Source: a virus (Duplodnaviria; Caudoviricetes). Taken from it: a stretch of DNA of 64,000 nt. Positions 1 through 64,000 of the stretch are shown here, one piece after another. The notes under the pieces are model-generated. The model made no database searches. It saw nothing but the letters and a program-made list of their open reading frames with translations, and was not told where the DNA came from. Both the position numbers and the translations under genes were made by a program. Location of the stretch: the IMG/VR virus record IMGVR_UViG_2595698524_000001, positions 128,001 to 192,000 of that record. The stretch is one strand, 5' to 3'. Each line of letters begins with the position of its first letter. The first letter of the stretch is position 1.

Positions 1-831
1 GCGAACCAGCAAATTCTGGTTGCGGATAACCGTGGTGCAGGTTCGTCAACACTGTTGTACGGTGATGACAATATGGGTTACTTCGGTCAAGTGTTGGCAG
101 CGGACTTCCTGACCAACCTCGACATTGTGGCGGCGGCTATTACTACGGCTGGCCTGCCGTCTGCACTGGTGCAAGCACCATGGCATAAGTTCGTTCGCAA
201 AGGCAAAATCCTGTATATGCCGTCAGCGCCGTTTGGTCAGGTGACGTACAACGCGCTGTATGCAGCAGGATTGGTTTACGGTGTGAATGCCTCAGCACCG
301 CCGAATGCCTCAATCGGCGACCAGGCTGCGGTTAACCAGTATCGCCCTATTGAATTCAAAGGCCAGAAGTACATTCCTCGTTTGATGCGTGGTTTCAGTG
401 ATGGTCCGCAAAACGACTGGCAGGGGTGGAACTGGGCACAGGACAGCATTCCTGACAACATCAACCCTATTGGTACTGTCAACGAGTTCAACGACCTGTT
501 CTTCAGTACGCTGAGTTTCGTTCCGGAATGCCAACGCACTGAAAACTACGCTGAAGGCGATATTGCGACTTACGTAGGTTATGCCGGTTCAAGTTATGAC
601 GACGTTAACGTATATCACCGTCCTAGCCGCATTATCTGCCAGGAGCGTAATACTGCAAACGTTAATGTGTTGGCTCGTGCACGACGCAGTTGGAACTACG
701 GAAGTAACTCTGTTGGCTACAACAAAAACTATTTGCAGTTTATGTCTCCGCAATCGCCAACTCAGTCGTCAACGTGGGTGCCGGTGCTTGAACTTGAACC
801 ACAAACCGCAACTGTCGCACTGAAGGGGTAA
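1..831 (+). CDS. Virion structural protein, jumbo-phage paralog family (5' partial)
   Basis: Frame is open from base 1 (ANQQILVADNRGAG...). Shares WHKFVRKGKILYMP / YAAGLVYG / PVLEL motifs with the next ORF. Confidence 0.6.
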   Translation, partial: ANQQILVADNRGAGSSTLLYGDDNMGYFGQVLAADFLTNLDIVAAAITTAGLPSALVQAPWHKFVRKGKILYMPSAPFGQVTYNALYAAGLVYGVNASAPPNASIGDQAAVNQYRPIEFKGQKYIPRLMRGFSDGPQNDWQGWNWAQDSIPDNINPIGTVNEFNDLFFSTLSFVPECQRTENYAEGDIATYVGYAGSSYDDVNVYHRPSRIICQERNTANVNVLARARRSWNYGSNSVGYNKNYLQFMSPQSPTQSSTWVPVLELEPQTATVALKG

Positions 832-834
832 TCC

Positions 835-1722
835 ATGGGTGTTAAATTAAATTGGGATGACCAGTCAGACCAGGGTCTTGATAAAATCGAGATATATCGC
901 GCTGCCGCAAAAGCCGATACGCAGAAACCGGAGAATCTCCTGACCACTCTCTCAGGTTCAGCGACCAGTTACGAAGACATGACGGTCAAAAACAAAAACC
1001 TCTACTACTACCGTATTGCCGCTGTTAAAGGTGACGAGTACGCGTGGGGTGAACCGCAGTTAGCGGGGTATTTCTCAGAAACTGGGCCGGGTCGTGCGGT
1101 ACCGATACGCGGCGACTGGAATGCGGGCTTCATGGACCGTATCCCTGTGGCTAACTTTATTACCGGGCCTGACCTGCGTACCAAGGTTCCGGAAATGAAC
1201 AGCATGGGTGGTCTCTGGAACCCGAACAACTGGTACAAACTCGTCCATAAAGGCAAGATTATTTTCATGCCTGACTCTAACCTTGTGTCCGCCTCGTGGA
1301 ATGAACTGTACGCTGCGGGACTGGTGTTTGGCGTAGACGGGTTTGGACAACTGCCTACAGGTGTCGCGGGATCGAAAAACCAGAAGTATGTGATTAATAT
1401 CAACGGTCTGGAATATATCGTTCGTCTTCCTCGCCTGTCACCGTTACCGACCACGCAGTATATCACCACCACCGACCAACTGGTTGGGAGTGAGTGGAAA
1501 GACTGTATCAGTCGTCTGGTGTCTGCCAGCACTAACAATGATGCGACTGCGCGCACCCGCCTTTACGACCAATCAACCTCGTGGCCATCAGGTGGTCCGC
1601 ATCTTGCGAATGCGACACAGTGCGCTGTTGTGGTTGCGGCTAATAGCGAGAAAATCGGCACTCCGGTTAATATCGGTACCCGAATGACGACGCCGCTCGT
1701 GCTTGAGTTGATTATGCCGTAA
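835..1722 (+). CDS. Virion structural protein with N-terminal FN3-like beta-sandwich, paralog of upstream gene
   Basis: LNW...IEIYR...TSYED...YYYRIAAV is FN3-like. WYKLVHKGKIIFMP, YAAGLVFG and PLVLEL are shared with 1..831. Confidence 0.65.
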   Translation: MGVKLNWDDQSDQGLDKIEIYRAAAKADTQKPENLLTTLSGSATSYEDMTVKNKNLYYYRIAAVKGDEYAWGEPQLAGYFSETGPGRAVPIRGDWNAGFMDRIPVANFITGPDLRTKVPEMNSMGGLWNPNNWYKLVHKGKIIFMPDSNLVSASWNELYAAGLVFGVDGFGQLPTGVAGSKNQKYVININGLEYIVRLPRLSPLPTTQYITTTDQLVGSEWKDCISRLVSASTNNDATARTRLYDQSTSWPSGGPHLANATQCAVVVAANSEKIGTPVNIGTRMTTPLVLELIMP

Positions 1723-1734
1723 AAAGAAAAAAAG

Positions 1735-1762
1735 AACTACTCTCCCCAACGGGAGAGTAGTT
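1735..1762. terminator. Bidirectional intrinsic terminator
   Basis: AACTACTCTCCC-caac-GGGAGAGTAGTT stem with an A-tract before and T-tract after, between convergent genes. Confidence 0.85.
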
Positions 1763-1775
1763 ACTTTATTTTTTT

Positions 1776-2318
1776 TTACACGACAGCTGACCCCACTACT
1801 CCTTTAAAGCCGTCGAGCTCACCGTCGGTTGTGCTGAGGTCGGTTTTAACGATCTCCTGCGTAACCATATACGTTGCCAGTACACCCGGAAGGTATTTGA
1901 TGTTGCCATCTTTGACGCTGACAGTGATAACCTTCACACCGTCTTCACCGTCAGTGCGGTCGATAGTCAGCTCGCTCAGCGCAAACGCATCTTGCGTTCT
2001 ATCGGCGGCTATGACTTCGGCGTTAACGAATGCCAATACCTCTTCGTCGGTGTCCCAGTCTGCCAGGTCATCCGTTACTGGTTTATCGACAACGAAAGTG
2101 GGGGCCAGACGGGTGTAGTGCAGTTCTAGCGCACCGGTGAAGTGGACACTTTCTGCTTTCGCGGTGATGGTCAGTTTGCTGTTACGGCCAGCACTGCCAC
2201 CTTCCAGAGTTGCAACTGCACCAAAGTCAACATCAGCAACAGTCAATGCCTGCGCCAGAGAAGAGTTTTTAGTGTTAAACAGTGCAACCAACTGCTCTTT
2301 AAAAGATTTAATTGCCAT
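1776..2318 (-). CDS. Hypothetical protein, probably virion-associated
   Basis: 180-aa acidic ORF with GAGGG RBS, located in the structural region. Confidence 0.6.
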   Translation of the reverse strand: MAIKSFKEQLVALFNTKNSSLAQALTVADVDFGAVATLEGGSAGRNSKLTITAKAESVHFTGALELHYTRLAPTFVVDKPVTDDLADWDTDEEVLAFVNAEVIAADRTQDAFALSELTIDRTDGEDGVKVITVSVKDGNIKYLPGVLATYMVTQEIVKTDLSTTDGELDGFKGVVGSAVV

Positions 2319-2377
2319 GATGCAAATCCCTCAGTTAACTGGTGGGTTGACGTACCTCGTCATAAGAAATTAAAGAA

Positions 2378-2403
2378 CCGCTATCCCCGTAAAGAGATAG
2401 CGG
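2378..2403 (-). terminator. Putative intrinsic terminator
   Basis: CCGCTATC...GATAGCGG stem followed by TTCTTT on the minus strand, after the peptidase gene. Confidence 0.5.
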
Positions 2404-2408
2404 CGCGA

Positions 2409-2933
2409 CTACAGGTGCTGAACCAATTTATTCCACTCAATCGGCTTCTGCTTAATCACCGTAACCACCCCACGGGTGGGCGACCACACAGTTAAGTCCG
2501 GCTGATTACGCACATCGAAATGGAACCAACTGATGTCGGTTTCAAGGAAGTGAATGAACGGGAACTCATTCGGGTTTTGTTGGATATACGCACGAACAGC
2601 TTGCGGGGTATAGTGCTGGAAGGTTAAGTCCATCGCACCGCCGTATTTGTGCATGCTGTCAGAGCTCGCGTAAAGCTCCAGGGCGCGTTCACGGTAATTG
2701 CCGCCCTTCGGTTGCTCTTGATTGATAAAGAACTGTAGCGTGCGTAAGGAGCGCTGTGTCATGCCTTTAGAAGGCGAGTTCACAATAATCGGTCCGAACT
2801 TGTTACGTAATTGCTGTAACGTAACCATTACCAGTGGGTTGATAATGTACGCAGCGTTAGCACCACGACGTTTAATGACATCGGGCGGCATCAGCTCTTC
2901 GAGTTTAAACTGGTTGGGGTTTGGCTGAAACAT
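2409..2933 (-). CDS. Peptidase M15-type (Hedgehog/DD-peptidase fold) Zn peptidase, putative peptidoglycan hydrolase
   Basis: SMHKYGGAMDL (SxHxxGxAxD) and WFHFDVR Zn-ligand motifs. Start moved to ATG 2933 (CAGGAG RBS). Confidence 0.75.
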   Translation of the reverse strand: MFQPNPNQFKLEELMPPDVIKRRGANAAYIINPLVMVTLQQLRNKFGPIIVNSPSKGMTQRSLRTLQFFINQEQPKGGNYRERALELYASSDSMHKYGGAMDLTFQHYTPQAVRAYIQQNPNEFPFIHFLETDISWFHFDVRNQPDLTVWSPTRGVVTVIKQKPIEWNKLVQHL

Positions 2934-3597
2934 TCGTCTCTCCTGCGACTGGAATCGGGTACGTGAGGAACGCACGTTTAATGTTTAGGTAATGCACGTG
3001 AGCTTGCTGGTTGGTACGCACCATGGTCATATCTTGCGCGGGGATACCAACTGTTGGGAACTCACGAACAAACTCGTAATTGGCGTTCATGTTAAACGTG
3101 TACGCATTCGGCTTAAAGTAAATACATCCTTTGTTGTCATCAATAAACGACGTCAACCCAAAATGCTTTACTGCCAAATAAAAGGACTGTCGCGTAATCC
3201 AGTTCACGCCTAGTGCTTTCATGGCATACAAGAACATCCGGTCAGCAAAGTTCTTGTCAATCATGGCGTTCAATTTACCCGCCCCGTCGTTGTGGTAGTA
3301 ACCAATGATAGGGATTTTCTGATACAGCAAATCGTGCAACGCGGCAGCCGGGCCGTAATCACCTTCCGGTTTAAACAGAAACTGTAGCTGTGTGGGAATA
3401 GACGCTAAATCGGTTACAAACCCTTTCGGGGCAACCAAATATAAAGGCTTGTCGGCGCTCAGACCGGTTTCCTTTAAAATGACCTCGAGACGTGTCGGGT
3501 CGTCCTCATACAGACCAGCCAATGTAAAACCGAAGGTGTAGTCTTTCGTTAAGATAAACCACTGCTTATCCAAACGACAATACTCAAACTTGTCCAT
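2905..3597 (-). CDS. DUF1353-family protein
   Basis: APKGFVTDLASIP, AAALHDLLY and ADRMFLYAM are typical of the family. Start MDKFEY has an AAGGA RBS. Confidence 0.75.
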   Translation of the reverse strand: MDKFEYCRLDKQWFILTKDYTFGFTLAGLYEDDPTRLEVILKETGLSADKPLYLVAPKGFVTDLASIPTQLQFLFKPEGDYGPAAALHDLLYQKIPIIGYYHNDGAGKLNAMIDKNFADRMFLYAMKALGVNWITRQSFYLAVKHFGLTSFIDDNKGCIYFKPNAYTFNMNANYEFVREFPTVGIPAQDMTMVRTNQQAHVHYLNIKRAFLTYPIPVAGETNVSAKPQPV

Positions 3598-3645
3598 TAT
3601 GGTTATCCTTCGATTATTAAGGGGGGTCATAAAAAAAGAACAAAG

Positions 3646-3665
3646 GTGTGCCCCGAAGGGCACAC
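3646..3665 (-). terminator. Intrinsic terminator closing the radical SAM/peptide cluster
   Basis: GTGTGCCC-cgaa-GGGCACAC (UUCG loop on the minus strand) followed by a T-rich tract on the minus strand. Confidence 0.8.
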
Positions 3666-3668
3666 ACT

Positions 3669-4325
3669 TTACAGCTCAGTTACAAACGTTGCTTTTAAAC
3701 CTTTGAGAGCGGTGTAGTCTCCGTTCTCAGCAGCAATCCGCGCAGTCTGTTTAAAGTCCGTCAGCTTTTCATGCAATGCGTTGGTGCGTGCAACGATAGC
3801 TTCATTCAACGCTTTCAATTCATCCAGCGTGAAATCGAACTTCGCGTTGTTAGCATCCACCCAGTAACCCGGGCTTTGTTCAGTGCTCAGGTAACGCTGA
3901 ATAGCTGCCAGCGCCTTTTCGTCAGTTTGGTAATTGCGCCCTTTAAACTCAAGAGGAGCAACCACCGCTTCACTGTACGCCTGATTTACCCAGCTGATTA
4001 ACTCAGTCAGTAAGCCATAGCACTTGCCGCGCGTAGAAGAACGCTCTGCCTTATGCTCGGCCAAATCAACGCCCAGCACTTCAGAGACGAACTTGTGCGC
4101 CGCTTTAATGGTGAACTTCACTTCTAACGGAGAAAGACCCTGAGTTGTCAAACCTGCGCTTAACTCTTCATCAGTCATCCCGTCCAGCAGGCGGTAGTGT
4201 GCCAGGCGCGCGAGCGTAGGGTTCCACGTCGCATCACTCAGTTCACCATCGACAAACTGTCCATGACGGTCCACCAGTTTACCGCTGTTATAGAAGCGGT
4301 CCTTTATTTCGCTATTACTAAGCAT
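3669..4325 (-). CDS. DUF4376-like protein (tail-fibre-associated family)
   Basis: C-terminal FKGRNYQTDEKA...YWVDANN...FTLDELKALNEAI...H pattern. Confidence 0.65.
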   Translation of the reverse strand: MLSNSEIKDRFYNSGKLVDRHGQFVDGELSDATWNPTLARLAHYRLLDGMTDEELSAGLTTQGLSPLEVKFTIKAAHKFVSEVLGVDLAEHKAERSSTRGKCYGLLTELISWVNQAYSEAVVAPLEFKGRNYQTDEKALAAIQRYLSTEQSPGYWVDANNAKFDFTLDELKALNEAIVARTNALHEKLTDFKQTARIAAENGDYTALKGLKATFVTEL

Positions 4326-4867
4326 TCAGTTTTCCCCACGATGCCAATGTCTCTCAGCAGACCGTAGTCGAGGAATTGGTAGTCCCGGGCCAAGTCATAC
4401 TGCCAGACAAGATTGTTAACCTTTTTGTCGTCTGGGGTTTCAGTGGCCTCATTGAAGACACCAACCAAATCCCAGCACTCGAAATAGTTACACTGTTCCT
4501 GAGCATGACGAACAATCTTAATTTTGTTGTTCGGGAACGACTGCGCCAGAGCCACCAGAGAACCGATGCCCTTACCGTGTTTGGTACGATAAAGGATGGT
4601 CATCTTGGTCGCAGGCGTATCGAGGATACGCTGCTCCAGACCGGTGTTGCGCAGCTCAGCGTTAGCCAGTGAGTTATGGCCTTCTTCCACGCAGTCCAGC
4701 TCAACCATCACGTTCAGAGAATGACGGATCACCAGCTTCTTCACTGTTTCCGTGTAGTTCTCTGCTTTACACAGCAAAGACACGTCAAACAGTTTGTGCT
4801 TAGACAGGAACGCGTCAAGCAGCGTGGTATCAAGCCTCGTAAAATTGTGAATTAGCAATGACTTCAT
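4304..4867 (-). CDS. Hypothetical protein in radical SAM cluster
   Basis: 187-aa ORF overlapping both neighbours; CAGGA RBS. Confidence 0.65.
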   Translation of the reverse strand: MKSLLIHNFTRLDTTLLDAFLSKHKLFDVSLLCKAENYTETVKKLVIRHSLNVMVELDCVEEGHNSLANAELRNTGLEQRILDTPATKMTILYRTKHGKGIGSLVALAQSFPNNKIKIVRHAQEQCNYFECWDLVGVFNEATETPDDKKVNNLVWQYDLARDYQFLDYGLLRDIGIVGKTECLVIAK

Positions 4868-6188
4868 TGGTCTTTTCCTGAGATTTGTGTGCGTGAGGTT
4901 GTTCGTGCGTTACTGGTTCTGCAATTGCAGGCTTGGCCAGCTTAGGCAGTTTGTTTTCCTGCGAGGCGCGAACACGGCAGTCATAGCAGTTACAGGTCAG
5001 CTCTTTGAACTGATTACCGTAAGAACCAAAACGACGTTCCCACCACTGTGCAGTTAACAGTTTAGCCGTAGTCCAACCGCACTGACGACGTTCGCCGTGA
5101 TACTGCTTACGTGCTTCTTCTTCACCGTCGCCATTTTCATACGCGGCAGCTACGCAAGATGCACAGATGTGTTTCGCTGGGCAGCCCATACAAGCGTCTG
5201 GGTAAGACTTCCACTGAGTCTTAACTTCTTCCAGCAGTTTGCCGCCGTCGGTGTTAACGATTTCACGACCAACAAGCTTAGCAATTGCCTGACGGGTGGT
5301 TACCGTAGACATGAAGCGGTTACAGCCGTAGATGTTACGGTCGAAGCCGAGACAGGTCATGTGAACGGTCGTACCGCAGTGTGGGCGCAGACGGTCTGGG
5401 TTATAACGTACCTGATCGTCGTGCAACAGTTTTTCACGCCAGTCTGGGTTCCACAGGTCATCGACGTTCATACCGTTTGGAGTGATGTGCCCCATTTCAG
5501 CAGTCGGGTCTAAGTGCAGCCCTTTACCAATCCAGTATTCCAACACTTCAATCATCTGGTTAGAAATACCCAGCGCCATGTCACGAGGAATGATATCTTC
5601 AAATACCATGTTCCCGTAGATGGTACCACCGCCCGATTGGTCGATTAACGACTTCATGGATGCAGCGTAATGCTTGAGCGTGTCGTGGGTAAAGGTCGCT
5701 TTGATACCGAGGTCGTTAATCTTCATCGACTTCAGATAGTGATACCCTTCCAGCGCTTTCTCGTACGAGCCTTTGCGCGAGGTAGTGAAGATACGGTGTT
5801 TGTCATGCGTCTCCGGCAGACCATCAATCGATACGCCGATAGAGAGACGCTTATACCAGCGCTCGATAATAGAACGGTTCAGCGGCTTATCAAACAGCGT
5901 GCCGTTGGTGGAGATAGAGAACATGTACGGGCGGTTATCCCGCGCCGCCAGCTCTTCTGCAGTTTCGAACGCTGCAATCAGCAGCTTCGGCTGCAGGAAC
6001 GGCTCACCACCGATGATATCGATGATAGCACCATCCACACCCGGCTTACCTTTATCGCGGTCAAAGCAGGCATGGATAAAGTCAACCACGTCTTCAACGC
6101 GGTTGTTACGCGGGAACTTGCGCTCGTAGCAGTAATCGCAATCGAGGTTGCAAGACAGGTTGGTAACTATTTGGTACGTTACGTCCAT
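4830..6188 (-). CDS. Radical SAM/SPASM-domain peptide maturase
   Basis: CNLDCDYC (CxxxCxxC), GGEP, STNG, SIDG motifs. SPASM cysteines HCG...IYGCNRF...CMGCPAKHICASC...RQC. Confidence 0.9.
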   Translation of the reverse strand: MDVTYQIVTNLSCNLDCDYCYERKFPRNNRVEDVVDFIHACFDRDKGKPGVDGAIIDIIGGEPFLQPKLLIAAFETAEELAARDNRPYMFSISTNGTLFDKPLNRSIIERWYKRLSIGVSIDGLPETHDKHRIFTTSRKGSYEKALEGYHYLKSMKINDLGIKATFTHDTLKHYAASMKSLIDQSGGGTIYGNMVFEDIIPRDMALGISNQMIEVLEYWIGKGLHLDPTAEMGHITPNGMNVDDLWNPDWREKLLHDDQVRYNPDRLRPHCGTTVHMTCLGFDRNIYGCNRFMSTVTTRQAIAKLVGREIVNTDGGKLLEEVKTQWKSYPDACMGCPAKHICASCVAAAYENGDGEEEARKQYHGERRQCGWTTAKLLTAQWWERRFGSYGNQFKELTCNCYDCRVRASQENKLPKLAKPAIAEPVTHEQPHAHKSQEKTNEVIANSQFYEA

Positions 6189-6198
6189 AATGGCCGCC

Positions 6199-7074
6199 TT
6201 ATGCTTGTGGCAAATTCAGGTAGTTATGCAGATACTTGTAAGCATCCACGCCGATGATAGAGGCTATTTTATTACAGCCTGAGTCCACTAACCATTCCGT
6301 GTTCTCACGCAGCCCAATATCCCCATTCGGTTCAACCATCTTCAGCTGACCACATGCGTTACAGTTCATGTTATCGAAGAACTTCTCTAAACGCAGTACC
6401 GTCGAGTAACCGTTCGCCGCGTTCATCTCAAACATCTGGGCTTCGAGCCGTTTCCATCCGTAGATGAAGTTCAGCACGTGGTCCTGATTGAGAGGTTTCG
6501 GCATTAACTTGTCGAACGTCAGCGATAACGCCGCCAAGTTAAGATGATGCAGAGAACTGTGCAGTTGAAGGATGTCTTCGTACCAGCGAGGTTTACTCAC
6601 CATCTCACGCGTCAATACGCCCCACACAGTAACCTTTTCCAGCTCATTGATTACTTCAAAAGCCTCTTGAGCACCTTCGTCAATGAATGCACGCAGGCTA
6701 CGCTCACCACCTTCGTACGCATCGATAGACACGACGATATGGTCAAACGTTTTCAAGAACTCAAGTTGCGACAACTTGAGTTTACGACCGTTGGTGAATA
6801 GCAGGTGTTTTGCGGAAGGAGCGCCACGCCGTGCTTCTTCAACGAAGTCAACCAACTTCGAATAGGAGAGCAGCGGTTCGCCACCAGTCCACAGGAATTC
6901 CTCTACCAGAGGATTTTCTTTTATAATGTCCACCATTGCCTCTTTATGTTTTGTTTTAGAGACATCGCCCTTAGCCATGTGAGCTGCCCCTCCACAGAAG
7001 GAGCAGTTTAAGTTACACTTAGCCGTTATTGCAACGTCAATCATCGTTGCGGATGATTTAGGGGTATCGTGCAT
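6199..7074 (-). CDS. Second radical SAM protein with short Twitch-like Cys tail
   Basis: CNLNCSFC, TGGEPLL, FTNG, SIDA motifs. C-terminal CNACG...EPNGDI...GC. Confidence 0.85.
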   Translation of the reverse strand: MHDTPKSSATMIDVAITAKCNLNCSFCGGAAHMAKGDVSKTKHKEAMVDIIKENPLVEEFLWTGGEPLLSYSKLVDFVEEARRGAPSAKHLLFTNGRKLKLSQLEFLKTFDHIVVSIDAYEGGERSLRAFIDEGAQEAFEVINELEKVTVWGVLTREMVSKPRWYEDILQLHSSLHHLNLAALSLTFDKLMPKPLNQDHVLNFIYGWKRLEAQMFEMNAANGYSTVLRLEKFFDNMNCNACGQLKMVEPNGDIGLRENTEWLVDSGCNKIASIIGVDAYKYLHNYLNLPQA

Positions 7075-7999
7075 CCGGATTTTTTCCCCATTGCTTGCTC
7101 ATAAACGAGAAGAGCGGGTCATCTTTACGAACATCTTCGCCGGGAACAATGAGTTTCGGGTCATTATACGCCTGCAGGATGGCGTCTAAGATTTTATTCC
7201 GGCTATTGATTCCGTTAAGTTCTTTCAAACTTACTTCACGGCGGATGAACGAGTCCATTACATGCTGCTCTTCGTCCGAAAGGAGACCGGCCTCGTTGAC
7301 TTTACCCACCAAGAAGGTCATTACTCGGTGCAAGTCAGCTGTGGTATTCGGTTGCTCCCCGTACTCGCTTTGAATCAGGTAGTTCGTCCACGGTTTGCGC
7401 AGTCGCTTGGTAATCTCGTGTGCATCCGTAATCGCTTCCCATCTCATACTACGATGGTTCCACGTAATTTTATACGAATACGCCATGAGGTCAGCCAGCG
7501 TATCGATGCCGAGTTCTTCGTAACCATCGACCGCATAGTAGCGTTCGGTATTGAAGTAATCGTCATCTGGCACTTCATCGCAGTCAACAACGGTGTAGTA
7601 GAACGGGAAGGCTGATGGGTATTCCCAGTTCCAGCCGCGTTGAATCATCGGCTTCATGTTGTTTTCTTTAAACGATGCAAACAGCAGCTCCAGCGGTGGA
7701 GCGTAGTTAAGTACCGCATCGGTAAAGTAGTATTTGTCGTTCACTAATTTACCGACGTAGTCTGTCGTCGCACCGGTACACTTGATGATTTTCACATTCA
7801 GTGTGTCAGAGATGTTGAACTCTTCCAGTACCGTTGACTTATACAGAATGTCGCGAGGACGCAGACGTGGGAACTCAACCGGGTTCATTGCCAGCAAACG
7901 CAGACGGTCATTGACGTGGTCATTAACCGCGTCAGGTAGCCCGATGTGAATCGGGTAGTTGAATGTAGTTCGGAATGCGTAATGCGCATTACTCTTCAT
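7058..7999 (-). CDS. Hypothetical protein in radical SAM/peptide cluster
   Basis: 313-aa ORF with AAGGAG RBS, lying between the peptide genes and the rSAM genes. Confidence 0.75.
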   Translation of the reverse strand: MKSNAHYAFRTTFNYPIHIGLPDAVNDHVNDRLRLLAMNPVEFPRLRPRDILYKSTVLEEFNISDTLNVKIIKCTGATTDYVGKLVNDKYYFTDAVLNYAPPLELLFASFKENNMKPMIQRGWNWEYPSAFPFYYTVVDCDEVPDDDYFNTERYYAVDGYEELGIDTLADLMAYSYKITWNHRSMRWEAITDAHEITKRLRKPWTNYLIQSEYGEQPNTTADLHRVMTFLVGKVNEAGLLSDEEQHVMDSFIRREVSLKELNGINSRNKILDAILQAYNDPKLIVPGEDVRKDDPLFSFMSKQWGKNPDARYP

Positions 8000-8010
8000 G
8001 AAAGAACTCC

Positions 8011-8220
8011 TTACGAAGGCCAGGTCACAGCTTTCGCGCCACCTGAAGACGTCCAGCTACAACTACCATTACAACGATAGCTGCCTGCTGCAATATTGTT
8101 TAAACGATTGGAGTTATTAACGGTACCGCGGGTAGCAATGTAGTTAATCGCACTAGCGGTGGTGATATAACCCTCAATCCTCGCGAGTTGCTGTCCAACC
8201 TCGTTTAATGAAACAGCCAT
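8011..8220 (-). CDS. Short precursor-like peptide (MAVSLN leader, CNGSCSW core)
   Basis: GGGAGG RBS. Paralog of the two upstream Cys-rich peptides with only 2 Cys. Confidence 0.8.
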   Translation of the reverse strand: MAVSLNEVGQQLARIEGYITTASAINYIATRGTVNNSNRLNNIAAGSYRCNGSCSWTSSGGAKAVTWPS

Positions 8221-8232
8221 GTGACCTCCCTA

Positions 8233-8634
8233 CTACGGTCCAGAACAGCCGGAACAACCCCCAGAACATGACCCGGAACAGTTACCAGAGCATCTGCCTG
8301 AACACGTACCAGTACACGTACCAGAACACGTACCAGAACACGTGCCTGTGCAACCACCGGAACAACCACCCGCGCAACCACCTGAACAGCTCGACGAACA
8401 GCTAGAGCCACAGGTTGCACTACAGGTTCCGGTACAGCCGCCAGAACAGCCTGCGGAGCAAGTCCAGCTACACGTACCTCCGCAGTGGTAATAGTTCGCG
8501 TCATGACCTGCTAAGCGGTCTACGTTATTGGTAGTCTTGCCCGCAATGTACGATTGGACACCGGCTTCGGTTTTCAGAGCAGCGGCTTCAATGTTGTCCA
8601 GTTGGCCTTTTACAGCGTTTAATGAGACTGCCAT
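8233..8634 (-). CDS. Cys-rich CxxX-repeat precursor-like peptide (133 aa, 21 Cys)
   Basis: Likely start is MAVSLN at 8634 (GAGGGG RBS). 50-aa leader followed by repeats such as CSGG, CTGT, CSGT. Confidence 0.85.
   Translation of the reverse strand: MAVSLNAVKGQLDNIEAAALKTEAGVQSYIAGKTTNNVDRLAGHDANYYHCGGTCSWTCSAGCSGGCTGTCSATCGSSCSSSCSGGCAGGCSGGCTGTCSGTCSGTCTGTCSGRCSGNCSGSCSGGCSGCSGP
8302..8343. repeat. 12-bp tandem repeat (ACACGTACCAGW) encoding C(S/T)GT units
   Basis: About three and a half near-identical copies are directly visible. Confidence 0.7.
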
Positions 8635-8645
8635 GGTAATCCCCT

Positions 8646-9038
8646 CTATTGTGGCCCCGAACATCCGCCTGAGCAACTTCCTGAGCAGTTACCTGAACAC
8701 GCCCCACCACAACTCCTGCCACAAGCACCAGAACATGATGAAGAACACGCGCCGCCGCACGTACCCGTACAGCTACCTGAGCAACCTCCCGAGCAAGAAC
8801 TAGTACACGTGCCAGAACATGACCCGGAGCAGTTACCGGAGCAGCTGGAACAACCGTGGGAACAACCTGAAGAACAAGACCAACTACAACTACCGTTGCA
8901 GCGGATTTCTCCGGGGGACATCCCGCCTAAATTATTTGCGTTATACGCTTTTGTGGCCACCTGTCCATCAACCGAAGCGCCAGTTGCAATAGACAGTCTG
9001 GCCATACGCGCATTAACGTCATTGAGTGAAACGGCCAT
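8646..9038 (-). CDS. Cys-rich CxxX-repeat precursor-like peptide (130 aa, 21 Cys)
   Basis: AAGGA RBS. 46-aa leader followed by CNGS-CSWS-CSSG... repeats. Confidence 0.85.
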   Translation of the reverse strand: MAVSLNDVNARMARLSIATGASVDGQVATKAYNANNLGGMSPGEIRCNGSCSWSCSSGCSHGCSSCSGNCSGSCSGTCTSSCSGGCSGSCTGTCGGACSSSCSGACGRSCGGACSGNCSGSCSGGCSGPQ

Positions 9039-9093
9039 ATGCTTCCTTTAACGGGCGAACTTGACATAAAGTATCGCCCTGACGTTATAAGAG

Positions 9094-10293
9094 TTACTTG
9101 GTGCCGGCAGCAGACTGAACGTCGCCGCGGGTAGTCAAGTTGGCGTTGACGTGTACGTTGGCTTGTACGACACCACCCGTGTTCTTGTTCAGATACTGGT
9201 CGTGCGGGTTCGCCGCCGATTTGTGGGCTGCGAGGTCAGCGTTGGTTTTCGCCAATGCCTGTTCCAAGGCCGCGATGCGATTTTCGAGACCTTGGTTCGC
9301 TGTGCCCATATCCGCAATCTGCTGCTTCAGGTTATTGGTTTCCTGATTAGCGGCTGCGAGTCCAGCACGCAGGTCATTGAGCTGCTGAGTCAGCAGACCG
9401 ACTTGCGTTTCCAGAATGAGAATCTCATCCATCAGTTCCGCAATCTGTAACTGCGTTTTCTGATAGTTCTGGTCAACCGTGTTGAGCTGGGTATTCCATG
9501 TGCCGATAGAACTGACCAGCGCTGCGATTTTCTGCGCCAAGTCGGTATCGGTCGCATTGAGCGTACCGATATCTTGCAACACGGAGTTGATGCTGCTTTG
9601 CACGTTCTGAATCAACGTACGGACTTCTGACGTGGAGTACACGTCAAGTTGGCCACGCGTCACTTTGTGAACGTTGCCTTCCGCATTACGGTGCTCATCT
9701 AACGCCGCCAGCATCTCTTGACGATACGCTTTGAGCATGTTCTGAATCTGCACCATTTCCGCAGACGCGCCCAAACGAATCGCTTCGTTGAGTTTCGCCA
9801 GCAGGGTAACGATGTATTCAAAACCAAAGAAGTCGCCCACGTCACGGAACGCAGGCGCACCTGCAAACTCATCCGGCACGTTACGGAGTTCATAGAAGTC
9901 GATAGTTGGGTCATCGAGTTCCAGTGATTCAATACACTGGACGATGTTATCGACGTTCGCTGCGTACGGACCACCGACAATGTGGGCGCTGGCGGTGATG
10001 TCGGACGGTACAGCCGAGCGAGTAACAACAATAGCAGTTGCCACTTCGCGGCCACCGGTCATTTTAGTCAATGACGGATGGAGGAGAATTACTTCGTAGT
10101 CGGTACCGCGAACGAGTGGTTTATTCGGCGCGTTCACCGGAGCTAATCGAAGCGTATCAACAAAGAAAGGACCTGTTGGGAATGCAAACGCCCGGTTAAT
10201 CGTTCCTGTGCCGAGTTTAATCGGGTGAGAAACGTTGTTACCGAGGATGGTTCCGAACAGGTCCAACGGGTACTGCATTACTGCCTTACTCAT
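9094..10293 (-). CDS. Tail fibre/baseplate-associated coiled-coil protein
   Basis: N-terminal YPLDLFG domain shared with the larger fibre paralogs, GNVHKVT motif, long heptad region, C-terminal NPHDQYL...beta-repeat. Confidence 0.7.
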   Translation of the reverse strand: MSKAVMQYPLDLFGTILGNNVSHPIKLGTGTINRAFAFPTGPFFVDTLRLAPVNAPNKPLVRGTDYEVILLHPSLTKMTGGREVATAIVVTRSAVPSDITASAHIVGGPYAANVDNIVQCIESLELDDPTIDFYELRNVPDEFAGAPAFRDVGDFFGFEYIVTLLAKLNEAIRLGASAEMVQIQNMLKAYRQEMLAALDEHRNAEGNVHKVTRGQLDVYSTSEVRTLIQNVQSSINSVLQDIGTLNATDTDLAQKIAALVSSIGTWNTQLNTVDQNYQKTQLQIAELMDEILILETQVGLLTQQLNDLRAGLAAANQETNNLKQQIADMGTANQGLENRIAALEQALAKTNADLAAHKSAANPHDQYLNKNTGGVVQANVHVNANLTTRGDVQSAAGTK

Positions 10294-10320
10294 CGGAAAA
10301 CTCCTTGTGGTGAGTAAAGA

Positions 10321-10342
10321 GTGGGGAGCCGAAACTCCCCAC
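10321..10342 (-). terminator. Putative intrinsic terminator or stem-loop
   Basis: GTGGGGAG-ccgaaa-CTCCCCAC directly after the 1900-aa gene. Confidence 0.6.
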
Positions 10343-10347
10343 TTTGT

Positions 10348-13300
10348 TTACGCGCTCAGGGTGGAATCATGAATCATAACATCAAGGACAACCGCGGTAG
10401 TCGCATCGTAGTAGATGTCGATATACCGGCCTCCTGCGAAGCTACGTTCCTCCGTCCAGAACATCACTGGGGCTTTGGTAATGGCTGCAGACTGACGCAG
10501 GGCCAGCATGTAGTCTTTACCCGTAGGCACGGTCAACGTGTACAGGCCGATAGCAGCACTGCCCGGAATAGAAGCAGGGGAAGCCGGGTTGGGTAACTTA
10601 ATCGCACCTAATGACGTACTTGAGGTAGCGAGTTTCGTTGTCCCATCCTGCACTAATTCAAACGCCACATACGTCGGTGAATTACCTGGATTTTCTCTTA
10701 CGACAAGCGCCAACGAGTTGGCTTGATTCAGCAACGCCCCGGTCAGTGTAACCGTTTGCGTAGCTGATGCGTTGTACGTAGTAGTCCCCTGCAACACACC
10801 GTTCAGGTATACACTACAACCGTCGTCGCTATTCACATTCAACATTAAAGAGTTGCTTGTTGGTGTGAAAGTTGTTTTTACAGCGAACACCTCGCCCGCT
10901 GCCAACAACTGAGCATATGGGCGAATCGCTGGCGATGCTAACGGACTGCTATACGCGTTGGTCGTCTGCATTGCAGGTGGCCACAGCTTTTCAGCATTGT
11001 TAGCTAGCAACATCCACGACGCGGTTATCGCAGGCAGGCTCACACGAGTGATGTTATCGAAGTTACCGGCGAGCTGGTTCGCTGTTTCCAGCGCCGCAGC
11101 AGTGCCGTAAGTCTTCGACAAATCCGCCCCCGGACGGGTGATGTTCCAGAATCGTGCCGCGTTTTGAGATGTAGCCCCGTAGCCAAAACGACAAGTGCGG
11201 GCAAATGTCGGGGCTGCAGTGGCCAAGTCAATCTCAACGTATTTGTACGTTGCAGAGTTACGCACCTGGCTCATCGACAACGTTTTCTTCGCCGCCACGA
11301 TTTGTCGGATGTTCGTGTCACGATCACCGGTTGTTGGCAATTGTGCATGTTCAACCGCAATATACAGCATGTTACCGCGCCGTTCAGCGTAGACATGCGC
11401 ATACCACTTATTCCACCCCAGTAAATCGGTGGTCGAAGTGTCTAAGGTGGCGATCGCCCGAGAAGATGACTGTCGGTAGTTTTCCTTAACCTGTATCCGA
11501 GACTGTAAATCAAGGTGCCCCTCGATTGAGTTACCGATAGCTAAGCAAAGCGTTTGTTCGCGCCCTACCGACGAATCTTCCTTCTTCAACGCAGCCAGCA
11601 CAATCGCGATGGCATCATTATCAGTGTCGTTAGAAGTGATAACCGTGTTAAACGTGTAATCACCAACCAGTTCATCCGAAATAAACCCAACGAACGTCAC
11701 TGTGTTCAACGTACATTCAACCACATCATCCGCGTCGATATATTTCCATGCTACGAGTTCAGACTCGTTTGCAGGCTGGGCCGACGTCGAGTTGTTGTGA
11801 CTGAAACGGTACCAGCTGTTGTAGATATCCTGGAACGACGGGAATGAGAACGTGTCGATGGTACCCATGTTCTCCATGTTCGAGTAGATAGACTCGGTCA
11901 AGGTCCCGCCTGCCAGATATCCGTGCGCGTACGGGTTGTCCGCGTGCGCCAACAGAGAACCAACTCGACCCAAACGTTTCACACGGTTGATGTTGACTTC
12001 AACGATAGCGTTAGTCGACGTCACCACGTACCCGATATAGAGGCGCGTAGCAGTGTCGCTAAGCAACGTTTTGGAAACGCTGTACTCTGCCTTACCTTGT
12101 GCGTTTAACTGCACGTAGAAGTACAGTGTGGCGTTCTGGTAGTCGCTTGGGAACAACGCTTTGAAGTCAAATTGCGAGGCTGGCGTATTGTGCTCTTCCA
12201 TGTTCGCAAAGAACGGAATGTCCTGCGTAATGTAAAGAATCATCCCCTCGGCCAGCTGTGGTCCGAACAGGATCACGTTACGTGCACTGCCAGTGTTGTA
12301 ATTACGACTGTTGTTGCTAAATGCTTGACCGCCGTAATACATCCCACCAGACAAGAACGTACCAACCAGAATCTCGTTCGTTTCAGGCAGATGGACAACG
12401 TCGCTTTCGCCATAGGACGGGTTAACCATTTCTCGGTTAAACGTCCAGTTTGCCATGTTCGCATCGCATGTCAACGTGAAGGTCATGTGACCCCCGCCAC
12501 CGACAGTCGCACAATGACATTGCGCATGAGGACGGATAATCCATCCGTCACTGCGTTTAATTAAACGCAGCTGCCAGTAATCCCCTGCATTGCTGATACC
12601 CGTCCACGCGAAATCGATACGGTCTTCGTTACCAATGTGCACCGCGTTGCTGTAATCCAGCGCCAGTACGTTGTTAACGAAGGTCATTGGGATGCGGAAA
12701 TAGTAGACGTACGCATACGTGACACCGTCCGCTTCTTTCTGACCAAACATCGCCGTAGCGATACACATGTTTGTACCGCCCAAATCAAACAGGTTTAACC
12801 AGCTTGTTTTGAAGATACTCGCCGCTTGTCCCCACTTCGCCACACGGGTCGTCAGCATCGACTGGAAATCATTCCACATCGCAGCATTAACAGTCACTGT
12901 GTCGTTGTGCAGCACTGCAGAACCGTTAATGTTTTTGTAATTACTGCTCCCAGCGGAGTTAAAAGCGGCCCCGTTGAGGTAATTACTGTTGCCGTTGAAG
13001 ATGTAGGCACAGCGGGTTAACACGTTGTACGTTGACTCGTTAAACGCGGTACGGTCATTCGAAGGACCCCAACCACCATAGCCCGGGAAGTTGTAAGAGC
13101 CTGCGGTGTCGTAAGCTATCTGGGCGCAATCGCTGGTACCCAGACGGCGCATCAGCACCTTTTTAACCGTGTTACCCAGCTGCACTAAACCACGCATGCG
13201 ATGTTGGTACACTGAGCCGTACGCCCCGTTTACTGCCATCTGGACACCCATCCGCCCGGTCAGCGGATTATCCCAACGCAGCGCATCGTACAACGACTTG

Positions 13301-16050
13301 CCGTTAAGACTGATACGCACACACTGGTTGTCACTGTTACTGTTGTCGTTACCGATACAGTCAATGTAACCAGCGCGGGGTGCGGTGGAGATGATCATAT
13401 TCCCGTAGAGGAAACCGTCAGAGTTGTCGGTGTGGTAATTCCCACCATTATCGGTGACACCGTTCTCGTCGAGTTTCATCGGCAGGTAATCGTTATCCAG
13501 TACCGCAGTCTTCGCATCGAGGTCGATAACGAAAGAAATCTGCCAGCGGGTACCGAAAGCAGTTGCGGAGTTCGAAACGTGTGTACTACAGTTTCCACGC
13601 ACACGAATCTTACGACCATTACGTCCAAGCATCCAGTTGCGACGTGCAGAGTGCACCACGTTGCGCGCACCTGTCCACTTCGCAGCACCCGCATCGGTGA
13701 TGTAGTAGAGGCTGGTCGTGGCCGGGTCTTTCGTATTCAGCGCATAGGTCGCAAAACGACCCACGTTACCATCGGCGTGTTTACCGGTCAGTTTGACAGA
13801 CTGGAACTGTACGTCTGTCTTACTGAGATCGTCTTTGCTGATAGACCACAGGCACGTAAAGAACTCCGTGTTGGTCAACGTGCTCTTAATGACATAGATG
13901 TCGTTATCGATAACCATCAGATAATCATCACTCGGTGTCGGAGCGAAGTTATACTGATTGGTTGCCCGAGGGGTCGGGGAATATGTCACACGAACGATGT
14001 CGGTATGCTTCGCAGCATCCGCACTACCGTTAAACATCACCAGATAGTAACGGTCGTCTGTGCCTAAGAAGATAGCACAGTCGTCGCCACAAACCACCAC
14101 GCGTTTAAGCTCAATACCCGGATACTTCTTCGCCATCCCCGCAGGAACGTACTGTACTGCTGTGGCCACATAATTCGAGGATAGGTTATTGGAACCCGCT
14201 TCGAACTCACGGTACCAATAGAACACGCGCTGCGAATCAGCATAACCGTCCCAACCGTTACGCAGAATGTAGAGACGGTTGTCTTGTTCAATCTGCATCG
14301 CGTTAAAGTTAGCATCGATCACAGACGCTGTCCCTTCATACTGCCCCATTGTTGGGATAGGCAGGAACCCGGAATCACCGTAGTAGGTGCTGTTCGCCAC
14401 CCAGCTCGGTAGCAGGTTCAGTGCTTTGTCTTCCGCAGCATCGATATCCAGTTTTAACTGGTAACCGAGTTTGGAGACCGCCGCTTTATTAGTCGTGGCA
14501 TCCAGCACCGTATACAGATACGTTAAGCCGGAAACCGTCGGCGAGGCAGTGGGTACGTTTTGCAAATCACTGGCAGTATGCGTGTGAACCTTCAGCGCTT
14601 TGTTGGTCAGCGCATCACGGAACGGCTGATGTACAGGCTTATCGGCGGGGGCGGTGTTGTTGACTTTATCCAGACCGAAAGACGCTGCGGTCAAGTTAAT
14701 CGTCTGCGTTGCACCGAAAGACGCTCCGTTGATTTTGAACGTCTCATCAACGTAGTTATTCAGTTTCAGCAACAGGTTGTTCACCCCTTTCTGCGAGAGC
14801 GCATAATTCGGAGCAATAACCTCAACACTGTCCGTCAGACGGAACAGGCCCTCAGTCGTCAGGGTCGCTGCCGGAGGGTTAGCCGTCATGTTTAACGGAG
14901 AGGCCTGTGAACCGTTACCACCCATACGCACCGTGTCAGTCGACTTAAAGGTCGGCTGCGCGTTGGAGTTCAGAGGGGCATACAAGTACAACCCTACTGA
15001 GTCAGGAGTAATCAAGAACGCACCGTTATAAATCGGACGGACGTCTTTGGCACCGGTTGCATTACCTTTGGACGGAACGAACAGCTCATCGTAACCCGCA
15101 CGTGAGGAAACCCCAATACCGCGCTGGTTATTATCGCTGTCAGCAGCCAGTTCAATCACCGCTTCTGTTCCGGTCAGGAGAATCTTACCCGCACTAAAGC
15201 GCAGGGCGGATTTCCCGTCTTGGGTCGCGTACACCACTTCGTCATTGTTAATCGCTTTGAAACGACCGAACACCTGACCCATGGTGTCATCAATCAACGT
15301 ATCGACGATACGCTGAGAGATTTTATTCTCGACCATAATCGCTACTAACTGCGCCAGCGTCTTACTGAACGCTTTGATGGCATTCGTAGCAGCATCACCT
15401 ACACCTAACGCCCCAATTTGGGCAGGGGTGTATTTGTGCTGATGTGGCGTTTTGTGGTGCTGTAACAGTTTGTCTGCATACAGTTTGTTCGCTGCGCGAG
15501 AGAGCGCCTTAATAGCCGTATCGATTTCAGTATCAAGCTGGCCGGCTTTCTCTTCGAGCTTTAAACGGATGTTGTTGATGGCTGCCGCAACCTCATCACG
15601 CGCAATGGCCTCGTCGATATTCGTCGGCGGGTCAATAGGCTCGATGGGAATTTGGTAGCGCATCAATGCTGACCAATCGATGTTGCGTGGTTCGGTCAGG
15701 TCGGGGTTAACGAGGAACTTGCCGATATCCGATTCAGGAACGGAATAAGACGAGCCGAGCACCTGCAGCTTATAGGTAATCTCGGTTTTCGTCAGCAGCA
15801 TTATCCCGCCGAAAAGCTGGGCATTCGCGGCGTGTGCACCGGCAGAGTAATACAACGCGAGGTAATAGTCGATACCTTCAAATAACAGATTCCCCGCCGT
15901 ATCTTTAATCTCTAATCCGTTACGAAAGAAGGGTGCCTCGAAAGGCACCACTAAGTTGAAACGGTTAGGATAAGTCGACGTACTGAGGGAACCTTCCGCG
16001 ATGTTATCGGGGCTTGTACCCGTCAAATCTTCGGGATAATGTTTTCTCAT
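10348..16050 (-). CDS. Large tail fibre protein (1900 aa) with C-terminal lectin-like/PA14-like domains
   Basis: YPEDLTG N-terminus, GLDKVNNTAPADKP and HTHTAS fibre motifs, distal DTDNDAIAIV and NSDDGCSVYLNG motifs. Confidence 0.75.
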   Translation of the reverse strand: MRKHYPEDLTGTSPDNIAEGSLSTSTYPNRFNLVVPFEAPFFRNGLEIKDTAGNLLFEGIDYYLALYYSAGAHAANAQLFGGIMLLTKTEITYKLQVLGSSYSVPESDIGKFLVNPDLTEPRNIDWSALMRYQIPIEPIDPPTNIDEAIARDEVAAAINNIRLKLEEKAGQLDTEIDTAIKALSRAANKLYADKLLQHHKTPHQHKYTPAQIGALGVGDAATNAIKAFSKTLAQLVAIMVENKISQRIVDTLIDDTMGQVFGRFKAINNDEVVYATQDGKSALRFSAGKILLTGTEAVIELAADSDNNQRGIGVSSRAGYDELFVPSKGNATGAKDVRPIYNGAFLITPDSVGLYLYAPLNSNAQPTFKSTDTVRMGGNGSQASPLNMTANPPAATLTTEGLFRLTDSVEVIAPNYALSQKGVNNLLLKLNNYVDETFKINGASFGATQTINLTAASFGLDKVNNTAPADKPVHQPFRDALTNKALKVHTHTASDLQNVPTASPTVSGLTYLYTVLDATTNKAAVSKLGYQLKLDIDAAEDKALNLLPSWVANSTYYGDSGFLPIPTMGQYEGTASVIDANFNAMQIEQDNRLYILRNGWDGYADSQRVFYWYREFEAGSNNLSSNYVATAVQYVPAGMAKKYPGIELKRVVVCGDDCAIFLGTDDRYYLVMFNGSADAAKHTDIVRVTYSPTPRATNQYNFAPTPSDDYLMVIDNDIYVIKSTLTNTEFFTCLWSISKDDLSKTDVQFQSVKLTGKHADGNVGRFATYALNTKDPATTSLYYITDAGAAKWTGARNVVHSARRNWMLGRNGRKIRVRGNCSTHVSNSATAFGTRWQISFVIDLDAKTAVLDNDYLPMKLDENGVTDNGGNYHTDNSDGFLYGNMIISTAPRAGYIDCIGNDNSNSDNQCVRISLNGKSLYDALRWDNPLTGRMGVQMAVNGAYGSVYQHRMRGLVQLGNTVKKVLMRRLGTSDCAQIAYDTAGSYNFPGYGGWGPSNDRTAFNESTYNVLTRCAYIFNGNSNYLNGAAFNSAGSSNYKNINGSAVLHNDTVTVNAAMWNDFQSMLTTRVAKWGQAASIFKTSWLNLFDLGGTNMCIATAMFGQKEADGVTYAYVYYFRIPMTFVNNVLALDYSNAVHIGNEDRIDFAWTGISNAGDYWQLRLIKRSDGWIIRPHAQCHCATVGGGGHMTFTLTCDANMANWTFNREMVNPSYGESDVVHLPETNEILVGTFLSGGMYYGGQAFSNNSRNYNTGSARNVILFGPQLAEGMILYITQDIPFFANMEEHNTPASQFDFKALFPSDYQNATLYFYVQLNAQGKAEYSVSKTLLSDTATRLYIGYVVTSTNAIVEVNINRVKRLGRVGSLLAHADNPYAHGYLAGGTLTESIYSNMENMGTIDTFSFPSFQDIYNSWYRFSHNNSTSAQPANESELVAWKYIDADDVVECTLNTVTFVGFISDELVGDYTFNTVITSNDTDNDAIAIVLAALKKEDSSVGREQTLCLAIGNSIEGHLDLQSRIQVKENYRQSSSRAIATLDTSTTDLLGWNKWYAHVYAERRGNMLYIAVEHAQLPTTGDRDTNIRQIVAAKKTLSMSQVRNSATYKYVEIDLATAAPTFARTCRFGYGATSQNAARFWNITRPGADLSKTYGTAAALETANQLAGNFDNITRVSLPAITASWMLLANNAEKLWPPAMQTTNAYSSPLASPAIRPYAQLLAAGEVFAVKTTFTPTSNSLMLNVNSDDGCSVYLNGVLQGTTTYNASATQTVTLTGALLNQANSLALVVRENPGNSPTYVAFELVQDGTTKLATSSTSLGAIKLPNPASPASIPGSAAIGLYTLTVPTGKDYMLALRQSAAITKAPVMFWTEERSFAGGRYIDIYYDATTAVVLDVMIHDSTLSA

Positions 16051-16054
16051 TTAC

Positions 16055-19000
16055 TTATTCCTTTTCGAGCGCCACCTGTTGAATAGCAAACTCCCAGTTG
16101 CGCTGGGTGAGGTTCCACGGGTTTTGCATGGCAATAGTCGGGATATCACCGTATTCGGTAACGAACCAATCGGTATTGTTCGTCACAAACGTTTTGGTGC
16201 TATTGTCGTTGTACGTGATGGTAAACCGCGCTTTGACAAACGGTGTCGGCGCATTCGCAGTCGGACGACAGATAATGCTGAACACCCCTTTAGTGTCGGC
16301 GTTAGCTACAATATTGGCATTTGCCGTAAGTGTACCTGCGTTCCCCACCAAATCCGCGGCGAATACGTTCGCACCGTCAATAAGAGCCCCAATCGAACCT
16401 TGACCGGAAATCGCGACCGCTACTGACTTCGCATTCGTCAACAGGTCAGGTTTGTATGCAACCATTACAAACCCGCGACGTGAGATATAACCCAGACTGT
16501 AGGAGGACAACGACGTATCTCCAACATTGAGCATCTCATAAGCGACTTGCGGTACACGACCCTGCGTTAACAGACGCGAGGACTTCGGCCACATCGCATG
16601 CGGGACGGCATACGTGGCGCACTCATGTACAATGCCGTTAGCCTGCTCAGTAGTGATGACCTGTGTCGCCAACTCCATCGCCGCAAAGTCATTTGCACCG
16701 TAGTGCGCAGCCTTACCACGATGTAGCCCGTTCTGTTTTGCAGCATAGGCCGCTAACTCCGAACCACGGATATAGGACTGAATCAGCCCCGTATGGTAGT
16801 TCAAACGGTTCAGGTACTGTGGTGCGATAGAATGGTCGAAGAGAGACCCCATCAGACGGTAACCGGTTTTCGCTGAAGATGAATAGCCCACGAATGGACC
16901 TTCAAAGAAGCGGGACAGGTCTTGCTCGAACACCAGTGAGCAGAAACGATGTACCTCAGTACGCGTCGCATCACCCACTGCACCAATCAAGATGTTCAGT
17001 CGCTTCTCTGCCGGAATATAGCGATAACGAATCGCCAGCACCCGCGGCTTCTTCACACTAACCCCGTTGACGTGAGGTGGGAAGTTAAAGCTTGCAGCCA
17101 CATCGGTCTGTTCCTCGCGGACAAACGAAATCAAGTTCGTCCGTGGGATATCGGTAAACGGTAACGCAACCGGTTGCGGTGTGACTTCATTAACGAACGC
17201 AATCGAGGCTTGTCCGTCTGCGGGAACATCAATCGCGTACAGAGACAACACTTCATGACGACCGTTAATCGCAGTAGCTACGAACTCCAACACGCCTGAC
17301 TCGTTCGCCATGAATGAACCATCGTAGGTGACACGATTATTCGCCTGAGGGTTTGCCATGTTCTTCCAGCGATACGGAGACTGACCATCAACCCCAACCC
17401 AAACCCGTAACGGGGCAGCGGCGGCCGCGCCTTCTGCAACAACCAGCGTTCCCTGTGTACGTAATGTCATCCCTGCTGCGTCCGAGAACATGGCCACATC
17501 TGGCGCAGACGTCACTGACTTATCAGCAACACCATACGCTTCTGTGTTCTCCAGTCCAATCACTTTAACGTTAGCCGGGCTGTACTCTGGGCTGTTGATG
17601 TCCACGGTGTCGTGAGCATCCGGGTCTTCCATGTGGGTCTGCAGCTCTTTGAACTGGCCAAAGTCGATAATCTGACCGAACTGGATTGGGCCTCCCGAAG
17701 TGATAACTCCAGCATCGTTAGTATCAACGTGGCCTAAGTAAATCATCTCGGTATTAACTGCCCCTCCCGGTAGTGGAGAGCCTAACGCTTGGAAGCGTCC
17801 GCGCAGCACGTTACCGTAGATAAAGAAGCGGTTATTCTGCGCAGGTAGGTATGCACCAATTTCACCTACTGGGGTATTCGCGCTAGAGTTATAGATTAAC
17901 GAACCGCCATCCTGCACGTCGAATGCAACTGACGCGGGTTTGCTCGTGTCTTCACACAACGCACTGACCGCAATGACGTGGGTACCCGGTTCTAACCAGA
18001 ATTCTACTTCTGGGTTGTCCTGAGCATCCGCCATTAAGTTCTCGTCAATCCAGATAGAGACCTTCCCACTGGAACGAGCACGTACCTTAATCGCTTCGTC
18101 CGCGAACTTCATACGGACTTTGGCAGCAACAATCAGACCCGCCGTGCCCACTTTACCTACAGCAGTAGAGACTGCCTTTGCCTGAGGTAACGGGTTAGTC
18201 GGTTGAGTGGTATGTACAAAGCCGAGTTTCCAGCTTTTCTCTACGCCACAACCGATAGCATACCACAGGTTGGCAGGGACTTGGGTCAAATCGACCGCAC
18301 CGTCAAAAGTCCCTTCTGCTGAGTCCAGTGCGCGGGCTACGAAATAACGATACGTGGTAGTCGGGTTCAGTGTCCAACCGCTGACGTTAAACGTAGTCGC
18401 TTCTACCGTGGTGAATTCCAGCGTATCGCGGAACATTACCCCGAAGAAACGTTTGTTCAACTCAAGCAGTCGGTCGTTCAGTCCTTTCAACACTGCAGGG
18501 GCAACAGCCTGACCATCTTTCACCTCACTGTACGTGGACGCAATCTGAACAGTACCATACGCTTGACGCGTGGCCTGTCCAATTCGCAGCATTGGCCAGT
18601 CGTGTTTGTGGTTCTTTGCCACCAACGCATCAGTACGGGTTTTCTGCGGCGTAGAGAGCGGCTTGTTCAAGTCAGCCGTGTTGTCGACGGAGGCCAGATC
18701 TAAATCTGACTTATCGAGAACAATCTCTGTGCCAGACATCGGGTTGTTGTTAATGAGCACGTTCTTAGGAACCATGTCATTAAAGCCGTCATTATACGGC
18801 TTACCCGAATCCGGCGTCGCGGCCACGCCGTCAGCAACAGCGCCTGTACCAGAAACCAGTTTAACTTTACCCGGCACGGTTTTGGTGGCTTTCGGGATAT
18901 TCAACGCGCCTTCTAACGGAGAAGATGGCGTACCCTTGCCTTTGAACGTGATGTTCGTTGACTGGGCATTAAGCTGGACGTTTTCCGGGTCGCCGTTAAC

Positions 19001-20077
19001 ATCTTCAGACTGGTACTGTTTAACCGTACGACCAGTCAGCAGCGCTACCCCGTTCAGGGTGAGCTTATCAACACCGAGACTGTTCCCGTTCGTCGTAACA
19101 CGCAAGGTGTTCGTACCACAGACATATTCAACGTATTTGCTTCCCGATAAGTCCGTACCGGCTGCCGCCACAATCCCGCCCTGTGTGATGAGCTGAATCT
19201 TCGCAGCAGACAGTATCAGCTTGGTGTTACCCGTACTGTCCGAGATTACCGTTGATCCGTTCGCAAACTGGAACGTGCCTTTGACGTTCTTAGACAGATA
19301 GCGATGGATATACAGTTGAATGTCATTATCCGACAGTCCCTGTGAACGGATGTTCTCGATGAGCTGACGCAAGGTCAGCCCGTAAGTCAGGAAAGTATCC
19401 GGCACTTCTAACCCGACAGGGTGCGCGTTCAGCTGAGCTGTCGTCACGTCGTGCGGGTCAGTGTCGGCGATGTGCCCCGGATAGTTAAAGGTTTCAATGT
19501 CGGTGAACAGCTGGTTAGATAACCGCGTCAGTTCTTCCAACTCACCTTTTAAATCCTGCATGTCATCTTCAACGGCAGCATTAACATCATCTACCGCAGA
19601 AGCAACGTACTGTTTGTTTTTCGCATCTGACCAACTGCTATAGCTGGGCTTTTGCGGGAACAGTGCAGGAACCCCGTTAAGCGAACGGTAATCCGCGCTA
19701 CGAGGGTTATTGATGTACTTGATGAGATAGTCAAGGATTTCTGTCAGTGGGTCGTAGAAGTCCCCACCGAGCAGATTTCCATTGAATACCAGATTGCCGC
19801 TGATTTCAGGATTAATGAACTGGACACCGCAGTAGACCGGCGGAGCATCTGCTGCCAAAGCAGCTTTCAACGCTGACAGCTCATAGACGTATTCAAAGTC
19901 CACCCCTTCTTCAAGGGGCGTGGTGCTATTCCCGTTGAAGATTTCTAAAGCCCCGAAGAACGGGGCGTGGCTTAACATGACAACGCGGTCGCTGTTGTCA
20001 TTAGACTCGAGAATACGCTCCTCAGTGAAGGCATTCGTTGCAGCCTTCCCTGTAGGGTCGTACGGATATCTAGTCAT
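16055..20077 (-). CDS. Tail fibre protein (1340 aa), paralog
   Basis: YPYDPTG N-terminus, DPHDVTTAQL, DLASVDNTADLNKPLS and HKH fibre motifs. Confidence 0.75.
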   Translation of the reverse strand: MTRYPYDPTGKAATNAFTEERILESNDNSDRVVMLSHAPFFGALEIFNGNSTTPLEEGVDFEYVYELSALKAALAADAPPVYCGVQFINPEISGNLVFNGNLLGGDFYDPLTEILDYLIKYINNPRSADYRSLNGVPALFPQKPSYSSWSDAKNKQYVASAVDDVNAAVEDDMQDLKGELEELTRLSNQLFTDIETFNYPGHIADTDPHDVTTAQLNAHPVGLEVPDTFLTYGLTLRQLIENIRSQGLSDNDIQLYIHRYLSKNVKGTFQFANGSTVISDSTGNTKLILSAAKIQLITQGGIVAAAGTDLSGSKYVEYVCGTNTLRVTTNGNSLGVDKLTLNGVALLTGRTVKQYQSEDVNGDPENVQLNAQSTNITFKGKGTPSSPLEGALNIPKATKTVPGKVKLVSGTGAVADGVAATPDSGKPYNDGFNDMVPKNVLINNNPMSGTEIVLDKSDLDLASVDNTADLNKPLSTPQKTRTDALVAKNHKHDWPMLRIGQATRQAYGTVQIASTYSEVKDGQAVAPAVLKGLNDRLLELNKRFFGVMFRDTLEFTTVEATTFNVSGWTLNPTTTYRYFVARALDSAEGTFDGAVDLTQVPANLWYAIGCGVEKSWKLGFVHTTQPTNPLPQAKAVSTAVGKVGTAGLIVAAKVRMKFADEAIKVRARSSGKVSIWIDENLMADAQDNPEVEFWLEPGTHVIAVSALCEDTSKPASVAFDVQDGGSLIYNSSANTPVGEIGAYLPAQNNRFFIYGNVLRGRFQALGSPLPGGAVNTEMIYLGHVDTNDAGVITSGGPIQFGQIIDFGQFKELQTHMEDPDAHDTVDINSPEYSPANVKVIGLENTEAYGVADKSVTSAPDVAMFSDAAGMTLRTQGTLVVAEGAAAAAPLRVWVGVDGQSPYRWKNMANPQANNRVTYDGSFMANESGVLEFVATAINGRHEVLSLYAIDVPADGQASIAFVNEVTPQPVALPFTDIPRTNLISFVREEQTDVAASFNFPPHVNGVSVKKPRVLAIRYRYIPAEKRLNILIGAVGDATRTEVHRFCSLVFEQDLSRFFEGPFVGYSSSAKTGYRLMGSLFDHSIAPQYLNRLNYHTGLIQSYIRGSELAAYAAKQNGLHRGKAAHYGANDFAAMELATQVITTEQANGIVHECATYAVPHAMWPKSSRLLTQGRVPQVAYEMLNVGDTSLSSYSLGYISRRGFVMVAYKPDLLTNAKSVAVAISGQGSIGALIDGANVFAADLVGNAGTLTANANIVANADTKGVFSIICRPTANAPTPFVKARFTITYNDNSTKTFVTNNTDWFVTEYGDIPTIAMQNPWNLTQRNWEFAIQQVALEKE

Positions 20078-20088
20078 TGCTGAATCCT

Positions 20089-23000
20089 TTATTTCGTCGA
20101 GCGCACCATCAGCATGGTGTACGCGGTATTAAGTGAGTAATAAGAACAGTTAATAGCGGAATACTTGATACCCCGCCCATCCAAAGTTGGAAGAACCGGT
20201 GTACCCACTTGTGCCTCAAGAGCTGACTGCGCAAGCGTAGCAGAGGTCAGTGTGCCTTTCGCCACACGAACCTTACCTAACGGCGAAACGTTGTCCACAA
20301 GACTTCCCAGCGTGCTGTACAGCTTAGTGTTGTCAACCGCAGGATGTAACTGGAACGTATAGGTGCTTTTCGACTTATACAGGCCCAATACACCTGTCAG
20401 CACACTACCGTGGAAGAAATCGGTAGCGATGCCTTTGGAGCGCAACAACGGCCCCAGCTGAGTCATTTTACTTTGACCGTTGCTGTTACTTGCAGTGACA
20501 GTTAACGCATCAAGGTCGATGACGAACGTATCCGAAATCGCATCCAAGCTACTGACCGCACCGAGCTGAACCGTGAACACATTACCCACACGAGTAATTG
20601 TTGCAGGTTTGACAACCAACTGAGAGAGCTTCTGGGTGGTTGAGCGACCAGTGACACCGGGAACAACAATCTGCGTACCTTTCCCCGCATCGATAACGAC
20701 GGCATGGATAACCGGCTGCCCAGAGTCGTTTGCCCAACCCCCAACGTCCGGGTTTGCAATGACCGAAAGGGTATGCTCCTCGGTCTTCACTTTCCGGTAA
20801 GCCAACAGCCAACCTAACCATCCGCCATTGTCGGCAGTGCTATCGGTGGAGATTGTACCACGCATGGTGTAATCGGCCTGCTTCTGGGAGTGGGCCAAAC
20901 CGATGACCGCGTTCTGCCCAGTACCGTAGCTGGCAAACATCAACTGCTGCCCGGTCTGTGTCCACGACGCATTACCGAAGATACCCTGCCAGTCACGAAT
21001 ACCGTTGGTGAACCCAACTTTATAGTTACTGATAGATGCAGGGATATTCCGAACGCTGGAAAGGCCCAGACTGTTTTTGTCTGCCACTTTCTCAATGTGC
21101 GCACTCGGGTTCTCTACGTGTTCTTCGAACTCGCGGAAATTACCCAGACGTGTGACGTTGTAGACGTTAGCACGGTAAATGGTGTCACCGTCCGTTGTCA
21201 CTTCGCCAATCTCGGTTAACGTGTCGTTCTCCTGACGGCGTGTCGCACTGATAGAGTGCACTGCCGTACCGGTTGAAGTCACATCAACGTAGAGATAGAA
21301 AGTTTTGTTTGTGTACGCCCCAGGGAACAGGTCAATCAGGTTGTACGACACTGCAGGTACAGCACGACGGTCACCGCAGTAGTAGAAGTTCGCAGGGATA
21401 GAGACCATGAAGTCTTCGAATTCCACGCCTTCGACAAACCCTGCGCCGGACGTGCCGTAACGTAGGATGTTGATTACGGCAGGTGTCATCGTATCCGAAG
21501 ATAACGTGTCGACTTGGTCCAAACGTGCTTTCTGCTCCAGCACCTCACGACCATCAAGAACAACGGTGTTGTCGTTCTCAATACCGCCGAGTTTAACCGT
21601 ACCTTTGACCGTGGTAGTTGCGGTAGTAATACCGAACATACTCGCCGGGTGGGTGTGGTTTGGATTGTCCTCGTAGTCGGCGATTAACGCTTCCATCGCA
21701 TCTGACATCGGCATCAGGATGTCCGAAATATCAACAACCTCAGACAGCCCGTACATTGACTTCGACAGCGTAATAGAACCGGCCAGTTTAATGCCGTTAA
21801 TGTTCGCTTTGTCTTTGAGAAGCTTACCTGTGAAGTTCGCAGCCAGCTTCGCAATCAACGCAGGTGTAGCCGCCAGCGCAGAGCTGGTTCCGAAGTCATC
21901 TGTCACCAGACGCATCGCTAACGTGTTGACATCCGCAGCGCTTGGCGCTTGCCAAGTCGCAACAAACGGGTTAGACCCGATACCTTTACCCGTTAAGGTA
22001 ATGGTTGCTGTGCTCACGCCCACGAAACCAAGTGCTGCAGCGCCCCCTTGAGGGATATACGGCCCGATGGTGTCGTGAGTGAGTAGTTTAGCATTGTTCC
22101 ACGTTAAACCGCGTGCGTCGTTATACAGACGCAACACGCCCGTACCGGATTTGATATCGATGTACTGCGCAGCCGTTACTGAGACGTTGTCGTTCCGTGC
22201 AATTAACCAAGACTGCAGCTTATCGAACTTCGCCAGAATACGAATGTTGTTTGCATCCGACCCTTGCGTGAACTGCGTTAAGCCTTCGACGCCAACGATA
22301 GTCCCTTTCAGTAAACGGCTAGAGACTTCACGACGCACTTTAGACAACAGGGAGTTCTGCGTCGGCGCTAAGCTGTTAACGTAGGTTGTCAGCTGTGGCA
22401 GCGTTCGTCCGTAAGCACGGACAGCGTCAGCAGAGATACCGTTACGAACCAGCGCACCAATCCAACCAGCTTCTTCGTCATGCGGGTTGTCTTTACGCAA
22501 AATGTGGTCGTGTGCAGGGGCTTGGTCGAAGCTTGCCCGCAGCAGGTTATACCACGTCTTTAGAAGACCCAATGTGTCTTCGGAAATATCCGCTTCGAAC
22601 CCGGGACAGTCGATGATCTGCATGTACCCGTTGAGTTTAACGCCAACCGAAGTGCGGATATCGGTGGCCCCTGCTAAGCGCGCAGCAATACCGTAATTGG
22701 TGTACACATTCAACAGAGAAGCAGGCGGGTTATTGTGGTTATACACAAGTTTACCGATGATGCCATCCGCATTACTAATGTACAACTCAAACCCGTTCTG
22801 CGCACGGTTGCGCGAGATACGCACTTTAAACGCTTTGGCAAACTTTGCTTTTGGGAAAGCAAAAGAGGCAATTTCCCACGATGTATACGCGCTATTCTCA
22901 CGACGGTTCAAAGTCACTTTGAACTTCTGAGTGGCATAATCGTAAATCAGGCGGCAATCAACGAAGTTAGAAGACCAACTGTTATTGAAGAAGATGCTGA

Positions 23001-23715
23001 AGTTGGCAGCGGTCGCCGTTTGCATACCCGGTAAATAGAACTCGCAAGTATACAGGTAGTCGGACACTGCAAAGCCTGAGTAACTACCAAAGTCGAAACG
23101 ATAATCACTGTTGTTAGTAAAGGCGTGTCTGCCGGTAGGGGCATCAAAACGCACACCGCCGTGTGAATAATCCTGCACGTAACCTTGCGCAGTAGTGACG
23201 GTTAACGGGTCTTTCTTAGGCGGCTTATATTTCAGCCCTTCGGCCAGCACACCTAAGGCGTCCATCAGCTCACGTTCACCGCACCAGTTATCCCAATCAA
23301 ACTGGATATCTACCGGTGGAAAATACGGGTCACCGACGACGTCTTCCCAATATTTATCAGTGAAGACGGTATTCCCGGCAATAAAAGCAGTTTTTTGTGC
23401 TGCCGTAGCAGCATTAATACCTACTGGATGGTAGGTCACTGTCAATGCACGGGAAACTGAGTCGTCAATAACCAAAATAGCGCCGTGAATACGGCGAGCT
23501 GTACGCAGCACCCCGGTGGCGTACGGCAACACTTTATAATAGTGCACCTGCTCTTGGAGTTCTTTTGTACCATCGAAAAGCTTAAACTCGAGGTCGGTAT
23601 AATACGGACCGTGAGTCGGGAAAATAAGTCGCGGGCCGGTAGCAGGCAGAGTTTGTGCTTCTTTTGTCTGCACGTTTTCCGCTACTGTCCCATGTGGATC
23701 AAACACGACAGACAT
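20089..23715 (-). CDS. Tail fibre protein (1208 aa), paralog
   Basis: FDPHG N-terminus, DNPHDE, GLSEVVDISD, HTH and ATTTVKGTVKL fibre motifs. Confidence 0.75.
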   Translation of the reverse strand: MSVVFDPHGTVAENVQTKEAQTLPATGPRLIFPTHGPYYTDLEFKLFDGTKELQEQVHYYKVLPYATGVLRTARRIHGAILVIDDSVSRALTVTYHPVGINAATAAQKTAFIAGNTVFTDKYWEDVVGDPYFPPVDIQFDWDNWCGERELMDALGVLAEGLKYKPPKKDPLTVTTAQGYVQDYSHGGVRFDAPTGRHAFTNNSDYRFDFGSYSGFAVSDYLYTCEFYLPGMQTATAANFSIFFNNSWSSNFVDCRLIYDYATQKFKVTLNRRENSAYTSWEIASFAFPKAKFAKAFKVRISRNRAQNGFELYISNADGIIGKLVYNHNNPPASLLNVYTNYGIAARLAGATDIRTSVGVKLNGYMQIIDCPGFEADISEDTLGLLKTWYNLLRASFDQAPAHDHILRKDNPHDEEAGWIGALVRNGISADAVRAYGRTLPQLTTYVNSLAPTQNSLLSKVRREVSSRLLKGTIVGVEGLTQFTQGSDANNIRILAKFDKLQSWLIARNDNVSVTAAQYIDIKSGTGVLRLYNDARGLTWNNAKLLTHDTIGPYIPQGGAAALGFVGVSTATITLTGKGIGSNPFVATWQAPSAADVNTLAMRLVTDDFGTSSALAATPALIAKLAANFTGKLLKDKANINGIKLAGSITLSKSMYGLSEVVDISDILMPMSDAMEALIADYEDNPNHTHPASMFGITTATTTVKGTVKLGGIENDNTVVLDGREVLEQKARLDQVDTLSSDTMTPAVINILRYGTSGAGFVEGVEFEDFMVSIPANFYYCGDRRAVPAVSYNLIDLFPGAYTNKTFYLYVDVTSTGTAVHSISATRRQENDTLTEIGEVTTDGDTIYRANVYNVTRLGNFREFEEHVENPSAHIEKVADKNSLGLSSVRNIPASISNYKVGFTNGIRDWQGIFGNASWTQTGQQLMFASYGTGQNAVIGLAHSQKQADYTMRGTISTDSTADNGGWLGWLLAYRKVKTEEHTLSVIANPDVGGWANDSGQPVIHAVVIDAGKGTQIVVPGVTGRSTTQKLSQLVVKPATITRVGNVFTVQLGAVSSLDAISDTFVIDLDALTVTASNSNGQSKMTQLGPLLRSKGIATDFFHGSVLTGVLGLYKSKSTYTFQLHPAVDNTKLYSTLGSLVDNVSPLGKVRVAKGTLTSATLAQSALEAQVGTPVLPTLDGRGIKYSAINCSYYSLNTAYTMLMVRSTK

Positions 23716-23784
23716 GGATTACTCCTTTGTAAACTGGGCCACCGAGGGTCATATTATGACCTTTCTTCTAACGAGGAACCCCTA

Positions 23785-25032
23785 ATGGAAGCGATTTATC
23801 AAGTGCGGTCAGACAACGCTTTCGGCTATAATCGCAGTACCCGCATTTGGGAAAATGTTGATATCACGCTGCCGATTAAGACGTTGCTCGACCAGTATCA
23901 CGAAATTGAAGTCGGTGTTGATGACTTTAATAGCAAACCCTTTACTTTTTTTACCCGGTTGCATCTGTCCGACCTGAGCAACTTCACGGGCAATCTTCAG
24001 GCGTGGTTCACCTCGAAAGCCGGGGTAGCAATTACTACGTTGAAAGAAGGTTATCCGGTTCTGGAGTTCAATAAGGCATACTACCAGTCATTGTTCTGGG
24101 ACATCGGTATCAAAACCCATATCTGTCCTCCGGGTACACACTTCACGCAGGATTTCGCTATTGATGACGCGACAGACATTGTCGTTGAAATTGAGAAAGA
24201 GAACTCTGCACTTTACAACAATTACGCGTTGTATAATGTTGACGGGTACTGGGTACCGCATGTCTACGACGATGCTGGTATTCGCCTAACTGCGGCCGGT
24301 AAAATCGTTAAGCGTAGTGGCCGTGTCTCGGTTGGTTGTCTTGTGATGAAACATATCGCCAAGGTGAAGACCATACCGATTACTGACGATATGTTATTTC
24401 GCGTCGACACTTCGATGGACTGGACTTCGAATCTGCTGCTGAAAGTGGGTACGGGGCTAACCGGGAAAACGGTTGGGTTAGTAATTGGTGGGGTGTTGCG
24501 TTGGCTTAAACCGTCACAGATAATCTCTGACACCACCGCAACGGTTTCACTCTCTAACCTGAACCTGCTCAAGCAACTGCTGATGTCAGAAACGCATTAT
24601 GACTGGGATGCCCTCGGTCTAGGTGATTTCGCATCGCCTTCTGCAGTGGCTAAGCTGCGCAATACCGAAACGCTCCGTGCTTTGCTGAAACACGAATCCT
24701 CGTTCTTGGTGACCATTGATACCCCGTATCTGGAAATCAGTAACGACTACGTGAACCACACGGCTAACCCGGGCATCTTCTATTACGCCGACAAAAACGG
24801 TGACAAAACACTCGGTATCCTGACTAACGACTTGGGCAAGTGCATTGACTACTGGCCTATTTGGGAAGAAGGAGAGTGGACACTTAACACCAACGAGTTG
24901 TCTAACCCGAGTTATGTTGCCTTCACGTCAAAGTGGCAGAACCACCATGTAGTGAACGATGCGTTTACCCATCTGGACCGTTACCGTAAACCAATGGCGG
25001 TGATGCAGCAGTTCCGAGCCAGAAAAAATTAA
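23785..25032 (+). CDS. Probable virion structural protein
   Basis: GAGGA RBS before MEAIYQ at 23785; divergent from the fibre operon. The upstream ORF extension overlaps the fibre gene and is unlikely. Confidence 0.7.
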   Translation: MEAIYQVRSDNAFGYNRSTRIWENVDITLPIKTLLDQYHEIEVGVDDFNSKPFTFFTRLHLSDLSNFTGNLQAWFTSKAGVAITTLKEGYPVLEFNKAYYQSLFWDIGIKTHICPPGTHFTQDFAIDDATDIVVEIEKENSALYNNYALYNVDGYWVPHVYDDAGIRLTAAGKIVKRSGRVSVGCLVMKHIAKVKTIPITDDMLFRVDTSMDWTSNLLLKVGTGLTGKTVGLVIGGVLRWLKPSQIISDTTATVSLSNLNLLKQLLMSETHYDWDALGLGDFASPSAVAKLRNTETLRALLKHESSFLVTIDTPYLEISNDYVNHTANPGIFYYADKNGDKTLGILTNDLGKCIDYWPIWEEGEWTLNTNELSNPSYVAFTSKWQNHHVVNDAFTHLDRYRKPMAVMQQFRARKN

Positions 25033-25036
25033 AGAT

Positions 25037-25061
25037 AACTACTCTCCCATCGGGAGAGTAG
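25037..25061. terminator. Bidirectional intrinsic terminator
   Basis: CTACTCTCCC-atc-GGGAGAGTAG plus T-tract between convergent genes; same stem as at 1735. Confidence 0.8.
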
Positions 25062-25074
25062 CCTTTTACTTTTT

Positions 25075-25281
25075 TTACGCGTCTGCTTTGTACACAATCG
25101 CGTTGCCGTGCATTTTGTTGTCACCGCCGGCAGCAGTGATAACGATAGCGTCGCCGCCCAGCTCTGCCGCTTTCGCTTCCAGTGCTTTTTCGACGTCGTT
25201 CAGAGTGGCCTGGCCAGAAACAGAAACATGACCGATTTCAGAATAGCCTGCCGGTACAGAACCTTTTGCGAACTGTTGCAT
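25075..25281 (-). CDS. YdgH/BhsA/McbA (DUF1471)-like protein without signal peptide
   Basis: IGHVSVSG..TLNDVEKAL..KA...G...IVITAA...KMHGNAIVYK matches the family pattern; GAGGA RBS. Confidence 0.8.
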   Translation of the reverse strand: MQQFAKGSVPAGYSEIGHVSVSGQATLNDVEKALEAKAAELGGDAIVITAAGGDNKMHGNAIVYKADA

Positions 25282-25591
25282 AACTTCATCCTCAGTTGTG
25301 TTGCGAGTAACAAGACCCCATGTCTTTTACCCCATGTGCATACTAAGGCAAACAAATTAGAATTCCCCCTAGACGAGGTTGGCGCGAATCATTTATCGGC
25401 CGAAACAAGTCGTAGGGGGTATTCCGTTTTTTGGTCCGCTTCAGCAATCGCAATCGCTTATCGAATCCACAGGCGCGCACGCCAGTAATGGGCTAATGAA
25501 AGCCTCTTTCAGTTCCAAATTGTGGGCACTACTGTTGCTACCGATTAAACAGTGCATGTTGCATATAATAGCAACAACTGTTGTTATTGAA

Positions 25592-26500
25592 TTATTTCGG
25601 TTTAGATACGTCTTTACCGTCGCCCTGTTCAGTGTGGACGTGCAGACTAAAGGTGATACCCTTAATGACCGCTTCGGTAACGGTGAACGTACCTTTACCG
25701 GTTCCTTTCCCGTTGTAAGTGAAATCTTTACCAACGAGGAAGTTGCCGGTCGTTTCATGCTCAGGCGTATCGTGCGTTACTTTACTTGACGCTTTGACAG
25801 TTGCCGTTTCACACTCAACCAACCACTCTTTCGTCTTCCAGTGAATCTTATCCTTCGCTGTCCCGAATATCTCATCACGCACCATATGCATCTTGGTACC
25901 GAAAGAGTTCTCCGCGCCGATATCGCCTTCTTCAGAAGCCAGCCAGATTTTGTTACCGACGTCGTCCATGATGACAAACTTCGATTCTTCAGTGTCGAGC
26001 TGAATATCGTAACCAAACTTCTCACCGTTCATCTTCGACGTGTGGAGTGTGATATGTTTGTCTTCTGGAGAGAAGGCCATCCAGTAGGCGTTGGCAAGGT
26101 TATTAACGGTGCCGTTCTTCGGGTCAGCGCCAAAGGCAAACACGACATGCTCTAAACGCTTGGCGTTCATGCAATTCATGTCTTCCCAGTAATAGATATC
26201 CGTTTCACCCAAACGGTTAATGCGAACTTGGTCGCCTTTCTTCACGTCCGGGGAAGTTACACGGTTGCTGTTGAGATGCATCCACGTTGCGTCAATGGTT
26301 TTACCCATTGTGAGCTTCAGGTTGTCCTGTGCCCCCTTCGCGTTCTTGTAGGACATCTCAACTTCTTGTTCCTGAGCATCGATAGTCGTTGCGTTGGCGA
26401 AGTTCACCTCGATGGGGATGACTTTAATGACGTCCGTACCTCGGGGCTTGTCTTCCGCAACGATACCATAGCTGTAGGCTTTTAGTTGTGAAATTTCCAT
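25592..26500 (-). CDS. Baseplate central spike protein (gp5/gpV-like: OB fold, beta-helix, HxH tip)
   Basis: SPDVKKGDQV OB-fold pattern, beta-helix-like repeats, C-terminal LHVHTEQGDG metal-binding apex motif. Confidence 0.75.
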   Translation of the reverse strand: MEISQLKAYSYGIVAEDKPRGTDVIKVIPIEVNFANATTIDAQEQEVEMSYKNAKGAQDNLKLTMGKTIDATWMHLNSNRVTSPDVKKGDQVRINRLGETDIYYWEDMNCMNAKRLEHVVFAFGADPKNGTVNNLANAYWMAFSPEDKHITLHTSKMNGEKFGYDIQLDTEESKFVIMDDVGNKIWLASEEGDIGAENSFGTKMHMVRDEIFGTAKDKIHWKTKEWLVECETATVKASSKVTHDTPEHETTGNFLVGKDFTYNGKGTGKGTFTVTEAVIKGITFSLHVHTEQGDGKDVSKPK

Positions 26501-26694
26501 TAGTCACCTCGTTGTACGTTACATACTATCCCGCTACTCTCTTTTTTTACGTTACACCCCTAGTTTATAGAAGGATACGTGAGAACGGATTCTGGGGAGA
26601 GGGGGCTTTTAATACACGGAGCGTAGCGACATCCTTATTCTTGTTTTGATCCCTTTAACATAGCCTTCCTCCTTTTTTCTAGTGAATTTATTTT

Positions 26695-26715
26695 CAGATA
26701 TATATTACCTAAGTG
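26695..26715 (+). promoter_or_regulatory. Putative phage early promoter (contains TATATTAC)
   Basis: CAGATATATATTACCTAAGTG. TATATTAC is the early-promoter core reported for phiKZ; related copies occur elsewhere in the window. Confidence 0.65.
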
Positions 26716-26797
26716 AATAGAACCATGTGTTCTTCAACTCCCCACTTTCCTTTAGTGAATTGATTGGGGTTAACTGAGACTACTAGAGGTTTTAGAA

Positions 26798-27892
26798 ATG
26801 AGTAATGAAAAACTGGTACGTGGTATTGAAACTCTGCTGAACGATATTGCAGATAAAAAAGATACTTTCGATAACTTTGCGCCGCGCCTGACAACTCTTC
26901 TAAGAAAAGAGGAAAACGCCAGCTGGGATTGCTTCTCAGTACCGACGGCTATTGGCCTATCGAATTTAGAAGAATGGCTGATTAAAGAGCATCAGCTTGA
27001 CTTAGATTACCTGTGTCCGACCAAAGAAGGTCTGCAGAAAATTCTACAAGGCGTTTCTGATGCCATTTACAAGCCTTATGGCGACAGCAAACCAACTTGG
27101 GAAGTTTACGAGGGTGGGACGTATAAACTCCTTATTCAGCGTATGCGCAACATTCCGTTGTACGCGGCTGTAATCAAGAGAGACAAATCGGCTGTATATG
27201 ACGAAACGGGGACACGACTGCAGACGACGCAAGACTTCGTTAACAAAATTAAGAGTCAGGTTATTGAGCTTTACGAACGACGTGTTAACCAGTCAGACGT
27301 TGTCAAGGATATTGCAGCGTTCATCGCACATGAAACAAAATCTCCTTGGAAGCCAACCTCGCTAAAACACCATGATTTTGAAACGCAGTCTCCACGGTTG
27401 TTTCCAGAAGACCAGCGGGATAAACCGTTTTTAATAGAAGCATGGAACGCGACAGCGCCGTCGGGTGCTTTGATGAGCGAGATTGCAGACGCCATTACTG
27501 CCGGCACTCAACACTATTACGACTTCCCCCTCAAAACCCGCTTCAGCGGTTGGTTGGGTAAGTCGGGCGAATCACGTTGTATACATTTGAGATTCTGCAC
27601 CGCGCCTGCTACGGGTGGGTGTCAAGATGTCTTGCAAACAAACATGATTCTTTCTCTGGACGAGGTGGAATCGAACATGGGGTCTCGGGAAGCACGCTAT
27701 GCGGCATTCCTTCCAGATTCCGGCGACCGGAGCCGTAATGAGCCGGTTTATTTGATGTCGGCGAAAGCCACACGCTCCCTAACTAACGGGCGACCGTTAA
27801 CTGCAGCCCTTGACGACATTCGCCATGTCGCAAAGCAACAGGGGTGGAGTGATGTGCAGGCTTTTGGACAGCAACTGCTGTTCATTAGCTAA
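26798..27892 (+). CDS. Hypothetical protein
   Basis: 364-aa ORF with GAGG RBS. Confidence 0.7.
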   Translation: MSNEKLVRGIETLLNDIADKKDTFDNFAPRLTTLLRKEENASWDCFSVPTAIGLSNLEEWLIKEHQLDLDYLCPTKEGLQKILQGVSDAIYKPYGDSKPTWEVYEGGTYKLLIQRMRNIPLYAAVIKRDKSAVYDETGTRLQTTQDFVNKIKSQVIELYERRVNQSDVVKDIAAFIAHETKSPWKPTSLKHHDFETQSPRLFPEDQRDKPFLIEAWNATAPSGALMSEIADAITAGTQHYYDFPLKTRFSGWLGKSGESRCIHLRFCTAPATGGCQDVLQTNMILSLDEVESNMGSREARYAAFLPDSGDRSRNEPVYLMSAKATRSLTNGRPLTAALDDIRHVAKQQGWSDVQAFGQQLLFIS

Positions 27893-27904
27893 AACTATAA
27901 AACT

Positions 27905-27924
27905 GGAGGGGCGTAGACCCCTCC
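27905..27924 (+). terminator. Putative stem-loop/terminator
   Basis: GGAGGGG-cgtaga-CCCCTCC followed by CTTT. Confidence 0.45.
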
Positions 27925-27961
27925 CTTTAGCATTATTCGTTGCAATAAAGAGGTATCCACT

Positions 27962-28249
27962 ATGTTTGACTTTATTAATAAACTGATTATCGCCGCTTCT
28001 CTTTCCAACAAGGAATCCGCAGCTTACCTCCGTGCTAACACAGAACTCGGACGTTGGTTGTTCCGCCGCGATAACCGTATCGATTTAGATAAAGTTCAAC
28101 GTTTAGTCAATGAAGACTACGACGTTCGGTTTATCACCCGCCACCCTGACTCACATGTGGCTAAGCGTGATGCTAATACTAAAACCGGCGACGTGGTTGT
28201 AATCAAACATAACGGGGCGGAGTTCGAATACGAATATCGCCTCGAATAA
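27962..28249 (+). CDS. Hypothetical protein
   Basis: 95-aa ORF with GAGG RBS. Confidence 0.7.
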   Translation: MFDFINKLIIAASLSNKESAAYLRANTELGRWLFRRDNRIDLDKVQRLVNEDYDVRFITRHPDSHVAKRDANTKTGDVVVIKHNGAEFEYEYRLE

Positions 28250-28273
28250 AATTTAAAATTCGGAGTGTACAAA

Positions 28274-28840
28274 ATGAAAAAGATGTCCTTTAGTCGTTCT
28301 CTGTACGTTCGTGAAACTGTAGAGAATTATTCTGCAACAGAGCTGTGTGCTTTGATGAAGTCTATTGAAGTAAGTCGCGATGCAAGAGTAGTAGCGCTCA
28401 ACGGTACCCGTGAGATGCTGGAGGCCATCCTCAACACTCCGCAATTAAATTATTACCTGCGATGCAACTACAAGTCGGTTATCGATGCCGTCGAAATGGG
28501 GAAATGCAGTTTTAGAAAGTGGGGCGCTCCTGCACGTGCTACTGTCGTGGTAACTGACCACCACGAAGGGGTACGCGTAAGCATTCTGGGCACCGAGATG
28601 TCGGTGGTGGTACCAGATGGTTTCGTGGAGAAATATGATGTCGCTCAGAGCAGTGTGGACGGTGTGCTGTTAGACGCTGACCGCTTTGACTTTGTCTTCA
28701 CCTTCCCAGCCGCTATCTCTTGCTACTACCCGCTTATCAAAATGCTGCGCGAAGCATCACAGCACCTTGAGTGTATTGATGTCTTCCGCTTACAAGATGC
28801 GTCAGGACAAACGGAGAGCGCTCTGCGCCTTTTTGCCTGA
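28274..28840 (+). CDS. Hypothetical protein
   Basis: GGAG RBS before ATG 28274. Confidence 0.65.
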   Translation: MKKMSFSRSLYVRETVENYSATELCALMKSIEVSRDARVVALNGTREMLEAILNTPQLNYYLRCNYKSVIDAVEMGKCSFRKWGAPARATVVVTDHHEGVRVSILGTEMSVVVPDGFVEKYDVAQSSVDGVLLDADRFDFVFTFPAAISCYYPLIKMLREASQHLECIDVFRLQDASGQTESALRLFA

Positions 28841-28865
28841 CCCTAGCACCGAATGAGGAGTAATC

Positions 28866-29375
28866 ATGTTTACCTTTACCCGTATGAACAAATTTTCCCC
28901 TGCACAGTTAATGGCAATGGCTTCTACCATGTGTCAAATGCAGGATTTAGAGCAGCGTATCTTAAACGGTACAGGCAGCATTGAGAAGGCTGCGCGCCAA
29001 ATCAATATTCGTCTGTACACCGCTGCGCAACGTAGTGGAGCTTTCCACAAATCGTTGTTTGCATTGCCGATGGTTACTGCCTATCGGGACAACCACGGCC
29101 TGCCGTTCAATCGGGACTTCCCACTTCACCTTAGCACCTGCTTATACATTGCGTATAAGCCTGTTTTCGGTGACATCCGTATACGCAATATATTGACGGG
29201 TGAGGAGTTTCGCAGTACCGAACGCGGCACTCCAGTCATGGAGAAGTCGGAAGGGGTATTCGTGTTTAACGGCGCTAGGGTGCTGAACAATACGCCGTAC
29301 GAAGATATCAGTGGGGTCTACAGACCTGTGCTCGAAGTCGTAGAAGAGGACGATGACGAGCTGGTCATGAGTTAA
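28866..29375 (+). CDS. Hypothetical protein
   Basis: GAGGAG RBS; 169 aa. Confidence 0.7.
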   Translation: MFTFTRMNKFSPAQLMAMASTMCQMQDLEQRILNGTGSIEKAARQINIRLYTAAQRSGAFHKSLFALPMVTAYRDNHGLPFNRDFPLHLSTCLYIAYKPVFGDIRIRNILTGEEFRSTERGTPVMEKSEGVFVFNGARVLNNTPYEDISGVYRPVLEVVEEDDDELVMS

Positions 29376-29407
29376 TGTGCCAACGTTTAGGTTCACGTTT
29401 GAACCGG

Positions 29408-29438
29408 GAGGACAGGGAATCTGTCCTCTTCTTTTTTT
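29408..29438 (+). terminator. Intrinsic terminator
   Basis: GAGGACAG-ggaat-CTGTCCTC plus T-tract. Confidence 0.7.
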
Positions 29439-29465
29439 CTATCCAAATAATCACGTGGAGTTATC

Positions 29466-30278
29466 ATGCAAAATATAGACCGATTCTTTCCGAACCACTC
29501 TGAACTCGAACAGCGTGGAATCGTAGATGCTAGGGAGGAGATACTCACCATTAACAATATGCTGGTTTCCATGCTGGCCGACCCTGAAGTTCCAGATATG
29601 GTGAAACCGCTAATCTGGGGCGAGGTGAGAAAAGACACCCTTAGTCAAGATCAGTTCCAAAGCTTTCTGAATAATAAAACGGGCGCAGCAGATTGGTTAC
29701 GTAACAGTTTCCCGGAGATGGTAAAGGTTACGTTTCTTAATGACGATCGAAAAGCGAAGACCCCAGGCTTATCTAAAATAGGCGTTTACTTTGAAGTGAA
29801 AAACGGGCACATCATCGTGTACCCTATCGGCTTCAACCTCCCCGGTGGGAACGTGTTCAAATGCGCCGAACGTGGGGATTTGAATGGTTGTCGTGAACTG
29901 ACCAAAACCTTTGTGTTCTTCGGGCCGGATGCGCAGTTTGCGTGCGCGATGCCGCAAGATGTATTACAAGCGCTTCAGGGATTACGGGCAGAACTCTGGG
30001 AATTCATAAACCCTCGCATGCCGTATTTGAATGAAACGATTCACGCTCTTCGTGACGAGATAGATGCGCGACTTCGCTATCAGGCCGAGACTAGCGTGTT
30101 GGCACCGGTGTTGAGTTTGGCCGTATCTGCTTTAAACGACCCGACCAAAAGAAAAGACATGGGCCGCTGGCTGCGTAGTGAATATCTGAAAGACGAAATG
30201 GTTTTTAATCATGCCTGTAAACTGCTCGATATTGCAATTAACACGGGTAACGATGGTGTGACTGTACGCTATTTATAA
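29466..30278 (+). CDS. Hypothetical protein
   Basis: GGAG RBS; 270 aa. Confidence 0.7.
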   Translation: MQNIDRFFPNHSELEQRGIVDAREEILTINNMLVSMLADPEVPDMVKPLIWGEVRKDTLSQDQFQSFLNNKTGAADWLRNSFPEMVKVTFLNDDRKAKTPGLSKIGVYFEVKNGHIIVYPIGFNLPGGNVFKCAERGDLNGCRELTKTFVFFGPDAQFACAMPQDVLQALQGLRAELWEFINPRMPYLNETIHALRDEIDARLRYQAETSVLAPVLSLAVSALNDPTKRKDMGRWLRSEYLKDEMVFNHACKLLDIAINTGNDGVTVRYL

Positions 30279-30284
30279 AAGAGC

Positions 30285-30309
30285 GGGACTTCGGTCCCTT
30301 CTTTTTTTT
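30285..30309 (+). terminator. Intrinsic terminator
   Basis: GGGAC-ttcg-GTCCC plus long T-tract. Confidence 0.75.
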
Positions 30310-30360
30310 GTTTTTTACGGTACATGCCTAGAGTATAAGAAAAGAAAAGGTGTGAATATC

Positions 30361-32871
30361 ATGTTCAAAGTAGACCGTATTGTTCTTAAGCGTTTCACAG
30401 GGATGTCGCTACATGAGATTGCTGAGTTCGACTTTACCATCAAAACGCCCATCACAATTATTCTCGGCGGTAACGGTTCCGGCAAAACCAGTCTCTTGTC
30501 AGTTTATTTCCCGGTCTGTCCACCGAAAGAAGATTTGATGGACGGTGGTTCGTACACCAACTACTGTCAGAAGGACGACACCAAATATAAGTGCCACGTC
30601 AAACGTACGGGCGGGACACTGCACTGCACCATCGTTAACTTGACCACCAATGAAGAAGTGGTATCTAAAGTTAACCCGAAAGTTTACAACGCGAATATCG
30701 AAGACCTGTTTGGTTTGAACCGTGAACGTAAAGAGCTGCTGAACGGTGAGAACATTCTGACCCGTGCAGGTACCGCACAGCGTCGTCAGTGGTTCACCAT
30801 GCTGTCTACCTCTAACCTGACCTACGCGCTGGGCTTTTATGCGCGTCTGCGTAAGCACCTGACTGCGCTCGGCAACCAAGCCGACTACGTCCGTGGTAAG
30901 ATTGCCGAAACCAAAGTCCGTGTGGTTGAAGACGAGTCTGAACGTCTACAGTTAGAAACCCGTTTACAGCAACTCGAGAAGGAAATCAATCAGCTGGCCG
31001 CATCATTAGCCAACACGCCTGCTACCGACCCGAATGTGGATGAGGATTATATTCGCCATCTCTTGGCGCAGTGTGGTGAAGTCAGCAAGTTCGTGGTGGG
31101 TAGTGAGTCCATTCCGGTGCAGGAAGACATTGACGCTGCGCAACTGACTATTCAAAACCTGAATGGACAGATTCAAACGTGGGGTGCTGTTTACAGTGAG
31201 CGTAATAAGGCGCTGTCACAGCTGATGGATGAGGAAGCTCGTCAGCAGTATCTGATGCGTAACCACACCGGATTAAAAGAACAGATGGAGAAGCTCACCG
31301 AAACTGTTCAAGGTTACGAAAACCGTCAGTACATGTTCCCCGGGCTGTTCGATACGCAACTGACTATCGGTGAATTAATTTCGGCTACTACTGTTGCGCA
31401 GGAGTTTACGCCTTTACTGCAATCGAATTTGGACGGACTAACAACTCGTGAAACCATTCGTGCGATTCAAGAGCGTCTCTTGCCCATTGAAAACCGCGTT
31501 TCTGAGCTGGCAGGTAAACGCATCAACTTAGAGCGCTTGCTTGGCGAAGACCGTTCCATGTTGCAGCACATTCGTGACACTGACGAGGTAAGTTGTCCGA
31601 ATTGCACACACACCTTTAAACCGGGCGTGGGTAAACTCACGGAAGGGGATTTACTGCAACGCATTCAGACCGGTGAAAACCACATCGTAATCGTCGCAAC
31701 AGAAATTGAGCAGCTGACTCGCGAACAAACGAGCTTAATTGAAGAGATGAAACGCCTGCAAGCTATCCGTGAGATTGTCATGACTTTCTCCCGCGACCGC
31801 GTATTAGGTATCCTCTTTAAGAAACTCACCGAGGAAGAAGCTTTCCGTCAGCATCGGTACAAATTCGGCGGTATCATGACCGTCTTCTTTGATGAGCTGG
31901 CAGAAGCGACTCATTACCTGCGAGCCTGCAAAGATTTGGACAAAACCAAATCAGAGTGGGCTGAGTTGGCGCGGGCGCAAGGCAATGTTGATACCACGCT
32001 GGAAGCACGTATCAAAATTCAGCAAGAAGCGGTTAATGAAGCATTGCAAGCGAAGTACGACGTTGAGGGAACGCTTAAGCAAGCGCAGGCGCATTTGTCT
32101 AGTCTGCAGCGTACCAAAACTGCGGTTGAGAACTTCAAGGTCTTAGAGGGGCGTTTAGAGTCTGCTCTGCGTCTTTACTCGAACAACCTTGCTGTAAAAG
32201 AAGTCGAATCATTGAGGGATTCTCGCTGGGACCAATTCTCGATTGCTCGTGAACGTTATCGTTTAATGCAGCAGGAGTTGGATAAACTCGCGGAACTCGA
32301 AAAAGAGCTGGAGCGTTTGTTAAAGCATCAGCACACGACCAAACTGATGGTGCAGAGTTTCTCTCCGGAGAAAGGTGTTCTGCGTCGTCACTTCTTTAAC
32401 TCAATTGCACGTGTAACCGAGATGATGTCCAGCTACATCGAACATATCTGGGCGTACCCAATGCAAGTCTTGCCGTGTGATATGTCTGAGGGTGACTTGG
32501 ACTACCGTTTTCCGTACCGTTTAAAAGACAACGCGGAACCGGTGTTCGATATCTGCAAAGGTTCAGCCGCACAACGCGATATCTTCGACTTGACTTTCCG
32601 CTTAACGGCGTATCGTTGCTTAGGGTTGAAGCAATATCCGCTACTGTTGGATGAGCCGGGCGCAACATTCGACGAAGCTCACCGTAACGAACTGGTAGAC
32701 TTCTTGAAAATGCTGCTGCACTCAGACGAGTTCTCACAAATCATCGTAATCTCGCATAACTCCGAGGTTCACTCGAAGTTAGTCGGTGCAGATTACTGCG
32801 TGCTGGAATCCGAAGGGATTACCCCGCCGCCTGTCTATAACCAAAACGTGAAGATAACGTACAATGACTAA
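30361..32871 (+). CDS. sbcC: SbcC/Rad50-like SMC ATPase
   Basis: Walker A GGNGSGKT, coiled coils, central CPNC zinc hook, Walker B LLLDEP, ISH H-loop. Confidence 0.88.
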   Translation: MFKVDRIVLKRFTGMSLHEIAEFDFTIKTPITIILGGNGSGKTSLLSVYFPVCPPKEDLMDGGSYTNYCQKDDTKYKCHVKRTGGTLHCTIVNLTTNEEVVSKVNPKVYNANIEDLFGLNRERKELLNGENILTRAGTAQRRQWFTMLSTSNLTYALGFYARLRKHLTALGNQADYVRGKIAETKVRVVEDESERLQLETRLQQLEKEINQLAASLANTPATDPNVDEDYIRHLLAQCGEVSKFVVGSESIPVQEDIDAAQLTIQNLNGQIQTWGAVYSERNKALSQLMDEEARQQYLMRNHTGLKEQMEKLTETVQGYENRQYMFPGLFDTQLTIGELISATTVAQEFTPLLQSNLDGLTTRETIRAIQERLLPIENRVSELAGKRINLERLLGEDRSMLQHIRDTDEVSCPNCTHTFKPGVGKLTEGDLLQRIQTGENHIVIVATEIEQLTREQTSLIEEMKRLQAIREIVMTFSRDRVLGILFKKLTEEEAFRQHRYKFGGIMTVFFDELAEATHYLRACKDLDKTKSEWAELARAQGNVDTTLEARIKIQQEAVNEALQAKYDVEGTLKQAQAHLSSLQRTKTAVENFKVLEGRLESALRLYSNNLAVKEVESLRDSRWDQFSIARERYRLMQQELDKLAELEKELERLLKHQHTTKLMVQSFSPEKGVLRRHFFNSIARVTEMMSSYIEHIWAYPMQVLPCDMSEGDLDYRFPYRLKDNAEPVFDICKGSAAQRDIFDLTFRLTAYRCLGLKQYPLLLDEPGATFDEAHRNELVDFLKMLLHSDEFSQIIVISHNSEVHSKLVGADYCVLESEGITPPPVYNQNVKITYND

Positions 32872-32880
32872 GGAGGTAAA

Positions 32881-33222
32881 ATGGGCGGAACAGCTGTAGT
32901 AGTTGTCACAGCAGCAGCGGCTAATGCGGCCGCTAGTGCATCGTTAGCTGCGAGTAATGCGGCCCTAGCCGCCAATAGCTTGAACCATTCAGGTGGGGAC
33001 ATTGGTGAAGGTGGCGAGATTGCGCTTGCGATAATTCTGATTATTGCAGTGTTGCTTATTGGCGTGTCGCAGATACGAGATTATAAATGGGAGCGTGACT
33101 TTTACAGCGGATACGACTCCCGTAAGTCCGAGGTGGCTAGCCGTCGAATGACGGCAACGGCGGCGGTAATGTGTTTCGTGTTAGCGGCGATTTTAATTCT
33201 GGTTATAATGGCGGTGGCATAA
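32881..33222 (+). CDS. Membrane protein with Ala-rich N-terminus
   Basis: AAGGAGG RBS; two hydrophobic segments. Confidence 0.7.
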   Translation: MGGTAVVVVTAAAANAAASASLAASNAALAANSLNHSGGDIGEGGEIALAIILIIAVLLIGVSQIRDYKWERDFYSGYDSRKSEVASRRMTATAAVMCFVLAAILILVIMAVA

Positions 33223-33314
33223 TGAACATCATGACTTTGATTGGCCGGGTTATTAAGGCGATCATACGTGCTATGTTTTCAAGGAAGAAAAATGAAGAAC
33301 GCAAAGAAAATTAA
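33222..33314 (+). CDS. Small hypothetical protein (30 aa)
   Basis: TAATG coupling to the upstream gene; MNIMTLIGRVIKAIIRAMFS... Confidence 0.4.
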   Translation: MNIMTLIGRVIKAIIRAMFSRKKNEERKEN

Positions 33315-33420
33315 AAAGCTTACCTCGTCTCTCCCTCGCTTCATTGAAGAAGTCGGGGGTAAGAAACTCAGTAAGTGGCAGCGAGATTTGATTAAACGCT
33401 TCAAACGGAAAGAAAAATAA
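33292..33420 (+). CDS. Small basic protein (42 aa)
   Basis: AAGGA RBS; MKNAKKIKKL...KRKEK. Confidence 0.5.
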   Translation: MKNAKKIKKLTSSLPRFIEEVGGKKLSKWQRDLIKRFKRKEK

Positions 33421-33422
33421 CT

Positions 33423-33443
33423 CAGATATATATCATCTTAGTG
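33423..33443 (+). promoter_or_regulatory. Putative phage early promoter
   Basis: CAGATATATATCATCTTAGTG, a near-copy of the 26695 motif, located upstream of a gene. Confidence 0.6.
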
Positions 33444-33468
33444 ACTATCAATCCTTTTGGAGCTAATC

Positions 33469-34164
33469 ATGTCTTATCCGTTTTTACTTGAACTAGAACA
33501 AGAACTGTTCCCTAATTTGTCTGTGAAGAAAATGTGGGAGAGTGACTACGCACAGTTCTTTTCTATTGCTGCACACGGCGGGCCTGAACGTTCGTGGGGG
33601 TTTTCTGCGGTTGATATTAAGATTCGTCTACGTGCTTTTGATGCGCTGTCAAAGTGGTGGAAACAATTCGGTTTAAGGGAGTGCTCTGCGGACCGTTGGG
33701 TTGCTACGTGGGACGAACACCGCTTTAAAGAAGCGTATGAAGAACAGCGAATGCATCAGCCGTTCGACATGCTCAGCTTCCTCACCGCGATGGACAGATT
33801 AACCGGCAACGATTTAATTCGCTTCCAAGGTGCGATTCTTCCGGAGTGGGTGCTGTCGCCGTCGTACAATTATGTCGATGAGCCGACTAAGCTGTACCGA
33901 GCGATGCGTGACATCTGGTATGGCCCGCGTCCGAAAAGGGAATACTTGGACTTCGGTGACGCCGCTATTCGTTACGCATGGCATCAACACCACTATTTCC
34001 CGTATCAGCCTGAGCCTGAACTCTGGATGTACGTGGCAATGAATGGTAAACCATCCTACGTTAAAGGCCGTTTGTATGCGTACAACAAGTATCGCGACGT
34101 AACGGTTCTCGAAGAAAAGTTCCTGAAAACTTTGGTGAACCTGAACATCACTAAACGAAAGTAA
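33469..34164 (+). CDS. Hypothetical protein
   Basis: GGAG RBS before MSYPF. Confidence 0.7.
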   Translation: MSYPFLLELEQELFPNLSVKKMWESDYAQFFSIAAHGGPERSWGFSAVDIKIRLRAFDALSKWWKQFGLRECSADRWVATWDEHRFKEAYEEQRMHQPFDMLSFLTAMDRLTGNDLIRFQGAILPEWVLSPSYNYVDEPTKLYRAMRDIWYGPRPKREYLDFGDAAIRYAWHQHHYFPYQPEPELWMYVAMNGKPSYVKGRLYAYNKYRDVTVLEEKFLKTLVNLNITKRK

Positions 34165-34173
34165 GGGTTTTAC

Positions 34174-34296
34174 ATGGACGGCTGGAGTGCTGAATTAATT
34201 GGGAGCGGGATATTTCTCGCTCTCTCTTTTCTCTTTCTTTACATTATACACAGACGAGATAAGAAATCTCGAAGGGGTGCGAATGACAAACCGTAA
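34174..34296 (+). CDS. Small single-TM protein (40 aa)
   Basis: MDGWSAELIGSGIFLALSFLFLYIIHRRDKK...; AAGGG RBS; below the ORF-track cut-off. Confidence 0.5.
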   Translation: MDGWSAELIGSGIFLALSFLFLYIIHRRDKKSRRGANDKP

Positions 34297-34432
34297 AGCT
34301 ATTTTCGCTATCGTTATTATCGTGGCGCTGCTAATGAAACAGTGGTGGCTTGTAATGCCGATGTTGGGCTTCGCGTTGGGTTATATTGCCCGTTCAGAAG
34401 TAGAACGTCAGCGTAAAGGTAAGCGGGTATGA
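34283..34432 (+). CDS. Small membrane protein
   Basis: MTNRKAIFAIVIIVALL...; AAGGGG RBS; ATGA overlap with the next gene. Confidence 0.55.
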   Translation: MTNRKAIFAIVIIVALLMKQWWLVMPMLGFALGYIARSEVERQRKGKRV

Positions 34433-34731
34433 ACCCGCTTTTCACACCGGTGAAAGACCCGGCACTATTACCCGTCGTCGTTGAACGTCCGCAGCTGCTT
34501 TCTGCGGACTTTGACGGCGATACACCTTCCATGTCTCTGCGAAGTCCGTACGGTACTACGGGTGTCCGTCTTGCAGAGTTATTAGCTTCTACCATCCGTA
34601 GTGTCGCAGGTGCGTGGCGGAAAATGGTAACCAGTCCTGAATTTATTCGTGCAGTAAATATTGAACGGAAGCAACGCCGTTTGAAAAACCAAAGACGTCG
34701 TCGCAAGTCTAAAGCGAACCGTAAAAAATAA
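34429..34731 (+). CDS. Hypothetical protein with Arg/Lys-rich C-terminus
   Basis: 100 aa ending KNQRRRRKSKANRKK. Confidence 0.65.
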   Translation: MNPLFTPVKDPALLPVVVERPQLLSADFDGDTPSMSLRSPYGTTGVRLAELLASTIRSVAGAWRKMVTSPEFIRAVNIERKQRRLKNQRRRRKSKANRKK

Positions 34732-34774
34732 TACCGTAAAGACATATCTATCACTATACCGTGGAGCATTCAAA

Positions 34775-35662
34775 ATGAACGAACAAAAGAAAGTCACTTT
34801 GCCGGGTAGCATCTCTAACATCCCAACCACTAACTACGCCCGTGCTTACTCTATCGTCAGTACGTGGGCACATCACTACACACCTGATGAAATGAAACGC
34901 CTACTCATCGGCCGGGGTGTTGACATTAGCGATATCGATGTTGAGGCGATGCACAAAGTCTGCAGCGCTTCTCTGGAAGGTTTAACTGCACCTGCAGGTG
35001 GCCTTGAAATCACCTACGAAGACGGCACGAAGGAATCACGTTCCGCATCGGCCTCGTTGATGCAACCTAAGACGCCGGAAGAACAGGAGAACGCGTGGAT
35101 TGAACGTAAGCGTGGTTTGATTGTTGCGGCATTGGCACGCCATCAAGGGGATGTTGATAAACTTGCCGCTATTGATAAGTTAACCCAGCGTCTGTTTAGC
35201 AAAGATCGTACGGCTTCTGAGCACATGCGGGATATGCAAGAACTTGCGGATTTGTTGGGTGTTAACACGTTGAATGAAGACTCTGCGTGGGATGCTTTTA
35301 AATCAGAAGCACTGAAGGCGGTGCCCGGAATGCATCGTAACCCAACGCCTATTCGTTTGACTGGTGAAAGCGAATTCAGCCGCATCGGGGATTATGGAAA
35401 TCGTGGTCAAGGTTTCCTGAATCCTTGGAACTTGCAAGAGAGGAGTGGTCCGGGTGATGAACGCTTTTCAATTCACATGAGCAACCCGCAGCTTGGGGAT
35501 ATTTTCGGCATCCCTAAACCAGCGCCTGCTCATGAGAGCCCGTATGGACATGTGTTCCGTACCTACAGCGATGACTACCTGCGTGAAGCGTCCATCAAAC
35601 GTAAGGCGAAACGTATTAAGAATCAGCGTCGTCGTCGCAATGCGAAAGCACGGAGAAAATAA
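34775..35662 (+). CDS. Hypothetical protein with Arg/Lys-rich C-terminus
   Basis: GGAG RBS; 295 aa ending KNQRRRRNAKARRK. Confidence 0.7.
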   Translation: MNEQKKVTLPGSISNIPTTNYARAYSIVSTWAHHYTPDEMKRLLIGRGVDISDIDVEAMHKVCSASLEGLTAPAGGLEITYEDGTKESRSASASLMQPKTPEEQENAWIERKRGLIVAALARHQGDVDKLAAIDKLTQRLFSKDRTASEHMRDMQELADLLGVNTLNEDSAWDAFKSEALKAVPGMHRNPTPIRLTGESEFSRIGDYGNRGQGFLNPWNLQERSGPGDERFSIHMSNPQLGDIFGIPKPAPAHESPYGHVFRTYSDDYLREASIKRKAKRIKNQRRRRNAKARRK

Positions 35663-35844
35663 TGGAACAGGTATTTCAGTTACAACCGGTGCCGTTTATC
35701 GTACGCCCTCCTGAAGAACCAGAGCAGACGGTATTACGATACCGTACAAAAACGACCATTGCCGGTAAAGACTATCTCTTATACACCCCGGGTCCGCAAG
35801 ACGAGACTTCCGAGCTGGTGAAGGTGAATCTAAATGACTGTTGA
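35662..35844 (+). CDS. Hypothetical protein
   Basis: TAATG coupling; GGAG RBS. Confidence 0.55.
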   Translation: MEQVFQLQPVPFIVRPPEEPEQTVLRYRTKTTIAGKDYLLYTPGPQDETSELVKVNLNDC

Positions 35845-36022
35845 CGACATTCTGCTGTTTCAGAAGTTCCTCGGTGCGTTATGCATCGGGGTTGTTTTAG
35901 TTGTTGTTGCGTTAGCCGTTGCGGTTCTCGTCGACAAATACCGTAACCCTATTGTAGAGGAGGAATCCGATGAGTCAGCTGACGTGGCACACGAAGCACG
36001 AGCATTACCACACTCTGAATAA
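35834..36022 (+). CDS. Small membrane protein
   Basis: One TM segment followed by an acidic tail. Confidence 0.55.
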   Translation: MTVDDILLFQKFLGALCIGVVLVVVALAVAVLVDKYRNPIVEEESDESADVAHEARALPHSE

Positions 36023-36290
36023 CGAAATCGGCGAGTGGGCGAAAGTTAACGTGGGTCCGAACTGGGACTTAGAAACCACGTACACTTTTATTTGGTTTGA
36101 CGGTGAAGAGCATCTGTTCCGTGAAGATGTTCGTGAGAAGGTGATGAAAAAGATGGAAGGGCATCCGCCTATTCCTGAGAATCATCGCCGTCTCTATAAC
36201 CTCTACCAGAACTACAATCACAATCCGGTGAAGACGTACTTCACGTACATCGACGTACCGGCCGAAGACTGTTATCAGAAAGAGCGTTAA
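35970..36290 (+). CDS. Hypothetical protein
   Basis: GAGGAGG RBS; 106 aa. Confidence 0.65.
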   Translation: MSQLTWHTKHEHYHTLNNEIGEWAKVNVGPNWDLETTYTFIWFDGEEHLFREDVREKVMKKMEGHPPIPENHRRLYNLYQNYNHNPVKTYFTYIDVPAEDCYQKER

Positions 36291-36292
36291 TC

Positions 36293-36790
36293 ATGCCATC
36301 ATTAAAGTTTCTCCGAGAGTCTGAAATCGGCGGGGATTTGTTCAACGCGCCTGAGACGTATAAAGTCGTTACGGTGAATCAGGTCGGTGCTATGGGTCGG
36401 GGCATAGCACTGGCGTGTAAAGAACGTTATCCCATTGTCTATCGGGAGTACCGTTGGGCATGTCGTGAGAAACTTTATTTCCCCGACGATGTCATGGTGT
36501 TTGACGAGGAGAAGGTGATTCTCCTCGCGACCAAGCACGACTGGAAGGACCCATCTACCGTTGAAATAATTACGAGAGGGTTATATGGTTTGAGTCGCCA
36601 GTTGCCCACGTTAAACGCATCCGTTGCCCTTCCGCCATTAGGAATGGTTAATGGGTGGTTGAAGAAATCTCAGCGTGCTGAGGTTTTTTCTTTGCTGGTT
36701 GAACTTTTCTACAAACAGGATTGTACAGTGAGAATGTACCTTCCAGATGTTTTGTATGAGGAGGTACATGCAATGTACCATTCCAAATAG
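36293..36790 (+). CDS. Macrodomain protein (Poa1p/DarG-like ADP-ribose hydrolase)
   Basis: GDLF, VNQVGAMGRGIA...YP, TKHDWK and ALPPLGMVNG match the macro fold motifs. Confidence 0.8.
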   Translation: MPSLKFLRESEIGGDLFNAPETYKVVTVNQVGAMGRGIALACKERYPIVYREYRWACREKLYFPDDVMVFDEEKVILLATKHDWKDPSTVEIITRGLYGLSRQLPTLNASVALPPLGMVNGWLKKSQRAEVFSLLVELFYKQDCTVRMYLPDVLYEEVHAMYHSK

Positions 36791-36794
36791 GGAT

Positions 36795-36814
36795 GGATAT
36801 ATATTCTCATTGTG
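36795..36814 (+). promoter_or_regulatory. Putative phage promoter (same motif family)
   Basis: GGATATATATTCTCATTGTG in the intergenic gap before the endolysin gene. Confidence 0.5.
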
Positions 36815-36944
36815 GCTAATAGGTTAGCCCGAGAACGTCTAATAATTAATCTCCGCAGGAGGCAGACTTAAGAACACCACGCCATTGGGGTAGTTGCATT
36901 GGCTACAAACCAGCGTTCAACAATTCGCACGAGGATAACCTTAA

Positions 36945-37799
36945 ATGAAACGTTTATTTTTAGGCTTAGCAATCCTGCTTACAAGCCTGCATGCAATGTC
37001 GTCGACGTCCACCGGCTCCCACTGGGACCGTCATAAGCAGACTGTCGTTAAAGCCGCCAAGAAAGTTGGCGTATCTCCAAAGCTCGCTACCGCTATCGCC
37101 AGTCGCGAATCAAACGGTAAAGCGAATGCTAAAAATCAATACTCGTCAGCATCCGGGCTGATGCAAGTTACGCGTCCTACTGGTAGAACAATGTTGCGTA
37201 AGTACGGTAAAGAGTTAGGACTCCCGTCTAACGCAGACATCATGAACCCAAAGGTGAACGCGCTGTTAGGGACTGTCTATTTAAGAGAAGTCCGTCAGGA
37301 AATGAATCAACGCTTGGGCCGCCCAGCTCGGGACCACGAAGTGTATCTTGCATATCACTTCTCACCCTCAAAAGCTGAGCGAATTATTAAAGCGCGTCCT
37401 TCTAAACGTATGGTTGATATTTACCCCGCTGCCGCCCGTGGCAATAAAGCGTGGTATTATCACAAAGGTGGAAAAGCAAAATCCGCAGCCGATGTTATCA
37501 ACATGGCGCGGGCAAAAGTCGGCAAAGAGTCGAAGTATGGTCACGAAGCTGTGTCAGTTGCCAAAGCACCGAAGGCAAAACCCGCGCCAACCGCTACCGC
37601 GAGCATGGGTACTACCACACCTGTCTGTTTTGCAGATTTGCAATCAGAGTCGTCAGAGCCTCGTGAACACCCTTTAACGGCAAAAGGTAAGTTAGGCAGT
37701 AGCGTCATATCGCGCTGCCGCGATACCGCTGCCATGGACCCGGAGTTTGATACTGCCATGGTGCAGTTTTCCTTGAAAGATAATTATTTGCGCTATTAA
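36945..37799 (+). CDS. Lytic transglycosylase (SLT/gp144-like) with N-terminal signal peptide; putative endolysin
   Basis: IASRES catalytic Glu, SASGLMQ, YLAYH motifs; MKRLFLGLAILLTSLHA leader. Confidence 0.8.
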   Translation: MKRLFLGLAILLTSLHAMSSTSTGSHWDRHKQTVVKAAKKVGVSPKLATAIASRESNGKANAKNQYSSASGLMQVTRPTGRTMLRKYGKELGLPSNADIMNPKVNALLGTVYLREVRQEMNQRLGRPARDHEVYLAYHFSPSKAERIIKARPSKRMVDIYPAAARGNKAWYYHKGGKAKSAADVINMARAKVGKESKYGHEAVSVAKAPKAKPAPTATASMGTTTPVCFADLQSESSEPREHPLTAKGKLGSSVISRCRDTAAMDPEFDTAMVQFSLKDNYLRY

Positions 37800-37812
37800 C
37801 TAGGAGCAGACG

Positions 37813-38286
37813 GTGAGAACGAAACAGCCAGCCTTTGTACGGCCAACGGGCGAGGCACTACGCCTGACCGCGAACCAGGCAGTAAGTCAGACATTGAAAA
37901 GTAACTTTGGCGTGAAGAGTACCTTCTATCGTGTGCACGATTGTCAGCACACCTTAGAGCGGGCATTAGAACGCCGTAACTTTGACTTTGACACAGCGTA
38001 CGGATTACTCTATTTGATGGGTCACCGTCCACAGCTATTAGAAACAGCCGATGGTTTTGCGCTGCTTCTCCTCCCGTCTGCAAGTTATAACCGCACCATC
38101 ACTCTTGACGTCGCGATTCAGGAGGCTAAAGTGTATCTGGCCAGAACGCTGAAGCTCGAAGATGAAACGAAGTCGGTGGTGAAAATGTTGAGTGTGTTCG
38201 GTAACGGTATGACGATACTGCGTGACCCGAATCTCCCTCGTGAGAAATTCCTGCTTGAGTTTAAACGCAATGAAATCGCTGCTTGA
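37813..38286 (+). CDS. Hypothetical protein
   Basis: AGGAG RBS with GTG start. Confidence 0.65.
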   Translation: MRTKQPAFVRPTGEALRLTANQAVSQTLKSNFGVKSTFYRVHDCQHTLERALERRNFDFDTAYGLLYLMGHRPQLLETADGFALLLLPSASYNRTITLDVAIQEAKVYLARTLKLEDETKSVVKMLSVFGNGMTILRDPNLPREKFLLEFKRNEIAA

Positions 38287-38782
38287 GTTACCCCGTTTTT
38301 ACAATCAACCGGATAGCATGGAAATCCTAACCGTGACCATGCCGGTGATTGTAGAGGCGTGTCGTTTAGATGTGTCAATTGAACAGACCGGTGAGATGGC
38401 TCCAACAGTTGCCACCGCGTTTGACATTGATGCCTATCTTGATTCGCCTCACTTGGTTAAGCCGTACGAGATGCGAGTAGTGGTTGCACCTGAACACGGG
38501 GCGATTTATCAGGTTCCTCAACCTGCGCCATTGTTCGGCGATGCGTTATCGTTTGATGTCATGCGTGCAACATGGTTCCGTCCAGGTGTTGGGATGAGTT
38601 ATCGCAAGTGGGCTCTTGCGACGTGGGATGACAATGCAGACACAATCACTGTGTTAGCATCACTCATTGACTCACCACTCACGCCGGTAGACGTTGTGGT
38701 CAGCGATGTCGAAGGTCGAACTAACGCATGCATTATCACCCCTGATATTTGCTACGTACGCATCGACCCAAGCAAACAATAA
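38270..38782 (+). CDS. Hypothetical protein
   Basis: Overlaps the upstream stop; ends at a terminator. Confidence 0.65.
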   Translation: MKSLLELPRFYNQPDSMEILTVTMPVIVEACRLDVSIEQTGEMAPTVATAFDIDAYLDSPHLVKPYEMRVVVAPEHGAIYQVPQPAPLFGDALSFDVMRATWFRPGVGMSYRKWALATWDDNADTITVLASLIDSPLTPVDVVVSDVEGRTNACIITPDICYVRIDPSKQ

Positions 38783-38790
38783 AAAAGAAA

Positions 38791-38820
38791 CACCTCCGTA
38801 CCCTTTTGGGGTACGGGGTG
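38791..38820. terminator. Bidirectional intrinsic terminator
   Basis: CACCTCCGTACCC...GGGTACGGGGTG flanked by A- and T-tracts between convergent genes. Confidence 0.8.
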
Positions 38821-38835
38821 CTCTTTTATTTCTTT

Positions 38836-39447
38836 TTATTTTTTGTCGCCGACGATTGCCAACAACTGTTCATTCAGCGCCGTGAGTTCGTCGTTGCGTT
38901 TCTTCGCTGACGCTAACTGCTCTTCGAGCGGGACGGCATCGCGAATATTCTTCTTACGCTTACTCTCCATTTCGATATGCTGGTCATTATTAACCTGACC
39001 TTCATAGCGCATGGTGGAGATATACGGGACAGGTTTAATCCCTAACTTCGATTGGACGAAGTTTGAGAAGTCCCCGGTGAAGGCACCGACATCAACATAG
39101 TCCGGCAGCAACGCCAAGTCTATCACCAACACATTACGGTTATACTTTAACCCGGTTAAACCCGGATACGAAGACAGATACGTATTGGGTACGTAACGTA
39201 CTTCGCCGTCATTGGCCTTGAACACCAGTATCGAAGCATTTAACGCGGCATCTGCCTTGTAGTCTGCCTGAGTGATGTTATGGGGCGCGTAGTACGTCGA
39301 ATAGACCGGCTTATTGTTGCGTTCAAGTTCCGGGAAGGTGCGTATCGCATCTAAGCGATAGATAACACCCTGCGGGAGCTCGAACGGTGAAAGGCAGACA
39401 AAGCTGCCCTCACAGTTGATAGGGGGCGTAAGTGGAGTACGCGCCAT
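38836..39447 (-). CDS. Probable virion structural protein
   Basis: AAGGAGG RBS; coupled to the 445-aa gene. Confidence 0.6.
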   Translation of the reverse strand: MARTPLTPPINCEGSFVCLSPFELPQGVIYRLDAIRTFPELERNNKPVYSTYYAPHNITQADYKADAALNASILVFKANDGEVRYVPNTYLSSYPGLTGLKYNRNVLVIDLALLPDYVDVGAFTGDFSNFVQSKLGIKPVPYISTMRYEGQVNNDQHIEMESKRKKNIRDAVPLEEQLASAKKRNDELTALNEQLLAIVGDKK

Positions 39448-39456
39448 TTATCCTCC

Positions 39457-40794
39457 TTAGACGACTTCCGGCCAGACCGAAGTACGGCTGAGTACACGGT
39501 ATTCCACATTTTCATGTTCGAAGATGTAGAACGCCAAGTCTTTGTTACTTTCATCAATGACCTTCACCACATCAGTGGTGCCGGCATACGGATGGTACTC
39601 TTCAGCCGCAATCAAAGCCTGGATGTACAGACGAATCCACTCGGTGGTGGGTTTCGACACACGTGAGATTTCACTGGACGACGTAGAGATTAACGCGTAG
39701 TCCGGAATGGTTTCATGCAGTGTCTTTTTATTGTCTGCGTTTTCAGGCCCACTGATACAGACCGCGCTAAGCGATTTGTACTGCGCAGGGATAATGCACA
39801 CATCAGTGGCTGGCACTTTATGCGGAATAGTTGTGTCTGATTCAGTCGCAGACCATTCGCCGAAAGTGTCAATGGATTTCAGGATGAAATCGTATGGAAG
39901 CATCGGGGAGTAGAGTGACGCAATATCTTCCATGTTGGGGATACCGCGAACCTGCCAACCCGGAATAAAAGTAAAGCGTGTAGTCGAGAAAAGATCGGGA
40001 AACACTTTCGCCCAATCCGCACGACTATATCCTGACTGCGACAGAACGGCGTTTTGATACGCCTCTTTGACGTATGTCGGGTTACGTCCCTGAGGGCCGT
40101 AAATGATACAGGTAAAGACGATATTCGGGATAGTGGATTCACTGTTCTCGCGGTCATGCCACGTGTAGTAATTCGTGTGGATGGCCGTATAAGGGAATTT
40201 ATTTGCCATTTCATTCACTTTATCGTGATGGTCTGGCAGATTCCATTCTTCTAATGCTTTTTCGACCACCGTCTTAACCGACTGGAATGTGTCGATAGGA
40301 TTCAGCATCAAAATGACTTCGATGTCAAAGCCACGATAATCCTTGGCAAAGTCGGCATCGGAGAACCAGAGACGGATTTCGTTCTCTTCCTGCCCTTCGA
40401 GCGTGTAGGCAATCCAACGTGGGAACCAGTTCCCCTTGCCTTCAATCATCGCGCCGGTAGACACTTTAGAGATTTTGGATGAAAACTGTCCGACCAGCAG
40501 ACGCTGGAATTCGACTTCGTCGTTTTTCAGCACGCCGTTAATCGCTTGTGAATAAATCCACTGCGTGACTGTTAATACGTTATCGGAGAACGACGACGGA
40601 ACAGTAATGGCTACCTTATCTCGTTTCGAGGTGAAGGCAACCAGTTCCACCTGCATGTTTGCTTTACTAAACCATTGTTTATCTTTAGCAAAGCTGGTAG
40701 CATACTCTGAGAGCTCCCCTACAGGAGCTGTAACACCGCCGGGTGTATTGTCTTTCAGCGGTCCAATATTGATGAACCCTTGTAAATCGTACAT
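39457..40794 (-). CDS. Probable virion structural protein
   Basis: 445 aa, GGAG RBS; resembles conserved phiKZ-like structural genes (recalled, unverified). Confidence 0.6.
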   Translation of the reverse strand: MYDLQGFINIGPLKDNTPGGVTAPVGELSEYATSFAKDKQWFSKANMQVELVAFTSKRDKVAITVPSSFSDNVLTVTQWIYSQAINGVLKNDEVEFQRLLVGQFSSKISKVSTGAMIEGKGNWFPRWIAYTLEGQEENEIRLWFSDADFAKDYRGFDIEVILMLNPIDTFQSVKTVVEKALEEWNLPDHHDKVNEMANKFPYTAIHTNYYTWHDRENSESTIPNIVFTCIIYGPQGRNPTYVKEAYQNAVLSQSGYSRADWAKVFPDLFSTTRFTFIPGWQVRGIPNMEDIASLYSPMLPYDFILKSIDTFGEWSATESDTTIPHKVPATDVCIIPAQYKSLSAVCISGPENADNKKTLHETIPDYALISTSSSEISRVSKPTTEWIRLYIQALIAAEEYHPYAGTTDVVKVIDESNKDLAFYIFEHENVEYRVLSRTSVWPEVV

Positions 40795-40814
40795 ATAACT
40801 ACTCCGAGGTAAAT

Positions 40815-41330
40815 ATGGTAGCGGGTATAATTAAGCTCCTACCACTATTGACGTTTCTGCTGGAAGTATTCAAATCTGATGATGGCAAATTCACGGCGAA
40901 AGCTAAAGCAGTTTTCCTCGCGTTTCTGGCAATTCTCAGCTTCTCTGCTTACGTTTCGTACGCATACGTTCAGCAGTTTCACGCTTTAGTGGAACTGAAA
41001 GCTCATCAGCAGTACCTGATAAAGTCCGAAGGCGACGCCAACGGGCGGGCACTCCGGTTAGAAAACCGGGTTACCGAGTTGGAAAACAAACTCGATGTCT
41101 GCCGCAACCGGCCGCCATATGATGGCGTGTCGGTGCGAACTCCAAAACCAACTCAGCCAGATATTATCTCTACGCCAGCCGCCGTAATTAAAACTCCAAC
41201 CCCTCCCAAACATCCAGTGCCGTATAAGCCAGATGTAATTCTGCCGACTACGGCTATTGTTTCACGGGAGGATAAGGAGAAAGGGCTTGCTGACCGTATG
41301 GATAAAATCACGCGACACATAAATAATTAA
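40815..41330 (+). CDS. Putative inner-membrane spanin (Rz-like)
   Basis: N-terminal TM, coiled coil, Pro-rich linker; immediately upstream of a lipoprotein gene. Confidence 0.55.
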   Translation: MVAGIIKLLPLLTFLLEVFKSDDGKFTAKAKAVFLAFLAILSFSAYVSYAYVQQFHALVELKAHQQYLIKSEGDANGRALRLENRVTELENKLDVCRNRPPYDGVSVRTPKPTQPDIISTPAAVIKTPTPPKHPVPYKPDVILPTTAIVSREDKEKGLADRMDKITRHINN

Positions 41331-41339
41331 GAGGTCGTT

Positions 41340-41786
41340 ATGCCGTGGGTAATATGGTTCTTAGTAATAATGCTAACCGGCTGTTCATCTTTCAGTGGGT
41401 ATCGTGACGGTGCGGTGTCGCAACTGAAGGATGGGCCGGACGTTACTGATTACCGTAACGCCGAATCCAGCGATGCCGTATTACGCGATTACGTGACAGA
41501 GGTCAATCTGTACGCGTTTTATGTATTTAACTACACGAAAGCACTGAACGAGTACGCAATGAAACACGGCTGGCATCCGTTACCGATACCGCCGGTTTGC
41601 GAACAGTACACGATGCCGGGATTAATGGACATTCCCGATTTTGTGTTCCGTCGCGGAATCAAATCCGATGACGAAGTTGACATGGCCTTAGCAAGTTATA
41701 TCCGCGCACTACGGGCAAGGATGAACGAAAATGCACTGCGCGTAAATAGAGCTTTTGCTAAGCACCGTGAGGCGTGTATTTACTAA
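41340..41786 (+). CDS. Lipoprotein, putative outer-membrane spanin (Rz1-like)
   Basis: Hydrophobic leader with lipobox LTGC; Pro-rich PLPIPPVC segment. Confidence 0.6.
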   Translation: MPWVIWFLVIMLTGCSSFSGYRDGAVSQLKDGPDVTDYRNAESSDAVLRDYVTEVNLYAFYVFNYTKALNEYAMKHGWHPLPIPPVCEQYTMPGLMDIPDFVFRRGIKSDDEVDMALASYIRALRARMNENALRVNRAFAKHREACIY

Positions 41787-41792
41787 TAAGAC

Positions 41793-41828
41793 GGCTGTCC
41801 TTCGGGACAGCCCCTTCTTACTTTTTTA
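41793..41828 (+). terminator. Intrinsic terminator
   Basis: GGCTGTCC-ttcg-GGACAGCC plus T-rich tail. Confidence 0.7.
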
Positions 41829-41869
41829 CGCTATACCGTATTACTGTGTATACATTAAGGAGACCCCCA

Positions 41870-42598
41870 ATGGCACATTACATTCCAAAGCTTCCGGCTA
41901 TCGTCCATGCTATCGATACCGAAACCAAGGCGTTACGACCGAATGCGTATATTCTTAGCATGGGTGGCTCGACCTTTGATATTGCTACCTTATCACTGCT
42001 GGGTTGTACTTACGTGGCAGTTGACCCTAATGACCCCGAAGCAGATAAAATCTTCGACACCGACTCGAGCACCGTGGCGTGGTGGAACGGTGAAGGTGAC
42101 CCGGCCTTTGCACCAACACCAGAAGCGAAAAAGGCAGCATGGTCGGGCACCACTAAAATCGATGTGGCGCTGAAAATCGTGGTCGAATACTTCGAACAGT
42201 TTAAAAAGTTCGACTCTGTACTGGTTAGTCGCGGCCCAGAATTCGATATGCCGATTATGTGTAATGCGTTAGTTGCATGCAACGTGTTCCAAGGTATCTT
42301 CCGTAAGTTCTCAGCCTGCGAATCAGACCGTACTGTCGAACGTCTGATGTTGGCGTTCGGGTTGGATATGAATCAGGCGGTGGAAGAGCACAACTGGGTC
42401 GGTAAAGGTCAGTGGGTTGAACATCACCCGAGCTTTGACTCTGCACGCAGTGCTTATCGTACGGCACGTGCCTATCATCTGGCGCATATTGCCAAGAACT
42501 ACGGGTTTGAGAAGATGCTGATTGCACATAAGGCGCTGTGTGAAGGCACTTATAACCCGGCTCTGGGATACAAAGGGGAATTCAATGGAGCAGGCTGA
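41870..42598 (+). CDS. DEDDh 3'-5' exonuclease (DnaQ-like)
   Basis: IDTET (ExoI), RGPEFD (ExoII), HHPSFD (ExoIII); AAGGAG RBS. Confidence 0.8.
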   Translation: MAHYIPKLPAIVHAIDTETKALRPNAYILSMGGSTFDIATLSLLGCTYVAVDPNDPEADKIFDTDSSTVAWWNGEGDPAFAPTPEAKKAAWSGTTKIDVALKIVVEYFEQFKKFDSVLVSRGPEFDMPIMCNALVACNVFQGIFRKFSACESDRTVERLMLAFGLDMNQAVEEHNWVGKGQWVEHHPSFDSARSAYRTARAYHLAHIAKNYGFEKMLIAHKALCEGTYNPALGYKGEFNGAG

Positions 42599-44126
42599 TG
42601 TAGCGGTGTTGTATACGGACGGTAGCCATTTCCCTGACCCGCATGGGTCAGGTGCAGGCATCTTCGCGTACACCATCGACAAACTGGATGAAGGGTTTGC
42701 TGAGGGTTACAGTTTCCCGGGCATCCCTGAGGCTATCACGTCGGAAGGCTTTAAGCCAATGACCGTCTCTGACCCGAAACCTCTGTTGCCTGAAGGTCGG
42801 GTGAAGTTTTACGAGGCGGTAATTCCGGTGCGTCCCTCTTCTGCGCAGGTGGGTGAACTCGTTGCCTTCATTGCCGCGTTCGACGTTACCCCCTTCAAGG
42901 CGAAGAAATACATTATCTACGCCGATTCCAATTACATGATTAACACGGTCACGGATTGGATTTGGGGCTGGGAACGTAAAGGCTGGATGCGAGCGGACGG
43001 TACGCCGTGTGCAAACCTCGATTTACTCAAACGCATGATTACGATTCTGCGGGCGATTAAAGAGCAGGGTATCACGTTGATAGTGAGAAAAATCAAAGCG
43101 CACAACGGGCACTTTGGTAATGAAGCTGCGGATAAGTTGGCGAAGCAAGGTGCTGCTGCATCTGCATTAACCAACGAACACAACTTCACTCCGTTCTGGC
43201 GTGAGATTTATAACGAAGCGCCGGAAGACGAGGAAACGCCGGAGGTCTTCCAGAAACCGGAACTCCCGGGCGGCGGTATGGATATCACGTCACTGCCATC
43301 GATAATGTCGCACAAGTGGCATTACCTGCTGTCGGATGAAGAAATCCCGAGCATGACGCTCGCTAACGGCGAACGTTGGGAGTACGTTCTGTCTGGCCAC
43401 CACGCGAAAGACAAGAACGACTTGGTTCTGGTCGGTAAGTTCTTGCCGGACGCGATGTTCTCCGTGACGATGCACCGTGAAGCGCCGCGTAACTTGAAGT
43501 TCATCGTTGATGAGCATGCAAGACGTGCGTGGGAAGGTGTGCCGATGCTGAAACAGTATCGTGCCGTCACCATGATTAACGGCGATTACCTCAAACGTAA
43601 GAAGTTCGTTGAGGCAGCTAAGGACGGATTGCCGGTTGACCAGATGACGTTTAAGTCTGACGGTAACGCGTGGATGTTTGAAGACACCTGTATCAGTTAC
43701 ATGTTACGACCGGCTCTGCTTTCTTATCGGGCGCTGGAGATTCGCGATGAGCTGGCACAGATGTTGAAGGATGTTGTCGAAGGACATTCGAGTGTGGTCT
43801 TTAATGACATCACCGATAAGTTCTTCGATGAGGAACACAAACCGAGAAAGGACTACTACCGTAACGTAGACCGCAGCATTAAGATTGCGGTTAACTACCC
43901 GGGTAGCGAAAAGCCTATTGACGTGATTCTTTCACGTAGCATAGACATACCTTCTCGTACCGAGCTTAATCGCATTTATGAACCGGGCGGACGATTCGGT
44001 GTTGCGACGTGGCGACGGGACACACATTTAACTGTCTATGCTCTGGTGTATTTGGGCAAAGACGCACACGGCTTATGGATGGGATACTACAGCGCTAAAC
44101 GTATCCTGACGTTAGAACAAATTTAA
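42585..44126 (+). CDS. rnhA: Ribonuclease HI with long C-terminal extension
   Basis: LYTDGS, GELVA, YADSNY and KIKAHNGHFGNEAADKLA catalytic motifs. Confidence 0.88.
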   Translation: MEQADVAVLYTDGSHFPDPHGSGAGIFAYTIDKLDEGFAEGYSFPGIPEAITSEGFKPMTVSDPKPLLPEGRVKFYEAVIPVRPSSAQVGELVAFIAAFDVTPFKAKKYIIYADSNYMINTVTDWIWGWERKGWMRADGTPCANLDLLKRMITILRAIKEQGITLIVRKIKAHNGHFGNEAADKLAKQGAAASALTNEHNFTPFWREIYNEAPEDEETPEVFQKPELPGGGMDITSLPSIMSHKWHYLLSDEEIPSMTLANGERWEYVLSGHHAKDKNDLVLVGKFLPDAMFSVTMHREAPRNLKFIVDEHARRAWEGVPMLKQYRAVTMINGDYLKRKKFVEAAKDGLPVDQMTFKSDGNAWMFEDTCISYMLRPALLSYRALEIRDELAQMLKDVVEGHSSVVFNDITDKFFDEEHKPRKDYYRNVDRSIKIAVNYPGSEKPIDVILSRSIDIPSRTELNRIYEPGGRFGVATWRRDTHLTVYALVYLGKDAHGLWMGYYSAKRILTLEQI

Positions 44127-44144
44127 AATATATGTTATCGCGTG
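44126..44144 (+). promoter_or_regulatory. Putative phage promoter (same motif family)
   Basis: AAATATATGTTATCGCGTG upstream of 44169. Confidence 0.45.
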
Positions 44145-44168
44145 ATACCAAAATGAGGAGTATTTGCA

Positions 44169-44945
44169 ATGCAAGTAGTAATGAGTTATGAATTGTCGAA
44201 ACTGAATGTTGAGTTTCGCAGCCTTTTAATGAAACACCTCATCACGCGATACTTTGAGGAGAACAAAATCCCGGACGTTTGGGCCGAGGAAAGCGAAGTC
44301 ATTATTGAAGAGCTGGACATTCCGGCTCAGTTGGTTATCAGTCGTCTGTTTGGCGGTTGGTTGGACGCAGTGGTCAACCACGTCAATCAGGGTACGCCGC
44401 TTAGCGCAGAAGAGCTGGTCGAGTACCCCCACCAGATGGACGACCTCTACGACTCGTACAGTTTCGAGTCTGAGAAAGAATACCACCGGGACTTCTCCGG
44501 TTACATGGACCAGACCGCGTGGGAATTCATGGCCAAAGCTGCCGAGTATCTGACCGAGGATGAGATGCTCGCGACGATTCACGAGTTGCTTTCAAGCATC
44601 GGTGCAGAAATCTACGGCACCTTCAAAGCGCTATCGTTGGGAAAAGTTGTCGGTCTGTGGCACTCAATGGAAAATTACGAGCAGCTTATCTGGCAAGGTA
44701 AGCCGGTGCTGTTCGCCATTGAAGCCGATGACTACGAGGTTCTGTATACAGGGCCGAAATCTGAGGAGTTCGCAGGTTCAGAAGAATCTAAGGTCACCAC
44801 GGGGCCGGGAGAATATTTCTATCTGTGGAACGGCAAACTCATCACGTACGGTAACCGCATCGTGAAAATCCCAGCTGGCGATACCATTCAAGTCTGCGAA
44901 CTGAAAGACGATGTGGTATCCAAAATCGAAAGGGCTTCTGAATGA
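44169..44945 (+). CDS. Acidic hypothetical protein
   Basis: GAGGAG RBS; 258 aa. Confidence 0.7.
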   Translation: MQVVMSYELSKLNVEFRSLLMKHLITRYFEENKIPDVWAEESEVIIEELDIPAQLVISRLFGGWLDAVVNHVNQGTPLSAEELVEYPHQMDDLYDSYSFESEKEYHRDFSGYMDQTAWEFMAKAAEYLTEDEMLATIHELLSSIGAEIYGTFKALSLGKVVGLWHSMENYEQLIWQGKPVLFAIEADDYEVLYTGPKSEEFAGSEESKVTTGPGEYFYLWNGKLITYGNRIVKIPAGDTIQVCELKDDVVSKIERASE

Positions 44946-45748
44946 AGAAAGTCATCAGTGGCGTAATCACTTCCCTCAAAACTTCCATTCGTAATGAGTG
45001 GGATACGTGGTGGGAAAGTGAATTCAGCGTGGCAACACCTGAGCATTATCGACCGTACGTTGAGGGTATCAACATCTCCGGCCAGTTAAGTATCGAGCAG
45101 GTGAAGTCCCTGCCGTACTGGACGATGGCGAACGACGCGGTGCAGGAGTTCCAGAAACGTCTGTTCGAAGCGCTGTTCAAAGAGTATAACTTGCGGGACA
45201 CCTACGACCATTCGCATTTCATGCATGTGCTGTTGGATGTGTTCGGTGAAACGTGGGATAACGACCTGCAAGTGCTGCTCGACAAAGTGGATACCCACGA
45301 GTGGGAACACCGTGATGCGTGTGACGTGTTCGTTAAGAACATGATTACCACGTTCATGGACCAGCTTGTGGAAATCATGACGTCAGAGTGGTCTGAGGCG
45401 TTCTACTTCGGCTTCTTTGAAGAGATGGATGGGATTGAGGAAAGTCTGCCAGCGTTGGGTATCACACCACTGGTCGACCTGGCCGATTTCTCTGCTGACC
45501 CACAAAGTCGTATCTGCATCATTGAGAGCGACGATGTGTCTTACGAAGCCATTAAGACGTGGGACGGTTCACAAGACGTAATCGAATGGTTACGTCAGGG
45601 GCTGGAGAACGCGCATTTGCAACGCATCATCTGGCTGGTTAATGGGCAAGTCGAACTCGACATGGCTCACCGTACGCTGAACACTGGCGACATTATTAAG
45701 AAGTGCCTGTTAAAATTAGGAGCAAACCCAAGTGCAGTTAATCATTGA
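44942..45748 (+). CDS. Acidic hypothetical protein, possible paralog of upstream gene
   Basis: ATGA overlap; similar C-terminal pattern. Confidence 0.7.
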   Translation: MKKVISGVITSLKTSIRNEWDTWWESEFSVATPEHYRPYVEGINISGQLSIEQVKSLPYWTMANDAVQEFQKRLFEALFKEYNLRDTYDHSHFMHVLLDVFGETWDNDLQVLLDKVDTHEWEHRDACDVFVKNMITTFMDQLVEIMTSEWSEAFYFGFFEEMDGIEESLPALGITPLVDLADFSADPQSRICIIESDDVSYEAIKTWDGSQDVIEWLRQGLENAHLQRIIWLVNGQVELDMAHRTLNTGDIIKKCLLKLGANPSAVNH

Positions 45749-46265
45749 TTTTCGTAATAGTGACGTATCCGACGCGCTCCGCAATCTGAGCAACGGCATG
45801 AAAACCAATGTTATGCTTCTTATCGAAGAGGCATTGGGCATGACGGAAATCAAGTTGTCGGTTGACACGGGTAACGATCATGTGTTTATCAACAACGCTA
45901 ATTTGGCTGATATCGTGGAAGATGTCATCACCCGCGAACTGCAACGCATCTTCGGGCAAGCGGTAACGATTAACACCGGTAATTTCAACGACGTGTCTGA
46001 GTTCCTCGAACTATGCTCACAACGTTTCGGTGAAATCTTTAACCGACTGGTTACCGAAGCACAGGCCACCGAACTGACAGCCAAAATGTTGGTCGACGGT
46101 CAGGCGGCAGGCGACTTCAAAGATACCTTGACCAATCTGGTGCCAGCGGAAACGTGGGCGGGGATTGAGAAAGAATTCGATGAAGGCCGTCAGCAAGCTC
46201 TCCGTATAATGCGTACATCGCTGGAAAGTTTGATGGCATCACTCGAACCGGGGTCAGTCATGTAA
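45732..46265 (+). CDS. Hypothetical protein
   Basis: AGGAG RBS with GTG start. Confidence 0.65.
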   Translation: MQLIIDFRNSDVSDALRNLSNGMKTNVMLLIEEALGMTEIKLSVDTGNDHVFINNANLADIVEDVITRELQRIFGQAVTINTGNFNDVSEFLELCSQRFGEIFNRLVTEAQATELTAKMLVDGQAAGDFKDTLTNLVPAETWAGIEKEFDEGRQQALRIMRTSLESLMASLEPGSVM

Positions 46266-46275
46266 GGAGTGGCGT

Positions 46276-47103
46276 ATGCAATACGTCTTCTCGTTAGATT
46301 ACAACCAGCTCTCTATTCCCAACCGTCGTCATCTTCGCAATGCAGTGGCTCGCTTACGGCGAGCTGTTGCTTCGGGGATTGTGCTCAGTCATGGGAAAGG
46401 TCAGTGGAAAGGATGCAGTAAAGCAGTTGCTTGTCAAATGGCCGGTGAGGTTAAACCTCACTTAACAAAAACTCACACCGTTGAAATTAAACGCGTGGGG
46501 ACAGCGGAAGCGGTCTTTAAAATCCTGCGCGACGCTGCTAACCTTGAAGTCGTATTGCCTGACAATATCCAATTAGATGAAAAGACTGTACACGGTCTCT
46601 CGCCCGAAGCGAAAGGTCGTATGCAGGGTGCTTGGCACTACTTTCGTGATACCGTGAAATGGATTACGGAAGATGAGCTGCATGAGCAAGCTGAACGGAT
46701 ATACGGTCAGTTGATTGCCAAGAAAAATAAGAAACTGCCTACTACCCTCACGGGTAGTAGGTCGGTTTTATGCTTTATCTTTTTTTGCCAGCGTTTTGAT
46801 TTGGTCAGTAGTGGCGTTGATGCAGTTAGTCATCTCGTCAATCTGACGCATGAACAGGCCGAGCAGCTGAACCCACGCATCACACATGTCAACCAGTTTA
46901 ACCAGCTCTTTCGACACGTTCGGGTTCACATCCGCTTCACTGATAATCTCGCACGAGCCAGAGATAGACTCGACCAGACCCAGAGTGTCTTTACGCATCG
47001 ACTTAGAGATGGAGTCACGCAGTGCCTTAGCGCGGTGGAACGTGGATTCCAGTTCGCTGGCCGAGCGGTAAGTTTTCTCGAAGGCGCGTTGGTCAATTGC
47101 TGA
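46276..47103 (+). CDS. Hypothetical protein (true 3' end probably near 46730)
   Basis: AAGGAG RBS. ORF reads through a terminator hairpin into the antisense strand of the next gene. Confidence 0.55.
   Translation: MQYVFSLDYNQLSIPNRRHLRNAVARLRRAVASGIVLSHGKGQWKGCSKAVACQMAGEVKPHLTKTHTVEIKRVGTAEAVFKILRDAANLEVVLPDNIQLDEKTVHGLSPEAKGRMQGAWHYFRDTVKWITEDELHEQAERIYGQLIAKKNKKLPTTLTGSRSVLCFIFFCQRFDLVSSGVDAVSHLVNLTHEQAEQLNPRITHVNQFNQLFRHVRVHIRFTDNLARARDRLDQTQSVFTHRLRDGVTQCLSAVERGFQFAGRAVSFLEGALVNC
46738..46761. terminator. Terminator hairpin between convergent genes
   Basis: CCTACTACCC-tcac-GGGTAGTAGG. Confidence 0.7.
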
Positions 47104-47529
47104 CGCAATATAGTTCTTCGAGAGTTTGCTAACGAGATCGTCAGGGTTAACATTAGACAGTGGGTATTTGAAACCTGACATGCGAAACGCTACGGGAACC
47201 GTTAACATAGCCGGTGCATTAGCCAGACCTGCCAGTTCGTTGTTAACGGGTTTCAACACACCGTCAACCACACCTTCCAGCACTTTCCACACATCTTCGA
47301 GTTGTTTGATGTGGTCAAACACAAACGCGTTAAAGCCCGGCGGTACCGGAACCTGCATACCAAGGAAGTTGGCGTACTGCTCGCGTTTAATCCATTTGCT
47401 GACTTCGTCGACATCGCTGTAAGTGGCCAGAACGACGTCGTCTTTGGTACCACTAAAAAAGCGTGGGACGATAGTGGTCACGTTACTGACCATGGTGGCC
47501 ATAGCTGGCCCGATGTCACGGATATTCAT
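46768..47529 (-). CDS. Hypothetical protein, possibly virion-associated
   Basis: AAGGA RBS; 253 aa. Confidence 0.7.
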   Translation of the reverse strand: MNIRDIGPAMATMVSNVTTIVPRFFSGTKDDVVLATYSDVDEVSKWIKREQYANFLGMQVPVPPGFNAFVFDHIKQLEDVWKVLEGVVDGVLKPVNNELAGLANAPAMLTVPVAFRMSGFKYPLSNVNPDDLVSKLSKNYIASAIDQRAFEKTYRSASELESTFHRAKALRDSISKSMRKDTLGLVESISGSCEIISEADVNPNVSKELVKLVDMCDAWVQLLGLFMRQIDEMTNCINATTDQIKTLAKKDKA

Positions 47530-47631
47530 TGGTAATCCTTCGGTTAAGGGTCGGAATCATACTAAAGACACTTTTTACAACTTGACGATAAGATATGTAT
47601 AACTAACCCCAATAATTAATGGAGCACTACG

Positions 47632-49110
47632 ATGGCTGGTCCGAAGAAGGCTACTCAAGGTGAGGCTATTCGCCCACGTTTTAACATCTGGACTATTTTT
47701 GACCATGCGCTGGGCGAGTATGTGAAAGGCGAAGACGGCCTTTGGTACCTCAACGGCGGCTTTGGACACATCATGGGTTTCGCAGGTCGTGGTAACACTT
47801 TTAAATCCTTCCTGCTCGACTACTGCATCATGACCATTCTGCTCCGCTACCGCGCAGAGTGGGCATCGAAGTACGACACCGAAGTTTCTGCACAGCTTTC
47901 TCGTATGCAAACCGTGGTACGTTGTATCTGTAATGCCAACGGCTGGGAATATGACTACGCGGAACATGCCGTAGAAGTCCTGATGGAAAAAGGCTGCTTC
48001 AACATGCAGTCTTCCGACCTCGTGCCGGGCGAGCAGTGGTGGGCCGACTACATCCGTGATGAAGTTGAAGACCGCTACAAACAGTACATGGGTAAAAAGA
48101 ACCTGCGCGAAACGCCGTTCCCTGACCCGATTCGTAAAGAAAACAAAAAGATGCTCAACCCATGGGCATACGGTTGCGACTCGCTTTCCGAATGGAAAAC
48201 GTCCAAGATGGAAGATGCGCGTGACGACTCTAACGTGGGTGACTCTGAACAGAACGCCTTGGCTGCACAAGACGCTAAGCAGAAGTCAGACATGATGGGT
48301 CGTTGGCCAAACGCACTGGCGCGTGGACACTTCTACATGGGCTTCGTGGTTCACATCACGGATAACATGCAGATGGGTCGTATTGAACCGGGCAAAAAGC
48401 TCGATGAGTTCAAAGGCAACATCAAGTTTGCTAACGTGCCGGGTCGTGCTGTAACCTTCCTCACTAACTCCCTGCTGGTTGCCACTCACTCTGGTGACTG
48501 TAAACAGCCTAGCAGCTTCAACTCCAAAACCGGTGTTGAAGAGCCGATGTTCCCTTCTGCGAAACAGAAAGGGAAAAGCAGTTCCGTTAACGATTTGAAA
48601 ATCATCCGCTATACCCAGTTCCGTGCCAAGTCCGGCCCGACGGGTGTGAAGATGGACATGATCTACTCTCAGGAACTCGGATTCATGCCGCACCTGTCTC
48701 TGTGGTATTACTTGAAAGAAACCTTAACCGGTGATTTCGGGTTTACACGTTCGGGGCATTTCTATGAGCTTAGCCTGCTGCCGGGTGTGAAGTTTGGTCG
48801 TACGACTATCTTCGACATGGCGCTTGAGAACCGTCGTTTACAGCGTGCTTTGGAAATTACTGCGGGTCTGGCGTATATCCAGAATAACTGGTTCCGCTTA
48901 GAGCCTGAGTACCATATCACGCCGCAGGAGCTTTACGATAAGGTGAAGGAAGCCGGGTTTGACTGGGATGAAATCTTAGACAACACCGTAGAATATTGGC
49001 AGTTCAAAGACCAAGAGACCAAAACCTCAAAACGTTGCGTCACGGTAAAAACCTTGCTGGACATGGCGTTAAAAGGTCTGAAGCCAAAGTTCCTCACAGT
49101 GAAAAAATAA
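47632..49110 (+). CDS. uvsX: UvsX/RecA-like recombinase
   Basis: Walker A AGRGNTFKS, YDTE catalytic Glu, DSLS Walker B. Confidence 0.75.
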   Translation: MAGPKKATQGEAIRPRFNIWTIFDHALGEYVKGEDGLWYLNGGFGHIMGFAGRGNTFKSFLLDYCIMTILLRYRAEWASKYDTEVSAQLSRMQTVVRCICNANGWEYDYAEHAVEVLMEKGCFNMQSSDLVPGEQWWADYIRDEVEDRYKQYMGKKNLRETPFPDPIRKENKKMLNPWAYGCDSLSEWKTSKMEDARDDSNVGDSEQNALAAQDAKQKSDMMGRWPNALARGHFYMGFVVHITDNMQMGRIEPGKKLDEFKGNIKFANVPGRAVTFLTNSLLVATHSGDCKQPSSFNSKTGVEEPMFPSAKQKGKSSSVNDLKIIRYTQFRAKSGPTGVKMDMIYSQELGFMPHLSLWYYLKETLTGDFGFTRSGHFYELSLLPGVKFGRTTIFDMALENRRLQRALEITAGLAYIQNNWFRLEPEYHITPQELYDKVKEAGFDWDEILDNTVEYWQFKDQETKTSKRCVTVKTLLDMALKGLKPKFLTVKK

Positions 49111-49119
49111 CTTTTGGTT

Positions 49120-49141
49120 GGGTAGGGGGAAACCCCTACCC
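49120..49141 (+). other. GNRA-loop stem-loop (terminator or mRNA-stabilising hairpin)
   Basis: GGGTAGGGG-gaaa-CCCCTACCC directly before the RBS of 49157; no U-tract. Confidence 0.5.
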
Positions 49142-49156
49142 TAAAGGACTTTAAAA

Positions 49157-49468
49157 ATGCGTTATCAAGATGTGGTAATTGAGCGCCTGCGTCAAGGTCT
49201 GGCTAGCGTTGACCACGGCATCGCGCAAACTTTTGTTGACGAGTGTAGCTCACCGGCGAGTTCTCTGTACGAGTTCTCCGACCGCGTTAATCGTCACTTC
49301 GCTGGGCTGTTACAAACGTGCGGGGTTAAACCTCAGCCACGTGACTTCGAAGTACCGGAAGACAATGACGCAATCCCGTACTGGATTGAGGATTTGGAAA
49401 ACCGGGTTCATCCTGTCCTGAAATCAACCCGAGGTAAGAAAGATGGCACTGAATCAACAGCTGCGTAG
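49157..49468 (+). CDS. Hypothetical protein
   Basis: AAGGA RBS; 103 aa. Confidence 0.65.
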   Translation: MRYQDVVIERLRQGLASVDHGIAQTFVDECSSPASSLYEFSDRVNRHFAGLLQTCGVKPQPRDFEVPEDNDAIPYWIEDLENRVHPVLKSTRGKKDGTESTAA

Positions 49469-50114
49469 AAAGGCAGAAGCCTACATCTATTCTATCCTCG
49501 ACGCAGTAGACCCGTCAGGCATTAACACAAAAGTGGCCAAGGAATGTATCCCGGCAATGTCTGACGAGAAATTCGTCGAGATGGCGAAGATGGGTATTCC
49601 GATTTACCAACCGGTTGGCGGGAAAACCAAAATCGACTACAAGAATAACATCAAAGTAGCCGAGAAGATGGGTATTCCTCTGTCAGAGAAACTCTGGCTG
49701 ACGGAACCGAAGACCGGGTTAACTCACCTTACCCGTCACCCTCATCTGGTACTGCTGTTGCCGATTCGTCGACAAACGCAGATGCTGGAAAAGAAAATGT
49801 CTGTGGCCAAACACGATAAGATTCGTGATAAGCTTACAGGTCAGGTGACCGGCCCGTCAAAAGCGTCGGGGATTTCCTTCCCGGAAGCGTACATCATTTA
49901 CTCGGATAAACTCGATGAGTCACTGCAGGAGTTCTTGCATGCTCGTGGGGGTAACGAGGCGGTGAACCGTGCCTTCTATCAGGCGCTGCGCATGACAGGT
50001 AAAGGTCGTATTCACATTCCGGGTGCAGAACGCACGTCAGCGAAGTCTACCCGTACGTGGGGTGCTTTCTATACGGCGATGCACATCGGTAACAACTTAG
50101 GACGTCCGCAATGA
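49443..50114 (+). CDS. Phage multisubunit RNA polymerase, beta-subunit C-terminal fragment (phiKZ gp149-like virion RNAP subunit)
   Basis: RRQTQMLEKKMSV...RDKLTGQVTGPSKASGISFPEA resembles the RNAP beta C-terminal region; split RNAP subunits are typical of phiKZ-like phages. Confidence 0.7.
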   Translation: MALNQQLRRKAEAYIYSILDAVDPSGINTKVAKECIPAMSDEKFVEMAKMGIPIYQPVGGKTKIDYKNNIKVAEKMGIPLSEKLWLTEPKTGLTHLTRHPHLVLLLPIRRQTQMLEKKMSVAKHDKIRDKLTGQVTGPSKASGISFPEAYIIYSDKLDESLQEFLHARGGNEAVNRAFYQALRMTGKGRIHIPGAERTSAKSTRTWGAFYTAMHIGNNLGRPQ

Positions 50115-50833
50115 TTTTTACGCGTCGGTGTTTAGTTGATGTTAGTTGTTTTTTAGATGACCGCATTGCGCTGGTCGCTGTACGCCATCCTGAACTGATG
50201 GAAAAGCTCGACTACGATGCGTACCGGTTACGCATTACGGAAGTATGGGCCAAAATTATTGGTATCGATAACTTCTTAGCGGAATACAAAACGCGGGATG
50301 TGTCGGTACTGAAAGCTGCGCTACCGACGCAATTTATCAAAGCGTTCCGTGAGCGTCTCGAGGAAGACCTGTTAGCGATTAAGCTGTCAGCGCCAATCGA
50401 ACGACCCACGTTAACAGTCAACCTCTATCCTTACAGCCACTTAAGCGTCCCCGAACGTAATGCGTTCAGAGAGGTGTTCAGTGAGCTGTTCCCGATGGTT
50501 CAGGTCAACGTGGTGTGTATCTCGTTAGATGACTTAACACCCGAATACCTTCGCTCGAACTGGGATAGTTGGTTCACGTACGATTTTTATCCGTGGCTTG
50601 AGATAAACGCTAAGCGGTTATCCACACGCATTCCACGGTTTGTGATTCATCGTCCGGGTATCCTTACCGATGAGCTTACCCCAGAGACGATTGAAGCGAT
50701 TAAGCGAGATAAGGCCGATCCGTTTGCAGAGTCAAAAAAATTCCTTGCCGAGTACGTAGCTGTTGAAACGCTCAAAGCTGAGCTTTTCTGCCACGTACCC
50801 GGTTTGGACATTATGCCGAAACGTCAGATTTAA
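50111..50833 (+). CDS. Hypothetical protein
   Basis: ATGA overlap; 240 aa. Confidence 0.7.
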   Translation: MIFTRRCLVDVSCFLDDRIALVAVRHPELMEKLDYDAYRLRITEVWAKIIGIDNFLAEYKTRDVSVLKAALPTQFIKAFRERLEEDLLAIKLSAPIERPTLTVNLYPYSHLSVPERNAFREVFSELFPMVQVNVVCISLDDLTPEYLRSNWDSWFTYDFYPWLEINAKRLSTRIPRFVIHRPGILTDELTPETIEAIKRDKADPFAESKKFLAEYVAVETLKAELFCHVPGLDIMPKRQI

Positions 50834-51278
50834 TCTTACTGAATTCGTTGTTCATGATTTCTTCAACGTCAATCGTTTCACCCACGGAGGAGAGTTCCCC
50901 GTCGATGTGATTGGCGGCAGGGATATCAGGAATTTCTGGGTGGTAATCAGCGTTGTTTTCTGGCGGTTCATCATGCCGTGCAATCTTCGCGCCCAGTCGT
51001 TCAGTGAGTACCTGATTAATTGCGTTAGCCAAGTCGCCCATTTTCTCGGACGATTTTTCTTGAGCAGCAATACGGCGGCGGTTTGTCACCTGTGTGTCAA
51101 TACCAGACAGCATTTTGTTCAGGCTATTGATTTCGTCTTTGTCCAGATTTGCAGCTGGCTTAGACATAATGGCATCAGCCACGGTGACACGTATCCGCTG
51201 GGTATGGCGCTCTAGCGCAACATCGTCGGCAATATCACCATCAAAGCTCTGATGCGACAGCTTTACATCCTCGCTCAT
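50811..51278 (-). CDS. Hypothetical protein
   Basis: GAGAGG RBS before MSEDVK. Confidence 0.65.
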   Translation of the reverse strand: MSEDVKLSHQSFDGDIADDVALERHTQRIRVTVADAIMSKPAANLDKDEINSLNKMLSGIDTQVTNRRRIAAQEKSSEKMGDLANAINQVLTERLGAKIARHDEPPENNADYHPEIPDIPAANHIDGELSSVGETIDVEEIMNNEFSKIKSDVSA

Positions 51279-51301
51279 ACAGTACCTCTCTAAAAGGAAA
51301 C

Positions 51302-51321
51302 GGATATATGTTATCAATGTG
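51302..51321 (+). promoter_or_regulatory. Putative phage promoter (same motif family)
   Basis: GGATATATGTTATCAATGTG in the divergent intergenic gap. Confidence 0.5.
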
Positions 51322-51322
51322 C

Positions 51323-51829
51323 ATGGGGTGGTTTAAAAAGCGTCTCTATAAACGTCGTAGAGAGCAGCTGTTAGCCACGTTTCATAAGAACAGTAACAAT
51401 CTATACCTGCACGTGATTACTGGCTTAGAACTGCTTACAGAGCCGTTAGAATTTGAATCGGAAAACTACATTCCCTTGTCGCTATTCGGCAACGTCGATA
51501 GTAGCGTTCCGCAATTCGACATTCTGCGTCAACGGCTCGAATGGCATTTAGAAAACTTTGAAAGGGTTATACGAGGAGGCGAATACCGGAACCTGCCTGA
51601 AGCGCTGTCGCGCAAAAACGATATGCCCCTGCCACGGTGGAAGGACCAGTTCTTCCTGACCACCAATTCCGATAATGTCCGTCGGCAACTGGCAGTTATT
51701 AGAGAACTTCTCGTCACGTACGAAGCTGTCTATGTACAGCGTCAGACGCGTCAGGAAGAAGATGTGTTGTGGCGACAAACCCAACCCGTCTTACGCGAGT
51801 TAGAGATCATAGTGGAGCACTTTCTCTAA
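51323..51829 (+). CDS. Hypothetical protein
   Basis: ORF from MGWFKK; exact start uncertain. Confidence 0.65.
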   Translation: MGWFKKRLYKRRREQLLATFHKNSNNLYLHVITGLELLTEPLEFESENYIPLSLFGNVDSSVPQFDILRQRLEWHLENFERVIRGGEYRNLPEALSRKNDMPLPRWKDQFFLTTNSDNVRRQLAVIRELLVTYEAVYVQRQTRQEEDVLWRQTQPVLRELEIIVEHFL

Positions 51830-51861
51830 CATCACCGCCAACCTTGGAGCAAGGATGGAAA

Positions 51862-52683
51862 ATGGACGATATTCAAGACTCGATAGTTACCGGGACGCCG
51901 CAAGACCCGCCTACTGGTAAGTATCTACAGAAGTGTTTCTGGGAATTGTACGACCAATTAAATCCCGACCCGCGAATGTGGAAGCGATTGGTACGCGAGT
52001 ATGTAGAAGACGAACGCTTTATCGGCAAGTCGACTGCTTCACCCGAAGAACGTATCTCTCGACTGACCACCGCCCTGAGTCGTGGTAACATTAAGCATCT
52101 GCAACCCGATTTAACGTGGAAGCGTTTTATCGAGGGCTTGGTGTTCCTCAAGATTCAATCTCTACGCGTCACGGCAACTGCCTTTCGTGGCAACTGGAAA
52201 ACGAAGAGGACGGTATCCGCTGTCACTCGTCCTGAGACTGACCATCTCCGGGCTGTGAATAAAGAGGATGAAGAAGTGTTTGCTGAATCAGTCGGCCGAA
52301 CACTCAACCGTTACTTCGATAACCCAGAGAAAACCGCGACACGGGTTATGGAACACATCTTACTGAAATTATTTTGGCAGGCCATCGCCCAGTACAAGAT
52401 TGATAGCCGCATGTGGAAGGAACTGTTAATCGTTTACGTTAACAATCCGAAGAACTGTCCGCAAATCAAATCGCGTCGTAACGATGCCCGTCATAATCTC
52501 CAACAATCTATTCGTCGAACCAAAAAGTTAACATGGCGCTTCTTCCTTAAAGCAATGCAGGCGATTGACGTCCGCGAGCTTCGGATGGCGTTTCTCTTTA
52601 CAACCGAGAGCGGTAAAGAGGTGGAGTGTTACTTTGTTGTTGATTTGACGAAGCATACGTTTAAGAGCGGTAAAGATGAGTAA
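51862..52683 (+). CDS. Hypothetical protein with internal tandem domain duplication
   Basis: Two copies of FW...D.RMWK.L...YV...LTW..F. Confidence 0.7.
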   Translation: MDDIQDSIVTGTPQDPPTGKYLQKCFWELYDQLNPDPRMWKRLVREYVEDERFIGKSTASPEERISRLTTALSRGNIKHLQPDLTWKRFIEGLVFLKIQSLRVTATAFRGNWKTKRTVSAVTRPETDHLRAVNKEDEEVFAESVGRTLNRYFDNPEKTATRVMEHILLKLFWQAIAQYKIDSRMWKELLIVYVNNPKNCPQIKSRRNDARHNLQQSIRRTKKLTWRFFLKAMQAIDVRELRMAFLFTTESGKEVECYFVVDLTKHTFKSGKDE

Positions 52684-53926
52684 CCTACTTGATAGCGCAT
52701 TGGCAGGCGCAAAAGCAGGCTGGGGTGCCGTATCCGGTAGCGGAACATCGGCAGACCAGCTTACTAAAGCCGTGGGTGGTCTTTATGACCAAATCGCAAA
52801 GAAAGATGCAGTACAGCAGGCTGCGTCTGTAAGGGGGAGTGGTAGCGGGACAGGCCCGACTACTCGCCCGACTATCTTTGAAACCGACCCGACCGGGATG
52901 CTTCCGGAACTCGACCCGATTCTTCGTAAGGTAGCAGTGCCTTTCGAAGGGCTCGACAAGATGGGCAAACAGGTATTGGATTACCTTGACCCGTCGGGTA
53001 AGTTAACTAACCTCGCGAAGAAAGCCGCTGACGCTTTACCGGGGGAATTAAAAGAAGCGGGTACTAAACTCGCTCGAGGCGACATCGTCGACGCCGCAAA
53101 AGGAATTACGGGGCTAAACAGCTTCAAGGATGTGAACCAGTTAATCACCACAAAGGATGGGAAGTTCGGTTTGGACTTTGCGTCGGTGAAAGGTCGCATC
53201 GAAAAATCGTTCGGTATTAACGGCGGGTTGAACGGGCTATCACCGCAAATCCAAAACCTCATCGGTAAAGCCTCAACAGAAATGTACGGCGATGAGATGG
53301 GTGGGATATTCAACAGCGTTGTTGGTGCTGTTGTCAATGCGGACTTCGATTCGGTTTCTGGCGTTACTGATGTCATCAACCGTATCACGGGTCAGTCTAA
53401 ACTCTGGGATGTGTTCGATTTAGGTGCTGCGTCTGCGCTTATCTACGGGTTGACGGACAAGCTCATTGAGTGGGACACGCCAAGCCTCATTGATGGGGTG
53501 CTCGATAAAATCACTGATGTTAAAGCGCAGAAGGCCATGCTCGATGAGCTGGCAATTCGTGCCAGTGCATCAGGTTCACTGAAGTCCACCGAGTATTACG
53601 TGGCGAAACTCAGTGAGGAGCGCAAGAACGCGATTGCGGATTTGGTCATCAGTAACATGATGCGCAGTCTGAGCTTCTGGGCCTCAAGCGGTGACGAGGT
53701 TTCTTACGGTGATTACGGTCGTCGTCTGATAAGTCTGTTTGGCAGCCTGAATCCGAAGTGGGACCGTGACCCCTACGACCCCACTACCCCGAGCTGCTAT
53801 TATTTCACCCTCATGAACGAAACTGCTTACAAGTCATTATTGACCACGGATAAGCGTCCGTTCTGCGCCGTCTTCGGCATCGTTACGCGAGATGATGTGG
53901 ATACGATCATCTCCGATAGCTTTTAG
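52676..53926 (+). CDS. Hypothetical protein, possibly virion-associated
   Basis: 416 aa with a Gly/Ala-rich N-terminal half. Confidence 0.7.
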   Translation: MSNLLDSALAGAKAGWGAVSGSGTSADQLTKAVGGLYDQIAKKDAVQQAASVRGSGSGTGPTTRPTIFETDPTGMLPELDPILRKVAVPFEGLDKMGKQVLDYLDPSGKLTNLAKKAADALPGELKEAGTKLARGDIVDAAKGITGLNSFKDVNQLITTKDGKFGLDFASVKGRIEKSFGINGGLNGLSPQIQNLIGKASTEMYGDEMGGIFNSVVGAVVNADFDSVSGVTDVINRITGQSKLWDVFDLGAASALIYGLTDKLIEWDTPSLIDGVLDKITDVKAQKAMLDELAIRASASGSLKSTEYYVAKLSEERKNAIADLVISNMMRSLSFWASSGDEVSYGDYGRRLISLFGSLNPKWDRDPYDPTTPSCYYFTLMNETAYKSLLTTDKRPFCAVFGIVTRDDVDTIISDSF

Positions 53927-54954
53927 TGGGAGAAGTTATGATTACCATTAACCCGAAAGTAGTACCGTTAACACGTCTGGCAGGGTTGCTGAGGGTGTTA
54001 ACGCTGGGTACGCGCTACGACCATTCTTGCCAAGGAGAAGGTAAAGAGAAAGTCATTGCCCGTATCAGACACGACATGTTGTTAGAGCAGGTGTTTCCAT
54101 CGAAGTTCGAAGAGGGGATGTCTGAGCTGGCGCTGCTCGAGATTTATAAAACGGGGAAATACGATGCGAAGTACGGCATAGCCATGGCACAGCGGAACGG
54201 CTTAAACCTGCCGAAAGCGAATGCCCACGACTACGATGTGACCAAATGCAGTTTGAGGTCGCTGAGCGTACATCCCGGACCGCTGCGTCATGACCGCGAT
54301 ACCGAACTGTTCGTGCATATGCGTCGTATTGGTGCGGTGTCGATTGTGGGTGAGCAGGAAGATGGTACTGACGGGGTTAACCATGTCAATATCTATTCGG
54401 ATGGGCGCACCATGGTAGGTCGTCTCGCCAGTAATTTTAGCGAAGGTCCATTCGAGACAATAGACGGTACGTTCTTCACGCTTGAAGGCTACTATCACTG
54501 GTTGCGCATTCGTGACTGGACACAGGCTACCAAATACGCTTTTAACATGGCGGCGATGGAAGACATGTATCCGGGCCTACGGAAACTGCGGACTGTGACC
54601 GGTACGGAAGCCATTCGCTTAGGGCGCACACTCAAGTCCAACATCTACGGCGGTACGAAATACCGTACAGGGCCTTTCTCGAAAGAGTCGTTGGAGCGTT
54701 TTCGTTGGGCGTTAGCCGGGAAGTTACACAAGCTGCGTTACAATAATGTGACACTGGGTAACTATTTGTCGATGATGGTGTATTGCGGTTTTCCGTTAAC
54801 GCATTACTACGTGTATAACGGTAAAGTGAAATACCCGGACTTCCGCGAGTGGTTGCCTAACTTATTGTCTGGCTTGTTGGAACATATAGACCCCAACGAT
54901 TCGGACTTCGATTTAGCTGCGCTACAAGCGAAAATAACAGAGGGTTCGATATGA
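53926..54954 (+). CDS. Protein with C-terminal NADAR/T4 gp30.3-like domain
   Basis: HVNIYSDGRTMVGRLASNF...FETIDGTFFTLEGYYHWL resembles the phage NADAR SNF...EG motifs. Confidence 0.5.
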   Translation: MGEVMITINPKVVPLTRLAGLLRVLTLGTRYDHSCQGEGKEKVIARIRHDMLLEQVFPSKFEEGMSELALLEIYKTGKYDAKYGIAMAQRNGLNLPKANAHDYDVTKCSLRSLSVHPGPLRHDRDTELFVHMRRIGAVSIVGEQEDGTDGVNHVNIYSDGRTMVGRLASNFSEGPFETIDGTFFTLEGYYHWLRIRDWTQATKYAFNMAAMEDMYPGLRKLRTVTGTEAIRLGRTLKSNIYGGTKYRTGPFSKESLERFRWALAGKLHKLRYNNVTLGNYLSMMVYCGFPLTHYYVYNGKVKYPDFREWLPNLLSGLLEHIDPNDSDFDLAALQAKITEGSI

Positions 54955-55616
54955 CTTTTAGTCTGACTGCCATGCTCGAAGGGCTGGACAAAGACAAGGA
55001 GTGGGGTCATCAACAGGCTGCTCAGGAATCTATCTCGGTTGAGAAAGAGAAAGAGTATTGCCTGTGGGTGAAGCCAACGTCTGCAGGGTGGCAGTGGCTG
55101 GGTGAGCAACAGAGTACGCCGACACTGGATATTCTGATGCCTATCGAAGGGGCACGTCGTCGCTGCCGCATTCGTCCGGATGGGGCGAAGTTAACGTTGA
55201 AGCAACGTATCAACAATGAGACGGTGGAAGAGAACAGCGATATCGGTTTCGGTATGGCGTTGTCGTTCTACGCAGATGGGTTTAATGCTCACCTGTTCCG
55301 CCGTATTCATCTGGAAGCCGCTCCGGAATTAATGGAGCAGGGCGCGAAACACTGGGACATCGATATTTTCCATATCGTGCCACAGCATCCGCAACTGCCG
55401 GACATTCAGGCGCTGAACGATTTATCAGACACGCTTCGCCAGACCACCGCTTACGGTGATTTGGTAAAAGTGGAACTGGAGGTGGGGACGTTCTTCACTG
55501 ACAGCATCCGTGACCTACTGCCGTTTGAAGTCGAGGAGATTTATCCTTCTCGTCCGAAAGACGAAGAAACGCAGGTTATGTTGGCTGATTACTGGGATAA
55601 CATTACCAGTATTTGA
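54951..55616 (+). CDS. CYTH/triphosphate-tunnel-like protein
   Basis: EKEKEY (ExExK-like), RCRIR, LTLK, EEN, WDIDIF and VELEV in CYTH order. Confidence 0.6.
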   Translation: MTFSLTAMLEGLDKDKEWGHQQAAQESISVEKEKEYCLWVKPTSAGWQWLGEQQSTPTLDILMPIEGARRRCRIRPDGAKLTLKQRINNETVEENSDIGFGMALSFYADGFNAHLFRRIHLEAAPELMEQGAKHWDIDIFHIVPQHPQLPDIQALNDLSDTLRQTTAYGDLVKVELEVGTFFTDSIRDLLPFEVEEIYPSRPKDEETQVMLADYWDNITSI

Positions 55617-55621
55617 TATAC

Positions 55622-55655
55622 ACCCAGCCCCGGTGGGCTGGGTTTCTTTCTTTTC
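55622..55655 (+). terminator. Intrinsic terminator
   Basis: ACCCAGCCC-cggt-GGGCTGGGT plus T-rich tract. Confidence 0.7.
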
Positions 55656-55672
55656 TTCCTCAGGAGTATTCC

Positions 55673-56056
55673 ATGTTTCAGGTTAAAATCAGCAAAGAAA
55701 ATGTCTTGACCGTTAACGGTATTGAGGTTCCCGGTGGTTCCCAGCCGCGTTTCCTGTCTTTGTTCTCGCACATCACCCCGAATGCCAAAGTGGTTATTGG
55801 GACACCAAAAGGCCACAGTGTTGAACATCCGGATGCGGGTACGCACTACATCGCGTTTATCCGCGCTGACCAAGCAGCATTCGATATGCTGAAGCAGTTT
55901 GTCTCAACCGAGCCGGTTGACATGGAAAACGAAGAGACGGTTATCATTCGCGACGATGGTGATTTCCATGGCAAGCGCTATGCGGAAATCTATCACGTTA
56001 TCCGCCGCCCGAAAGCAGAAGTGGTTACCGACACCGCTGATTACGACGACGAGTAA
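55673..56056 (+). CDS. Hypothetical protein
   Basis: CAGGAG RBS before MFQVK. Confidence 0.7.
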   Translation: MFQVKISKENVLTVNGIEVPGGSQPRFLSLFSHITPNAKVVIGTPKGHSVEHPDAGTHYIAFIRADQAAFDMLKQFVSTEPVDMENEETVIIRDDGDFHGKRYAEIYHVIRRPKAEVVTDTADYDDE

Positions 56057-56114
56057 TTTTTAACATCACGGCAGTTAGTTATGTAAATACTGCTTTGTCG
56101 AGGCATAAGCTTAA

Positions 56115-56261
56115 ATGCGCAAAAAGTTCTGGCGTTCGATTCTAACCATTTTAGTCATACTGTCCATCGCAGGTTACGTAAGCGCAACCCTGCAAGCACT
56201 AATCTGGTCCGGTGTATTACGAACGTCGACGTATCACACATCTCGAGGTTACAATGAATAA
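56115..56261 (+). CDS. Small membrane protein (48 aa)
   Basis: MRKKFWRSILTILVILSIAG...; GAGG RBS. Confidence 0.45.
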   Translation: MRKKFWRSILTILVILSIAGYVSATLQALIWSGVLRTSTYHTSRGYNE

Positions 56262-56709
56262 ATTCGACTTGACAGACGACTGGCGTATGACCCTAAACGG
56301 GATGACGTCAGAGCCTATCACGGAAGAGCACCGTGAGCTGTTCGCTCGCCTGAGAAAGGTGGTGAAGGGGCATGAGTTTAAAATCATCCTGACCACCAAT
56401 CCGTTAGCGCCGAACCCGAAAGCGATCGATGGCATTATCTATATGCCGGTTATCGCTGAAATCGCACCGAAAGAAGCTGACTTCATCCTGACCATGGGTA
56501 AGCTCACCAACGACGTGGACGGCGACTACGGTATGCACTGTCTGAAAGCCCGCACACCCGTCGTCAAAGACTGGGAAGTGCGTGGGGACGGTCGTGAAGT
56601 GCTGACCGGTCGTGACGTGGTACTGGCGTTCATTCCGGGTGAAGACGTTCAGGGTCGTACTTTCATTAACTTCTGGGACGACTTCGATGCCGAACAAACT
56701 GAGAATTGA
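56254..56709 (+). CDS. Hypothetical protein
   Basis: GAGG RBS before MNKFD. Confidence 0.7.
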   Translation: MNKFDLTDDWRMTLNGMTSEPITEEHRELFARLRKVVKGHEFKIILTTNPLAPNPKAIDGIIYMPVIAEIAPKEADFILTMGKLTNDVDGDYGMHCLKARTPVVKDWEVRGDGREVLTGRDVVLAFIPGEDVQGRTFINFWDDFDAEQTEN

Positions 56710-57088
56710 AAACGACGAGATTGTCATCAATGACAAACCAATCGGCAATCTCAATCTGGCACGCTGGGTACTTGACGAGCTGGAAAACAAGTTCGGGCAA
56801 GATGAGTTCTACCTGACGGTCATCGGCGTGCCGCCGAACAATGACGCATGGAAAAACCGCATGCCGGTCATGCGCGAACTCAGTGAAGAAGGGTTCGTTA
56901 CGCTTTACAAAGCGGCAACCATCCGCGGGTGGATTAGCGACCCTGAAGTGGCGGCCCACCTTGCTATGGTAGCAAACAAAGCTGTCCCGTTTGCGAACGG
57001 TCACGTCCCTGCGGATGCGAACGACCTGCTGTTGTGGGCGAACCACGACATTGAAAATAAAACCACAACCTATCATCTCGTTTATTAA
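56687..57088 (+). CDS. Hypothetical protein
   Basis: MPNKLRIEN start overlapping the upstream gene. Confidence 0.65.
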   Translation: MPNKLRIENDEIVINDKPIGNLNLARWVLDELENKFGQDEFYLTVIGVPPNNDAWKNRMPVMRELSEEGFVTLYKAATIRGWISDPEVAAHLAMVANKAVPFANGHVPADANDLLLWANHDIENKTTTYHLVY

Positions 57089-57097
57089 GGAAACCTC

Positions 57098-57529
57098 ATG
57101 GAGCAGTCAATGCTAAACACACTGGAGTACAGTGACGAAGACCTGTACGTTAATAACCTGACCATTGTGTTGGACAAGCTCGACCCTGAGTATCTCACTG
57201 GTCTGGTAAAGCGTTTCCCAGAGCCGGTTGCTATCGTACACCTGTCGCGCTTGGCGCAGATTCCTGAAAACTATGAGCTGGCCAATCTCATGGTGAAAGA
57301 AATCGCGTCTTACGAAGCGTCCGGCATTGTGAACTCATCCAGTGCTTATTCTTTGGTTGATGACCCGTCAATCAAGAAGGCCGTCTGCAAAGAGCTTATC
57401 GGTTCGCCGCATGATATGGTGATGGCCGCGCCACAGCCGTCTGCAGACTTCGATTACAAGAATGCGTTGTACATTGTCTTTACGGCAACCGACGCCGGTA
57501 TCGAATACGCATTAGCGTATTTTAAATAA
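57098..57529 (+). CDS. Hypothetical protein
   Basis: AAGGA RBS; 143 aa. Confidence 0.7.
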   Translation: MEQSMLNTLEYSDEDLYVNNLTIVLDKLDPEYLTGLVKRFPEPVAIVHLSRLAQIPENYELANLMVKEIASYEASGIVNSSSAYSLVDDPSIKKAVCKELIGSPHDMVMAAPQPSADFDYKNALYIVFTATDAGIEYALAYFK

Positions 57530-57535
57530 CACAGG

Positions 57536-57555
57536 GGTGTCTCTTCGGGGACACC
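57536..57555 (+). terminator. Putative terminator hairpin
   Basis: GGTGTCTC-ttcg-GGGACACC. Confidence 0.5.
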
Positions 57556-57587
57556 TAAATTTAATTATTTTTCGTGAGGTATTCATC

Positions 57588-57971
57588 ATGTTAAAGAAAT
57601 GGTTAATTGCAATCTGCTGGTCAATGCTGTATTTCTCAAGCCACGCGTATGCGCTCTCTTTCAAAGAGGTCGCGAAATGGCCTGAACCGATACGACCATC
57701 GTTTAGTACGGTCGTTGGGATGAACGATAACAAAGTGGCAATACAGGCAGGCGCGTATATCCTGATTCGTGCGTATGCAGGCGACGCTTGTCCTGCCGGC
57801 CAGTATTTCTTGGCTAACACTGAACTGCGCACCGTTACGTCTGTTGAAATCGGGACCTGCGACGAAGATGAACTGAGCTTCGGGGTCAACAAAGCAAAAG
57901 GCACAGGCAATAACAAATCGATAGACGTATACAGTCACGGCGATTTAGCCGCCCGTATACCGGTCTATTGA
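57588..57971 (+). CDS. Secreted/periplasmic protein
   Basis: Signal peptide MLKKWLIAICWSMLYFSSHAYA; two Cys in the mature part. Confidence 0.7.
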   Translation: MLKKWLIAICWSMLYFSSHAYALSFKEVAKWPEPIRPSFSTVVGMNDNKVAIQAGAYILIRAYAGDACPAGQYFLANTELRTVTSVEIGTCDEDELSFGVNKAKGTGNNKSIDVYSHGDLAARIPVY

Positions 57972-57986
57972 TAAAAAAATAAAAGG

Positions 57987-58008
57987 TACACCCCCGGTTG
58001 GGGGTGTA
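57987..58008. terminator. Bidirectional intrinsic terminator
   Basis: TACACCCCC-ggtt-GGGGGTGTA flanked by A- and T-tracts. Confidence 0.8.
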
Positions 58009-58023
58009 TTCTTTTTTTGTTTC

Positions 58024-60228
58024 TTACAGACGAGATGGGCCACCCATGAAGGCTGCCACCACACGAGCAGGCGGAGTATCCATTACCGAGTTGACAATGT
58101 TACTCACAGAAGCAGCAGACTTCCAACTCATCAGCCACTTGTTCCAGTTCATGTTAAACATCTCAATACCTTTAGTGCGCTGATGCAGAGAAGCCCCGCC
58201 CAGTACAGCCATAAAGTCTGAGAATTTGTTATCGTCATCGAACACACCCGGGTCAGTAACGAGCGGCATATGCATCACACGGGACAAATCTTTGATGGTG
58301 ACACTGATGTCAACACTCAATGGAATCCCGTCTTTACGCCAGCCTAAGTTACCCACACCGAACGTCATGCTCACGTTGGTTACCATTGCATTACGGAACG
58401 CAAAGCGACCGCGGGAGTAACATTCGAGATAGAACGGGTGGATATACGTTTGCTTACCGGTCGACAGTGGGCACACCGCCGCAATCCAGAACGCAATAGG
58501 CACGATGATTTCTTGGAACACGTCCAAGTCATTACCAGACCACGCGCGAAGTGGAATGTTCAGTGTGAAGTCGTCACCTGAGGTGTCAGATGAATCCCAC
58601 ACTTCCGGGAAGTCAACCACCGACTGACTGTACAGTGCAGCCAGCCCCGTTAAGTGGAGCGTATCCAGTGCACCACCCAACGCAGACTTAACGCCTTCGA
58701 TAGCACCATCCACAAAGTCCGCACCCGTTTTCCCGCCTGATGTGTTTACATCAAGACTACGGGCAGCAGAGGTCATACTGTTCACCTTGCCAGAAATCTC
58801 CGGCTCTTTGGTGGAGTTTGACCAGCTACGTTGTGTGGTATCACGTCCGTCTATACGCCATGTAACCCACTGTGCGCCGTCTTGTAACTCAGACAATGCC
58901 TGAGTAGAGATTTTAGTGGCGAGCGTCTTCACGGCCTTCTCAGCCCCGTCTACGAACTCACCCATCAAATCCCCGAATGACTTACCGCCGGTTTCGTCGT
59001 TAAACTTCTGAATCTCTTCATCCGTTAACCCACCGGTTGCCAGCTTCTCGACGCCAGACGTCGTCATAGTCGGTTCAGGGGCGGTACCGTTCTCAACGTT
59101 CTGAGCGGTCTGGTCCTGGTTGTAGTTCGAACGCAGCTGGTTAAGGGTAGCCGTCGCCTCCTCTTCCTTCGCGTCCTCAATCCCGATATACCCGGCGTTC
59201 TCTTTGTGATACAGCTCGAGGTCAGCCAGAGAGATTTCATACTTCTGTGCCGCTTCACGGACCTGCTGGGTATAACGGGCGTTACGATAGAAACGCTCAA
59301 GCTTCGCCTGCACGTCTTCGATACTGCTACCGTCATTGTAAATCTGCTCCAGCATAGTCGCCTGATAGTTGGCGAGAGTCTGGTAACGGTTAATCATCTT
59401 GTAGACGTCAAACTCACCGTTAGACTTCCAGATGCCCGGCAGCATGTTATACAGGTCTTTGCGGTCACCGTAGTATTTGTTCTCCGGCTGGTCAATCCCT
59501 TTCATCTGCGCTTGCTGACGTTTGTCGTCGTAGATGTTCCACTGGCCGAGTGACTGAATAGGAACCAGTTTACGGTACAGCAGCTGGGTGTTGATGATGT
59601 TCTGCACAGCACGTAGATACAGGTGCATCGTCGGCTTGACGTAGTAATACTTCGACGTCTGTTTGTTCAGCACCATTTTGATGATGCGCGGGATAATAAG
59701 AATCGAAGCAAAGGCCACGGTTCCCACTGCAGCCCAGATTGCGGCTCCCGTTACCCACGATGCCACGGTACGAATGATACGGGTGTAATCACCGGTACGG
59801 GCCAGATACGCAAGGTTCGAGTCGTACATGTTCGCAAAGAAGGCGACCACGCCCAAGTATTTCGGTTTCCCGTAACGACAGTGGACATAGAAGGCGTTCT
59901 CTTCGATAGACTCTTGGTAGTACGTCCCTAAGGTGTACGAGCCGGCTTCTGCTTGTGCTTGTATCTTCTCCTGTTGGTCCCCGCGGCTGTAGTTAAGCGG
60001 GTTAGCAAAAAGGCCACCTACAGAAGGGTCAGCAAAACGGGTAAACTGCGGTGGCGCATTTAATGCCTGGTTACCACCCATGGTCGTATCCGAGGATGAA
60101 AAATACGCACTGCTATACAAGCGCAGATTGCGTAGACGGGTATCCCCCATCTGTGGTGCCAACCCGAACACGGAACGCACCCATGATTGGTCCGATAATC
60201 TTTCTGTGGTTGCCATTTTAAACTCCAT
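58024..60228 (-). CDS. Virion tail/baseplate protein (phiKZ gp182-like)
   Basis: 734 aa directly downstream of the gp181-like gene. Assignment rests on synteny and recalled similarity. Confidence 0.6.
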   Translation of the reverse strand: MEFKMATTERLSDQSWVRSVFGLAPQMGDTRLRNLRLYSSAYFSSSDTTMGGNQALNAPPQFTRFADPSVGGLFANPLNYSRGDQQEKIQAQAEAGSYTLGTYYQESIEENAFYVHCRYGKPKYLGVVAFFANMYDSNLAYLARTGDYTRIIRTVASWVTGAAIWAAVGTVAFASILIIPRIIKMVLNKQTSKYYYVKPTMHLYLRAVQNIINTQLLYRKLVPIQSLGQWNIYDDKRQQAQMKGIDQPENKYYGDRKDLYNMLPGIWKSNGEFDVYKMINRYQTLANYQATMLEQIYNDGSSIEDVQAKLERFYRNARYTQQVREAAQKYEISLADLELYHKENAGYIGIEDAKEEEATATLNQLRSNYNQDQTAQNVENGTAPEPTMTTSGVEKLATGGLTDEEIQKFNDETGGKSFGDLMGEFVDGAEKAVKTLATKISTQALSELQDGAQWVTWRIDGRDTTQRSWSNSTKEPEISGKVNSMTSAARSLDVNTSGGKTGADFVDGAIEGVKSALGGALDTLHLTGLAALYSQSVVDFPEVWDSSDTSGDDFTLNIPLRAWSGNDLDVFQEIIVPIAFWIAAVCPLSTGKQTYIHPFYLECYSRGRFAFRNAMVTNVSMTFGVGNLGWRKDGIPLSVDISVTIKDLSRVMHMPLVTDPGVFDDDNKFSDFMAVLGGASLHQRTKGIEMFNMNWNKWLMSWKSAASVSNIVNSVMDTPPARVVAAFMGGPSRL

Positions 60229-60234
60229 GTGAAA

Positions 60235-60256
60235 AGGGGGTAGTTGCCTACCCCCT
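60235..60256 (-). terminator. Putative terminator hairpin
   Basis: AGGGGGTAG-ttgc-CTACCCCCT with TTTT following on the minus strand. Confidence 0.55.
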
Positions 60257-60265
60257 CATGATTTA

Positions 60266-63200
60266 CTACTGTGTCGTGATACGTGAGGTGTTAATGGTTG
60301 GGTCACCATGTACCACCTTCGGACCCGACGGGGTTGCTGTGGACGCTGCCGCTGAACGGTCACCGACCATCGACGCACCACTGCTGACTGCTGTTGCAAT
60401 CGTGATAAGCTGCGCCAACATCTGACGCTGGACATTCAAGGACTGCTGTGGAATAGACAGCGAAGCATCGTCGACAGATTTCGGTGTTTCAGTTGGCGCT
60501 GAAACGACCGGGTCACTGCCCACGGCTGCAGAAGTGGCCGCCTCTGCATACTTCTGTTTCTGTTCCGGCGAGATAGTTGGGTAACTTTGCGATACCCCCT
60601 CTGCCGCGGTCGACATCGGCTGACTCATATCTGGCGGTGCGGAGGTCGCTTTAACCCCGGCAGGGTTAGGTACACTGTTCGCTCCAGCACTGTCAGCAAT
60701 TGCCTGACCGTCACGCGCCCCTTTCTGTTCAATTACTTCGTCACGACGCTCAGCGTTTTCAGCTGGCACGTTGTTCATCTCCGGACCACTCAAACTGCTA
60801 CTTCCCGGAGCGAACTGACGCACGTTCGATTCTGCTGCGGATACTTTCTGACGCATCAGATTGTAAATCTGCGCAAACGAACGCGGGTTACCCGACTTGT
60901 CGTAGAAGATGGTTGGGTTGGCAGATGCAGCTTTTGGCATAGCTGCCGCTGCGTTACCCGCAGGGTTTTGACGCATCGCATTGATAAACTGCGAGACACC
61001 GCCACCGCCTAAGAAGTGGTGCATGTAGATAGCCGTTGCAGACGGATCTGTCCCGGTTTTCTTTTTCACCACACTGTGACCTTCTTTCAGGTACAACGCA
61101 CCCAGAATGGCGTTCGCGACCGGGTCTTTTGGCGACGTCCCGGCTGGAATACCGTACTGGTTAGCGTAGCGGTTCATCATGCCATCCCATGTGCGGGATG
61201 TGAACTGGAACAGACCTGTCGCACTCGAGCCTTTCGCTTTAATGCTTGGGTTCATCCCCGATTCAATCATGGCAATGGTCAGACCGAGCAGCGGAGGAAT
61301 CCCCACCAGTCGACACGCAGCCGTGATGATGTCCTGAATAGAACGCCCTGCTGAGCGGATAGACATGTAATCGCCTTGTCCGCCTTCCCCCATGGTGAGT
61401 CCTTGGTCGCGCATGAACGCGCCATCACCGATAGTTGGCATTGAGCCACCGGTAACCCCACCGTTTCCACTGATGCCCGTATTGGCCGCGCTGATGGTGC
61501 TGCTGACGTTATTACGTAGCGCATCCGCACTGCCCCCAGTCATGTCGGAGTTGTACAATGACGAGTCAAGACGCTCACGTTGCTGAGGCCCGCCTCCGTT
61601 CTCGTAAACCTTCCCGTGCTTCGTCCCCATGCGTTTCGCCAGAGACTTGGCATCAAGAATGTTACGTACCGCCATATCCGCTTTCTTCGACAGCTCTTTC
61701 AAGGTGGCGAGTTCGTCGTTAATGGTGCCAGCATCGTCGTTTGCTTCGCCTCCGAATGGGTTGATCTTAATCGTCCACACAGACTCTTTAAAGCCGTTAC
61801 GGTCGGCCTGTGCACGTGAGGTCATTAACGCAACCTCGTACAGATAGCCACCGCTCAGCACGAGCCGGTTCGGGTTAGCTGCAGGCGCATAACGCGCAAC
61901 AGCGAGCACATACGTCACATATGCTGGTAAGAAACGGTATTGGAACCACGTAAGCATATCGCTCTTACGGTTGGTTGACATTACGCCCGGTACAAGGGAG
62001 TTAAGCAGGTTCTCAATGTCACCTTTAAAATTCCCACTGCGTTTATCAATACACGGCAGAACCGCATCTTCGAACAACAGCAGGGATTTGACTTGAGCAG
62101 CCTCAAGTGTTTTCAGGCCGTACGTTTTAAGACGTACCGACTGAAGCGCATCCAAGTCTTTCTTCTGCGCTTTAACTTGCTCAACTTGCATTTCGATGAT
62201 ATCCGTGGACTTGATGTCCCCACCCTTCACCTCGTTATCCTTGCGTTTCTTATCCTCTTCCCGCAGCGAAGCAAACTGCTCGGATACCGCAGTCGATTCT
62301 TTAACAAAGTTCTCTTTGTTCTGCATCAGTTTGATACGGTCTTTACGGCGCAGGCGACGACGTTTAATGTCGTGCTCGACCTCTTTCTGTACCGCGACAA
62401 CTTCGTCACCGTTCAACAGGTCAGGCTCTGTAAAGGTTACCGCATCCCACAACTTCGACGCCCAACCGCGGTCCACTTTACGTGGGTCGGTCAGAGTCTT
62501 CAGGAACGGGGAGTCTTTGTCTAAGGCCAGTTTACCGAAGAGGGCTTGCATGTCCTCCTTGGTTACTTTCTTCTCATCACCCAAATCTTCCAGACGAGGA
62601 GCAGATTGTAACTGACGAATCGCGGTCAACCAACGCAGGTAGATTGGAATGAAACGCTGCTGAGCAAATGCGTGGAACGCAATCAACTCACCTTTGTTCT
62701 CCTTATCCACCCCAAATCCAACTGCCACCTTCTCAGCCTCCACAGCACTGAGGCCCCGTAACGAGGCTTCGCCGTTAGCAGAGAAGGCAACATATTTCCG
62801 CAGCTGGTCTTCCATGTACTTCGCTTTCGCCCCATCGTCAGAAGACCACAGGTCGTAATCACGGAAGCCGTACTGTGCCAAACGCATCCTATCGAGGTAA
62901 CGGGTTGGTTCACGGGTAGCAAGCTTATAGGTACCCCAGATAGCGGCCCCTGCCGCGGCAACGCCGAGAATAACCGGCCAGCCTACCGCAGTCACTACCG
63001 CGCTACCAGCGGCTAACGCGCCGCGAGCCAACCACGATACCGGAGACAGCGCCCCACCCAGAACTTTACCGGCCAATTTCAGTCCACCACCGATACCAAA
63101 CTTGGTAACGAACTTCGTCAGCCCCCATACCCCTTTACTGAGTCCGGAGATAGCCGACCACAATCCGCCCATGACGGTCATGAACATGCTGGACTTATCA

Positions 63201-64000
63201 CCTTCCTCTTTCTTACCGAATAATCCAGAGAAGAACCCTTTCTTCTTCTCGCCTTCAGGCTTCGGTTCACTCCGACGCTTGAACCAGCGGAAGTAATCGC
63301 GTTTCTCCCCATCCTTGTTGAACTTCACGCGTTGTCCGAACTTAGCGAACATCCCGCGCAACATCCCTTCCGGCATACCGGCATCTTCTGAAGATTGGCG
63401 CATGGTGTTGAACCATGATGCTTCAGAGATGTCAACCAGACGAGTAAGCTTGTCCATCAAGGTTTCTTTTTTCTTCGGCCCCATGAAGTCGTCAGAGCGT
63501 TGATAACGATATGCATCCAAACGACCTTTGGCGTTGTCGAGGAAACTACCCACTCGACTTTTCGCCCCACCCACACGTTGACCCATGCGTTTCAGGATGC
63601 TGTGCGTTTGACGACGTGGACCCATAAACTCATCGGAGTTCTCGTAGCGCATGGCACCCCAGCGACCACGGAAGCGGTCGGCCAGATTAGCAAGGTCTTC
63701 ATCCAAATCCTCACGAATGAGTTTCGGGTTGATTTTCCCCTTGGCCATTAAGCGTTCACGATAATAGTTGGCGACATCATCGTCACGCCCTTCGAGGTGC
63801 TCCAGAATGCGTTGCTTGGTCTCATCATCAAAGCGGTCTGGACGGTAGCTATCAATCGTTCCTTTCAGACGCGATGCAAAGCCCTGACCTTTCGCCTTCG
63901 CCCGGTTATACCACGACGAACTTGTGACACGGTCGCGATAAGCCAGCCCTTCACGCTTCGCCCGTCGGCGTGCAATCTTGGCCAGTCGTCTCGCGCGTTG
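60266..64000 (-). CDS. Very large tail (tape-measure-like) protein with lytic transglycosylase domain, phiKZ gp181-like (5' partial)
   Basis: Frame is open to the window end. Hydrophobic Gly/Ala segment; IAMIES...SSATGLFQF...YMHHFLG SLT motifs near the C-terminus. Confidence 0.8.
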   Translation of the reverse strand, partial: QRARRLAKIARRRAKREGLAYRDRVTSSSWYNRAKAKGQGFASRLKGTIDSYRPDRFDDETKQRILEHLEGRDDDVANYYRERLMAKGKINPKLIREDLDEDLANLADRFRGRWGAMRYENSDEFMGPRRQTHSILKRMGQRVGGAKSRVGSFLDNAKGRLDAYRYQRSDDFMGPKKKETLMDKLTRLVDISEASWFNTMRQSSEDAGMPEGMLRGMFAKFGQRVKFNKDGEKRDYFRWFKRRSEPKPEGEKKKGFFSGLFGKKEEGDKSSMFMTVMGGLWSAISGLSKGVWGLTKFVTKFGIGGGLKLAGKVLGGALSPVSWLARGALAAGSAVVTAVGWPVILGVAAAGAAIWGTYKLATREPTRYLDRMRLAQYGFRDYDLWSSDDGAKAKYMEDQLRKYVAFSANGEASLRGLSAVEAEKVAVGFGVDKENKGELIAFHAFAQQRFIPIYLRWLTAIRQLQSAPRLEDLGDEKKVTKEDMQALFGKLALDKDSPFLKTLTDPRKVDRGWASKLWDAVTFTEPDLLNGDEVVAVQKEVEHDIKRRRLRRKDRIKLMQNKENFVKESTAVSEQFASLREEDKKRKDNEVKGGDIKSTDIIEMQVEQVKAQKKDLDALQSVRLKTYGLKTLEAAQVKSLLLFEDAVLPCIDKRSGNFKGDIENLLNSLVPGVMSTNRKSDMLTWFQYRFLPAYVTYVLAVARYAPAANPNRLVLSGGYLYEVALMTSRAQADRNGFKESVWTIKINPFGGEANDDAGTINDELATLKELSKKADMAVRNILDAKSLAKRMGTKHGKVYENGGGPQQRERLDSSLYNSDMTGGSADALRNNVSSTISAANTGISGNGGVTGGSMPTIGDGAFMRDQGLTMGEGGQGDYMSIRSAGRSIQDIITAACRLVGIPPLLGLTIAMIESGMNPSIKAKGSSATGLFQFTSRTWDGMMNRYANQYGIPAGTSPKDPVANAILGALYLKEGHSVVKKKTGTDPSATAIYMHHFLGGGGVSQFINAMRQNPAGNAAAAMPKAASANPTIFYDKSGNPRSFAQIYNLMRQKVSAAESNVRQFAPGSSSLSGPEMNNVPAENAERRDEVIEQKGARDGQAIADSAGANSVPNPAGVKATSAPPDMSQPMSTAAEGVSQSYPTISPEQKQKYAEAATSAAVGSDPVVSAPTETPKSVDDASLSIPQQSLNVQRQMLAQLITIATAVSSGASMVGDRSAAASTATPSGPKVVHGDPTINTSRITTQ

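Follow-up and report, generated by a model that had tools for sequence, protein, structure and literature searches.

At positions 3669–9038 of the window (the whole 64-kb stretch of giant-phage DNA analysed), the ORF listing gives eight minus-strand open reading frames, with a spacing between neighbours of −38 to +12 bases. The first-pass annotation had described them as eight tightly packed genes lying directly downstream of four tail-fibre genes, and both the coordinates and the packing are reproduced here. The genes and features of the region are the following:

2905–3597, minus strand: DUF1353 protein, downstream of the hairpin (PF07087, 68.9 bits; phrog_1158 'tail assembly chaperone', 213 bits)
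3646–3665, minus strand: terminator-like hairpin, 8-bp stem with 6 G-C pairs and a T-run after it, 3 bases past the stop codon of the DUF4376 gene
3669–4325, minus strand: DUF4376 protein, 218 aa, probable tail-fibre chaperone (PF14301, 45.8 bits, cutoff 25, residues 108–200)
4304–4867, minus strand: p187, 187 aa (phrog_7988, 289 bits)
4830–6188, minus strand: radical SAM/SPASM enzyme, 452 aa, likely maturase of the Cys-repeat proteins (best families PapB and TIGR04115, below cutoff)
6199–7074, minus strand: small radical SAM enzyme, 291 aa, with CX3CX2C, GGEPLL, and a C-terminal CxxC plus one further Cys
7058–7999, minus strand: p313, accessory protein, 313 aa (phrog_8030, 472 bits)
8011–8220, minus strand: pepC, 69-aa short paralogue with the common N-terminal region, entry motif CNGSCSW and no repeat array
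8233–8634, minus strand: pepB, 133-aa paralogue, a 50-residue N-terminal region and then 21 Cys at period 4
8646–9038, minus strand: pepA, 130 aa, a 46-residue N-terminal region and then 21 Cys at period 4 (C-S/T-G-x units)
9094–10293, minus strand: gp167-like virion structural protein, 399 aa, with a long coiled coil, directly upstream of pepA (phrog_2163, 337 bits)
10348–23715, minus strand: three giant genes (1900, 1340 and 1208 aa), homologues of SPN3US gp168, gp169 and gp170

The length of pepB is counted from an ATG (the ORF listing extends the start to a TTG at 8676), and a Shine–Dalgarno sequence lies ahead of each of the three peptide genes. At the other end of the block, the stem and T-run that had been called a terminator are present. 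The region 2300–10500 contains nine terminator-like sites against 8.5 expected from shuffles; because this count shows no excess, the hairpin at 3665–3646 is without statistical support and is only plausible as a terminator. The four genes upstream of the block encode homologues of SPN3US gp167 (47% identity), gp168 (32%), gp169 (30%) and gp170 (32%), in keeping with the tail-fibre assignment made earlier. In SPN3US, gp168–170 were found in the virion and are baseplate/tail-fibre candidates, and gp168 is essential (PMC5694885, PMC10052503). The main text of these two proteomics papers leaves gp161–gp167 unnamed, the full protein lists being placed in supplements, and the searches they describe used the deposited annotation with fixed Cys carbamidomethylation (PMC5694885, PMC10052503). 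Public annotation places the middle peptide in the wrong frame. The published SPN3US proteomics is blind to pepA, pepB and pepC.

The Cys repeat of pepA and pepB is far beyond chance. In both proteins, 19 of the 20 spacings between the 21 Cys are exactly 4, and they alone among the ORFs of the window contain runs of at least four Cys at period 4; in 20 shuffles of the window, the longest Cys run was at most 3–4. At the DNA level, the tandem repeats are weak (period 12, 72–84% matches). Since the differences from phage EarlPhillipIV are concentrated on codon position 3 (positions 1/2/3: pepA 23/14/77, pepB 19/14/71, pepC 10/4/36), these alignments indicate that selection acts on the Cys reading frame. 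Across the SPN3US-like phages compared, pepA has 21 Cys in six of six and pepB has 20–21, and three natural variants of pepA contain no gaps and retain every Cys. Neither Asp nor Glu occurs in the pepA and pepB cores.

Three CxxX-repeat peptides had been proposed, which holds for two of them: pepA and pepB are members of TIGR04114 (31.5 and 33.7 bits; cutoff 20), whereas pepC has no NCBIfam match, falls outside TIGR04114, and carries a single CxxxC (CNGSC) in the window phage. pepC is conserved as an ORF of 68–69 aa in EarlPhillipIV and SPN3US. All three paralogues have the conserved N-terminal region and match phrog_6085 (pepA 121 bits, pepB 130 bits, and pepC 84 bits over profile positions 1–67). 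The term precursor peptide fits less well: a cleaved RiPP-type leader is unsupported, the N-terminal part of pepB having its homologue within a fibre-like protein. Residues 5–108 of pepB, the non-Cys N-terminus included, align with residues 243–334 of a 401-aa fibre-like protein in L011 (38% identity, E 4e-16; L numbers denote loci fetched with the 452-aa enzyme), so that in alignment pepB matches the C-terminal part of that protein along almost its whole length.

Both radical SAM enzymes named in the first-pass annotation are present; the 452-aa enzyme has a SPASM domain, and the conserved Cys in the alignment leave the small enzyme without a full one. The 452-aa enzyme is likely the maturase of the Cys-repeat proteins. 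Its residues C13, C17 and C20 (CX3CX2C) are invariant in 14 sequences, as are C271, C289, C333, C336, C342, C345 and C370 (SPASM-type auxiliary-cluster Cys). The top NCBIfam family is PapB (NF047865; 117.6 bits against a cutoff of 340, model positions 12–319 of 330), followed by TIGR04115 (112.9 bits against 350), and the CrpC-type model TIGR04463 gives 54.2 bits against 525; in NCBIfam, neither radical SAM enzyme reaches a curated family cutoff. The TIGR04114 and TIGR04115 numbers given in the first-pass annotation were right, TIGR04115 being the best or second-best family for the window enzyme and for all ten relatives tested. Five of these relatives are members (521.9, 474, 440, 434 and 386 bits) and five fall below 350 (297, 275, 183, 153 and 144 bits), a continuum between the 522 bits of full members and the 113 of the window enzyme; three of the five full members tested come from viral contigs (L016, L033 and L041). 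With pepA and pepB encoded 2 kb upstream of it and in the same orientation, the window enzyme stands beside a CXXX-repeat target, a feature of TIGR04115. The sole PDB sequence match is 5WGG (CteB; E 1.2e-7), over residues 12–172 and thus the core only. In the tree, the SPN3US-like enzymes and those of L008–L011 form a clade (support 100/99), inside which the SPN3US-like group branches next to L009 (99/95); by this tree, the fibre-fused loci L008–L011 are the nearest relatives of the enzyme outside the SPN3US-like phages. Exporter-linked Firmicutes enzymes form a separate clade (100/100).

The small radical SAM enzyme (Pfam Radical_SAM, 46.1 bits) resembles the 452-aa enzyme in the core only (27% over 123 aa), has a counterpart in L011 (28% identity, E 5e-10), and gives weak matches to MoaA, viperin and QueE-type models. 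p313 has no Pfam, NCBIfam, PDB or Atlas match; its residues 147–272 are homologous to proteins of about 250 aa encoded between the fibre gene and the radical SAM gene in L008–L011 (hhalign probability 96.5%, E 7.4e-10), and in L009 and L011 these p313-like proteins occupy the position of a chaperone. p187, with 23 relatives among 1.84 billion representatives, has no informative Pfam, PDB or Atlas match. The 218-aa DUF4376 protein, which exceeds 25 bits with PF14301 and is encoded within the fibre module, is a probable tail-fibre chaperone. Among the eight module proteins, no transporter or peptidase family and no immunity gene was found with NCBIfam, Pfam and PHROGs, and no RRE family match was found with NCBIfam and Pfam.

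The full eight-gene order is retained in EarlPhillipIV, SPN3US and four viral contigs, and the co-occurrence of peptide and radical SAM genes in related phages, on which the first-pass annotation had made its reading depend, extends well beyond this group. An ORF with at least five consecutive Cys at period 4 accompanies the enzyme in 76 of 80 viral loci and in 11 of the 13 best cellular loci, against 2 of 67 in the control (distant radical SAM enzymes only). At the level of lineages, L012–L083 form 23 clusters at a threshold of at least 60% identity, 20 of which have a Cys-repeat ORF. Where the run comprises at least eight Cys, the ORF is on the strand of the enzyme in all 85 loci and upstream of it in 74. 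These associations suggest that the enzyme and the Cys repeat are paired as enzyme and substrate.

In the related loci, the repeat is found joined to tail-fibre domains. L009 has it at the end of a Phage_tail_fib protein (PF12571, 138.8 bits), and L008 and L010 at the end of proteins with many PHROG tail-fibre matches. The gene order in L009 and L011 is baseplate wedge, fibre with repeat, p313-like protein, radical SAM enzyme and tail sheath. Elsewhere, the repeat follows a GDSL esterase domain (L058) or is directly followed by a Hint self-cleaving domain (L073). An 862-aa tail fibre lies directly upstream in L033, a head protease and a neck protein nearby in L089, and a baseplate wedge and a phrog_2163 protein in L041; proteins matching phrog_2163 adjoin a radical SAM or Cys-repeat gene in both L041 and L019. 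A simple 'split fibre' gains no support from the gp167-like protein, which in pairwise comparison is not significantly similar to the fused L009 fibre and shares only a short motif with the L041 protein (E 0.003). The upstream neighbours in ten further lineages are mixed and count against a fibre role: a tail PHROG is the best match in 3 of 10, a second radical SAM enzyme is found in one, an amidase domain in one, a PHROG of unassigned function in two, and nothing in three.

The best reading of these sequences is a tail-fibre maturation module and not an antibiotic cluster. We give a probability of about 0.55 to a tail-fibre-associated structural protein, not a secreted RiPP, that is cross-linked by the SPASM enzyme, probably via thioethers. 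pepA and pepB would be small structural proteins, each having an N-terminal segment of about 45 residues ahead of a rod-like core made up of 21 C-(S/T)-(G/S)-x units; the N-terminal segment is homologous to the stretch before the repeat in fibre proteins of other phages. The 452-aa enzyme would cleave SAM reductively, take a hydrogen from an acceptor carbon that lies within or beside each four-residue unit, and join the neighbouring Cys sulfur to that carbon, and about 20 repetitions would yield a ladder of small thioether rings. Such links could form in the reducing cytoplasm, where disulfides cannot arise, and the product would be a stiff part of the fibre that withstands reduction and proteases. 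p313, encoded at the usual site of tail-fibre assembly chaperones, may hold or present the substrate, and the small radical SAM enzyme may modify only some of the sites or introduce a second type of modification. Fibre assembly would be aided by the DUF4376 and DUF1353 proteins as chaperones, with the product carried on the baseplate/fibre complex that the gp167–170 homologues form.

The proposed chemistry is argued by analogy, as the best-scoring families and the sole PDB match are thioether formers (PapB, 5WGG/5WHY). The thioether assignment, acceptor and bond type alike, is tentative because the pepA and pepB cores lack the acceptors of PapB. Against the fibre reading stand the scores of the enzyme, far below the TIGR04115 and PapB cutoffs, the absence of a repeat in pepC, and the exporter-linked relatives, which show that the enzyme family can also make secreted peptides. 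In Firmicutes clusters with short peptides, an ABC exporter lies beside the peptides in three of three loci examined, and none was found in the phage loci examined. The earlier argument that the lack of a transporter and peptidase points to a virion product is strengthened by these exporters and by the repeat–fibre fusions in the nearest phage relatives.

The Cys ladder might instead bind metal ions or iron–sulfur clusters along a fibre or rod, with the radical SAM enzymes having a minor, different or no covalent role. Twenty-one regularly spaced thiols among small residues resemble a metal-binding array, and the tip of the phage T4 long tail fibre, which contains a row of iron ions, counts for such an arrangement. 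Metal binding is likewise raised in the CrpA study for the Cys-repeat protein described there (PMC13692751). We regard this as unlikely, since the pairing with a SPASM enzyme across the viral loci (76/80) is hard to explain if the thiols are free and all characterised relatives named by the searches form covalent links from Cys; the two readings are nonetheless compatible, as some Cys could stay free. Less likely still is a true RiPP, in which the cores, once modified, would work as free molecules, either against competing bacteria when lysis releases them or against host defences inside the infected cell. A leader-like N-terminus before a Cys-rich core, the TIGR04114 membership and the classic exporter-linked peptide clusters of the Firmicutes relatives speak for it, but neither a peptidase or transporter nor an immunity gene is found among the eight, the 'leader' has its homologue inside a fibre protein, the module lies within a structural gene block, tail fibres carry the repeat as a fusion in the nearest relatives, and the exporter class is a separate clade.

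The repeat could also be cross-linked and yet serve in assembly alone, as a scaffold or chaperone cap that accompanies the giant fibre proteins transiently and is absent from the finished virion. Its gene lies among chaperone-type genes (DUF4376, DUF1353), the Hint domain right after the repeat in L073 is self-cleaving, and the DUF4376 partners of fibres have been described as chaperone caps that act transiently (PMC10579305). The conserved Cys count fits a ruler-like structural part, and we consider a purely transient role improbable. Finally, the adjacency may be incidental, the radical SAM enzymes acting on nucleotides, cofactors or proteins such as gp168–170 while the Cys-rich proteins remain unmodified. 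Consistent with this, neither enzyme reaches a curated family cutoff, and the small one has its weak MoaA, viperin and QueE-type matches; same-strand co-occurrence across many lineages (control 2/67) and the unbroken range of TIGR04115 scores, from 522 to 113 bits, make it very improbable.

Among known systems, the TIGR04115/TIGR04114 pairs likewise place a radical SAM/SPASM enzyme beside proteins with Cys at every fourth residue, and pepA and pepB pass TIGR04114. The window enzyme differs in its score (112.9 bits vs 350) and in its separate clade with fibre-fused loci, and whereas the name of TIGR04115 suggests a peptide maturase, the targets in the window lie in virion modules. A literature search found no paper describing the function of the TIGR04115/TIGR04114 family; Haft and Basu reportedly introduced such enzyme/Cys-repeat pairs in 2011. 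The freyrasin-type enzyme PapB (NF047865), which acts on repeated Cys motifs and forms thioethers, is the top NCBIfam match, and the window enzyme has no N-terminal extension ahead of its radical SAM motif. Unlike the window system, PapB links Cys to Asp or Glu, absent from the window cores, and its substrates are short peptides. 5WGG/5WHY, a sactipeptide thioether synthase named CteB in the CrpC paper (PMC13692751), is the only solved structure matched by sequence and has a radical SAM core and the SPASM Cys pattern, but its radical SAM motif starts near residue 106 and that of the phage enzyme at residue 13.

In Methanococcus voltae, the SPASM enzyme CrpC puts ranthionine links into a 28.8-kDa Cys-repeat protein (PMC13692751). 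As described there, CrpA resembles the proposed product in being a protein of Cys repeats rather than a short peptide, with its thioether links inside motifs of 4–5 residues. A 47-residue N-terminal region is common to CrpA and CrpB (PMC13692751), just as pepA, pepB and pepC have one in common. CrpC belongs to another enzyme family and has a predicted RRE domain, the repeat is 17 residues long instead of 4, and the system is archaeal and chromosomal with no virion context. Tail-fibre assembly chaperones are encoded just downstream of fibre genes and are needed for fibre maturation (PMC7289586), and gp27 of Alteromonas phage V22 is a DUF4376 protein that acts as an intermolecular tail-fibre chaperone (PMC7289586, PMC10579305). 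In the window, the module ends with a DUF4376 protein, and p313-like proteins are at the chaperone position in L009 and L011. The known chaperones aid folding without covalent chemistry, whereas in the window radical SAM enzymes share their position.

The source record of the window spans 223,989 bases and is estimated to be 99% complete. Among named phages the closest are EarlPhillipIV and Derbicus, Erwinia jumbo phages of the SPN3US-like group (76% nucleotide identity over the region). The features of the locus are as follows.

Upstream of the module: homologues of SPN3US gp167, gp168, gp169 and gp170 (47, 32, 30 and 32% identity)
9038 down to 3669, minus strand: module of eight genes with intergenic distances of -38 to +12 bases
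Order within the module, minus strand: pepA (130 aa), pepB (133 aa), pepC (69 aa), a 313-aa protein (p313), a 291-aa radical SAM (rSAM) protein, a 452-aa rSAM/SPASM protein, a 187-aa protein (p187) and a 218-aa DUF4376 protein
3665-3646, minus strand: hairpin and T-run, 3' of the module
Downstream of this hairpin: DUF1353 protein whose PHROG is annotated as tail assembly chaperone
2377-2404, minus strand: the region's strongest terminator-like hairpin (12-bp stem, T-run), just after a 188-aa ORF at 2409-2975 and stronger than the hairpin that closes the module

In SPN3US, gp168–gp170 are virion proteins and candidates for baseplate or tail-fibre components, and gp168 is essential (PMC5694885; PMC10052503). 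A promoter scan of the locus was uninformative, with four sigma-70-like sites against 7.9 expected.

The Cys-repeat peptides are real genes. pepA and pepB contain 21 Cys each, spaced by exactly four residues in 19 of 20 intervals, and their cores consist almost wholly of Cys, Ser, Gly and Thr in units of C-(S/T)-(G/S)-x. No other ORF of the 64-kb window has a run of at least four Cys at period 4, and 20 shuffles reached a maximum of 3–4. Each of the three peptide genes has its own Shine-Dalgarno sequence, and tandem repeats at the DNA level are weak. Differences from EarlPhillipIV at codon positions 1/2/3 number 23/14/77 in pepA, 19/14/71 in pepB and 10/4/36 in pepC; this concentration on third positions shows that the Cys frame is under purifying selection. 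Across the six phages compared, pepA always has 21 Cys and pepB has 20 or 21, while the remaining core residues vary. Close variants were found in three public runs, where long contigs spanning the peptide region show 9, 16 and 35 substitutions but no gaps; in the 40 of 45 substitution rows that the variant analysis covers, every Cys is retained, pepA has no amino-acid change, and the pepB changes are small-residue swaps plus one H-to-Q in the N-terminal region. pepC has an N-terminal region in common with pepA and pepB and the entry motif CNGSCSW, has no array, and is kept as an ORF of 68–69 aa in EarlPhillipIV and SPN3US. In a 194-base contig from one metagenome run (X7; window 8364-8458), 9 other bases take the place of 93 bases of the pepB repeat; the net change is 84 bases (seven 12-base units) and keeps the reading frame. 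This contig may represent either a natural length variant or a different phage and was left out of the evidence.

The first-pass annotation had named TIGR04114 and TIGR04115 as the NCBIfam models for CXXX-repeat targets and their maturases. These numbers are right, since pepA (31.5 bits) and pepB (33.7 bits) both pass the TIGR04114 cutoff of 20, and TIGR04115 is among the best curated families of the 452-aa enzyme. The radical SAM motif of the enzyme occupies residues 13–20, and another seven Cys follow a SPASM-like pattern; all of these Cys are invariant in 14 sequences down to 24% identity. Its scores lie below cutoff for both PapB (117.6 bits, cutoff 340) and TIGR04115 (112.9 bits, cutoff 350). 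Five full members of TIGR04115, three of them on viral contigs, were scored among the related loci (L092, 522 bits; L041, 474; L090, 440; L016, 434; L033, 386), and lower scores lead down to the window (L012, 297; L084, 275; L008, 183; L011, 153; L009, 144; window, 113). TIGR04115-type enzymes thus form a score continuum. The 291-aa protein has a radical SAM motif and enough C-terminal Cys for at most one auxiliary cluster. Recent duplication as the origin of the two rSAM proteins was rejected, their similarity being confined to the core.

The pairing of enzyme and repeat extends well beyond the jumbo phages. We fetched 80 viral and 80 cellular loci with an alignment of the 452-aa enzyme and its relatives and scanned their six-frame ORFs for Cys runs at spacing 4, with spacing 3 also allowed. 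Lack of co-occurrence of peptide and rSAM genes in related phages had been named beforehand as a refuting outcome; the check was passed, with a run of at least five Cys in 76 of the 80 viral loci. The same holds for 11 of the 13 best cellular loci; of the 67 cellular loci whose match is confined to the radical SAM core, which act as a built-in control, only 2 have such a run. Four viral loci lack one: L076, on a contig that breaks off immediately 5' of the enzyme gene, and L080, L082 and L083, of which two match only in part. When L012–L083 are grouped at 60% enzyme identity, 20 of the 23 clusters have a Cys ORF. Runs of at least eight Cys lie on the same strand as the enzyme in 85 of 85 loci (upstream in 74, downstream in 11), and the longest runs contain 75 Cys. 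This pairing makes it highly likely that the repeat is the substrate of the enzyme.

An N-terminal domain of roughly 110 residues, with a pattern like F..LK..V..E..RR....Y.....Y.F, is common to most of the non-fused phage Cys-repeat proteins in L012–L090; no Pfam match and only a partial overlap with phrog_6085 were found for it. Small genes of about 190 and 100 aa recur in these loci between the Cys-repeat protein and the enzyme (a cluster of 55 ORFs). Two loci of Candidatus Termititenax (L084, 7393-9408; L085, 7656-9656) encode proteins of about 670 aa with Cys runs of up to 63 that adjoin the enzyme; the four L084 neighbours tested and the L090 neighbours tested have no PHROG match. A 246-kb viral contig (L071, 7384-14248) carries two phrog_1802-type rSAM genes (7384-8502 and 9440-11248) and two very large Cys-rich proteins of 557 and 421 aa with less regular spacing.

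At several loci the repeat is part of a fibre or fibre-like protein, adjoins another domain or lies among structural genes.

L009: Cys array as the C-terminal end of a 384-aa protein with an N-terminal match to Pfam Phage_tail_fib (138.8 bits); gene order is baseplate wedge (phrog_6), 206-aa gene, fibre with repeat, p313-like gene, rSAM, two more genes, tail sheath
L008 and L010: Cys array ends proteins with many PHROG tail-fibre matches
L011: Cys array at the end of a 401-aa protein that has collagen-like stretches and whose tail matches are weaker; gene order is fibre with repeat, small rSAM, p313-like gene, rSAM, tail sheath
L058, 8234-9487: C-terminal Cys repeat fused after a GDSL/SGNH esterase domain (PF13472, 92.5 bits)
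L053: Cys repeat after a galactose-binding-like domain that is weak and below cutoff
L073, 4402-5517: Cys repeat with a Hint domain (PF05203, 38.9 bits; PF01079, 29.9 bits) immediately after it
L041: gene order is baseplate wedge, 222-aa gene, phrog_2163 protein, 97-aa gene, rSAM, Cys-repeat protein, with a tail protein farther along
L033: 862-aa tail fibre directly 5' of the Cys-repeat protein
L089: head protease and neck protein upstream

The L058 fusion would fit a receptor-modifying fibre with a Cys-repeat module, and the Hint domain of L073 hints that the protein of that phage is spliced or cleaves itself where the repeat ends. pepB resembles the fused L011 repeat protein beyond its Cys: residues 5–108, including the non-Cys N-terminus, align with residues 243–334 of the L011 protein (38% identity, E 4e-16). 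Direct inspection shows that pepB (NNVDRLAGHDANYY) and L011 (NIDAETLNGQAPDYY) have, ahead of their first Cys, a stretch resembling a motif inside the L008 fibre (LNADKLDGHDSAYF). A maximum-likelihood tree of 40 enzymes joins the SPN3US-like group and L008–L011 in one clade (100/99), with the SPN3US-like group nested beside L009 (99/95). The free-standing peptides of the jumbo phages thus fall inside a clade whose other members bear the repeat on a fibre. This tree comprises the window and 39 of the 160 loci (three of four SPN3US-like loci, L008–L011, 18 of the 23 clusters, ten of L084–L096, and L097, L098, L111 and L122; clusters L054, L063, L080, L082 and L083 are omitted), and its midpoint root serves for drawing only. 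The gp167-like protein directly upstream of pepA was considered as the other part of a split fibre; this idea found no support, as the protein has no significant similarity to the fused L009 fibre and shares only a short motif with the phrog_2163 protein of L041. phrog_2163 is the family to which the gp167-like protein belongs. Among ten upstream neighbours from ten other lineages, a tail PHROG is the best match in three (L019, strong and also matching phrog_2163; L038; L014, weak), and the other seven comprise a second rSAM, an amidase domain, two PHROGs of unknown function and three proteins without a match.

Outside the SPN3US group, phmmer detects only the enzyme and the repeat protein of the module, whereas profile comparison reveals more. 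Residues 147–272 of p313 are homologous to the proteins of about 250 aa encoded between the fibre gene and the enzyme in L008–L011 (profile comparison, probability 96.5%, E 7.4e-10), which places p313-like proteins at the usual position of a tail-fibre assembly chaperone. L011 also encodes a counterpart of the small rSAM (28% identity, E 5e-10). The DUF4376 domain occurs in gp27 of Alteromonas phage V22, whose gene follows the fibre gene and which is described as an intermolecular tail-fibre chaperone of a new type (PMC7289586; PMC10579305). Among 1.84 billion representatives, 23 relatives of p187 were found; Pfam matches in 20 family members were scattered, each in a single member, and none was informative. 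The ESM Atlas holds no usable match for p313 or p187, and a profile search of PDB sequences returned nothing for p313 and a chance-level match for p187 (E 0.12).

A class of Firmicutes loci provides a contrast. In L088, L092, L094 and L096 the targets are peptides of 45–90 aa with 6–16 Cys in register, encoded downstream of the enzyme; an ABC exporter with membrane and ATPase domains adjoins the peptides in all three loci examined (L092, L094 and L096), and an FtsX-type permease is also present in two of these. The enzymes of these short peptides form their own clade (100/100), and none of the window's eight proteins matches a transporter or peptidase family in NCBIfam, Pfam or PHROGs. The Anaerococcus locus L093, initially labelled as lacking a Cys ORF, has an enzyme inside the ABC-exporter clade (99/93 with L094), and its target peptides may be too short for the filter of five Cys or may be encoded beyond the contig ends. 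In the phage branch, the fusions, the enzyme tree, the pepB–L011 alignment and the gene context are best read as pointing to a structural role associated with tail fibres. We propose, at a probability of roughly 45%, that the CXXX-repeat/rSAM system (TIGR04114/04115 and divergent relatives) serves virion maturation in most of its natural occurrences: the enzyme would install a thioether ladder in a rod with Cys at every fourth residue, at the tip of or attached to the tail fibres of myovirus-like phages and prophages, and the exporter-linked bacterial clusters would be a related secreted-peptide branch of the same enzyme family. The range would extend from P2-like prophages to SPN3US-like jumbo phages, and the links would arise in the cytoplasm, whose reducing conditions prevent disulfides.

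The peptides are poorly represented in public records. The EarlPhillipIV RefSeq record has the middle peptide (gp161, 13589-13861 of locus L001) on the right strand but in the wrong frame, and the same is true of the sole gene annotated among the peptides in both SPN3US records (SPN3US_0166 / ACQ60_gp100, 12215-12550 of locus L002); the other two SPN3US peptide ORFs (12634-13026 and 11997-12203) have no annotation. The N-terminal 60 residues of pepB match two proteins among 5.8 billion predicted proteins. The database searched in SPN3US proteomics was derived from the annotated genome (273 sequences), and Cys carbamidomethylation was set as fixed (PMC10052503). The pepA and pepB cores of the window contain one Arg each and no Lys, whereas the N-terminal regions have both residues and should yield tryptic peptides. 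Missing annotation, fixed Cys alkylation and a single Arg would together make a cross-linked core invisible to standard tryptic proteomics. This exposes a blind spot: the peptide genes are absent or misframed in the SPN3US and EarlPhillipIV records, and standard tryptic proteomics with fixed Cys alkylation would miss their product. Because an amber-mutant genetic system exists for SPN3US (PMC5694885), the question of a virion role is directly testable.

The NCBIfam family models and the rSAM annotation are already known, and the SPN3US genome record itself labels the enzyme genes "putative radical SAM superfamily protein 1/2"; what would be new is the proposed role of the enzyme-target family, which is undescribed. 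Our literature search found no paper tying these enzymes or family models to Cys-repeat proteins, tail fibres or virions, and no description of such a post-translational modification of virions. A 2026 jumbo-phage review lacks the terms "radical SAM", "RiPP", "thioether", "cysteine-rich" and "post-translational", and the Lh1B paper mentions neither radical SAM nor cysteine. If true, the proposal would describe the first enzyme-catalysed radical cross-linking of the host-recognition apparatus of a virus particle, and an orphan enzyme-target family, so far a "peptide maturase" in annotation libraries, would gain a concrete, testable role. Reduction-proof covalent links in this apparatus could matter both for how stable the particle is and for efforts to engineer robust receptor-binding proteins.

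The chemistry would be of the thioether type, judging from the relatives of the enzyme, and some or all of the repeat thiols may instead bind metal. The only solved structure matched by the 452-aa enzyme is 5WGG (core only, E 1.2e-7); 5WGG and 5WHY are CteB, a thioether former, and CrpC installs ranthionine links within 4–5-residue motifs of a 28.8-kDa Cys-repeat protein (PMC13692751). PapB joins Cys to Asp or Glu, whereas the cores of the window contain neither residue, so the acceptor must differ from that of PapB.

Follow-up and report, generated by a model that had tools for sequence, protein, structure and literature searches.

The CXXX-repeat radical-SAM systems, in which NCBIfam TIGR04114 represents the target and TIGR04115 the maturase, have been defined by comparative genomics; an experimental description of this family was not found in the literature. 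In PapB/freyrasin-type ranthipeptide maturation, a thioether joins Cys to Asp or Glu within C-x-x-x-D/E repeats. In quinohemoprotein amine dehydrogenase (QhpD/QhpC), a radical-SAM/SPASM enzyme cross-links Cys residues in a small subunit that is kept in the complex.

The window, i.e. the whole stretch of 64,000 nucleotides analyzed here, derives from a virus record of 223,989 bp that belongs to an SPN3US/Derbicus-like jumbo phage. Window positions 3600–10400 display 77% identity to the Erwinia phages EarlPhillipIV and Derbicus. Three small open reading frames (termed A, B and C) and two radical-SAM enzymes are found in this region. The cluster genes are on a single strand, with fiber candidates on one side and a DUF4376 gene and a tail-assembly-chaperone-like gene on the other.

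The larger enzyme, of radical-SAM/SPASM type (452 aa, positions 4830–6188, minus strand), is a distant relative of the CXXX-repeat and PapB maturases. It aligns over nearly the whole of TIGR04115 (profile positions 4–336 of 359, E = 2.2e-32), and A and B have Cys at every fourth residue, as do the CXXX-repeat targets. The differences are, however, considerable: the TIGR04115 score of 112.9 bits is far below the curated cut-off of 350 bits, a second radical-SAM enzyme is present, C has no array, the target carries a fiber-like N-terminal segment, and the genes are situated in a phage tail module. Among the NCBIfam models, PapB (NF047865) gives the 452-aa enzyme its highest score (117.6 bits, far below the curated cut-off of 340 bits), and the targets share a repeat at four-residue spacing. 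Unlike in the PapB system, genes for leader removal or export were not found in the cluster. The cores of A and B have one Lys/Arg apiece and no Asp/Glu; the acceptor must therefore differ from that of PapB.

The likeness to QhpD/QhpC consists of a SPASM maturase and of a target that is proposed here to be a small Cys-rich structural subunit and not a free peptide. The targets are unrelated in sequence, the 452-aa enzyme gives 58.9 bits with TIGR03906 (far below the cut-off), and QhpD/QhpC belong to a periplasmic enzyme context in contrast to a virion. With distal modules of phage fibers, A, B and C share the fiber C-terminal position of their module, a segment resembling shaft repeats, an N-A-x-x-L-x-G motif, and baseplate, fiber and chaperone genes as neighbors. 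However, described tips with a Cys-every-fourth array or a dependence on radical-SAM enzymes were not found in the literature searched, nor was a radical-SAM-matured Cys-repeat tail-fiber module. The family to which the three proteins belong, phrog_6085 (PHROGs v4), is without annotation; the present comparison shows its link to fibers and radical-SAM enzymes.

From the comparisons given below, a role of A, B and C as small distal subunits of the tail fiber, with radical-SAM-modified Cys arrays, is reasonably likely, and not one as precursors of a released peptide.

The A, B and C open reading frames

Translation of the window confirms three minus-strand open reading frames that had been proposed in a sequence-only reading of this DNA. 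Protein A (positions 8646–9038) has a chain length of 130 aa, with a 46-aa fiber-like N-terminal segment, a C-x-x-x-C-S-W junction, and a CXXX array of 21 Cys. Protein B (positions 8233–8634) has 133 aa, with a 50-aa N-terminal segment and also 21 Cys in a CXXX array. Protein C (positions 8011–8220) has only 69 aa: a 49-aa N-terminal segment, the same C-x-x-x-C-S-W junction, and a 20-residue tail with 2 Cys. The open reading frame list starts B at an upstream TTG; the ATG at position 8634 is the start that aligns with all relatives. A Shine-Dalgarno-like purine run, read directly from the sequence, is present 5–10 nt upstream of each of the three.

In the arrays of A and B alike, successive Cys are four residues apart 19 times and three residues apart once. 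Protein C has no CXXX array, and its core is also without Asp/Glu. The sequence-only reading had described a MAVSLN start, a hydrophobic spacing of the a/d type, and an N-N/A-x-x-L-x-G-like segment; all of these are seen in the translations of A, B and C.

Each of the proteins matches phrog_6085 over its full length (E = 5.3e-35 for A, 9e-38 for B and 1.6e-23 for C). With TIGR04114, A scores 31.5 bits and B scores 33.7 bits, both above the curated cut-off of 20 bits, and C gives no match to this model. An AF2 monomer of protein B is poor (pLDDT 45.7), with a helical N-terminal segment.

The A-B-C trio is present in the same order in the window and in 17 out of 17 related loci, all 17 having an ortholog of A and one of C. 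The N-terminal segment lengths are fixed throughout (46/49, 50 and 48/49 aa in the order A, B, C) and the junction is invariant. An alignment of 18 orthologs of protein B shows every Cys column of the array to be invariant. The phrog_6085 matches, the TIGR04114 scores and the conserved trio order together indicate that the module is more than a chance occurrence.

In SPN3US, which is a genetic model phage, the three reading frames are at 9829–10221, 9414–9818 and 9192–9398 of the locus L002 (minus strand), and their N-terminal segments contain Lys/Arg. A and C are absent from the annotation and SPN3US_0166 overlaps B in another frame. Thus the products would have escaped virion proteomics, and the published virion proteomes could not have reported A, B or C.

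The N-terminal segment and longer tail fibers

The N-terminal segment of 46–50 residues may be viewed in two ways. The sequence-only reading took it to be a retained segment of a tail fiber. It could also be a leader of the classical RiPP type, which would guide the radical-SAM enzymes and then be removed, such that a free Cys-rich peptide is released at lysis, for instance to chelate metal, to kill bacteria or to take over the host. The position of A and B above the TIGR04114 cut-off and the adjoining CXXX-repeat/PapB-like SPASM enzyme are in keeping with a RiPP. So is the helical N-terminal segment in the low-confidence AF2 model; many RiPP leaders are helical. The segment was searched separately from the Cys array, and its occurrence in longer proteins bears on this question.

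A profile of the N-terminal segment only (54 sequences) was searched against 1.84 billion proteins. This yielded 25 matches at E ≤ 1e-3, consisting of 19 short proteins and 6 long repeat proteins. Eight of the 19 short proteins were read and all eight are members of the family. In the 6 long proteins, tandem units align with about positions 4–34 of the segment; one of these (P0027) has a Peptidase_S74 domain (E = 7.8e-13) together with matches to tail-fiber PHROGs, and two others (P0025 and P0026) match a tail-needle PHROG. The matches to long proteins are sums of weak repeats, about 1–17 bits each, and taken alone they could reflect a shared coiled-coil-like composition.

With the 202 six-frame open reading frames of the window, the profile matched A and B only, the phage's own fibers giving E > 5. 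A comparison with the sequences of solved structures in the PDB gave DARPin and ankyrin noise only. A tblastn search of 50,697 phage records with the segments of B and A yielded 60 and 61 SPN3US-like records, respectively, and no other fibers. A word-indexed protein search with the segment of B, at near lengths, yielded 1 protein.

The junction is informative in longer relatives. Among the matches listed, 15 out of 120 longer relatives carry the C-x-x-x-C-S-W motif. Thirteen of these 15 are proteins of 243–568 aa in which the junction is 146–457 residues from the start and is followed by 73–134 residues. All 13 display N-A-x-x-L-x-G, then Y, then C-x-x-x-C-S-W, and all 13 have a C-terminal match to phrog_6085. 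This match begins at profile position 6 or 7 in P0048, P0063, P0067 and P0139, and thus nearly the whole of the supposed leader is covered. Matches to tail or tail-fiber PHROGs are found at the N-terminus in 7 of the 13 (e.g. P0048 with phrog_7037, E = 1.6e-34). Almost every long relative also has Pfam PF27846. The sequence-only reading had also pointed to a resemblance to the N-A-D-x-L-D-G segment of fiber shafts. This holds: the long fibers carry N-A-D-K-L-D-G or D-A-D-T-L-D-G directly before the first Cys, and these are homologous to the N-N-x-x-x-L-x-G of the window.

The profile matches, the 13 long proteins, and the cassettes in tail modules described below lead to the view that the supposed leader is a fiber shaft segment and not a disposable RiPP leader. 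The assignment of the module to a tail fiber, with the N-terminal segment retained, is well supported by this comparison, i.e. by the profile matches to fiber-shaft repeats and by the 13 long proteins, 7 of which have tail or tail-fiber N-terminal domains. The occurrence of the segment inside these 13 proteins speaks against the RiPP reading.

Radical-SAM enzymes and the tail module

The smaller radical-SAM enzyme (291 aa, positions 6199–7074, minus strand) matches PF04055 (E = 8.2e-12) and has no recognizable full SPASM domain. The 452-aa enzyme has a CX3CX2C motif at residues 13–20. In four aligned orthologs C13, C17 and C20 are invariant, as are C271, C279, C289, C333, C336, C342, C345 and C370. 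Read by eye, the C-terminal Cys cluster is SPASM-like, a match to a SPASM model not being reported. The best family matches of this enzyme are peptide maturases of Cys-rich targets. A maturase alignment used to search bacterial and archaeal genomes gave 4 partial matches, in Saccharibacteria MAGs, with no Cys-rich open reading frames nearby.

Several features of the cluster are unlike those expected of a classical RiPP locus. A RiPP recognition element was not detected on or beside the 452-aa enzyme (no PqqD-like match in Pfam or NCBIfam), and the enzyme opens directly with CX3CX2C, close to the protein start; a recognition protein of a novel type is possible. A search of the 10 cluster proteins with Pfam, NCBIfam and PHROGs showed no leader peptidase, transporter or immunity gene. 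Protein C is almost without a core. In addition, at least three lineages have the cassette within a tail module. The release of a free peptide after leader removal is thus considered improbable.

Neighboring genes were read for 2 of the 13 long fibers, and no loci were found for P0064 and P0083. The first locus (L053), a 213-kb contig, has a baseplate wedge gene and a 568-aa fiber with the junction, followed by orthologs of both radical-SAM enzymes. The second (L054), a 33-kb P2-like contig, has in order a baseplate wedge, a tail protein, a 401-aa junction fiber, a radical-SAM enzyme, a 242-aa open reading frame, a radical-SAM/SPASM enzyme and the tail sheath. The 452-aa enzyme has orthologs in L053 (E = 8e-70) and L054 (E = 2e-53), and the 291-aa enzyme resembles the small radical-SAM enzymes beside the Cys-repeat fibers (BLASTP, E = 9e-9 in L053 and 7e-9 in L054). 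Looser parallels of the cassette are seen in L048–L052, L031/L032 and L006/L007. A Cys-repeat gene is inside a tail or baseplate module in the window, L053, L054, L048 and L031. The TIGR04115 score in L048, a related phage locus, is 295.8 bits. The module is homologous to fiber C-termini, has a conserved place in tail modules, and is inherited together with both enzymes.

The Cys tails might instead be unmodified and bind metal or iron-sulfur centers, with the radical-SAM enzymes acting on another substrate, e.g. the giant fiber proteins or a small molecule. A regular spacing of Cys with small residues could chelate metals, and in some fiber tips, e.g. T4 gp37, metal ions are arranged along the axis. 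This reading is highly improbable: in three lineages with otherwise different fiber genes the Cys-repeat module is accompanied by both enzymes, and the families that the SPASM enzyme matches best are peptide maturases with Cys-rich targets.

On the upstream side of the trio is a 399-aa coiled-coil virion structural protein (positions 9094–10293, minus strand), the counterpart of SPN3US gp167. It matches phrog_2163, annotated as virion structural protein (E = 5.7e-100, profile positions 5–380 of 574), and its counterparts in SPN3US and EarlPhillipIV are labeled in the same way. The sequence-only reading had called it a coiled-coil fiber paralog. The coiled-coil nature is borne out, the protein being rich in such matches. 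Its N-terminal part is weakly similar to that of a 1340-aa fiber candidate (E = 0.001, 20% identity), and a comparison with the 1900-aa protein gave nothing significant. The 399-aa protein is a candidate for the proximal part of the fiber. Immediately upstream of it are the open reading frames of the two giant baseplate/tail-fiber candidates, of 1900 aa and 1340 aa (positions 10348–20077, minus strand). Mass spectrometry of SPN3US, as published (PMC5694885), places their counterparts gp168 and gp169 in the virion as "baseplate/tail fiber candidates".

A conserved 313-aa protein (positions 7058–7999, minus strand; phrog_8030, E = 1.2e-141) is encoded between the trio and the two enzymes. Its AF2 model (pLDDT 84, pTM 0.78) has no match among PDB folds (best E = 0.076) and no protease fold. 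In BFVD only its own ortholog was found, rows labeled "tail fiber assembly protein" not being significant (E = 0.14–0.35), and there was no Pfam, PDB-sequence or Atlas match. Downstream of the enzymes is a conserved 187-aa protein (positions 4304–4867, minus strand; phrog_7988, E = 2.9e-86) with no Pfam family. A DUF4376-like gene, mentioned in the sequence-only reading, is present at positions 3669–4325 (minus strand, 218 aa; PF14301, E = 9.4e-12; phrog_8169). It is followed by a 252-aa DUF1353 protein (positions 2905–3663, minus strand; PF07087, E = 2.8e-19), which matches phrog_1158, "tail assembly chaperone" (E = 1.8e-63). No convincing terminators were found within the cluster; promoter and terminator scans gave counts no higher than in shuffled sequence.

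The Cys-repeat proteins could also act in assembly only, i.e. nucleate or chaperone fiber trimerization, much as C-terminal intramolecular chaperones do, and then be cleaved or left behind, and be absent from the mature virion. C-terminal modules of fibers are sometimes removed after assembly, and removable chaperone domains such as Peptidase_S74 sit at the fiber C-terminus. The module is at the extreme C-terminus of the long fibers, P0027 bears Peptidase_S74, and the cluster includes the tail-assembly-chaperone-like DUF1353 gene and the DUF4376 gene. Two dedicated radical-SAM enzymes would, however, be a heavy cost for a transient helper, and neither the module nor the cluster showed a protease domain. 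In one sub-lineage (9 clustered sequences, whose contigs reach 225 kb) an additional C-terminal domain of 143 aa is fused to the C-type protein. Its position behind the Cys motif suggests that the module is able to lie within a protein and to be kept there. An assembly-only role is accordingly regarded as unlikely. The 143-aa domain has no match in phage records and an Atlas score of only 0.75; scans of IMG/VR and JGI metagenomes with the fused protein matched residues 1–68 only.

A proposed cross-linked fiber tip

With the interpretation of A, B and C as distal fiber subunits, each protein consists of a short coiled-coil-type shaft segment, a conserved junction (N-N/A-x-x-L-x-G, Y, C-x-x-x-C-S-W) and a Cys tail. 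The tail is a Cys-every-fourth array in A and B, whereas that of C is a stub of 20 residues, two of them Cys. In other phages the module appears as the C-terminal end of a single long fiber; in the SPN3US/Derbicus-like phages it would be distributed over three separate paralogous genes.

The Cys array would be modified after translation by the two neighboring radical-SAM enzymes, the SPASM-type relative and its smaller partner. The likeliest chemistry would be thioether cross-links from Cys sulfur to carbon, and the outcome may be a thin, covalently stiffened rod at the fiber tip, possibly holding metal. The N-terminal segment would stay on the protein and drive trimerization, and an A:B:C heterotrimer could be formed. 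Such a trimer would probably continue the 399-aa coiled-coil protein encoded just upstream.

On the comparative evidence, a chemical modification of part of the host-recognition fibers is probable in these phages. A broader proposal is more tentative, although possible: that there is a widespread unrecognized class of fibers ending in a poly-cysteine rod, which two dedicated radical-SAM enzymes make into a cross-linked or metal-loaded filament, and which in SPN3US-like jumbo phages is an A:B:C heterotrimer on the gp167-like protein.

If the model is correct, it would be, as far as the literature was searched, the first case of radical-SAM post-translational chemistry that builds a virion structure, and would join RiPP enzymology to phage host recognition. 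For the uncharacterized CXXX-repeat maturase family, a definite protein to act on and a biological function could then be named, and a new kind of fiber tip would have to be weighed in the prediction or engineering of host range. The model can be tested directly with mass-spectrometry data and mutant systems that already exist.

Of four RNA-library runs, two have short pieces over the 399-aa gene and one has a 17-kb contig of a diverged relative that spans the cluster; these are contigs in RNA libraries and no proof of transcription.

The three small open reading frames and their Cys arrays

A (8646–9038, 130 aa), B (8233–8634, 133 aa from the ATG that aligns with all relatives) and C (8011–8220, 69 aa) are translated from open reading frames on the minus strand. 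All three have the N-terminal sequence MAVSLN, and a Shine-Dalgarno-like purine run is read upstream of each. The segment before the first Cys is termed the leader. The C-terminal part of A and B (83–84 residues) has 21 Cys in each protein, with a spacing of four residues in 19 of 20 cases; the other residues are nearly all Ser, Gly and Thr, with a single Lys/Arg, and a residue count of this part gives no Asp or Glu in either protein. The C array has the same beginning but ends after 20 residues, with two Cys.

All three proteins belong, over their full length, to phrog_6085 (PHROGs), which has no assigned function. A and B also pass the curated cut-off of TIGR04114, the model for CXXX-repeat radical-SAM targets. 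For B, the AF2 model of the monomer has helices at positions 5–18 and 23–34 but is not reliable (pLDDT 45.7).

The DNA of the Cys arrays is overlaid on both strands by long alternative-frame open reading frames, e.g. 8205–8504 (minus strand), 8208–8405 and 8809–9051 (both plus strand), and similar ones. Gene callers have chosen these in several public records, and the proteins P0007, P0012, P0013 and P0042 show wrong-frame extensions. The other-frame and other-strand reading frames over 8011–9038 are a by-product of repetitive GC-rich codons and are unsupported by comparisons with relatives.

A search of IMG/VR with the maturase yielded 17 loci of the SPN3US/Derbicus group, and in all 17 the A, B and C genes are arranged as in the window. 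Over these loci and the window, the length before the first Cys is 46 or 49 residues in A, 50 in B and 48 or 49 in C, and the junction at the array start, C-x-G-x-C-S-W/F, is constant. All Cys columns of the B array are invariant in 18 sequences, with variable residues between them. Searches with the leaders alone (tblastn) gave 60 and 61 phage records, every one from the SPN3US-like group and in the same region. In two related metagenomic phages an inserted 303-aa open reading frame (L022 3545–4453, L030 3546–4454) separates the A gene from the B gene; it may represent a mobile element, for example a homing endonuclease.

In the GenBank and RefSeq entries of the model phage SPN3US (L002 9192–10221 and L003, SPN3US 143,190–144,220), A and C have no annotation, and SPN3US_0166 (111 aa), the annotated gene that overlaps B, is read in another frame. 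A, B and C could not have been listed in any virion proteome. A module that serves in assembly only and is lost later is an unlikely alternative to a lasting part of the fibre.

Long tail-fibre proteins that end in the same module

A profile was built from 54 leaders, each cut before the first Cys. It has no match among the window phage's own fibre proteins and gives noise only against the PDB. Against 1.84 billion representative proteins there are 25 matches at E ≤ 1e-3. Nineteen are short proteins, and all eight of those inspected are family members. The other six are long, with a tandem unit that aligns to leader positions ~4–34. One of them, P0027, has three units of 9–14 bits each and also matches tail-fibre PHROGs and the Peptidase_S74 domain (“chaperone of endosialidase”); P0025 and P0026 match a tail-needle PHROG. 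By itself this line, with scores that are sums of weak repeats, is suggestive only.

Comparison of B with longer proteins gave 400 matches at E ≤ 1e-3, and the counts here rest on the 120 listed. Most of the 120 are bacterial proteins of ~400 aa with the JGI name “modification target Cys-rich repeat protein”. Fifteen have the C-x-x-x-C-S-W junction, in 14 cases with [N/D]-x-x-x-[L/F]-x-G at most 20 residues upstream. Two of the 15 were set aside, i.e. an over-long call of a B-type gene and a protein with the motif inside the array. The remaining 13 among the matches listed are 243–568 aa, have the junction 146–457 residues from the start, and end in 73–134 residues of Cys array.

Each of the 13 has a C-terminal match to phrog_6085; for P0048, P0063, P0067 and P0139 the alignment begins at profile position 6 or 7 and thus covers nearly the entire leader. 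Seven have N-terminal matches to tail, minor-tail or tail-fibre PHROGs. P0048 is the clearest example, with phrog_7037 “tail fiber protein” at residues 1–190 (E = 1.6e-34) followed by phrog_6085 at residues 178–294. Where the window proteins have N-N-x-x-x-L-x-G, the long proteins read N-A-D-K-L-D-G, D-A-D-T-L-D-G, etc. The sequence-only reading had pointed out a resemblance of the window motif to NAD(K/T)LDGxD and had taken the leaders for fibre segments. The resemblance is borne out by these motifs at the homologous position in long fibres. By the C-terminal phrog_6085 matches, the N-terminal tail domains and the motif alignment, the leader is a homologue of the final segment of the shaft in tail-fibre proteins.

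The component families (TIGR04114/TIGR04115, phrog_6085 and Pfam PF27846) are known as computational families only. Full-text searches found no literature that links Cys repeats, radical-SAM/SPASM enzymes and tail fibres, and no experimental description of CXXX-repeat maturases. An apparent lead to a radical-SAM/fibre link was set aside, as that paper mentions a cyanophage radical-SAM maturase only as an “antibiotic synthesis gene” (PMC12801897). The present case is classed as a radical-SAM system of the CXXX-repeat kind that either was recruited to serve as a tail-fibre tip or arose as one.

Radical-SAM enzymes and tail genes

The parent virus record is 223,989 bp, of which the window is bases 128001–192000. 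Positions 3600–10400 have 77% identity to Erwinia phages EarlPhillipIV and Derbicus, with a weaker likeness to the SPN3US group of Salmonella/Erwinia jumbo phages (44 records, 5 with at least 80% coverage). All genes of the cluster are on the minus strand. The order is: 1340-aa and 1900-aa proteins, which correspond to gp169 and gp168 of SPN3US, listed as virion “baseplate/tail fiber candidates” (PMC5694885, PMC5105663); a coiled-coil protein of 399 aa (phrog_2163, “virion structural protein”); A, B and C; a protein of 313 aa (phrog_8030, no function assigned); two radical-SAM enzymes, the first of 291 aa and the second of 452 aa, the latter with a Cys cluster like that of SPASM domains; a protein of 187 aa (phrog_7988, no function assigned); a DUF4376 protein; and a DUF1353 “tail assembly chaperone”. 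The 313-aa protein has a confident predicted fold (pLDDT 84) that matches none known in structure searches. A scan of the cluster for promoters and terminators gave no more sites than shuffled sequence.

Residues 59–233 of the 399-aa protein (9094–10293) resemble residues 54–245 of the 1340-aa protein (16055–20077; E = 0.001, 20% identity), which suggests an attachment domain common to the fibre paralogues. In the metatranscriptomic library run X15, a 17-kb contig of a diverged relative covers the whole cassette (window 7000–10300). It is indistinguishable from carried-over DNA, and RNA-library contigs do not establish transcription of the cassette.

The 452-aa enzyme scores best against PapB (117.6 bits) and TIGR04115, the CXXX-repeat maturase (112.9 bits, positions 4–336 of 359), both far under the curated cut-offs of 340 and 350. 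Its CX3CX2C begins at residue 13, thus there is no N-terminal recognition domain; eight more Cys are invariant in an alignment of four orthologues. The system in the window is a distant relative of a RiPP-like system defined by bioinformatics.

Neighbouring genes were seen for two of the 13 long fibres. In L053, a 213-kb viral contig, a baseplate-wedge protein is followed by a junction-bearing fibre of 568 aa, after which come radical-SAM genes: a 375-aa enzyme with 36% identity to the window 452-aa enzyme (E = 8e-70) and a 472-aa enzyme related to the 291-aa one (E = 9e-9). In L054 (33 kb) the order runs from a baseplate wedge and a tail protein through a fibre-like protein to a junction-bearing fibre of 401 aa. 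Next come a radical-SAM enzyme of 262 aa (E = 7e-9 against the 291-aa enzyme), an open reading frame of 242 aa, a 398-aa SPASM enzyme (E = 2e-53 against the 452-aa enzyme) and the tail sheath.

Looser parallels are found in other loci. In L048–L052, genes for baseplate hub and wedge are accompanied by a Cys-repeat protein of 362 aa and a maturase with 295.8 bits on TIGR04115. L031/L032 combine a baseplate wedge and a minor-tail-like protein with two peptides that carry C-x-x-C repeats and a SPASM enzyme similar to PapB. L006/L007 have a tail-fibre protein alongside two enzymes of the SPASM type and a 173-aa protein that carries a Cys repeat at its C-terminus. L048 also carries a reverse-transcriptase gene (13516–14790; phrog_1423, E = 1.8e-59) ~5.6 kb downstream of its Cys-repeat protein and maturase, which may be part of a diversity-generating retroelement near a receptor-binding region. 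On the AT-rich viral contig L007, more radical-SAM-like reading frames (541 aa and an open-ended 244 aa) follow the cassette at 12179–15068.

A possible fibre tip and a fused C-type protein

Sequence comparison shows A, B and C to be stand-alone versions of a module otherwise found at the C-terminus of tail fibres, and this module is inherited within tail modules together with two radical-SAM enzymes. In the proposed mechanism, the N-terminal segments of A, B and C would trimerise and the A:B:C complex would prolong the 399-aa coiled-coil protein. The strict retention of the three paralogues in 18 of 18 genomes fits an obligate A:B:C assembly, to which C would contribute only a stub. The SPASM enzyme would form thioether links from Cys. 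The acceptor in PapB is Asp/Glu, whereas the A and B arrays have neither, thus the acceptor there cannot be Asp or Glu. The second radical-SAM enzyme would perform a further step, and the product would be a thin distal rod, stiffened or metal-holding. Tails that bind metal in unmodified form are a very improbable alternative.

A classical RiPP that is released is another reading of a system with a TIGR04114-type target. It is improbable as well, and P0009 bears on it. This leader-profile match (210 aa) is a C-type protein with a short Cys motif followed by a 143-aa domain, for which no relatives were detected in searches of phage records and the Atlas. P0009 shows that the Cys motif can sit within a larger protein, which is more in keeping with a structural protein than with a peptide made of leader and core. 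The fused C-type sub-lineage includes P0030, P0032 and P0036 (and P0033 and P0034). The 90% cluster of P0009 has nine members, four of them full length (209–210 aa); they come from two sources, and their contigs reach 225 kb. In some other members the 143-aa domain is a separate or frame-shifted open reading frame, which could reflect indels in a run of Gly codons or assembly errors.
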